A DNA stretch of 21,240 nucleotides. Source: a virus. Lineage: Duplodnaviria; Heunggongvirae; Uroviricota; Caudoviricetes. The notes under the pieces are model-generated. The model saw nothing but the letters and a program-made list of their open reading frames with translations. It did not search any database and was not told where the DNA came from. The stretch lies in IMG/VR virus record IMGVR_UViG_2744054964_000005; one strand, 5' to 3'. A program made the translations under genes and the position numbers. This document shows, piece after piece, positions 1 to 21,240 of the stretch (within the stretch, counting starts at the first letter, position 1; the number at the start of each line of letters is the position of its first letter).

Positions 1-996
1 TTATGGACGCATTATGGACATTCCTGACACCGGGTTAAGAGTCACAGCATCTTGTAAGAAATCCGGTGCAAAGTGTGCGTAGGTCATAGTTTGCTGAATG
101 TTAGAATGACCCAGGATGCGCTGCAATGTGATTATGTTACCTCCATTCATTATAAAATGTGTGGCAAATGTATGCCTCAAAACATGTACTGCTTGTCCGT
201 CAGGTAAATCGGGTTTTACTTCCCTGAGAGCGTTACGCACTTTGTAGTAACTGGCATTAAAAAGCCTGCCTGAATTTTTGGTCTTGATCCGTTTAATCAG
301 GTCCTGCGAAACGGGAATTGTCCTGCGTTTTCCGTTTTTAGTTTTCATAAACGTAACCATCTGGTTAATGATGTGTTCAGCTTTTAAATTAGACACTTCA
401 CTCCAGCGTCCACCAGTAGAAAGGCAGACCAGAGTTGCATTTAATTCATCACCATCAAGCATGGATAACAGCCGCGTAATCTCTTCACTGGACAAAAAAG
501 CCATTTCCGTAACAGCTTCACGTAACCGTTTAATCTCACGGAACGGGTTGTGAGAGTGGTATTCACCGGCGTCAATTAACTTGGTGAACATCCCACTCAT
601 TATTGCCAGATGTCGATTTACGCTGGCTGGTTTTAGACCATCGTTCATCATTACAACGCGATAATCAGTTATCGTTTTCTTTGTTAGCTGGTCAGCTCTG
701 GACACTCCCATTTCTGCAAATTTGGCGATTATTGTCGTTAAACGCCCCCGTTCAATATCTCCACGCTCATGTGATTTTCCGTGATATATCCACCATCTGC
801 CTAACAACTCTGTAAGAGTTCGGCGGTCGGCTGGTTTCTCCAACCACTCTTTGTTGTGGTAGTTAACCAGTACATGACGTTCGAATGCTTGAGCTTCACC
901 TTTAGTTTTAAATTTCCGCCTGATACGTTTTCCATCTGCACCCTGCGGTCTGACGTCCACTTCATAACGACCATCATCGAGCTTTTTAATAGACAT
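1..996 (-). CDS. int: Tyrosine-type site-specific integrase (P2 Int-like), complete; stop codon at 1..3
   Basis: 331-aa ORF with C-terminal catalytic-region motifs (HVLRHTFATHF ... LGHSNIQQTMTYAHF, catalytic Tyr). ATG at 994-996 is preceded on the minus strand by GGAGG with a 5-nt spacer. Position is left of the repressor, as in P2. Confidence 0.9.
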   Translation of the reverse strand: MSIKKLDDGRYEVDVRPQGADGKRIRRKFKTKGEAQAFERHVLVNYHNKEWLEKPADRRTLTELLGRWWIYHGKSHERGDIERGRLTTIIAKFAEMGVSRADQLTKKTITDYRVVMMNDGLKPASVNRHLAIMSGMFTKLIDAGEYHSHNPFREIKRLREAVTEMAFLSSEEITRLLSMLDGDELNATLVCLSTGGRWSEVSNLKAEHIINQMVTFMKTKNGKRRTIPVSQDLIKRIKTKNSGRLFNASYYKVRNALREVKPDLPDGQAVHVLRHTFATHFIMNGGNIITLQRILGHSNIQQTMTYAHFAPDFLQDAVTLNPVSGMSIMRP

Positions 997-1089
997 AAAG
1001 CCCTCCGATGACGCTGTTTACTTCTACTACTTGAAAATTAATGCAATTTTCTTTCGTACATTTACTACACACATATGCTGAATAAATCG

Positions 1090-1389
1090 TCAGCCAGTCT
1101 TCTGGTCTGAGTGGTGCAAGGTTGTTGAGTCTTGCCCAATGTGTGCGAGAGCCGGGGCTATTTGTCCAGCTGCTGGATCTGTTTCATCAAACATGAACCA
1201 GTCACGATACTTGCGAAAGCGTGGATGCTTAAACAGCTTCATACCTGCTTCCATAGGCATTTTTGATTTTCCTGATTCATATCCATGATATGTGTAGTAA
1301 TTAATTCCAATTAATTCAGCAAGTTCCTTAGTTTTAAGGCGTTCGGATTCACGGATGAGCTTTAGTTTCTCACTTTGTTCACTTGACAT
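1090..1389 (-). CDS. C: Immunity repressor, P2 C-like (HTH, 99 aa from the ATG at 1389; the ORF track extends it to a TTG at 1407)
   Basis: Small HTH protein (LAELIGINYYTYHGYESG) transcribed divergently from the early operon and upstream of int on the same strand. The forward CAT at 1387-1389 gives a 99-aa product, which is the P2 C length as I remember it. Confidence 0.75.
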   Translation of the reverse strand: MSSEQSEKLKLIRESERLKTKELAELIGINYYTYHGYESGKSKMPMEAGMKLFKHPRFRKYRDWFMFDETDPAAGQIAPALAHIGQDSTTLHHSDQKTG

Positions 1390-1482
1390 AATTTTGCTAA
1401 TCTCCAATTATATTGTTACTTGGCAATTTGCGATTCACTCAAAAAGGCTCTAGATGGCTCCAGTTGGTGAATCGCAAATCTT
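1390..1482. promoter_or_regulatory. Divergent early promoter/operator region (Pc leftward, Pe rightward) with a 13-bp inverted repeat
   Basis: ATTTGCGATTCAC at about 1426..1438 and its reverse complement GTGAATCGCAAAT at 1467..1479. A minus-strand TATAAT (forward ATTATA, 1407..1412) sits just upstream of the C start. The region lies between the divergent repressor and cox genes. Confidence 0.5.
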
Positions 1483-1854
1483 ATGGAGGATAGCAAAGTG
1501 ACGACAAATGTAGAAATTTCTTGTCCAACTAGCGATGAGGCAAGTTTCGAAAATGAAGCCAAACGTAAAAGCATTCAGATTTCAGAGCGCCCATCTGATT
1601 TGCTGTCGAAAGAAGGTTTTGCTCTTTACATCGGTAAGACACCACGCGCGGTGGCTGAAATGGCTAAAGCAGGCAAGCTGCCAGCCTTCTACATGACAGA
1701 CCCATTAAAACCAAGAGGGAAAGCTGAATTATGGATTAATCGCCGTGAGTGGGACAAGTACGCAGCCCAACTGGTTGATGAAGCTCCGACAGAATGGCAT
1801 GACTGGAAAAATCGCATTAGTTACAGCAAATCAAGACATGGCCGTGCGGCTTAA
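1483..1854 (+). CDS. cox: Cox-like excisionase / early transcriptional regulator (start ambiguous: ATG 1483 or GTG 1498)
   Basis: First gene of the rightward early operon, opposite the repressor. Contains a Cox-like segment (GKLPAFYMTDP). GTG at 1498 has a GGAGGA Shine-Dalgarno 7 nt upstream; ATG at 1483 has none. The product is longer than P2 Cox (91 aa from memory). Confidence 0.6.
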   Translation: MEDSKVTTNVEISCPTSDEASFENEAKRKSIQISERPSDLLSKEGFALYIGKTPRAVAEMAKAGKLPAFYMTDPLKPRGKAELWINRREWDKYAAQLVDEAPTEWHDWKNRISYSKSRHGRAA

Positions 1855-1864
1855 GGTGGAAAGG

Positions 1865-2035
1865 ATGAACGAGCCTCGTTGTATTGCTCAGTTATTGCGT
1901 AACGAAAGCCCCAGGGCGATTGACTTCACCATCACCCACGGTAAGGGGCGTAAGGGAATCATTATCCGCACCAAAAAACAGAGTCCGTTAAAAAAGGCTC
2001 TGACCTTTCTGAAAAGCCGGAGGGTATGGAAATGA
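1865..2035 (+). CDS. Small early-operon protein (P2 orf78 position); start trimmed from the ORF-track 1745 to the ATG at 1865 after the cox stop
   Basis: ATG at 1865 follows the cox stop (TAA 1852-1854) and is preceded by AAGGTGGAAAGG. Its stop overlaps the B start (ATGA at 2032-2035). Confidence 0.4.
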   Translation: MNEPRCIAQLLRNESPRAIDFTITHGKGRKGIIIRTKKQSPLKKALTFLKSRRVWK

Positions 2036-2532
2036 CAGTGATGACGCTCAATCTCGTTGAAAAACAGCCAGCAGCTATGCGCCGGATAATTGGCAAGCAT
2101 CTTGCCGTCCCTCGCTGGCAGGAGACATGTGATTATTATAATCAGATGATGGAGCGCGAACGGCTAACGGTTTGCTTTCATGCACAGTTAAAACAGCGTC
2201 ACGCAACGATGCGTTTTGAAGAAATGAACGACGTCGAACGTGAACGACTGGTTTGTGCAATTGATGAATTGCGTGGCGCATTCTCAAAACGCCGTCAGGT
2301 CGGCGCAAGTGAGTATGCATATATTAGTTTTTTAACAGTCAGTCAGCGTCGTACTTTATTTATGCATGCGGGATTGACAGAAAAAGAATTCAATCAGCCG
2401 TACTGGCGAATTAATGAAGAATCATGTTACTGGCGTGATGCTTTATTCCGTGCATTACGTGAATTATTCAGTCTGTTTGAGTATGCACCGACAATTCTGA
2501 CGTCGGTAAAACCAGAGCAATATCTGCATTAA
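2032..2532 (+). CDS. B: Replication protein B-like (P2 gpB family); 166 aa from the ATG at 2032 (ORF track starts at 2026)
   Basis: Position between cox and the small early ORFs. GGAGGG at 2019-2024 gives a good 7-nt spacer to the ATG at 2032 and an implausible 1-nt spacer to 2026. The resulting 166 aa matches my memory of P2 B. Confidence 0.65.
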   Translation: MTVMTLNLVEKQPAAMRRIIGKHLAVPRWQETCDYYNQMMERERLTVCFHAQLKQRHATMRFEEMNDVERERLVCAIDELRGAFSKRRQVGASEYAYISFLTVSQRRTLFMHAGLTEKEFNQPYWRINEESCYWRDALFRALRELFSLFEYAPTILTSVKPEQYLH

Positions 2533-2595
2533 ATAATTAACCAGAGTTTTTAACGCACTTAATCGTGCGGGGCTTCTTTTTGCCTGGAGAAAGTC

Positions 2596-2820
2596 ATGCA
2601 TACAGTTTCTGAAAATCAGTGCGGTAAATACGCATTACTGCTGCAACAGGCCAGAACCGAAGCACAGGCCGACGCTGCGACGCGCTTTTCTTCTCATCTT
2701 GACGCCATGATTCGCCACATCACAAAGGCGGAGTTATCCCGCGTGGAGATAGTTGAGCTGCTCAGTCAGGAGTCGGAAAAATTTCACAATATCGGATTGT
2801 CTCGCGGGGAGGTGCTTTGA
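2596..2820 (+). CDS. Small early protein (P2 orf80 position), hypothetical
   Basis: 74-aa ORF with GGAGA Shine-Dalgarno; its stop overlaps the next start (TGATG at 2817). Confidence 0.55.
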
Positions 2821-3122
2821 TGTCCTGTTCTCATTCAGTTGTATTACTGAATAACGCCTTAAAAATCGCCGTTATGGAAAATGGCGATTTGTCTCTTATT
2901 CAACTTCGTCTTGATAAAGAAAAACGCGACATAACTGAATCTGTTATCGCGATTTATCAGAATGAATTAAACCTCCTGTCTGATGTGATCAATTTACTTG
3001 TTAAACGCGCTGTATTCCACAAGCAAATTTCCTCCGTGGATGAACTGACAAAATTAACGACAGAACTCGCCAGTTATTGCGCTGATGAATTTAAGAAGCT
3101 GAACGACAAAAGGAGCTGGTAA
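2817..3122 (+). CDS. Small early protein (P2 orf81 position), hypothetical
   Basis: 101-aa ORF with GGAGG Shine-Dalgarno, translationally coupled to its neighbours. Confidence 0.55.
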
Positions 3123-3346
3123 TGCCGGACAACGTAGATTTTATTCAGGAACAACAGGCTGAATTACTGGAGCGCCAGATTAACGCGGCAAGGGTAAAAC
3201 ATTGCTGTGCTTCTGCGCTGGTTTGCGAAGAGTGTGACGCGCCAATACCTGCTGCCCGTCGTGCAGCTTATCCGTCAGCCACGCGTTGTGTTTCCTGTCA
3301 GTCAGTCTTTGAAGCAAAAAACAAACATTACCGGAGAACGGCATGA
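3122..3346 (+). CDS. TraR/DksA-family C4 zinc-finger protein (P2 orf82 position)
   Basis: 74-aa protein with two Cys pairs (CEEC ... CVSC) after a helical N-terminus, as in TraR/DksA proteins; AGGAG Shine-Dalgarno. Confidence 0.7.
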   Translation: MPDNVDFIQEQQAELLERQINAARVKHCCASALVCEECDAPIPAARRAAYPSATRCVSCQSVFEAKNKHYRRTA

Positions 3347-3618
3347 GTATTCGTATTGAAATTGGCGAACGTTATGTCGTTACCAGTGACAGCTTTCAGT
3401 TTATTCTCCACGAGAAAAAGAGAGCGGAAAGCGGTAAAAACGCCGGTCAGGAATGGCTGGCGGTGGTTGGTTATTACCCGAAATTAGGCCAGCTCGTTTC
3501 CGGCCTGATGCATCACGATATTCTGACCGGAAGCGCAAAATCTTTTGCTGATTTAAACGCGCAGGTTGAGCAACTCAGCAAGCGTTGTTCAGAGGCTTTT
3601 GGCTCATATGGCCGTTAA
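3343..3618 (+). CDS. Small early protein (P2 orf83 position), hypothetical; overlaps the start of gene A
   Basis: 91-aa ORF with GGAGAA Shine-Dalgarno, directly upstream of gene A. Confidence 0.55.
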   Translation: MSIRIEIGERYVVTSDSFQFILHEKKRAESGKNAGQEWLAVVGYYPKLGQLVSGLMHHDILTGSAKSFADLNAQVEQLSKRCSEAFGSYGR

Positions 3619-5893
3619 AGCCTCCGGGCGTTTTGTCCCTCCGTCAGCATTTACCGCAGGCACCAGTAAGGCGTTTACCGGTGCTTATGCATGGAACGCG
3701 CCACGCGAGGCTGTCGGGCGCGAAAGACCTCTTACACGTGACGAGATGCGTCAGGTGCAAGGTGTTTTATCCACGATTAACCGCCTGCCTTACTTTTTGC
3801 GCTCGCTGTTTACTTCACGCTATGACTACATCCGGCGCAATAAAAGCCCGGTGCACGGGTTTTATTTCCTCACATCTACTTTTCAGCGTCGTTTATGGCC
3901 GCGCATTGTGCGTGTGAATCAGCGCCATGAAATGAACACCGACGCGTCGTTGCTGTTTCTGGCAGAGCGCGACCAGTATGCGCGCTTGCCGGGGATGAAT
4001 GACAAGGAGCTGAAAAAGTTTGCCGCCCGTATCTCATCGCAGCTTTTCATGATGTATGAGGAACTCTGCGATGCATGGGTTGATGCGCATGGTGAAAAAG
4101 AATCGCTGTTTACGGATGAGGCGCAGGCTCACCTGTATGGTCATGTTGCTGGCGCTGCACGTGCTTTCAATATTTCCCCGCTCTACTGGAAAAAATACCG
4201 TAAAGGACAGATGACCACGAGGCAGGCATATTCTGCCATTGCCCGCCTGTTTAACGATGAGTGGTGGACTCATCAGCTTAAAGGCCAGCGTATGCGCTGG
4301 CATGAGGCGTTACTGATTGCTGTCGGGGAGGTCAATAAAGACCGTTCTCCTTATGCCAGTAAACATGCCATTCGTGATGTGCGTGCGCGCCGCCAGGCAA
4401 ATCTGGAATTTCTTAAATCGTGTGACCTTGAAAACAAGGAAACCGGCGAGCGCATCGACCTTATCAGTAAGGTGATGGGCAGTATTTCTAATCCTGAAAT
4501 TCGCCGGATGGAGCTGATGAACACCATTGCCGGTATTGAGCGTTACGCCGCCGCAGAGGGTGATGTGGGGATGTTTATCACGCTGACCGCGCCGTCAAAG
4601 TATCACCCGACACGTCAGGTCGGAAAAGGCGAAAGTAAAACCGTTCAGCTTAATCACGGCTGGAACGATGAGGCATTTAATCCAAAGGATGCGCAGCGTT
4701 ATCTCTGCCGTATCTGGAGCCTGATGCGCACGGCATTCAAGGATAATGATTTACAGGTCTACGGTTTGCGTGTCGTCGAGCCACACCACGACGGAACGCC
4801 GCACTGGCATATGATGCTTTTTTGTAATTCACGCCAGCGTAACCAGATTATCGAAATCATGCGTCGCTATGCGCTCAAAGAGGATGGCGACGAAAGAGGA
4901 GCCGCGCGAAACCGTTTTCAGGCAAAACACCTTAACCGGGGCGGTGCTGCGGGATATATCGCGAAATACATTTCAAAAAACATCGACGGCTATGCACTGG
5001 ATGGTCAGCTCGATAACGACACCGGCAGGCCGCTGAAAGACACTGCAGCGGCTGTTACCGCATGGGCGTCAACGTGGCGCATCCCGCAATTTAAAACGGT
5101 TGGCCTGCCGACAATGGGGGCTTACCGTGAACTACGCAAATTGCCGCGCGGCGTCAGCATTGCTGATGAGTTTGACGAGCGCGTCGAGGCTGCACGCGCC
5201 GCCGCAGACAGTGGTGATTTTGCGTTGTATATCAGCGCGCAGGGTGGGGCAAATGTCCCGCGCGATTGTCAGACTGTCAGAGTCGCCCGTAGCCCGTCGG
5301 ATGAAGTTAACGAGTACGAGGAAGAAGTCGAGAGAGTGGTCGGCATTTACGCGCCGCATCTCGGCGCGCGTCATATTCATATCACCAGAACGACGGACTG
5401 GCGCATTGTGCCGAAAGTTCCGGTCGTTGAGCCTTTGACTTTAAAAAGCGGCATCGCCGCGCCTCGGAGTCCTGTCAATAACTGTGGAAAGCTCACCGGT
5501 GGTGATACTTCGTTACCGGCTCCCACACCTTCTGAGCACGCCGCAGCAGTGCTTAATCTGGTTGATGACGGTGTTATTGAATGGAATGAACCGGAGGTCG
5601 TGAGGGCGCTCAGGGGCGCATTAAAACACGACCTGCGAACGCCAAACCGTCAGCAAAGAAACGGAAGCCCGTTAAAACCACATGAAATTGCACCATCGGC
5701 CAGACTGACCCGGTCGGAAAGAATGCAAATTACCCGTATCCGCGTTGACCTTGCTCAGAACGGTATCAGGCCGCAGCGATGGGAGCTTGAGGCGCTGGCG
5801 CGTGGCGCGACCATAAATTATGGCGGGGAAAAAGTCACGTATCCGGTCACTGATGAGTGGCCGGGATTCTCAACAGTAATGGAGTGGACATAA
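3608..5893 (+). CDS. A: Rolling-circle replication initiator, P2 gpA family (761 aa from the ATG at 3608; the ORF track begins at a TTG at 3566)
   Basis: Metal-binding HxH-type motif (EPHHDGTPHWHMMLF) and a Tyr-containing motif (GYIAKYISK) typical of rolling-circle Rep proteins. The length from ATG 3608 equals the P2 A length as I remember it. Confidence 0.9.
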   Translation: MAVKASGRFVPPSAFTAGTSKAFTGAYAWNAPREAVGRERPLTRDEMRQVQGVLSTINRLPYFLRSLFTSRYDYIRRNKSPVHGFYFLTSTFQRRLWPRIVRVNQRHEMNTDASLLFLAERDQYARLPGMNDKELKKFAARISSQLFMMYEELCDAWVDAHGEKESLFTDEAQAHLYGHVAGAARAFNISPLYWKKYRKGQMTTRQAYSAIARLFNDEWWTHQLKGQRMRWHEALLIAVGEVNKDRSPYASKHAIRDVRARRQANLEFLKSCDLENKETGERIDLISKVMGSISNPEIRRMELMNTIAGIERYAAAEGDVGMFITLTAPSKYHPTRQVGKGESKTVQLNHGWNDEAFNPKDAQRYLCRIWSLMRTAFKDNDLQVYGLRVVEPHHDGTPHWHMMLFCNSRQRNQIIEIMRRYALKEDGDERGAARNRFQAKHLNRGGAAGYIAKYISKNIDGYALDGQLDNDTGRPLKDTAAAVTAWASTWRIPQFKTVGLPTMGAYRELRKLPRGVSIADEFDERVEAARAAADSGDFALYISAQGGANVPRDCQTVRVARSPSDEVNEYEEEVERVVGIYAPHLGARHIHITRTTDWRIVPKVPVVEPLTLKSGIAAPRSPVNNCGKLTGGDTSLPAPTPSEHAAAVLNLVDDGVIEWNEPEVVRALRGALKHDLRTPNRQQRNGSPLKPHEIAPSARLTRSERMQITRIRVDLAQNGIRPQRWELEALARGATINYGGEKVTYPVTDEWPGFSTVMEWT

Positions 5894-6060
5894 TGGCAAA
5901 AATTCACGCAATATTAGATAATTTCGTACTGTATATATTTAGTGTTATTGAAAAATCTCGACAGAAAGAGCTTTCTGTATTTAATCGTTGCTTGCAGTTT
6001 GGTATTGTTTACCATGATTGTTTGTTAAGTGCTTTAAAGGTGAGGGATGAGCGAGTTTGA
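5893..6060 (+). CDS. Hypothetical 55-aa protein, first ORF of the AT-rich cargo locus (ORF track starts at 5857)
   Basis: ATG overlaps the A stop (TAATG, 5891-5895) and is preceded by GGAGTGG. The ORF is AT-rich and overlaps the start of the 612-aa ORF by 14 nt. Confidence 0.4.
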   Translation: MAKIHAILDNFVLYIFSVIEKSRQKELSVFNRCLQFGIVYHDCLLSALKVRDERV

Positions 6061-7885
6061 TGTTTTTTCTATTTCAGTTGATGATTTTAAAAAAAGTGAA
6101 TACGCCAGTATATTATCATCGCCAAGAAGTTATTCTCATTTTGATATGGAGTCTTATTTTGTTCAGTTGCTGTCATCTTACAAGCAAAAAAACGATGTAA
6201 GTTCTTGGCGGCTTTGCTATTTATTACGTGCGTTGTTTAATTTTAAATTTTCTAGGTCTGGTGATATTATCGGTTTTGAGCCAAAAATCATTCTCTATCC
6301 TGAGAGGGGCTATAGGCCTTCAGATTATAAGGAGAGTTTTTCAACAATATTAACTTGCATTAAAGAAAACTCCGATAATCCTTATATTATATCTAGGGTG
6401 TGTGATGTTTTATGGATAAATAACCGTAAGGATATAGACTCTGCCAATAAAGCAATAGAGTCATATTCTCTAATGGTTAATGATGCTTGCGATACTTTAA
6501 TAGAAAAACAAGAGTCAGGTGATATCCATATTTTTGATGTTGTTGACTGCTTGGATAGAGGTATCGCAATATCGCGCATGCTTATTGGCAGGAAAAAACA
6601 ACTACAAGGGGGGATAGTTGATTCAACATTAAGGTTATATCATGTATTAATAGACTCTGGTATATTCGCCGGTGTATTAAGAGTTTCTGAAATTCTTTAT
6701 AAGAATAATTTATTGTGTCCATTGCAATTGGCTGAGAATGCAGAAAAGATAGCTGATGAGCATTGTGGAGCGTCTTATTTTGATGCAGTGAAAAAATTGT
6801 TTTATTTTGCGTCTGAATTATATGTTAAAAACGATATGGAAGAGCAAGGAAGACGGTGCAGAATTAAAGCGTCAGAAATAACATTGGCTCAATTTGAACA
6901 GTCTTCATCTTCAATATTGAAGGCTCATTGGTTAAGAGTTGCTCTTGGCGAATTTAGAGCAATTGGTGGAATGAATGAAGAAATTAAAAAGATTAGAGAG
7001 GAATTGAATTCTATTCGAGATCAAATCAATGATGAAATGCACTTCTTTGCAATACCAATGGATCTTAGTGATGTTATCGCTCAGAAAGAGCATGTTTATA
7101 ATCAATTGGATTTCTCAAGGGTAATTAAAACTTTAATTGCTAGATTTAAGATTGTAAGTGCCAGTGAAATTATGGAAAGAGCTCGTTCCGATGCTAAAAA
7201 ACATTTTTTTCTTAATATGAGTGAAACGGTTGTTTATGATGATAGAGGGCGCGTTGTAGCAAGTCGTTCACCTTTGGATCCTGCGGGGGATATAAGTTTA
7301 AATGATGCTTGTGCAAATTATTTAAGAACTAGTAACATTGAGCATCAGGTCTATGTTTGTGGTGAGTTTGAAGTCGTTAGGCAAAGTGTGTTGGCTAGGT
7401 ATTCATTAAATGAAAATACATTTGACCCAATCTCACAACAAAGTGCATTTGTTCCACCTGGGTATGCAGAAATATTTTCTTTGGGGTTTTATAAGCTTTG
7501 GCAGGGAGATTATGTGTCTGCGTGTTATTTGTTATTGCCGCAATTGGAGAATTCAATTAGATGGATTTTAGAATTAAGAAGAAAAGAAACAACGAAAATA
7601 GATGTGTCGCTTTTTGAGGAGGCTACTAGCCTATCTCAAATGCTTGCAAATTATAGGAGTGAAATGGAAGGTGTTTTTGATAGTGATCATGTATTGACTA
7701 TGGATTTATTGTTCAATATGAAAGGTGGTGCTGCAATTAGACACACGATGGCTCATGGCAGGTATACTGTAAATCATTGTTATCAACCAACTTCAGTTTT
7801 TGCCTGTGTCTTTATCTTTTATTTAACTTGTTTGCCTTTATTTAGTGTATGGGAAGATAAAGTTGAACCTTATCTGGCTGATTAA
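6047..7885 (+). CDS. Uncharacterised 612-aa cargo protein; candidate HEPN-like anti-phage defence/abortive-infection effector (not Old, not Tin)
   Basis: Long uninterrupted ORF in visibly AT-rich DNA with a GGTGAGGG Shine-Dalgarno. No Walker A (GxxxxGK[ST]) motif. C-terminal IRHTMAHG (R565-x4-H570, nt 7739..7756) fits the HEPN R-x4-6-H signature, followed by a hydrophobic stretch (SVFACVFIFYLTCLPLFSVW). It occupies the P2 orf91/tin/old position between A and cos. Confidence 0.85.
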   Translation: MSEFDVFSISVDDFKKSEYASILSSPRSYSHFDMESYFVQLLSSYKQKNDVSSWRLCYLLRALFNFKFSRSGDIIGFEPKIILYPERGYRPSDYKESFSTILTCIKENSDNPYIISRVCDVLWINNRKDIDSANKAIESYSLMVNDACDTLIEKQESGDIHIFDVVDCLDRGIAISRMLIGRKKQLQGGIVDSTLRLYHVLIDSGIFAGVLRVSEILYKNNLLCPLQLAENAEKIADEHCGASYFDAVKKLFYFASELYVKNDMEEQGRRCRIKASEITLAQFEQSSSSILKAHWLRVALGEFRAIGGMNEEIKKIREELNSIRDQINDEMHFFAIPMDLSDVIAQKEHVYNQLDFSRVIKTLIARFKIVSASEIMERARSDAKKHFFLNMSETVVYDDRGRVVASRSPLDPAGDISLNDACANYLRTSNIEHQVYVCGEFEVVRQSVLARYSLNENTFDPISQQSAFVPPGYAEIFSLGFYKLWQGDYVSACYLLLPQLENSIRWILELRRKETTKIDVSLFEEATSLSQMLANYRSEMEGVFDSDHVLTMDLLFNMKGGAAIRHTMAHGRYTVNHCYQPTSVFACVFIFYLTCLPLFSVWEDKVEPYLAD

Positions 7886-8047
7886 TGGAAGTTGATTTAG
7901 GTATTTTGGCATTTATCTTTCTGCGTGCAATATGTGCATGGTTTTGCATGTGCCGGAGTTGCATGTTCCGGCCGTGCGTCCGCCAGGACGGGCGTGGCTC
8001 AAAAGCGGTATTGCACCTGCATTAAAACCGCCCCACGAAGCGGGCGG

Positions 8048-8066
8048 GCGAGGCGGGGAAAGCACT
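8048..8066. other. cos site: 19-nt cohesive-end sequence GGCGAGGCGGGGAAAGCAC
   Basis: Exact match to the P2/P4 cohesive-end sequence as I remember it, located between the cargo locus and the portal gene Q, as expected for a P2 prophage. Confidence 0.55.
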
Positions 8067-8207
8067 GCGCGCTGGCGGTGGTGCTGATTTTATTTTTTCA
8101 GCGTCTGAGCGCGTCGTGACGGCGCTTAGTCTACCCGTTGTGGTGTTGGTGTGTCTGCGGGGTGTTTTGTGCGGTGGTGAGCGTGTGAGGGCGTGATGAC
8201 GGGATGT

Positions 8208-8229
8208 AAAAAAGCCGCCCGCAGGCGGC
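8208..8229 (-). terminator. Intrinsic terminator for the leftward P-Q transcript
   Basis: On the minus strand, GCCGCC-TGCG-GGCGGC is followed by TTTTTT, immediately after the Q stop codon (8235-8237). Confidence 0.5.
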
Positions 8230-8234
8230 GATGT

Positions 8235-9269
8235 TCAGCCGTTGTCAGTGTCCAGTGAGTAGTTTTTAAAGCGGATGACATCCTGACCGAGCCAGCCGTT
8301 TATTTCCCGAATCCTGTCCTGTAACGGGATAAGCTCATTGCGGACAAAGACCTTTGCCACTTTCTCAATATCTCCCAGCGACCCGACATTCTCCGGCTTG
8401 CCGCCCATCAACTGAAAGGGGATGCGGTGCGCGTCCAGCAGGTCAGCGGCGCTGGCTTTTTTGATATTAAAAAAATCGTCTTTCGTCGCCACTTCACTGA
8501 GCGGGATAATTTTAATGCCGTCGGCTTTTCCCTGCGGGGCGTAGAGAAACAGATTTTTAAAGTTGTTGCGGCCTTTCGACTTAACCATGTTTTCGCGAAG
8601 CATTTCGATATCGTTGCGATCCTGCACGGCATCGGTGACGTACATGATGTATCCGGCATGTGCGCCGTTTTCGTAATACTTGCGGCGGAACAGCGTGGCC
8701 GATTCATTCAGCCAGGCAGAGTTAAGGGCGCTGAGATATTCCGGCAGGCCGTACAGCTCCTGATTAATATCCGGCTCCAGCAGGTGAAACACGGAACCGG
8801 GCGCGAAGGCTGTCGGCTCGTTGAAGGACGGCACCCACCAGTAAACATCCTCTTCCACACCACGGCGGGTATATTTTGCCGGTGAGGTTTCCAGTCTGAT
8901 GACTTTACCGGTAGTGCTGTAACGCTTTTCCAGAAACGCATTACCGAACACCAGAAAATCCAGCACAAAGCGGCTGAAATCCTGCTGGGACAGCCACGGG
9001 TGCGGGATAAACGTTGAAGCCAGAATATTACGTTTGACGTAAATCGGTGAGCTGTGATGCACGGCAGCACGCAGGCTTTTTGCCAGACCGGTAAAGCTGA
9101 TTGGTGGCTCATACCATCTGCCGTTACTGATGCATTCGACGTAATCCAGAATGTCACGGCGGTCGAGTACCGGCACCGGCTCACCAAAGGTGAATGCCTC
9201 CATTTTCGGGGCGCTGGCAGTCATTTTTTTTGCCGCAGGTTGCGGTGTTTTCCCTTTTTTCTTGCTCAT
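8235..9269 (-). CDS. Q: Portal protein (P2 gpQ)
   Basis: 344-aa ORF, the same length as P2 Q from memory, next to cos. Its start overlaps the P stop (ATGA). Confidence 0.9.
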   Translation of the reverse strand: MSKKKGKTPQPAAKKMTASAPKMEAFTFGEPVPVLDRRDILDYVECISNGRWYEPPISFTGLAKSLRAAVHHSSPIYVKRNILASTFIPHPWLSQQDFSRFVLDFLVFGNAFLEKRYSTTGKVIRLETSPAKYTRRGVEEDVYWWVPSFNEPTAFAPGSVFHLLEPDINQELYGLPEYLSALNSAWLNESATLFRRKYYENGAHAGYIMYVTDAVQDRNDIEMLRENMVKSKGRNNFKNLFLYAPQGKADGIKIIPLSEVATKDDFFNIKKASAADLLDAHRIPFQLMGGKPENVGSLGDIEKVAKVFVRNELIPLQDRIREINGWLGQDVIRFKNYSLDTDNG

Positions 9270-11041
9270 CAGTAAAACTCCAGAATGGTGGATGTCAGCG
9301 GGGTGCTGATACCGGCGGTGAGTGGCTCATTTAACAGGGCGTGCATGGTCGCCCAGGCGAGGTCGGCGTGGCTGGCTTCCTCGCTGCGGCTGGCCTCATA
9401 GGTGGCGCTGCGTCCGCTGCTGGTCATGGTCTTGCGGATAGCCATAAACGAGCTGGTGATGTCGGTGGCGCTGACGTCATATTCCAGACAGCCACGACGG
9501 ATAACGTCTTTTGCCTTGAGCACCATTGCGGTTTTCATTTCCGGTGTGTAGCGGATATCGCGCGCGGCGGGATAGAACGAGCGCACGAGCTGGAACACGC
9601 CGACACCGAGGCCGGTGGCATCAATACCGATGTATTCGACGTTATATTTTTCGGTGAGTTTGCGGATGGATTCAGCCTGGGTGGCAAAGTCCATGCCTTT
9701 CCACTGGTGACGCTCAAGTATTCTGAATTTGCCTCCGGCCACTACCGGCGGTGCCAGTACCACGCATCCGGCGCTGTCGCCACGGTGTGACGGGTCGTAA
9801 CCAATCCAGACCGGGCGGGAGCCGAACGGATTCGCGGCAAACGGCGCATAGTCTTCCCATTCTTCCAGCGTGTCGACCATGCAGCGTTGCAGCTCCTCGA
9901 ACGGGAACACCGACGCCTTGTCGTCAACAAATTCACACATGAACAGGTTTTTAAAATCGTCGGCGCTGTTTTCGCGTTTAAGCTGCTCAATGTCGAACAG
10001 CGTGCAGCCACCTTTCAGGGCGTCCTCAATGGTGACAATCTGCCGCCACTGACCGTCCGCACAGAGAAGCCCACCGGCAAGGGCGTTATGACTGACGTCG
10101 ATTTCCACGCGTTCGGCGGCGCTGGCGCGTCCCCGGTTGAACAGTTCACCCGACCAGAACGGGTAGGCGTCGTGCGCCAGCGTGGACGGGGTGGAGAAAT
10201 AGGTCGAGCGCAGGTGACTCTGTGAGGCCATACCTGATGCCACCTTACGCAGTACCTGAAAATTCGGTATCCAGAAAATCTCGTCGACGTACAGGTCGCC
10301 GTTATGGCTCTGCGCGGTGTTGGAGTTGGTGCCGAGAAAAATCAGTTTTGCGCCGTTATTACCCAGGACAATCGGGTCACCGGTCAGGTCAACGTCAACC
10401 AGCCGGGCAAAGGCGATGATGTATTCGCGGAACACATACGCCTGCGTTTTACTGGCCGACAGAAAAATCTGGTTATGACCGGTTTTCAGGGCGCGCAGCA
10501 GCGCCTCGCGGGAAAAATAAAACGTCGCGCCAATCTGGCGGGATTTCAGGATATCGCGGATGCGGTGCTCAAGCCCGGCGCGATACCAGTGCAACTGATA
10601 TTCGAAAGACTGCTCAAAGAAAATCTGCTCCAGCTTTTCGATAGCCTCGTCACTGAAAAAATTCTTTTTCGGTTTGCGCCGCCCGCCTTTGTTGCGGTTA
10701 GCGATGTTCGGATTAAGGTCTGCCTCGTTGCCGGTCTGGCTGTAGCGGTTTACCCGTGCCAGTCGTTCAATCTGGCGTCCGAGCAGGTCAATTTCCTTAA
10801 AGTCACCGCCGGTTTTCTGCGGTTTGATGATGAGCTGGGTCAGCCGCGCTTCCAGACTCATTTCGACACGGCTGATGGGGGCAACGCTGTCCCAGCCGTC
10901 GCGCTGTTTCCAGCTCTGCACCGTCGGGCGTTTCATCTGCAACATGGCGGCAATCTGCGGCACGGAAAACCCCTGCCAGTACAGCAGCGCCGCCTGACGA
11001 CGCGGGTCGTGTAAAAGAGTGGTGTCTGTGGTGATGGTCAT
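9269..11041 (-). CDS. P: Terminase large (ATPase) subunit (P2 gpP); start at the ATG at 11041 rather than the ORF-track 11071
   Basis: About 590 aa, transcribed divergently from the capsid operon. The ATG at 11039-11041 has GAGG about 6 nt upstream on the minus strand. Confidence 0.9.
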   Translation of the reverse strand: MTITTDTTLLHDPRRQAALLYWQGFSVPQIAAMLQMKRPTVQSWKQRDGWDSVAPISRVEMSLEARLTQLIIKPQKTGGDFKEIDLLGRQIERLARVNRYSQTGNEADLNPNIANRNKGGRRKPKKNFFSDEAIEKLEQIFFEQSFEYQLHWYRAGLEHRIRDILKSRQIGATFYFSREALLRALKTGHNQIFLSASKTQAYVFREYIIAFARLVDVDLTGDPIVLGNNGAKLIFLGTNSNTAQSHNGDLYVDEIFWIPNFQVLRKVASGMASQSHLRSTYFSTPSTLAHDAYPFWSGELFNRGRASAAERVEIDVSHNALAGGLLCADGQWRQIVTIEDALKGGCTLFDIEQLKRENSADDFKNLFMCEFVDDKASVFPFEELQRCMVDTLEEWEDYAPFAANPFGSRPVWIGYDPSHRGDSAGCVVLAPPVVAGGKFRILERHQWKGMDFATQAESIRKLTEKYNVEYIGIDATGLGVGVFQLVRSFYPAARDIRYTPEMKTAMVLKAKDVIRRGCLEYDVSATDITSSFMAIRKTMTSSGRSATYEASRSEEASHADLAWATMHALLNEPLTAGISTPLTSTILEFY

Positions 11042-11214
11042 GAATACCTCGCCGTGATGAATACACGGCAAGGCTACTGAGTCGCGCCCCGCGATTCGCT
11101 AAGGTGCTGTTGTGTCAGTGATAAGCCATCCGGGACTGATGGCGGAGGATGCGCATCGTCGGGAAACTGATGCCGACATGTGACTCCTCTAATCACTATT
11201 CAGGACTCCTGACA
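11042..11214. promoter_or_regulatory. Divergent late promoter region (P2 PP/PO equivalents, expected Ogr-type activator dependent)
   Basis: Intergenic region between the divergently transcribed P and O, as in P2. I could not find a clean TGT-N12-ACA activator site by eye. Confidence 0.45.
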
Positions 11215-12069
11215 ATGGCAAAAAAAGTCTCAAAATTCTTTCGTATCGGCGTTGAGGGTGACACCTGTGACGGGCGTGTCATCAGTGCGCAGGATATTCA
11301 GGAAATGGCCGAAACCTTTGACCCGCGTGTCTACGGTTGCCGCATTAACCTGGAACATCTGCGCGGCATCCTGCCTGACGGTATTTTTAAACGTTATGGC
11401 GATGTGGCCGAACTGAAGGCCGAAAAGATTGATGACGATTCGGCGCTGAAAGGCAAATGGGCGCTGTTTGCGAAAATCACCCCGACCGATGACCTTATCG
11501 CGATGAACAAGGCCGCGCAGAAGGTCTACACCTCAATGGAAATTCAGCCGAACTTTGCCAACACCGGCAAATGTTATCTGGTGGGTCTGGCCGTCACCGA
11601 TGACCCGGCAAGCCTCGGCACGGAATACCTGGAATTCTGCCGCACGGCAAAACACAACCCTCTGAACCGCTTCAAATTAAGCCCTGAAAACCTGATTTCA
11701 GTGGCAACGCCTGTTGAGCTGGAATTTGAAGACCTGCCTGAAACCGTGTTCACCGCCCTGACCGAAAAGGTGAAATCCATTTTTGGCCGCAAACAGGCCA
11801 GCGATGACGCTCGTCTGAATGACGTGCATGAAGCGGTGACCGCTGTTGCTGAACATGTGCAGGAAAAGCTGAGCGCCACTGAGCAGCGACTCGCTGAGAT
11901 GGAAACCGCCTTTTCCGCACTTAAGCAGGAGGTGACTGACAGGGCGGATGAAACCAGCCAGGCATTCAGCCGCCTGAAAAACAGTCTCGACCACACCGAA
12001 AGTCTGACCCAGCAGCGCCGCAGCAAGGCCACCGGCGGTGGCGGTGACGCCCTGATGACGAACTGCTGA
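11215..12069 (+). CDS. O: Capsid scaffolding protein (P2 gpO); start at the ATG at 11215 rather than the ORF-track 11149
   Basis: 284 aa from ATG 11215, which is the P2 O length from memory. The acidic, coiled-coil-rich C-terminal half is typical of scaffold proteins. Confidence 0.85.
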   Translation: MAKKVSKFFRIGVEGDTCDGRVISAQDIQEMAETFDPRVYGCRINLEHLRGILPDGIFKRYGDVAELKAEKIDDDSALKGKWALFAKITPTDDLIAMNKAAQKVYTSMEIQPNFANTGKCYLVGLAVTDDPASLGTEYLEFCRTAKHNPLNRFKLSPENLISVATPVELEFEDLPETVFTALTEKVKSIFGRKQASDDARLNDVHEAVTAVAEHVQEKLSATEQRLAEMETAFSALKQEVTDRADETSQAFSRLKNSLDHTESLTQQRRSKATGGGGDALMTNC

Positions 12070-12127
12070 CCGGCGTCAGCCAGTCCGGGAAAACCTTCAC
12101 GATTAACCCTTAATTTCAGGAAAAACT

Positions 12128-13201
12128 ATGCGCCAGGAAACTCGCTTTAAATTTAATGCCTACCTGTCCCGTGTTGCCGAACTGAACGGCATCGACGCCG
12201 GTGATGTGTCGAAAAAATTCACCGTTGAACCGTCGGTCACCCAGACTCTGATGAACACCATGCAGGAGTCCTCTGACTTTCTGACCCGCATCAACATTGT
12301 GCCGGTCAGCGAAATGAAAGGGGAAAAAATTGGTATTGGTGTCACCGGCTCCATCGCCAGCACCACAGACACCGCCGGTGGCACCGAGCGTCAGCCGAAG
12401 GACTTCTCGAAGCTGGCGTCAAACAAGTACGAATGCGACCAGATTAACTTCGATTTTTATATCCGCTACAAAACGCTTGACCTGTGGGCGCGTTATCAGG
12501 ATTTCCAGCTCCGTGTCCGTAACGCCATTATCAAACGCCAGTCCCTTGATTTAATCATGGCCGGTTTTAACGGCGTGAGGCGTGCCGAAACCTCTGACCG
12601 CAGCAGTAACCAGATGCTGCAGGATGTGGCGGTCGGCTGGCTGCAGAAATACCGCAATGAAGCCCCGGCGCGCGTGATGAGCAAGGTTACTGACGAGGAA
12701 GGTCACACGACCTCTGAGGTCATCCGCGTGGGTAAGGGCGGTGATTATGCCAGCCTCGATGCACTGGTGATGGATGCGACCAACAACCTGATTGAGCCGT
12801 GGTATCAGGAAGACCCTGACCTTGTGGTGATTGTGGGGCGTCAGCTACTGGCGGACAAGTATTTCCCCATCGTCAACAAGGAGCAGGACAACAGCGAGAT
12901 GCTGGCCGCTGACGTCATCATCAGCCAGAAACGCATCGGTAACCTGCCGGCGGTACGCGTCCCGTACTTCCCGGCGGATGCGATGCTCATCACGAAGCTG
13001 GAAAACCTGTCCATCTACTACATGGATGACAGCCATCGCCGCGTGATTGTGGAAAACCCGAAACTCGACCGCGTGGAGAACTACGAGTCAATGAACATTG
13101 ATTACGTGGTGGAAGACTACGCCGCCGGTTGTCTGGTGGAAAAAATTAAGGTCGGTGACTTCTCCACACCGACTAAAGTGACCGCAGAGCCGGGAGCGTA
13201 A
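12128..13201 (+). CDS. N: Major capsid protein (P2 gpN)
   Basis: 357 aa, AGGA Shine-Dalgarno, directly after the scaffold gene. Confidence 0.9.
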   Translation: MRQETRFKFNAYLSRVAELNGIDAGDVSKKFTVEPSVTQTLMNTMQESSDFLTRINIVPVSEMKGEKIGIGVTGSIASTTDTAGGTERQPKDFSKLASNKYECDQINFDFYIRYKTLDLWARYQDFQLRVRNAIIKRQSLDLIMAGFNGVRRAETSDRSSNQMLQDVAVGWLQKYRNEAPARVMSKVTDEEGHTTSEVIRVGKGGDYASLDALVMDATNNLIEPWYQEDPDLVVIVGRQLLADKYFPIVNKEQDNSEMLAADVIISQKRIGNLPAVRVPYFPADAMLITKLENLSIYYMDDSHRRVIVENPKLDRVENYESMNIDYVVEDYAAGCLVEKIKVGDFSTPTKVTAEPGA

Positions 13202-13204
13202 CCG

Positions 13205-13948
13205 ATGACGAGTCCTGCACAGCGCCACATGATGCGGGTCTCGGCAGCGATGACCGCGCAGCGGGACGCCGCCCCGCTGCGACATGCAACTGTCTATGAG
13301 CAGATGCTGGTCAAGCTGGCCGCAGACCAGCGCACACTGAAAGCGATTTATTCAAAAGAGCTGAAGGCCGCGAAAAAACGCGAACTGCTGCCGTTCTGGT
13401 TGCCGTGGGTGAACGGCGTGCTGGAGCAGGGCAAAGGTGCACAGGATGACATTCTGATGACGGTCATGCTGTGGCGTCTGGATACCGGCGATATTGCCGG
13501 TGCGCTGGAGATTGCCCGTTATGCCCTGAAGTACGGTCTGACCATGCCGGGTAAACACCGCCGTACCCCGCCGTACATGTTCACCGAGGAGGTAGCGCTT
13601 GCGGCCATGCGCGCCCACGCTGCCGGTGAATCTGTGGATACCCGCCTGCTGACGGAAACCCTTGAACTGACCGCCACGGCAGACATGCCTGATGAAGTGC
13701 GCGCAAAGCTGCACAAAATCACCGGTCTGTTTCTGCGTGACGGTGATGATGCCGCCGGTGCGCTGGCTCACCTGCAACGTGCGACACAGCTCGACTGTCA
13801 GGCAGGCGTCAAAAAAGAGATTGAACGACTGGAGCGGGAGCTGAAACCGAAGCCGGAGCCGCAGCCAAAAGCGGCCACCCGCGCCCCGCGTAAGACCCGG
13901 AGTGCGACACCGGCAAAACGTGGACGCCCGAAAAAGAAAGCCAGTTAA
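13205..13948 (+). CDS. M: Terminase small (endonuclease) subunit (P2 gpM)
   Basis: 247 aa with a basic Lys/Arg/Pro-rich C-terminus; GGGAG Shine-Dalgarno; follows N. Confidence 0.85.
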   Translation: MTSPAQRHMMRVSAAMTAQRDAAPLRHATVYEQMLVKLAADQRTLKAIYSKELKAAKKRELLPFWLPWVNGVLEQGKGAQDDILMTVMLWRLDTGDIAGALEIARYALKYGLTMPGKHRRTPPYMFTEEVALAAMRAHAAGESVDTRLLTETLELTATADMPDEVRAKLHKITGLFLRDGDDAAGALAHLQRATQLDCQAGVKKEIERLERELKPKPEPQPKAATRAPRKTRSATPAKRGRPKKKAS

Positions 13949-14047
13949 CAACCGAATGCGCCCCGCGCCAGGGCGGCACGCCGGTCAGTGAGGGTGAATC
14001 ACCTGACACTGCACCGGCGTCCACCGCCCGACTTTTCAGAGGTAGTC

Positions 14048-14557
14048 ATGATGACGCTGATTATTCCGCGAAAGGAGGCTCCCGTGTCCGGTGAGGGTAC
14101 GGTGGTCATCCCGCAACCGGCAGGCGACGAGCCGGTGATTAAAAACACGTTCTTTTTTCCCGATATCGACCCGAAGCGCGTCCGGGAACGTATGCGCCTT
14201 GAGCAGACCGTCGCCCCCGCCCGTCTGCGTGAGGCCATCAAGTCAGGCATGGCTGAAACAAATGCGGAGCTGTACGAGTACCGCGAACAGAAAATTGCCG
14301 CCGGTTTTACGCGTCTGGCGGACGTTCCGGCGGACGACATCGACGGTGAAAGCATCAAAGTTTTTTACTACGAGCGCGCCGTGTGTGCGATGGCGACCGC
14401 GTCGCTTTATGAGCGTTATCGCGGCGTGGATGCCAGTGCGAAAGGCGACAAGAAGGCTGACAGCATTGACAGCACCATTGATGAACTGTGGCGGGATATG
14501 CGCTGGGCGGTGGCGCGTATCCAGGACAAGCCACGCTGCATCGTGAGTCAAATCTGA
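14048..14557 (+). CDS. L: Head completion/stabilisation protein (P2 gpL); start at the ATG at 14048 rather than the GTG at 13988
   Basis: 169 aa from ATG 14048, with GAGG 6 nt upstream; position after M. Confidence 0.8.
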   Translation: MMTLIIPRKEAPVSGEGTVVIPQPAGDEPVIKNTFFFPDIDPKRVRERMRLEQTVAPARLREAIKSGMAETNAELYEYREQKIAAGFTRLADVPADDIDGESIKVFYYERAVCAMATASLYERYRGVDASAKGDKKADSIDSTIDELWRDMRWAVARIQDKPRCIVSQI

Positions 14558-14760
14558 TGAAGACCTTTGCGCTACAGGGCGACACGCTCGACGCCATTTG
14601 TGTCCGGTATTACGGGCGCACTGAGGGCGTGGTTGAGACCGTGCTCGCCGCAAATCCGGGACTGGCTGAACTGGGCGCGGTGCTGCCGCACGGCACCGCC
14701 GTCGAACTGCCCGACGTTCAGACCGCGCCCGTGGCTGAAACTGTCAATCTGTGGGAGTAA
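14557..14760 (+). CDS. X: Tail protein X (P2 gpX), 67 aa
   Basis: ATG overlaps the L stop (TGATG). A 67-aa product fits P2 X; the ORF-track N-terminal extension has no support. Confidence 0.8.
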   Translation: MKTFALQGDTLDAICVRYYGRTEGVVETVLAANPGLAELGAVLPHGTAVELPDVQTAPVAETVNLWE

Positions 14761-14763
14761 CGC

Positions 14764-15045
14764 ATGACAGCAGAAGAAAAAAGCGTCCTGTCGCTTTTTA
14801 TGATTGGAGTGCTGATTGTTGTCGGCAAGGTGCTTGCCGGTGGTGAACCCATCACCCCGCGTCTGTTTATCGGGCGCATGTTGCTCGGTGGTTTTGTCTC
14901 GATGGTTGCCGGTGTTGTTCTGGTGCAGTTCCCTGACCTGTCACTGCCTGCGGTGTGCGGCATCGGCTCCATGCTGGGTATCGCCGGTTATCAGGTGATT
15001 GAGATTGCCATTCAGCGCCGCTTTAAGGGCAGGGGGAAACCGTAA
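14764..15045 (+). CDS. Y: Holin (P2 gpY)
   Basis: 93-aa protein with hydrophobic transmembrane segments and a charged C-terminus; first gene of the lysis cassette; GGGAG Shine-Dalgarno. Confidence 0.8.
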   Translation: MTAEEKSVLSLFMIGVLIVVGKVLAGGEPITPRLFIGRMLLGGFVSMVAGVVLVQFPDLSLPAVCGIGSMLGIAGYQVIEIAIQRRFKGRGKP

Positions 15046-15542
15046 TGCCGGTTATTAACACGCATCAGAATATCGCCGCCTTTCTCGACATGCTGGCCGT
15101 GTCCGAAGGGACGGCAAACCATCCGCTGACGAAAAACCGGGGCTATGACGTGATAGTCACCGGACTGGACGGGAAGCCGGAAATTTTCACCGACTACAGT
15201 GACCACCCGTTCGCACATGGCCGACCGGCGAAGGTGTTTAACCGTCGCGGTGAAAAATCCACGGCCTCCGGTCGCTATCAGCAGCTTTACCTGTTCTGGC
15301 CGCATTACCGCAAACAGCTTGCCCTGCCGGATTTCAGTCCGTTGTCACAGGACAGACTTGCCATTCAGTTGATCCGCGAACGCGGTGCACTGGATGACAT
15401 CCGGGCGGGACGCATTGAGCGCGCCATTTCACGCTGTCGCAATATCTGGGCGTCCCTGCCGGGTGCCGGTTACGGTCAGCGTGAGCATTCACTGGAAAAA
15501 CTGGTCACCGTCTGGCGTACCGCTGGCGGCGTACCGGCTTAA
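15045..15542 (+). CDS. K: Endolysin (P2 gpK; lambda R-like lytic transglycosylase/lysozyme)
   Basis: 165 aa with an N-terminal catalytic-Glu context (AVSEGT); start overlaps the Y stop (TAATG). Confidence 0.85.
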   Translation: MPVINTHQNIAAFLDMLAVSEGTANHPLTKNRGYDVIVTGLDGKPEIFTDYSDHPFAHGRPAKVFNRRGEKSTASGRYQQLYLFWPHYRKQLALPDFSPLSQDRLAIQLIRERGALDDIRAGRIERAISRCRNIWASLPGAGYGQREHSLEKLVTVWRTAGGVPA

Positions 15543-15556
15543 ACGGAGTAAACACC

Positions 15557-15982
15557 ATGAAGAAATTATCCCTTTCACTGATGCTGAACGTGTCGCTGGC
15601 GCTGATGCTGGCACTGTCCCTGATTTACCCGCAGAGCGTGGCCGTCAATTTTGTCGCCGCCTGGGCGATTCTGGCGACGGTTATCTGTGTGGTTGCCGGT
15701 GGTGTCGGCGTGTATGCCACTGAGTATGTGCTGGAACGCTACGGGCGGGAGCTGCCGCCGGAATCGCTGGCCGTGAAGATTGTCGCGTCGCTGTTTTTGC
15801 AGCCGGTGCCGTGGCGCAGATGGGCGGCGGCTCTGGTGGTGATGGTGGCGACGTTTATCTCGCTGGTCGCTGCCGGGTGGATTTTTACCGCGCTGATTTA
15901 CCTCGTGGCGTCGGTGTTCTTCCGGTTGATACGCACGGCCTGTCGTCAGCGTTTTGAGGGGCGGGAACCATGTCAAAGCTGA
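15557..15982 (+). CDS. lysA: LysA, multi-transmembrane lysis-timing protein
   Basis: 141-aa protein with several hydrophobic helices, between the endolysin and the spanins. Confidence 0.7.
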   Translation: MKKLSLSLMLNVSLALMLALSLIYPQSVAVNFVAAWAILATVICVVAGGVGVYATEYVLERYGRELPPESLAVKIVASLFLQPVPWRRWAAALVVMVATFISLVAAGWIFTALIYLVASVFFRLIRTACRQRFEGREPCQS

Positions 15983-16395
15983 TGATTGTGCTGGTTGTGT
16001 TGTTATCACTGGCGGTGGCCGGTCTGTTTCTGGCGAAGCATGAAAACGCCAGCCTGCGCACCTCGCTGGACAGGGCGAACAACGTCGCCAACGGGCAGCA
16101 GACGACCATCACCATGCTGAAAAATCAGCTTCATGTTGCCCTCGCCAGAGCAGACAAAAACGAGCTGGCGCAGGTGGCACTGCGTCAGGAACTGGAGAAC
16201 GCGGCGAAGCGTGAAGCACAGCGCGAGAAAACCATCACGAGGTTACTGAATGAAAACGAAGATTTTCGCCGCTGGTACGGCGCTGGCCTGCCTGATGCTG
16301 TGCGCCGGTTGCACCAGCGCCCGGCCTGCACCGACGCCAGTGATTGTCGCCAACGCCTGCCCGAAAGTGAGCCTTTGCCCGATGCCGGGCAGTGA
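15970..16395 (+). CDS. lysB: LysB, Rz-like inner-membrane spanin
   Basis: 141 aa with an N-terminal transmembrane helix followed by a charged coiled-coil region. Confidence 0.75.
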   Translation: MSKLMIVLVVLLSLAVAGLFLAKHENASLRTSLDRANNVANGQQTTITMLKNQLHVALARADKNELAQVALRQELENAAKREAQREKTITRLLNENEDFRRWYGAGLPDAVRRLHQRPACTDASDCRQRLPESEPLPDAGQ

Positions 16396-16540
16396 CCCGG
16401 AGACGAACGGCGATTTAAGTGCCGATATCCGACAGCTTGAGAACGCGCTGGCACGCTGTGCCAGCCAGGTAAAAATGATTAAACACTGTCAGGACGAAAA
16501 CGATGCTCAAACCCGACAGCCTGCGCAGGGCGCTGACTGA
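16250..16540 (+). CDS. lysC: LysC, Rz1-like outer-membrane lipoprotein spanin, starting inside lysB in another frame
   Basis: Signal peptide plus lipobox (LMLCAGC), Pro-rich; 96 aa; GAGG Shine-Dalgarno 8 nt upstream. Confidence 0.7.
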   Translation: MKTKIFAAGTALACLMLCAGCTSARPAPTPVIVANACPKVSLCPMPGSDPETNGDLSADIRQLENALARCASQVKMIKHCQDENDAQTRQPAQGAD

Positions 16541-16970
16541 TGCCGTCACGGTGCTGAAAACCAGTCCCGAGATGCTGCGGATATTCGTTGATAACGGGAG
16601 TATTGCCTCCACGCTGGCGACGTCGTTGTCATTCGAAAAGCGTTACACGCTCAATGTGATTGTGACCGACTTTACCGGTGATTTTGACCTGCTCATCGTG
16701 CCGGTGCTGGCGTGGCTGCGGGAAAATCAGCCCGACATCATGACCACCGACGCAGGCCAGAAAAAGGGCTTCACGTTTTATGCAGACATCAACAATGACA
16801 GCAGCTTTGATATCAGCATCAGCCTGATGCTGACCGAGCGCACGCTGGTCAGTGAGGTGGACGGCGCACTGCATGTGAAGAATATCCCGGAACCCACGCC
16901 GCCGGAGCCGGTCACCCGCCCGGCGGAGCTTTATATCAATGGCGAACTGGTGAGCAAGTGGGATGAATGA
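16503..16970 (+). CDS. R: Tail completion protein R
   Basis: 155 aa; position and length as in P2. Confidence 0.8.
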   Translation: MLKPDSLRRALTDAVTVLKTSPEMLRIFVDNGSIASTLATSLSFEKRYTLNVIVTDFTGDFDLLIVPVLAWLRENQPDIMTTDAGQKKGFTFYADINNDSSFDISISLMLTERTLVSEVDGALHVKNIPEPTPPEPVTRPAELYINGELVSKWDE

Positions 16971-17415
16971 GTTTAAGCGTTTTGAAGACCGGCTGACCGG
17001 ACTGGTTGAATCGCTGTCACCGTCAGGGCGTCGGCGACTGAGCGCCGAACTGGCGAAACGTCTGCGGCAGAGTCAGCAGCGTCGGGTGATGGCTCAGAAA
17101 GCCCCGGACGGCACACCCTACGCGCCACGCCAGCAGCAGAGCGCCAGAAAAAAGACTGGTCGTGTTAAGCGAAAAATGTTTGCGAAACTTATCACCAGTC
17201 GTTTTTTGCATATCCGCGCCAGCCCGGAACAGGCATCAATGGAGTTTTACGGCGGGAAGTCACCGAAAATCGCCAGCGTGCATCAGTTCGGTCTGTCGGA
17301 AGAAAACCGGAAAGACGGTAAGAAAATTGATTATCCGGCGCGTCCTCTGCTCGGCTTTACCAGTGAGGATGTGCAGATGATTGAAGAGATTATCCTGGCT
17401 CACCTCGACCGTTAG
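16963..17415 (+). CDS. S: Tail completion protein S
   Basis: 150 aa; overlaps the R stop; last gene before the V promoter region. Confidence 0.8.
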   Translation: MNEFKRFEDRLTGLVESLSPSGRRRLSAELAKRLRQSQQRRVMAQKAPDGTPYAPRQQQSARKKTGRVKRKMFAKLITSRFLHIRASPEQASMEFYGGKSPKIASVHQFGLSEENRKDGKKIDYPARPLLGFTSEDVQMIEEIILAHLDR

Positions 17416-17481
17416 TTGTGCCATTCCCGACACCTCATCGTTACATTGCCGCCGGTATGACCCGGCGGCATCCTTCCCGTT
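17416..17481 (+). promoter_or_regulatory. S-V intergenic region: expected late promoter for the V operon, containing a 9-bp-stem GC hairpin (17447..17470)
   Basis: TGCCGCCGG-TATGAC-CCGGCGGCA perfect inverted repeat. P2 has a late promoter at this position. Confidence 0.4.
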
Positions 17482-18117
17482 ATGAACACTCTCGCAAATA
17501 TCCAGGAACTCGCGCGCGCACTGCGCAACATGATTCGTACCGGCCTTGTCGTCGAAACCAACCTTAAAGCCGGTCGCTGCCGTGTGCAGACCGGCGGCAT
17601 GTGCACCGACTGGCTTCAGTGGCTGACCCATCGCGCCGGACGTTCGCGCACATGGTGGGCACCTTCCGTGGGGGAACAGGTGCTGATTCTGGCCGTGGGC
17701 GGTGAACTCGACACGGCGTTCGTTCTGCCGGGGATTTATTCCGGCGATAACCGCGCGCCGTCTGCGTCGGCGGATGCCCTGCATATCCGTTTCCCTGACG
17801 GGGCGGTGATTGAGTATGAACCCGAAACCAGTGCACTCACGGTAAGCGGAATTAAAACGGCCAGCGTGACGGCTTCTGATTCTGTTACTGCCACGGTACC
17901 GGTGGTCACGGTGAAAGCGTCAACCCGTGTCACCCTGGACACACCGGAAGTGGTCTGCACTAACAAACTGACTACCGGCACGCTGGAAGTGCAGAAGGGC
18001 GGGACGATGCGCGGCAACATTGAACACACCGGCGGTGAACTCTCATCAAACGGTAAGGTACTGCATACCCACAAACACCCCGGCGACAGCGGCGGCACAA
18101 CCGGGAGTCCTTTATGA
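17482..18117 (+). CDS. V: Baseplate spike/assembly protein V
   Basis: 211 aa; position and length as in P2. Confidence 0.85.
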   Translation: MNTLANIQELARALRNMIRTGLVVETNLKAGRCRVQTGGMCTDWLQWLTHRAGRSRTWWAPSVGEQVLILAVGGELDTAFVLPGIYSGDNRAPSASADALHIRFPDGAVIEYEPETSALTVSGIKTASVTASDSVTATVPVVTVKASTRVTLDTPEVVCTNKLTTGTLEVQKGGTMRGNIEHTGGELSSNGKVLHTHKHPGDSGGTTGSPL

Positions 18118-18461
18118 CAGCGCGTTATCTCGGAATGAATCGCAGTAATGGCCTGACTGTCACTGACCTTGAGCATATCAGCCAGAGTATCGGCGATATC
18201 CTGCGTACACCGGTCGGCTCACGGGTGATGCGTCGTGATTACGGCTCGTTGCTGGCATCAATGATTGACCAGCCGCAGACTCCGGCGCTTGAGTTGCAGA
18301 TTAAGGTCGCCTGTTACATGGCGGTACTGAAATGGGAACCCCGCGTCACCCTGTCATCCGTCACCACGGCGCGCAGTTTTGACGGGCGAATGACGGTCAC
18401 GTTAACCGGTCAGCACAACGACACCGGCCAGCCACTTTTGTTAACCATCCCTGTGAGTTGA
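18114..18461 (+). CDS. W: Baseplate assembly protein W (T4 gp25-like)
   Basis: 115 aa; GGGAG Shine-Dalgarno; start overlaps the V stop. Confidence 0.85.
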   Translation: MTARYLGMNRSNGLTVTDLEHISQSIGDILRTPVGSRVMRRDYGSLLASMIDQPQTPALELQIKVACYMAVLKWEPRVTLSSVTTARSFDGRMTVTLTGQHNDTGQPLLLTIPVS

Positions 18462-18465
18462 AACC

Positions 18466-19374
18466 ATGCCGATTATCGACCTGAACCAGCTACCCGCACC
18501 GGATGTGGTCGAGGAGCTGGACTTTGAAACCATTCTTGCCGAACGCAAGGCGACACTGATTTCCCTTTACCCGGAAGACCAGCAGGAGGCGGTCGCCCGT
18601 ACCCTGACGCTGGAATCCGAGCCTCTCGTCAAACTGCTGGAGGAAAACGCTTATCGTGAGCTTATCTGGCGTCAGCGTGTGAATGAGGCCGCACGGGCGG
18701 TGATGCTGGCCTGTGCCGCCGGTAATGACCTTGATGTGATTGGTGCCAATTACAACACCACGCGCCTGATTATCACCCCGGCAGATGATTCGACCATCCC
18801 GCCGACACCGGCAGTGATGGAGTCTGACACCGATTATCGTCTGCGTATTCAGCAGGCGTTTGAGGGCTTAAGCGTCGCCGGGTCTGTGGGAGCCTATCAG
18901 TATCATGGTCGCAGTGCCGACGGGCGTGTCGCGGATATCTCTGTCACCAGTCCGTCTCCGGCCTGCGTCACTATCTCCGTGCTGTCACGTGAAAATAACG
19001 GCGTCGCATCCGAAGACCTGCTGGCCGTGGTGCGTAACGCCCTTAATGGCGAGGACGTCAGGCCGGTGGCCGACCGCGTGACCGTGCAGTCTGCCGCCAT
19101 TGTTGAATATCAGATAAACGCCACGCTTTACCTTTACCCAGGTCCCGAAAGCGAACCCATCCGCGCTGCTGCCGTGAAAAAACTGGAAGCGTACATCACG
19201 GCACAGCACCGGCTTGGGCGCGACATCCGTCTGTCTGCCATTTATGCCGCTTTGCATGTGGAAGGCGTGCAACGTGTCGAACTGACTGCACCTCTGGCTG
19301 ACATTGTGCTCAACAGTACGCAGGCGTCTTTCTGCACCGAATACAGCGTCGTGACCGGAGGCTCGGATGAGTGA
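18466..19374 (+). CDS. J: Baseplate assembly protein J
   Basis: 302 aa; position and length as in P2. Confidence 0.85.
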   Translation: MPIIDLNQLPAPDVVEELDFETILAERKATLISLYPEDQQEAVARTLTLESEPLVKLLEENAYRELIWRQRVNEAARAVMLACAAGNDLDVIGANYNTTRLIITPADDSTIPPTPAVMESDTDYRLRIQQAFEGLSVAGSVGAYQYHGRSADGRVADISVTSPSPACVTISVLSRENNGVASEDLLAVVRNALNGEDVRPVADRVTVQSAAIVEYQINATLYLYPGPESEPIRAAAVKKLEAYITAQHRLGRDIRLSAIYAALHVEGVQRVELTAPLADIVLNSTQASFCTEYSVVTGGSDE

Positions 19375-19978
19375 TTCGCGCCTGCTGCCGACCGGCTCAT
19401 CACCGCTTGAAGTCGCCGCCGCAAGAGCCTGTGCGGAAATTGAAAAAACGCCGGTCAGTATTCGTGAGCTGTGGAACCCGGATACCTGTCCGGCAAATCT
19501 GCTGCCGTGGCTGGCGTGGTCATTTTCGGTTGACCGCTGGGATGATAAGTGGCCGGAAGCGACAAAACGCGCTGTTATCCGCGATGCGTATTTCATTCAC
19601 TGCCATAAGGGCACTATTGGTGCGATTCGCCGTGTGGTGGAGCCGCTCGGCTATCTGATTGAGGTGAGGGAGTGGTGGCAGCTCAACGAGGAGCCGGGGA
19701 CGTTCCGCATCGTTGTTGGCGTGCTTGAGCAGGGTATTACCGAGGAAATGTATCAGGAGCTGGAGCGTCTCGTTGCTGATGCAAAACCTGCAAGCCGCCA
19801 TCTGACGGGACTGGCTATCAGTTTAAGTACAACCGGCAACATTTTTGCCGGTGCGGGATGCTATCACGGCGACGCCCTGACGGTTTATCCCTACACCCCG
19901 GAGGCCATTATTGTCGGAGGGGATTATTTCCCAGCCTCGGCCATTCATTTAATTGATAACCTGAGAGTAAACGCATGA
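19367..19978 (+). CDS. I: Baseplate/tail protein I
   Basis: 203 aa; GGAGG Shine-Dalgarno; overlaps the J stop and the H start. Confidence 0.8.
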   Translation: MSDSRLLPTGSSPLEVAAARACAEIEKTPVSIRELWNPDTCPANLLPWLAWSFSVDRWDDKWPEATKRAVIRDAYFIHCHKGTIGAIRRVVEPLGYLIEVREWWQLNEEPGTFRIVVGVLEQGITEEMYQELERLVADAKPASRHLTGLAISLSTTGNIFAGAGCYHGDALTVYPYTPEAIIVGGDYFPASAIHLIDNLRVNA

Positions 19979-21240
19979 CAGTGAAATACTACGCCATTCT
20001 GACTAATCAGGGCGCAGCACGGCTGGCTAACGCGACGATGCTCGGCAGTAAGCTGAATCTGACGCAAATGGCCGTTGGTGATGCGAATGGTGTCTTGCCG
20101 ACACCAGACCCGGCACAGACAAAACTGATTAACCAGAAACGCATCGCGCCGCTGAATCTTCTGAGTGTTGACCCGAACAACCAGAGCCAGATTATTGCGG
20201 AGCAAATCATCCCTGAGAACGAGGGCGGATTCTGGATCCGTGAGATTGGGCTTTATGATGATGAAGGCGTACTCATTGCGGTGGCGAACTGCCCGGAAAC
20301 GTACAAACCGCAGTTGCAGGAAGGCAGTGGTCGTACCCAGACTATCCGCATGATTCTGGTTGTCACGAATACCGAAGCTATTACGCTGAAAATCGACCCG
20401 TCGGTGGTACTGGCGACCCGTAAATACGTGGATGATGAAGTCCTGGAATTAAGGCTGTATGTGGATGACCAGATGAGAAACCACATTGCCGCACAGGATC
20501 CTCATACCCAGTATGCACAGAAACATAATCCGACATTTACCGGAGAACCAAAAGCGCCGACGCCTGCCGCAGGAAATAACACCACGCGGATTGCGACCAC
20601 TGAGTTTGTTCAGGCCGCTATTACCGCTCTGATTAACGGTGCGCCAGCCACGCTGGACACACTGAAAGAAATTGCCGCAGCCATTAACAATGACCCGAAA
20701 TTCAGTACCACCATTAACAATGCGCTGTCAGGTAAGCAGCCACTGGACAATACGCTGACTCATTTGAGTGGAAAGGATGTTGCCGGTCTTCTCGCATACC
20801 TTGGTTTGGGAGAAGGCTCAGCGTTACCCATTGGTGTGCCTGTTCCGTGGCCTTCCGCCACTCCGCCAACAGGCTGGCTGAAATGCAATGGTGCGGCTTT
20901 TTCTGCTGAAGAGTATCCGGAACTGGCAAAGGCTTACCCGAACAATAAATTGCCAGATTTACGTGGTGAGTTTATTCGTGGCTGGGATGACGGGCGCGGT
21001 ATTGACGCGGGGCGCGGAATTCTGTCCGCTCAGGGTGACGCCATTCGAAATATCGTTGGGCATATCTCATTCGTGCGTTGTGGGCCTGAAAGTTCAGACC
21101 GTGCCGATGGCGCGTTTAGATACGATAGCAACTGGTCTACAAAAATTAAATCGACTGATTTAGCAGACAACTGGGGGAGCGTAGTCTCATTTGATGCCAG
21201 TCGCGTAGTTCCAACTGCACCAGAAAACCGTCCACGCAGT
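19975..21240 (+). CDS. H: Tail fibre protein H, 5' partial (runs off the window end); C-terminal part shows a tail-collar-type receptor-binding motif
   Basis: ATG at 19975 overlaps the I stop (ATGA). The frame stays open for 422 codons to the window end. The N-terminus has the P2-type fibre signature (TNQGAARLANAT...MAVGDANG). Not in the ORF track because no stop lies within the window. Confidence 0.85.
   Translation, partial: MTVKYYAILTNQGAARLANATMLGSKLNLTQMAVGDANGVLPTPDPAQTKLINQKRIAPLNLLSVDPNNQSQIIAEQIIPENEGGFWIREIGLYDDEGVLIAVANCPETYKPQLQEGSGRTQTIRMILVVTNTEAITLKIDPSVVLATRKYVDDEVLELRLYVDDQMRNHIAAQDPHTQYAQKHNPTFTGEPKAPTPAAGNNTTRIATTEFVQAAITALINGAPATLDTLKEIAAAINNDPKFSTTINNALSGKQPLDNTLTHLSGKDVAGLLAYLGLGEGSALPIGVPVPWPSATPPTGWLKCNGAAFSAEEYPELAKAYPNNKLPDLRGEFIRGWDDGRGIDAGRGILSAQGDAIRNIVGHISFVRCGPESSDRADGAFRYDSNWSTKIKSTDLADNWGSVVSFDASRVVPTAPENRPRS

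Follow-up and report, generated by a model that had tools for sequence, protein, structure and literature searches.

Several validated defence systems carry a HEPN effector and a non-catalytic accessory domain in one polypeptide. These include HEC-08 (a DUF3644 HEPN domain with Zn fingers), DS-11 (CBS and HEPN) and DS-38/PD-T7-4 (HEPN and a Zn finger), for which mutation of the R-x4-6-H residues abolishes defence. The HEPN RNases of known structure are regulated by cyclic oligoadenylate/CARF, by antitoxins or by AMPylation. The HEPN superfamily also includes DUF4209 (the C6orf70/ERMARD family), which was placed in it by Anantharaman et al. 2013 (PMC3710099). The same study lists C6orf70/DUF4209 among the families that conserve the motif and are predicted to be active, and describes bacterial members as being fused to TPRs and found in restriction-modification (R-M) related operons. 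In the literature searched, no biochemically characterised DUF4209/C6orf70 member was found. A further point of comparison is the PADLOC candidate PDC-S39, defined from genes embedded in BREX, DISARM or type I R-M systems, and one of 145 bioinformatic candidates that its authors explicitly describe as untested (Payne et al. 2024, 10.1101/2024.01.29.577857).

P2-like prophages constitute another source of defence genes. The slot between gpA and cos/portal, which holds tin and old in P2, is a recognised cargo hotspot. The Old protein belongs to the ATPase-TOPRIM nucleases; the target of Tin is the single-strand-binding protein of T-even phages. In this gpA-to-portal hotspot, 21% of the cargo families match DefenseFinder, and the same hotspot also holds non-defence cargo, such as a CDT toxin.

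The gene analyzed here, ORF612 (6047..7885, plus strand), encodes a protein of 612 aa from an ATG start, composed of DUF7380 and DUF4209 (HEPN) in a fixed architecture and matching the PDC-S39 candidate. It lies in a viral window of 21,240 nucleotides (Caudoviricetes; IMG/VR record IMGVR_UViG_2744054964_000005), the whole stretch of DNA examined; the chromosome of E. coli 19SZHZ869Rt (NZ_CP080085.1) contains this window with 100% identity. The left flank is the P2 replication endonuclease gene A (3608..5893, plus strand), as given by its ORF and by the RefSeq annotation of the identical record. On the right, the 19-nt P2 cos cohesive-end sequence matches exactly at 8047..8065 (plus strand; 19/19 nt, with 0 matches in 100 shuffles), and is followed by the portal protein gene Q (8235..9269, minus strand; ORF and RefSeq annotation). 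As the RefSeq neighbors in 19SZHZ869Rt are a P2-type replication endonuclease (gene A) on the left and portal and terminase genes on the right, and as the cos match is exact, ORF612 occupies the gpA-to-cos/portal slot. A sequence-only reading of this stretch had placed the gene between gene A and cos, in the P2 tin/old hotspot, and had contrasted an AT-rich cargo with GC-rich phage flanks; both statements are borne out.

The cargo cassette spans 5894..7933, with no strand assigned, and its GC content is 0.343 (0.345 for ORF612 itself), whereas gene A stands at 0.537 and the remainder of the window at 0.539. ORF612 is the sole long ORF of this AT-rich block, to the right of which homology to other P2-like phages picks up again at about position 7934. 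Its ATG is preceded by the Shine-Dalgarno-like sequence AAAGGTGAGGG; the Shine-Dalgarno-like AAGGTGAGGG at 6037..6046 (plus strand) abuts the ATG, and AM157366.1 has an annotated ribosome-binding site at this position. ORF612 is a variable, compositionally foreign cargo of the P2 tin/old hotspot, acquired horizontally. Relatives with 88, 77, 52, 35, and 32.5% identity are found in the same post-gpA slot of P2-like prophages; the isolated phage vB_EcoM-569R9 is among the carriers, and one decayed prophage retains its relative intact. The cargo is present in 21 of the 5426 complete E. coli genomes and P2-like flanks in 2157 of them, from which it follows that ORF612 is dispensable for P2.

With P2 Old and Tin, the ORF612 protein shares this slot in a P2-like prophage and the presumed role, which is the exclusion of other phages from the lysogen. 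The likeness does not extend to the proteins themselves, as had been supposed from the letters: PADLOC returned no match other than PDC-S39, hence none to Old or Tin, and the protein contains no Walker A motif.

Profile searches assign nearly the whole protein to known families. Pfam PF24098 (DUF7380) matches residues 8-184 (6068..6598, plus strand) with an E-value of 6.6e-25 and 88.4 bits, against a gathering cutoff of 27. In an alignment of 161 sequences, R117, D120, W123, Y140, and R171 of this domain are near-invariant. It is followed by a TPR/SNAP-like alpha-helical repeat (about residues 150-330; 6494..7036, plus strand), for which a role as a sensor or scaffold is proposed. It had been said that the N-terminal region holds no recognizable motif, a fair description, given that neither DUF7380 nor the helical repeat has an assigned role. 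PDC-S39 matches residues 8-599 over model positions 7-583 of 595 (E 7.2e-69), a second PDC-S39 model gives an E-value of 2.3e-68 with similar, near full-length coverage, and PHROG 5183, a full-length family without assigned function, scores 1087 bits. NCBIfam gave no match with the ORF612 protein.

DUF4209 is reached through relatives. In a hmmscan of the window protein at E <= 1, DUF7380 is the only match, with no direct match to PF13910 (DUF4209). Among 70 family members scanned, DUF7380 is found in 70/70 and a C-terminal PF13910 in 64/70, and full-length homologues at 51% identity bear PF13910. Published HHblits results for WP_001288417.1, a protein with 2/612 residues different from the window protein (99.7% identity), place DUF4209 at residues 500-593, with a probability of 99.5% and an E-value of 2.9e-19. 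Relatives and profile-profile comparison show the homology of the window protein to DUF4209, its own branch having diverged enough to miss the HMM. Related loci were sought with a 12-sequence alignment of homologues, and a profile-based homologue search gave the same 12 proteins. An exhaustive profile search yielded 5869 clusters at 50% identity, including 2074 at E <= 1e-30; nearly all are of 590-650 residues and align end to end. This DUF7380-DUF4209 family is mostly non-phage, and is spread over many bacterial phyla and archaea.

The C-terminal domain (about residues 470-612; 7454..7882, plus strand) is very probably a HEPN domain of the DUF4209/C6orf70 family, in which R565 and H570 likely form the catalytic pair. 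The defining features of HEPN domains (PMC3710099) are an R-x4-6-H motif, a polar residue (N, D, or H) directly after the arginine, and, in helix 2, E-x3-[KR] with a second conserved acidic residue; all of them are found here. The segment IRHTMAHG corresponds to residues 564-571, so the R565/H570 numbering is correct, and the catalytic motif R565-H-T-M-A-H570 (7739..7756, plus strand) is followed by the invariant G571. By itself, the R-x(4-6)-H motif is no better than chance in this protein: four matches are found where 2.26 are expected, and four or more occur in 18% of shuffles. Only the match at 565 is conserved family-wide. In the 161 sequences, whose median identity is 21%, R565 is conserved at 99%, H570 at 100%, and G571 at 100%, and at position 566 the residue is N in 96 of them, H in 64 (as in the window protein), and D in one. 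The helix-2 motif P498-Q-L-E501-N-S-I-R505 (7538..7561, plus strand) is equally constrained (E501 100%, R505 99%, P498 99%, Q499 96%), and E501 and R505 fall inside a helix of the model (489-510).

The structure models point in the same direction. The domain adopts a four-helix up-down bundle; helices 2 and 3 are separated by an insert, and the motif sits between helices 3 and 4. It aligns with soluble HEPN structures over 100-126 residues. In a Foldseek search of the PDB with the C-terminal model, the best E-value is 0.47, with none <= 0.001; the matches of highest probability are nevertheless HEPN proteins, namely TM0613 (0.30) and Csm6' (0.28), their E-values not being significant. Searches of PDB sequences with phmmer and profile hmmsearch returned a chance bromodomain match and weak TPR matches, and no HEPN protein. 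Compared to Csm6, RnlA/LsoA, the HEPN-MNT toxins, and the HEPN domains of AbiA and sacsin, sequence identity is only 5-17%, and Foldseek similarity is not significant. The proposal of a C-terminal HEPN domain with R565/H570, originally made from one short motif, has thus gained the backing of conservation in 161 sequences and of structural alignment to HEPN proteins. It is very probable that the ORF612 protein is an RNA-cutting enzyme of the HEPN type.

Several features set this protein apart from the systems described above. With DUF4209/C6orf70 (ERMARD) it shares the R-[NH]-x-x-A-H-G and P-Q-x-E-x3-R motifs, but its branch misses the PF13910 HMM at E <= 1, and the eukaryotic members are built differently, with a predicted TM region and ER localization. 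HEC-08, DS-11, and DS-38/PD-T7-4 are likewise single chains in which an accessory domain without catalytic function accompanies a HEPN effector, whereas their HEPN families and accessory domains are different, and none of them is matched by the ORF612 protein in PADLOC. In ORF612, the HEPN domain is C-terminal and is preceded by some 470 residues made up of DUF7380 and TPR-like helices, a module that would take the place held in HEPN RNases of known structure by the regulators named above. The resemblance to PDC-S39 comprises the full-length profile match, the status of single-gene candidate, and, for part of the family, a location in or beside type I R-M operons; the window copy differs in being the cargo of a P2 prophage hotspot instead of lying inside an R-M system.

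The genomic surroundings of the relatives are informative in this respect. A set of 33 diverse full-length loci was inspected, from Proteobacteria, Cyanobacteria, Firmicutes, Chloroflexi, Verrucomicrobia, Nitrospirae, Actinobacteria, and Methanosarcinales. The commonest neighbors belong to type I R-M, with 5-7 flanking ORFs for methylases, 3-4 for specificity subunits, and 2-3 for R subunits, in agreement with the 'guilt-by-embedding' origin of PDC-S39. Homologues are also carried by 27 plasmids, 15 of which are conjugative. Finally, Table S5 of DefensePredictor lists an ECOR protein, 99.7% identical to that of ORF612, as the product of a predicted novel defence gene, with a log-odds of 8.85. 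The hotspot, the PDC-S39 match, the R-M neighbors, and the DefensePredictor score together make the suggested anti-phage candidacy credible. ORF612 is a well-supported and already catalogued defence candidate.

The claim that this would be an undescribed system does not stand. The gene had been sequenced before, under the name ORF612, in P2-EC46 (AM157366.1, deposited in GenBank in 2006), and the product of that copy is 99.3-99.4% identical to the window protein. Its domains are in Pfam as DUF7380 and DUF4209, the HEPN nature of the latter was predicted in 2013 (Anantharaman et al.), and defence candidacy has been published twice, by PADLOC/Payne et al. in 2024 (PDC-S39) and by DefensePredictor in 2026 (Table S5); these three published resources are independent of one another. 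As a member of an extensive family that is on record as a defence candidate, ORF612 is a sound candidate and not a new discovery. The literature is otherwise sparse: no paper was found naming DUF7380 or P2-EC46, DUF4209 appears in one, and PDC-S39 is found in genome surveys only. The family is not covered in Rousset 2022, the iLund4u hotspot preprint, the NAR 2026 P2/P4 survey, or the NAR 2026 domain-centric study, and in the P2/P4 hotspot survey P4 cargo alone was tested. The protein is absent from the DefensePredictor table of 118 tested (cloned) units, and no experimental test of ORF612 was found in the literature searched, which did not extend to Brenes & Laub 2025 (ECOR prophage defences).

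The value of this locus now lies in experiment rather than in annotation. If protection were shown, one more HEPN single-protein defence would be added to the repertoire of the P2 hotspot, and a PADLOC candidate family that covers the majority of bacterial phyla, as well as some archaea and numerous plasmids, would be validated. It would also offer the first functional handle on DUF4209, passed down to eukaryotes as ERMARD/C6orf70, and on the DUF7380 module.

Taken together, these data make it probable, to a modest degree, that ORF612 is a stand-alone, prophage-borne sensor-plus-RNase defence protein acting by abortive infection. The protein would be made by the P2-like lysogen and would exclude other phages. 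Its N-terminal DUF7380 and TPR-like repeat could constitute, in the same single chain, a sensing or regulatory module that restrains the HEPN RNase and lets it act only once a phage cue arrives. On infection, this sensor would release or assemble the HEPN site, the latter probably by homodimerization, by analogy with other HEPN RNases. The C-terminal DUF4209 domain, predicted to be a catalytically competent, metal-free HEPN ribonuclease, would then cut host and/or phage RNA, leading to translation arrest and an aborted infection. A more specific version, in which the DUF7380/TPR-like module of this anti-phage RNase binds a phage component directly, through the surface formed by the near-invariant R117, D120, W123, Y140, and R171, is possible but should be held only tentatively. 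Were it true, DUF7380-DUF4209 would represent a new and very widespread sensor-effector immune family, with about 5900 bacterial and archaeal clusters at 50% identity, and the HEPN domain of eukaryotic ERMARD/C6orf70 would have its prokaryotic ancestor there.

Among the other explanations to be weighed, the one that best withstands the data takes ORF612 as a non-defence prophage RNase or toxin serving P2 itself (by modulating host RNA, stabilizing the lysogen, or competing with the host), or as a lysogenic-conversion factor. The CDT toxin and similar cargo of the same hotspot give it some substance, as does the fact that fewer than half of the machine-predicted defence units have been validated. 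Against it stand a family of 5869 clusters that is mostly non-phage and occurs in many bacterial phyla and archaea, relatives repeatedly located beside or inside type I R-M operons, and a cargo that is dispensable for P2, judging from the genome counts given above. A non-defence role is unlikely.

The sensor-plus-RNase reading also presupposes a single gene, which is questioned by a 55-aa ORF in the AT-rich leader upstream (5893..6060, plus strand). This ORF, which would be translationally coupled to gene A, could encode an antitoxin or regulator restraining a HEPN toxin, in which case the locus would be a toxin-antitoxin-like system instead of a single-gene system. Its start overlaps the gene A stop (TAATG), its end overlaps ORF612 by 14 nt, it is annotated by RefSeq in the identical genome (NZ_CP080085.1), and a 42-nt deletion in the 88% clade is in frame and does not close it. 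In the 77% Citrobacter clade, however, it is interrupted by an in-frame stop beside an intact large gene, and no counterpart was found in the 52% and 35% P2-type loci. A Pfam search with it gave no match, and it is unannotated in the other E. coli genomes inspected, so that its status as a gene is doubtful. No conserved partner gene, small ones included, was found in the 33 distant loci, where no neighbor family recurs beyond a few, and the conserved upstream DNA blocks are equally compatible with a promoter or leader. The preferred reading of ORF612 is that of a single-gene module, and a two-gene system is very unlikely.

The earlier reading had also drawn attention to about 20 hydrophobic residues past the motif, as a possible membrane anchor. 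The stretch does exist: residues 583-601 are the sole hydrophobic segment of the protein, beginning about 12 residues past H570, with a Kyte-Doolittle value of 2.17 over these 19 residues, none of which is charged in this clade. A membrane-anchored HEPN protein, with this segment as a C-terminal transmembrane helix, would have precedents, given that membrane-associated HEPN proteins exist and that eukaryotic C6orf70 is predicted at the ER membrane. The segment belongs, however, to a packed and continuous 30-residue helix at 581-610 (7787..7876, plus strand; pLDDT about 89-96 in both models). It comes right after R-x4-H, which is the site of core helix 4 in every HEPN domain (PMC3710099), and is read as that helix in both models. 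It is also part of the domain that aligns with soluble HEPN structures, and without it the HEPN domain would be reduced to three helices and incomplete. In distant relatives, the equivalent segment contains two Arg, with a hydropathy of 1.2-1.4. The helix-4 position, the confidently modelled helix, and these arginines lean against a membrane anchor, which is considered unlikely on the basis of the models.

That the HEPN-like domain might be a non-catalytic binding module (of the MtlR or nucleotidyltransferase-associated type), making the protein an adaptor or regulator, is scarcely plausible, as non-catalytic HEPN families have lost R-x4-6-H and C6orf70/DUF4209 is classed with the motif-conserving, predicted active ones (Anantharaman et al., PMC3710099), while the R, the H, the polar residue after the R, and E-x3-R are all 96-100% conserved here.

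The N-terminal DUF7380 domain of ORF612 (window 6068..6598, + strand) has a polar residue set of its own, R117, D120, W123, Y140 and R171, and because these positions are 94-100% conserved family-wide, they suggest a putative binding or second catalytic site. Half-length relatives that lack this domain are found on 12 Klebsiella plasmids, many of them conjugative, as DUF4209-annotated proteins matching only ORF612 residues 288-603 (plasmid hits H49-H60; for example, NZ_CP132652.1 185176-186120).

Other relatives come with a neighboring gene. In three independent contigs, a gene with a SLATT_5 domain (L008 10028-10363, L009 8558-8893, and L011 2227-2562) is located 210 nt downstream of P0011, a distant ORF612 homologue with 22% identity, and this recurrent arrangement is a hint of a pairing between the HEPN protein and a membrane effector in parts of the family. 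A different companion of ORF612 homologues in other P2-type hotspots is a DUF2971 protein, detected at L005 7849-8760 and L006 8714-9532, both matching the PADLOC candidate PDC-S31 (E 7e-28 and 6e-33), and probably also at L015 9852-10763. In L005, the DUF2971 gene starts 7 nt past the stop codon of the ORF612 homologue. No DUF2971 companion is present in the window. DefensePredictor Table S6 lists a validated unit, DS-45, under the working id '2971', which may be related to this companion.

The L005 locus is a decayed P2-like prophage (4146-13628), in which gene A is split into three ORFs and the terminase is truncated. As its ORF612 homologue is intact, and an NsnA/GmrSD-like gene is also carried nearby (PADLOC NsnA E 3e-42), this locus suggests that the cargo is under selection after the death of the phage. 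A near-identical copy of ORF612 is found at 330536-332374 of the ECOR contig NZ_QOYF01000007.1, about 20 kb from DS-7, a validated DefensePredictor system consisting of a DUF2634 protein (310084-311190 of the same contig); both are possibly part of one P2-like prophage.

Directly upstream of ORF612, a 55-aa ORF (window 5893..6060, + strand) begins at the gene A stop codon (TAATG overlap, window 5893), and shares 14 nt with ORF612 at its 3' end. Only one RefSeq genome, that identical to the window, carries it as an annotated gene. The ORF is still open in the 88% clade, where a 42-nt deletion keeps the frame, is disrupted in the Citrobacter clade (77%), and no counterpart was found in relatives beyond the latter. 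Blocks of the DNA preceding ORF612 are kept in all three clades compared, and may correspond to a promoter or leader.

The early region of the window contains an integrase (1..996, - strand), a repressor-like ORF (1090..1407, - strand), and a cox-like ORF (1483..1854). Its GC content (0.40-0.47 over 1..3000) is lower than that of the late genes (0.53-0.62), which looks like the ordinary mosaicism of P2-like immunity regions.

What the first reader, a model, noticed from the sequence alone, without database searches (positions are those of the whole stretch)
5894..7920. Sharp compositional island bounded exactly by the gene A stop and the cos-proximal region
The switch from GC-rich phage DNA to AT-rich DNA (long A/T runs, AAA/AAT/TTT/ATT-rich codons) occurs within a few bases of the A stop and reverts just after the cargo stop. 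This is the signature of a horizontally acquired moron at a recombination hotspot. Composition was judged by eye.
Basis: seen in the sequence. Interest (0 to 1): 0.5.

Follow-up and report, generated by a model that had tools for sequence, protein, structure and literature searches.

The report
AT-rich cargo cassette in P2 hotspot
The AT-rich stretch is real, but it is the already documented swap-in "cargo" slot of P2-like prophages between the replication gene and the packaging site, here holding one previously catalogued, still untested candidate anti-phage gene with an RNase-type (HEPN) end domain.

Summary
Observation confirmed. GC falls from 53.6% (gene A) to 34.2% across 5894-7920, then rises to 60.5%. 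Maximum-likelihood change points are 5866 and 7945, and no other 2-kb window falls below 43.5%. Interpretation supported, but already known. The window is a P2-like prophage, and the island fills the gpA-cos "TO region" hotspot (Odegrip 2006; Rousset 2022; Vassallo 2022). The same island is GenBank AM157366 ("P2-EC46 ORF612", 99.4%) and system #55 in Rousset's Table S5B. The flanks occur in 1,681-2,156 of 5,426 complete E. coli genomes, the island in 21. Eight related loci carry other or diverged cargo there, all at 33-42% GC. The island holds one convincing gene, ORF612 (6047-7885). It combines DUF7380, helical repeats and a C-terminal HEPN domain with an invariant R565-x4-H570. It matches PADLOC candidate PDC-S39 and has dN/dS of about 0.22. 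The 55-aa ORF at the A stop is a junction chimera, not a conserved partner. The right edge coincides with a conserved motif 111-112 nt from cos that satellite P4 shares. Low GC persists in orthologues down to 32-35% identity in the same slot, so it does not date the acquisition. Defence activity is inferred only. A paralogue that Rousset cloned is listed as tested but not validated.

The parts
3566..5893 (+). Gene A (replication endonuclease). Its stop codon at 5891-5893 is the left limit of the island.
   Evidence: Pfam Phage_GPA, E 1.7e-123. Annotated as replication endonuclease in the 100%-identical E. coli record.
5853..5908 (.). Left junction zone. Homology with 569R9, YpM22 and the Citrobacter locus ends about 5860, inside the last ~33 nt of A. 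Homology with P2 and YpM50 runs to 5908, i.e. the first 16 nt of orf91.
   Evidence: Alignments A1 and A4. Megablast left pieces end at query 709, which is window 5908.
5894..7934 (.). AT-rich cargo cassette at 34% GC.
   Evidence: It is 99.4% identical to AM157366 'P2-EC46 proviral ORF612'. It is present in 21 of 5,426 complete E. coli genomes.
5893..6060 (+). orf55, a doubtful ORF. Its ATG overlaps the A stop (TAATG). Its first five codons (MAKIH) are the retained start of P2 orf91, and its end overlaps the ORF612 start by 14 nt.
   Evidence: Matches phrog_37811. PGAP annotates it in one genome. The 91% variant has a 15-codon deletion and has lost the stop. The Citrobacter and P0005 loci have no such ORF. 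dN/dS is uninformative, with only 8 changes.
5950..6046 (+). Conserved upstream block, inferred to be the cargo's own promoter and 5' UTR. A possible extended -10 (TGGTATTGT) lies at 6000-6008 and a Shine-Dalgarno (AAGGTGAGG) at 6037-6045.
   Evidence: This DNA is conserved between the E. coli and Citrobacter cassettes although the ORF is not. AM157366 annotates an RBS at the equivalent of 6037-6040. The promoter assignment is my reading of the sequence, and the consensus scan did not list it.
6047..7885 (+). ORF612, the single convincing cargo gene (612 aa, 70 kDa).
   Evidence: PADLOC PDC-S39, E 7e-69, full length. phrog_5183. 32% identical over its full length to the DUF4209 protein at the same site in 569R9, E 4e-119. 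dN/dS 0.21-0.24. Family of 5,869 50%-identity clusters.
6068..6598 (+). DUF7380 domain (aa 8-184), with family-wide conserved R117, D120, W123, Y140 and R171. It is followed by a helical-repeat middle region (aa ~185-424).
   Evidence: Pfam PF24098, 88.4 bits against a cut-off of 27. Conservation over 162 sequences. The AF2 model is all-alpha with TPR-like fold hits.
7454..7882 (+). C-terminal HEPN-type domain (aa ~470-612), with the conserved P498-Q-x-E501-x3-R505 helix.
7739..7759 (+). R565-H-T-M-A-H570-G571, the R-x4-H catalytic signature of HEPN RNases.
   Evidence: R565 is 99%, H570 100% and G571 100% conserved in 162 sequences with a median 21% identity to the query. These columns are invariant in A3 and A5.
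7886..7934 (.). AT-rich 3' tail of the cassette. The right recombination junction lies in this stretch.
   Evidence: It is not conserved between loci carrying different cargo. GC is 0.28-0.38.
7935..7948 (+). Backbone motif TGCATGGTTTTGCA (TGCAT-N4-TTGCA), marking the start of the conserved cos-proximal region. It is followed by a tandem TTGCATGTKCCGG at 7944 and 7959.
   Evidence: One copy in the window. It is present at the same place in P2, five P2-like phages, three prophage loci and satellite P4, always 111-112 nt before cos in the P2-like loci.
8047..8065 (+). cos cohesive-end sequence GGCGAGGCGGGGAAAGCAC.
   Evidence: Exact match to the P2 cosR feature.
8235..9269 (-). Gene Q (portal), the first backbone gene to the right of the hotspot.
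   Evidence: Pfam Phage_portal. Annotated as portal in relatives.

Best explanation
The island is an exchangeable cargo cassette occupying the known gpA-cos (tin/old, 'TO') hotspot of a P2-like (Peduovirus) prophage. It is wedged between two elements the phage cannot lose. On the left is the end of replication gene A. On the right is the extended cos packaging region, which begins at a conserved TGCAT-N4-TTGCA motif 112 nt before the cohesive-end sequence. Cassettes are probably swapped between related phages by recombination in these conserved flanks (inferred). The cargo pool keeps a stable low GC (33-42%) whichever gene is carried. This cassette has one real gene, ORF612. It encodes a 70-kDa all-helical protein with an N-terminal DUF7380 domain, a helical-repeat middle and a single C-terminal HEPN domain bearing an invariant R-x4-H motif. 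The most likely function is a lysogen-expressed, single-protein anti-phage system (PADLOC candidate PDC-S39); I put that at about 0.55, and it is inferred, not shown. In that model the N-terminal and repeat part senses an infection cue. It then permits two HEPN domains to pair into an active RNase, which cuts host or phage RNA and stops the infection. The identity of the locus and the cassette is shown. The HEPN fold and motif are shown computationally. RNase activity, the trigger, dimerisation and any defence phenotype are inferred.
Confidence: 0.85

Rival explanations
1. The cassette is hotspot cargo, but ORF612 is not an anti-phage system. It would serve another purpose, such as a toxin-like addiction function that stabilises the prophage, a weapon or exclusion factor aimed only at related P2/P4 elements, or an RNA-processing function used by the phage itself.
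For: The paralogue gave no validated protection against eight coliphages. About a quarter of P2 hotspots carry non-defence cargo such as partition systems, and about 2% carry a toxin. The gene lies on the same strand as, and directly downstream of, the early replication operon, so it could be expressed during lytic growth.
Against: HEPN domains in bacteria are overwhelmingly found in conflict systems (PMC3710099). Family members are embedded in RM/BREX/DISARM loci. Intact copies persist in defective prophage remnants that can no longer replicate or package, which argues against a phage-only role. A negative result on eight phages is weak evidence, as the authors themselves say.
Confidence: 0.3
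2. The low GC marks a recent transfer into this prophage from a low-GC donor organism. This is the literal reading of 'signature of horizontal acquisition'.
For: There is a sharp 20-point GC step, with GC3 of 0.26 against 0.55-0.70 in backbone genes. The nearest non-P2 relative examined sits in a 41% GC contig.
Against: Orthologues at 88, 77, 52, 35 and 32% amino-acid identity all occupy the same gpA-cos slot in backbones of about 54% GC. All have GC 0.33-0.35 and GC3 0.26-0.29. dS between the E. coli and Citrobacter copies is already about 0.6. Unrelated cargo at the same site, including P2's own tin/old at 0.349, is equally AT-rich. The composition is therefore a long-maintained property of the cargo pool.
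Confidence: 0.1
3. The island encodes a two-gene system in which orf55 (5893-6060) is a functional partner of ORF612, for example a small antitoxin or regulator, translationally coupled to both A and ORF612.
For: The TAATG overlap with the A stop and the 14-nt overlap with ORF612 resemble translational coupling. The ORF has its own PHROG and a PGAP annotation in one genome. The 91% variant keeps the reading frame despite a deletion.
Against: Its first 16 nt are the start of P2 orf91, so it is a junction chimera. The 91% variant lacks 15 codons and has lost the stop. The 77% (Citrobacter), 52% and 35% orthologue loci have no equivalent ORF. PGAP omits it in 20 of the 21 genomes. The family is single-gene in PADLOC (PDC-S) and in Rousset's Table S5B.
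Confidence: 0.07
4. The cassette was inserted by a dedicated site-specific or transpositional mechanism (integron-, IS- or att-like) rather than by recombination in the conserved flanks.
For: The title of Nilsson et al. 2004 (cited) proposes site-specific recombination at P2 variable loci; I could not read that paper. All cargoes end within about 50 nt of the same conserved motif on the right.
Against: No terminal direct or inverted repeats bound the island. The island encodes no recombinase or transposase. The left junction differs between cargoes, at about 5860 versus 5908. The common right limit is explained more simply by the need to keep the cos region, which P4 shares.
Confidence: 0.1

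Closest known systems
P2 'TO region' / gpA-cos defence hotspot, with tin and old in P2 (Odegrip et al. 2006; Rousset et al. 2022, PMC9122126; Vassallo et al. 2022, PMC9519451)
   Same: Same position between gpA and cos/Q, same conserved flanks and the same low GC as tin/old (0.349 against 0.342). This exact cassette is deposited as AM157366 and listed as system #55 (76 occurrences) in Rousset's Table S5B.
   Different: Nothing differs at the level of the locus. The cargo lies on the + strand downstream of A, whereas tin and old are transcribed leftwards from a promoter near cos.
DUF7380-DUF4209 proteins / PADLOC PDC-S39, including the 'Putative HEPN' of E. coli S88 (pFR103) and the 569R9 protein URC09609
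   Same: Same length and domain order, the same slot in P2-like phages, the same invariant PQxExxxR and RxxxAHG motifs, and 32% identity over the full length.
   Different: The window protein's C-terminal domain has diverged below Pfam's DUF4209 detection. Its last helix is much more hydrophobic than the family norm (KD 2.17 against a median of 1.08).
Single-chain HEPN abortive-infection and defence RNases (ApeA, AbiD/AbiF-type Abi_2, the HEPN domain of AbiA, RnlA/LsoA, Csm6)
   Same: A helical-bundle HEPN domain with R-x4-H at the C-terminus of a larger sensor-like protein. AbiA, LsoA, RnlA and Csm6 chains are among the top structural matches.
   Different: There is no detectable sequence relationship outside the motif. 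The N-terminal DUF7380 and repeat region is unrelated to the CARF, RT or NRD domains of those proteins. There is no antitoxin partner, unlike RnlAB/LsoAB. No activity has been demonstrated.
Eukaryotic C6orf70/ERMARD family (Pfam PF13910)
   Same: The bacterial relatives of ORF612 hit the same Pfam model. Anantharaman et al. class it as a catalytically competent HEPN present in bacteria and eukaryotes.
   Different: The eukaryotic proteins are membrane-anchored ER proteins of different overall architecture. The relationship to the window protein is transitive, not direct.

Membership tests
P2-like gpA-cos hotspot cargo | Lies between the stop of replication gene A and the cos site / portal gene Q of a P2-like genome | tested here: met
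   A by Pfam at 3566-5893, cos at 8047-8065, Q at 8235-9269.
P2-like gpA-cos hotspot cargo | Flanks conserved among P2-like phages while the DNA between them is unrelated | tested here: met
   Five phages and P2 share the flanks at 94-97% identity with different cargo. The flanks are in 1,681 and 2,156 genomes, the island in 21.
P2-like gpA-cos hotspot cargo | Cargo compositionally distinct (AT-rich) from the backbone | tested here: met
   0.342 against 0.536 and 0.605. Eight other loci are at 0.33-0.42.
PADLOC PDC-S39 (candidate single-gene defence system) | Full-length match to the PDC-S39 HMMs | tested here: met
   PDLC05011 E 7.2e-69 (aa 8-599) and PDLC05012 E 2.3e-68.
PADLOC PDC-S39 (candidate single-gene defence system) | Protects cells against phage infection | not testable with these tools
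   PDCs are untested by their authors. The paralogue pFR103 is listed as tested but not validated.
Pfam DUF7380 (PF24098) | Score above the gathering threshold | tested here: met
   88.4 bits against a cut-off of 27, over aa 8-184.
Pfam DUF4209 (PF13910) | Direct match of the window protein to the model | tested here: not met
   No hit at E <= 1 for the window protein.
Pfam DUF4209 (PF13910) | Homology to proteins that match the model | tested here: met
   Ten of 12 aligned relatives hit PF13910, best E 4.3e-19. ORF612 is 32% identical over its full length to a DUF4209-annotated protein, E 4e-119. The profile search recovers 5,869 clusters.
HEPN superfamily | Conserved R-x4-6-H motif | tested here: met
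   R565-HTMA-H570, 99% and 100% conserved over 162 sequences.
HEPN superfamily | Alpha-helical bundle fold resembling solved HEPN domains | tested here: met
HEPN superfamily | Metal-independent RNase activity | not testable with these tools
   Requires biochemistry.
Toxin-antitoxin or two-gene defence system | Conserved adjacent partner gene | tested here: not met
   orf55 is absent from the 77%, 52% and 35% orthologue loci and altered in the 91% variant.
Transposon / IS / integron cassette | Terminal repeats, target duplication or an encoded recombinase | tested here: not met
   No bounding direct or inverted repeats. There is no recombinase among the ORFs.

The most novel reading that the evidence does not exclude
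ORF612 and its roughly 5,900-cluster family (DUF7380 plus a HEPN/DUF4209 domain, PADLOC PDC-S39) would be a genuine but so far unvalidated single-protein anti-phage RNase. It would have a narrow or unusual trigger, which would explain why a paralogue scored negative on eight phages. Its HEPN module is shared with eukaryotic ERMARD. The P2 hotspot copy in this window would be a ready-made, naturally expressed test case.
Probability: 0.45. Interest if true: 0.45.

Novelty: already known. Interest (0 to 1): 0.2.

Why it matters
As a compositional finding it adds nothing new. The gpA-cos slot of P2-like phages has been a recognised variable locus since 2004-2006 and a named defence hotspot since 2022, and this exact cassette is in GenBank and in a published catalogue. 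Its remaining value is practical. It flags one of the more common uncharacterised single-gene cargoes of that hotspot, a HEPN protein from a very large family with no demonstrated function. It also shows that the right limit of the slot coincides with a motif shared with satellite P4. Finally, it shows that low GC at this site is a stable trait of the cargo pool rather than a clock for acquisition.

Tried and rejected
2. Sequence and profile searches of the PDB found nothing.
3. NCBIfam has no model for either ORF.
4. I tested the idea that DUF7380 is a cryptic second HEPN or an internal duplication. hhalign of the N-terminal, middle and C-terminal profiles gave probabilities below 3%, so I rejected it.
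5. I rejected orf55 as a partner gene.
6. There are no Rfam families and no tRNA or tmRNA genes in or near the island, so it is not a tRNA-targeted integration.
7. No flanking repeats were found.
8. My first motif search used the wrong spacer (N5) and found nothing. N4 is correct.
9. Odegrip et al. 2006 (PMC1367236) is not held, and Nilsson et al. 2004 is not in the library, so their descriptions of P2-EC46 could not be read.
10. A search of Rousset's supplements for the C-terminal peptide found nothing because that file is truncated.
11. I considered a C-terminal transmembrane anchor. The helix is hydrophobic only in the P2 clade, and the model packs it into the HEPN bundle at pLDDT above 90, so this is not adopted.
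12. One paper search failed on a term that was too short.
Full report
**1. The observation**

The drop in GC is real, large and sharply bounded. Segment GC is as follows:

| Segment | Coordinates | GC |
|---|---|---|
| Gene A | 3566-5893 | 0.536 |
| Island as given | 5894-7920 | 0.342 |
| Right of island | 7921-8234 | 0.605 |
| Remainder of window | 8235-21240 | 0.564 |

- A two-boundary likelihood fit places the change points at 5866 and 7945. The gain is 134.9 nats over a single composition.
- The lowest-GC 2027-nt window of the whole sequence starts at 5890. No window outside the island falls below 0.435 (mean 0.546, sd 0.046).
- Forty-nt windows fall from 0.47 to 0.23 between 5860 and 5939, and rise from 0.38 to 0.60 between 7900 and 7979.
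- Third-position GC of the cargo ORF is 0.261, against 0.554 for A, 0.629 for Q and 0.705 for P.
- The sliding profile shows the same picture.

**2. What the surroundings are**

The window is a P2-like (Peduovirus) prophage. Pfam identifies the following:

- integrase (1-996, minus strand)
- an HTH repressor (1090-1407, minus strand)
- Cox (1483-1854)
- small early ORFs
- replication protein A (3566-5893, E 1.7e-123)
- portal Q (8235-9269, minus strand)
- terminase P (9269-11071, minus strand)
- scaffold O (11149-12069)

The 19-nt P2 cohesive-end sequence GGCGAGGCGGGGAAAGCAC lies at 8047-8065. The island therefore fills the space between the A stop and the cos region.

**3. Conserved flanks, variable insert**

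A megablast of 5200-8600 against phage records finds 89 records that share the flanks at 94-97% identity but not the middle. The cargo at the same place varies:

| Phage | Cargo between gpA and cos |
|---|---|
| P2 | orf91, tin, old |
| vB_EcoM-569R9 | DUF4209 gene |
| pro483 | DUF4238 gene |
| vB_YpM_22 | Fic/VbhT gene |
| vB_YpM_50 | DUF3850 plus a hypothetical gene |

- On the left, homology with P2 and YpM50 runs to window 5908, which is 16 nt into orf91. Homology with 569R9, YpM22 and a Citrobacter locus ends near 5860, inside the last ~33 nt of A.
- On the right, the first column conserved in all loci is a TGCAT-N4-TTGCA motif at 7935-7948, followed by conserved sequence through cos.
- In 5,426 complete E. 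coli genomes, the left flank occurs in 1,681, the right flank in 2,156 and the island in 21. Of those 21, 15 are at 99% identity or more and six are about 91%.
- Cargo in eight other loci has GC 0.33-0.42, against 0.49-0.55 for the adjacent end of A. P2's own tin/old region is at 0.349.

**4. It is already described**

- The island is 99.4% identical to GenBank AM157366, 'Bacteriophage P2-EC46 proviral ORF612', from strain ECOR46.
- Rousset et al. [quoted passage not shown] They found 1,650 arrangements in 18,150 loci and 169 curated systems, and called it a hotspot adjacent to cos.
- Their Table S5B lists the window's protein as system #55, 'DUF4209', with 76 occurrences. The 569R9-type paralogue is system #13 with 193 occurrences.
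- Vassallo et al. 2022 found four new defence systems at the same position.

**5. The right boundary**

- The TGCAT-N4-TTGCA motif sits 111-112 nt before cos in the window and in all nine P2-like loci measured.
- It is also present at the equivalent position in satellite P4. According to Rousset et al., P4 shares only the cos packaging region with P2.
- I infer that the motif marks the left edge of the functional cos region, and that this sets the right limit of the slot. That inference is untested.
- No direct or inverted repeats bound the island.

**6. Gene content**

The island has one convincing gene, ORF612 (6047-7885).

The 55-codon ORF at 5893-6060 overlaps the A stop (TAATG) and the ORF612 start, and it has its own PHROG. 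I do not count it as a gene, for these reasons:

- Its first 16 nt are the retained start of orf91.
- The 91% E. coli variant has a 15-codon deletion and no stop at that place.
- The 77%, 52% and 35% orthologue loci have no such ORF.
- dN/dS rests on only eight changes.

About 100 nt of DNA upstream of the ORF612 start is conserved between E. coli and Citrobacter. I read this block as the promoter and 5' UTR, with a possible extended -10 at 6000-6008. This is inference; the consensus scan did not list it.

**7. The cargo protein**

Family and homology:

- ORF612 matches PADLOC PDC-S39 over its full length, E 7e-69.
- It matches Pfam DUF7380 at aa 8-184.
- It is 32% identical over its whole length to the DUF4209 protein of 569R9, E 4e-119.
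- Ten of 12 aligned relatives hit Pfam DUF4209, although the window protein itself does not.
- A profile search of 1.84 billion representatives finds 5,869 clusters at E <= 0.001. The top 150 are all about 600 aa and match end to end.

Conservation over 162 members with a median 21% identity:

- The most conserved residues (96-100%) include R117, D120, R171, G401, P498, Q499, E501, R505, G561, R565, A569, H570 and G571.
- R565-x4-H570 is the HEPN signature.

Structure:

- The full-length AlphaFold model (pLDDT 82.5) is all-helical and matches only generic repeat proteins.
- Anantharaman et al. 2013 class DUF4209 as a catalytically competent HEPN family found in R-M-related operons.
- Profile-profile comparison finds no second HEPN in the N-terminal part.

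**8. Is the gene functional, and for whom?**

- dN/dS is 0.21-0.24 between the window, the 91% DNA variant and the Citrobacter copy.
- Intact orthologues persist in decayed prophages. One locus has gpA in three fragments and a truncated terminase. Another has no gpA and a 200-aa portal stub. The Citrobacter loci lack the terminase next to the portal gene. This pattern suggests the host keeps the gene independently of the phage (inference).
- PDC families were chosen because members are embedded in BREX, DISARM or type I RM loci, and they are explicitly untested.

**9. Proposed mechanism**

Shown:

- the locus identity
- the single-gene content
- the HEPN motif and fold

Inferred:

- the gene is expressed in the lysogen
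- the DUF7380 and repeat part holds the single HEPN domain inactive until an infection cue
- two HEPN domains then pair to form the composite RNase site, as in other HEPN enzymes
- RNA cleavage aborts the infection

Against this:

- The paralogue cloned by Rousset et al. with its native promoter (pFR103, 'Putative HEPN') appears only among 'additional tested systems' and not among the validated ones.
- No paper in the library reports a phenotype for DUF4209, DUF7380 or PDC-S39.

I put the defence mechanism at about 0.55, and the locus identification at above 0.95.

**10.

Low GC here is not a sign of recent arrival. Orthologues at 88, 77, 52, 35 and 32% amino-acid identity all sit in the gpA-cos slot of backbones of about 54% GC. 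All have GC 0.33-0.35 and GC3 0.26-0.29. dS between the E. coli and Citrobacter copies is about 0.6. The AT-richness is a maintained property of the cargo pool. Whether that reflects H-NS silencing, mutation bias under weak expression or something else was not tested.

**11. Verdict**

The finding is already known at the level of both the locus and the specific cassette, so its interest is low. The only open question is the function of the HEPN cargo protein.

Noticed in passing
window 7935-7971: TGCAT-N4-TTGCA lies at a fixed 111-112 nt left of cos in every P2-like locus examined, and at the equivalent position in satellite P4. In the window it is followed by a tandem TTGCATGTKCCGG at 7944 and 7959. 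It is probably part of the extended packaging signal.
   Followed up: partly
window 5853-5908: There are two alternative left breakpoints among P2-like phages. One lies inside the last ~33 nt of gene A, so the last ~10 residues of gpA differ between phages. The other lies 16 nt into orf91.
   Followed up: partly
L011 3146-4940; L016 11455-12057; L009/L010: Intact ORF612 orthologues are retained in decayed P2 remnants. These show gpA split into three pieces, a truncated terminase, a 200-aa portal stub, or a missing terminase. The pattern suggests the host keeps the cargo after the phage has died.
   Followed up: partly
E. coli records NZ_CP080085, NZ_CP135719, NZ_OX030728, NZ_CP072322 (island at 2287-4313): Several 'complete' chromosomes begin exactly at the start codon of the prophage gene A. 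The assemblies were apparently rotated to a 'replication' gene that is really phage gpA.
   Followed up: no
window 7793-7849 (aa 583-601 of ORF612): The last HEPN helix is unusually hydrophobic in the P2-hotspot clade (Kyte-Doolittle 2.17 over 19 residues) compared with the family median of 1.08. It could be mistaken for, or might double as, a membrane anchor.
   Followed up: partly
L014 10028-10363; L015 8558-8893: A distant (22% identity) family member outside any P2 context is followed in two metagenomic contigs by a SLATT_5 gene and has IS66 nearby. SLATT is a domain I recall as associated with conflict systems.
   Followed up: no
window 1-3565: The integrase and early-regulatory arm is also below the late-gene GC (0.443 against 0.564). 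The change is gradual, with no sharp step.
   Followed up: no
window 7924-7940 (+) and 8028-8047 / 8214-8229 (-): There are terminator-like hairpins. A weak one sits just after ORF612 and overlaps the conserved motif. GC-rich ones sit on the minus strand next to cos and after gene Q.
   Followed up: no

Follow-up and report, generated by a model that had tools for sequence, protein, structure and literature searches.

A tail-fibre gene H of a P2-like prophage carries a collar-type cassette joined at an invertase crossover site

The tail-fibre gene H at the end of the 21,240-nt stretch of DNA analysed here (the window; IMG/VR record IMGVR_UViG_2744054964_000005) is very probably a two-part fibre gene, in which a constant part of the P2 family is joined to a collar and tip cassette of a Gin/Cin/Pin-type invertible segment, and this arrangement has been fixed by deletion in a matching Escherichia coli genome. 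The reading is built on the domain content of H, the crossover site inside the gene, the sharing of the cassette with other elements, the occurrence of the segment in both orientations among sibling prophages and the loss of DNA by deletion in the matching genome, all of which we observe. A first-pass annotation had proposed that the distal part of H is recombinant and carries a collar-like receptor-binding segment, and had named lack of a collar match and full collinearity with P2 H as the outcomes that would contradict it; neither was found.

Results

H in a P2-like Prophage

The window covers the left two-thirds of a P2-like (Peduovirus) prophage, with the gene order integrase, C, cox, A, a cargo gene, Q, P, O, N, M, L, lysis genes, R, S, V, W, J, I and H. 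The order V-W-J-I-H is that of P2, and H lies in its P2 position after the baseplate genes J and I. Positions 1-20815 are 97.9% identical to Escherichia phage pro483, and positions 14700-21240 are 99.985% identical, with one nucleotide differing in 6,541, to a locus of E. coli 19SZHZ869Rt (L001), the matching genome. Between the replication gene A and the portal gene Q, the old/tin cargo hotspot of P2, there is a 612-aa ORF (6047-7885, + strand) that matches Pfam DUF7380 (6.6e-25) and, almost end to end, the PADLOC candidate defence family PDC-S39 (7e-69).

H occupies 19975-21240 on the + strand, starting with an ATG at 19975, and matches PHROG 327 (tail protein, 3e-202). The window end does truncate the gene, as was recognized initially, but by 10 codons only: 422 of the 432 codons lie inside the window, and the last 10 and the stop codon lie beyond its end. 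A full-length copy, 432 aa and 100% identical, is present in E. coli 19SZHZ869Rt (L001:5276-6574), with the C-terminus ...ENRPRSIAFNFIVRAA*. The N-terminal part (aa 1-150, 19975-20424, + strand) matches the P2-H-family domain PF12571 (E = 1.4e-62) and, judging from that family, is presumably the baseplate-attachment part of the constant region, Hc. It is followed by the shaft or linker of the constant region (aa 151-271, 20425-20788, + strand), which carries a widespread 'ATLDTLKEIAAAINNDPKF' fibre motif, gives a second BLASTP segment to P2 H aa 246-364 and matches PDB 9d93 ('tail collar fibers gp4'). The last 143 aa of H fall in PHROG families named 'tail collar fiber protein'.

The initial description of the N-terminus as P2-type is accurate at the family level (PF12571) and too generous at the level of sequence, as H is only 42% identical to canonical P2 H (locus L003, 669 aa) over aa 26-259, with no alignment beyond about aa 260-280. 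At the DNA level, the window is 94% identical to canonical P2 over 17674-19803 (V, W, J and most of I), and similarity is lost from there on. P2 H contains PF12571, PF03406 and PF21446 (Phage_fiber_2 repeats and a Gp34_trimer domain), a Pfam search of it finds no Collar domain, and neither alignment nor Pfam content indicates collinearity with the distal specificity part of window H. The specificity module is thus a different one from that of P2, as had been suspected.

The loss of P2 similarity begins in the baseplate gene I (19367-19978, + strand), whose last ~58 codons, from 19804, are part of the non-P2 block that also includes H. Positions 19797-19803 are a recurrent breakpoint in this gene, at which similarity to canonical P2, pro147, STYP1, GMS190 and PhiR44_1 ends. 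Because all five phages lose similarity there, the 3' end of I would travel with the N-terminal domain of H, which suggests a co-adapted I-H interface.

The Collar Domain and the Anatomy of the Cassette

Pfam places its Phage Tail Collar Domain (PF07484) at aa 287-334 of H (20833-20976), with E = 7.1e-15 and 55.2 bits against a gathering score of 24, and the match spans profile positions 1-57 of 57. The collar peptide quoted in the first-pass annotation, PWPSATPPTGWLKCNGAAFSAEEYPELAKAYPNNKLPDLRGEFIRGWDDGRGIDAGRG, is indeed in frame in H (codons 290-347, 20842-21015), and the collar signal is far beyond chance. The cassette family comprises 4,869 database proteins at E ≤ 1e-3, and PF07484 is present in all 120 homologues among the matches listed.

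Alignment of 27 members of the cassette family, H and 26 homologues, gives a conservation profile of three blocks (mean identity 0.93, 0.33 and 0.90). The proximal block (aa 277-360, 20803-21054, + strand), which contains the Collar domain and the main alignment to T4 gp37, is conserved at 93% mean identity. It is followed by a hypervariable insert (aa 361-405, 21055-21189, + strand), a putative receptor-contacting tip, which has a mean identity of 33%, with indels, and is accompanied by megablast breakpoints at 21005 and 21054. The third block (aa 406-432, FDASRVVPTAPENRPRSIAFNFIVRAA), the start of which lies at 21190-21240 (+ strand), is conserved at 90% and would be the positional equivalent of the strand that returns to the collar. 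Upstream of GLGE the aligned sequences are mutually unrelated, consisting of differing P2-type and other constant parts and of short spurious ORFs from silent copies.

In T4 gp37, the collar is formed by residues 811-860 and 1016-1026, and the chain leaves the collar via a needle to the receptor-binding head and then returns (PMC12724248, PMC12609058). H aa 282-358 align to gp37 residues 811-881 (PDB 2XGF, E = 8e-15). At the C-terminus, where a conserved ..NIAFN(Y/F)IVR.A is common to gp37 (1010-1026), a count on the printed alignment gives 11 matching residues of 16 between H aa 417-432 and gp37 1011-1026; the separate HMMER domain score is not significant. Matches to T4 gp12 are weak (PDB 1OCY/1PDI, 0.009-0.02). 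The motif had been attributed to fibres of the T4 gp12 or Mu type; gp12 does belong here, though gp37 is the better match, and Mu does not, since a Pfam search of Mu S and S' finds no PF07484.

By sequence alignment, H would contain a collar fold that is completed by the C-terminal strand, with the insert placed between the two collar halves. Because the gp37 chain leaves the collar and returns, aa 361-405 are, by analogy, most likely the distal receptor-contacting element. A long needle is unlikely in H because the insert between the collar parts is short (~70-80 aa, compared with ~155 aa in gp37) and has no HxH iron-binding repeats. HxH is absent from the window allele (21055-21189) and from most 'GDAIRNI' alleles, and the tip of e14 StfE (L009 5120-5656) has an H-A-H motif (..EDHAHGLP..) that recalls the HxH repeats by which the gp37 needle binds metal.

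The collar sub-type of H has no solved structure, unlike the T4 gp37 tip (2XGF) and gp12 (1OCY/1PDI). The best PDB sequence match of H is chain c of 9CUY, the phiTE short tail fibre (1.2e-28), which was rejected as a structural guide because only its residues 3-92 are modelled and the matched region is absent. An AlphaFold2 monomer of aa 270-432, computed with the 27-sequence alignment, was unusable (mean pLDDT 46.2, pTM 0.30). The 'collar domain' described for Ur-lambda Stf is something else, an N-terminal ring that encircles the tail, and has no bearing on H.

A Crossover Site at the Constant/Variable Junction

A 26-bp crossover site of the Din-family (Gin/Cin/Pin/Hin) invertases, TTCTCGCATACC-TT-GGTTTGGGAGAA, lies at 20789-20814, at the constant/variable junction of H. 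The junction had earlier been placed at about 20820, near this position, and can now be tied to a defined site. The site is an imperfect palindrome, with the central TT at 20801-20802, and encodes ..LLAYLGLGE... A pattern search finds it once in the window, which is weak evidence when taken alone as the pattern was drawn up after seeing the window sequence.

Comparison with known sites points the same way. The 16-mer TTGGTTTGGGAGAAGG at 20801-20816 is the exact inverted repeat of the e14 P segment inversion, and inversion of that segment by PinQ and PinE at this repeat has been shown experimentally (PMC12529663); other experiments showed inversion both in e14 and in P2-like EPEC prophages (PMC4272514). 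Mu gixL corresponds to the window site in position, lying within gene S where the boundary of the G segment is annotated, and is identical to it at 17 of 26 positions (manual count). Furthermore, sites were counted by searching for the inner half-site GGTTTGGGAGA with ≤1 mismatch, which catches the invertase-proximal sites, in which the outer half differs and is TTTTCATAAACG. Exactly two inverted sites were found in each of the P1-like phage-plasmid pZBEC21_01 (L004), the prophage of E. coli OW1E2 (L006), two further intact sibling loci (L005 and L007) and e14 of E. coli K-12 (L009), and one in the window and in L001.

Alignment breakpoints against relatives cluster at 20797, 20801 and 20815. 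Matches to pro483 and two other phages stop at 20814-20816, and pro483, 97.9% identical up to 20815, is unrelated beyond it. Matches to P1-like plasmids and to many chromosomal copies begin at 20796-20801, with the plasmid matches starting at positions 8-13 of the 26-bp site, its centre. With relatives discordant on either side of the crossover site at which the cassette is joined, the proposal that the distal part of H is recombinant is borne out.

Both Orientations of the Segment in Relatives

In pZBEC21_01, an unbiased inverted-repeat search returned, as its top pair, the site aligned with that of the window and an inverted partner 1.8 kb away. Between the two lie tfa and, in inverted orientation, tfa' and a gp53-like fibre end; an intact recombinase with Resolvase and HTH_7 domains adjoins the pair. 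From nt 822 of L001 H to 57 nt past the tfa stop, the plasmid and L001 are 95.3% identical. The plasmid's fibre gene upstream of the cassette is an annotated pseudogene followed by a separate 277-aa ORF (L004 3868-4609 / 4645-5478), and its active fibre gene may be disrupted although the invertible segment is intact.

The OW1E2 prophage shows the opposite state. Its I and Hc are 99.93% identical to those of L001, and Hc is fused to the gp53-like end, with the collar cassette and tfa inverted and silent. The inverted cassette and tfa are 98.2% identical overall, and 100% identical over window positions 20801-21240, and the intact recombinase next to them has 197 aa and shares 81% identity with Mu Gin. 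At one joint, the outer half of Hc, TTCTCGCATACC, is followed by ...GAGAAGCGGC of the gp53-like cassette, and at the other the invertase-proximal outer half, TTTTCATAAACG, is followed by ...GAGAAGGCTC of the collar cassette. In their half-site combinations, the two joints are precisely what a crossover at the central TT leaves as reciprocal products. In L005 and L007, which are intact systems, the collar cassette is ON, and the segment is therefore found in both orientations, inverted in L006 relative to L001, L005 and L007. The tfa gene travels with the cassette in all loci examined; that of L001 encodes 200 aa and matches PF02413 (3.7e-31). Both a downstream chaperone and an invertible segment, which the first-pass annotation had suggested looking for, exist in matching genomes.

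Distribution of the Cassette and Route of Spread

Some part of the cassette and tfa is present in ~2,400 of 5,426 complete E. coli genomes, and the full tip variant (aa 361-405) in about a dozen of them. About 1,600 E. coli records match window positions 20700-21054 at 90-95%, only 13 records cover ≥80% of 20700-21240, and two of 20,395 records match 20700-21240 at ≥99%, 19SZHZ869Rt matching that whole stretch at 100%. The tip of the window together with its tfa is found at ≥94% identity in ~13 records. Related cassettes are carried by 169 plasmids, most of them non-mobilizable and many 80-100 kb in size, and the one plasmid examined, pZBEC21_01, has a P1-like layout. Several collar-cassette tail-fibre proteins of ~249 aa (P0076, P0087 and P0093) are named 'integrase' in NCBI or nr records, probably by annotation carry-over from the neighbouring invertase.

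How the cassette moves between phages is a separate matter. Din invertases have a strong preference for intramolecular inverted sites, which favours a route in which homologous recombination, using the site and collar on one side and the conserved 3' end of tfa on the other, has spread the cassette between phages, while the invertase serves only for switching within a genome. The chances of this route seem to us about even. Further breakpoints at 20727, 21005 and 21054, in or at the end of the conserved collar block and away from the sites, are in agreement with it, as is the swapping of the tip independently of the collar that the counts for 20700-21054 and 20700-21240 reveal, and the sharp breakpoints at the site are compatible with it as well, if the conserved site and collar sequence act as a homology patch. 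The start of the plasmid matches at the site centre, however, also fits site-specific exchange. Homologous spread does not conflict with the two-part reading of H, and bears on the route of horizontal spread alone.

A Deletion Locks the Collar-Type Fibre ON in the Matching Genome

It is in the matching public genome L001, downstream of the window end, that tfa, the deletion and the remains of an invertase gene were seen. After tfa, L001 follows the inverted tfa' for 57 nt and then, at 7233, enters the last 161 nt of an invertase gene. About 1.2 kb is missing. With it went the remainder of tfa', the alternative fibre end and the second site, as well as 433 nt of the invertase gene (about three-quarters of it), among them the 5' part in which a Fis-dependent enhancer would lie. 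RefSeq annotates a 75-nt inverted tfa pseudogene and a 153-nt HTH pseudogene at the junction, the latter a 50-aa remnant that scores 27.4 bits against the HTH_7 domain of resolvases. Searches of L001 found one crossover site and no second inverted one, unlike L004-L007 and e14, and next to its cassette only the HTH_7 remnant and no intact serine invertase. With the alternative cassette gone, and with it the second site and most of the invertase gene, the L001 lineage has its collar-type fibre locked ON. From its near-identity to L001, we infer that the window's own genome shares the deletion.

The junction between the tfa' remnant and the invertase HTH is identical in 29 complete E. coli genomes. 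In most of the genomes listed, the prophage lies ~17-22 kb from the record start, and because of this the locked state looks like a vertically spreading lineage and not a one-off event.

The window ends before the informative region, and its own genome might in principle still be switchable, either by having kept the second cassette and invertase, as the intact siblings L005-L007 have, or through a resident invertase (PinE, PinQ or that of another prophage) acting in trans, as PinQ does on e14 sites with the same 16-mer (PMC12529663). We regard this as unlikely. The window differs from 19SZHZ869Rt at the single nucleotide in 6,541 noted above, and 19SZHZ869Rt, 100% identical over 20700-21240, has the deletion and a single site, so that no inversion is possible there even with an invertase supplied in trans. 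A deletion-fixed fibre is the preferred reading for the window's genome too.

Receptor masking has recently been claimed for chimeric e14 Stf proteins (PMC12529663). The rare tip (aa 361-405) combined with the ON-locking deletion might mark a lineage in which the collar-type fibre was fixed by selection, either for a new receptor specificity or for a host-beneficial role such as receptor masking, a speculation to which we attach little probability.

Discussion

The organization of H can be compared with several known systems. The closest is the e14 P segment (stfP/tfaP - tfaE/stfE - pinE), which has the same two cassette types, collar with the 200-aa TfaE and gp53-like with a shorter Tfa, an identical inner half-site and 16-mer, and an invertase in the same position and orientation as in the intact siblings. 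The Tfa of the matching genome is 88.5% identical to TfaE in amino acid sequence, and the cassette matches stfE at 91.8% nucleotide identity over its first 208 nt. The cassette is, however, only 58% identical to StfE overall, its hypervariable tip (aa 361-405) is unrelated, and where the defective element e14 has a short StfP stub, the constant part here is a complete P2-family H in an apparently complete P2-like prophage. The switch is moreover deleted in the window-matching genome.

With the Mu G segment and Gin and the P1 C segment and Cin, the system shares a split fibre gene, in which one constant part is combined with one or another of the variable parts and each of these has a tfa of its own, as well as a 26-bp crossover site inside the fibre ORF; the sibling invertase resembles Gin (see above), and the cassette itself is present, at 95% identity, in a P1-like phage-plasmid. 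In Mu, by contrast, Sv and S'v are of the Gp34_trimer and gp37_C types, none is of the collar type, and the constant parts are unrelated. P2 H and G share with the window the gene position (V-W-J-I-H-G-FI), PF12571, a downstream Caudo_TAP chaperone and a gix-like site inside H, and differ in the Gp34_trimer-type distal part without Collar and in the divergence that starts already in gene I. The site of P2 H, TTATCGAATATCTCGGTTTACAGGAA (L003 3358-3383, record 13857-13882), is a gix-like relic that encodes ..IEYLGLQE.. and matches Mu gixL at all but 3 of its 26 positions; P2 has no invertase.

On the two-part reading, the constant part of H (aa 1 to ~276) would anchor a trimeric fibre to the baseplate, and the variable part (aa 277-432) would form one cassette, in which a short hypervariable insert, most likely the receptor-contacting element, splits a collar like that of T4 gp37 and gp12. 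Assembly would presumably depend on the TfaE-type chaperone, the gene for which lies directly beyond the window. In intact relatives, a serine invertase would recombine the two inverted 26-bp sites, so that inversion would exchange the collar and Tfa cassette for the gp53-like and Tfa' cassette and thereby switch the host range. The cassette circulates between three kinds of element, e14, P1-like phage-plasmids and P2-like prophages, with the 26-bp site as the constant point of joining, and in the matching genome the ~1.2-kb deletion has fixed the fibre in its collar-type state.

Vertical inheritance of the collar segment within a P2-like sub-lineage, with no exchange and a palindromic 26-mer that merely reflects LGLGE coding, is highly improbable and in effect already refuted, because, although the closest phages, MET_P1_103_31 and 'P2' from O157:H43 T22, follow the window collinearly across the collar (as far as 21054 and 21005, respectively) and the site pattern was derived from the window itself, the similarity to pro483 ends exactly at 20815, P1-like plasmids and e14 are unrelated upstream of the site and 88-95% identical from it onward, the site pairs with an inverted copy beside a recombinase in five independent loci, and OW1E2 shows the reciprocal inversion product.

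All the elements involved, the collar cassette, Tfa, the invertible segment and the P2-family H, are of known kinds, and the present findings leave tail-fibre biology unchanged. They do provide exact module boundaries for this fibre, of practical use in annotation and phage engineering, and they show a cassette that is interchangeable among P2-like, P1-like and e14-type elements. The locus thus offers a natural example of a phase-variable host-range switch that has been frozen by deletion.
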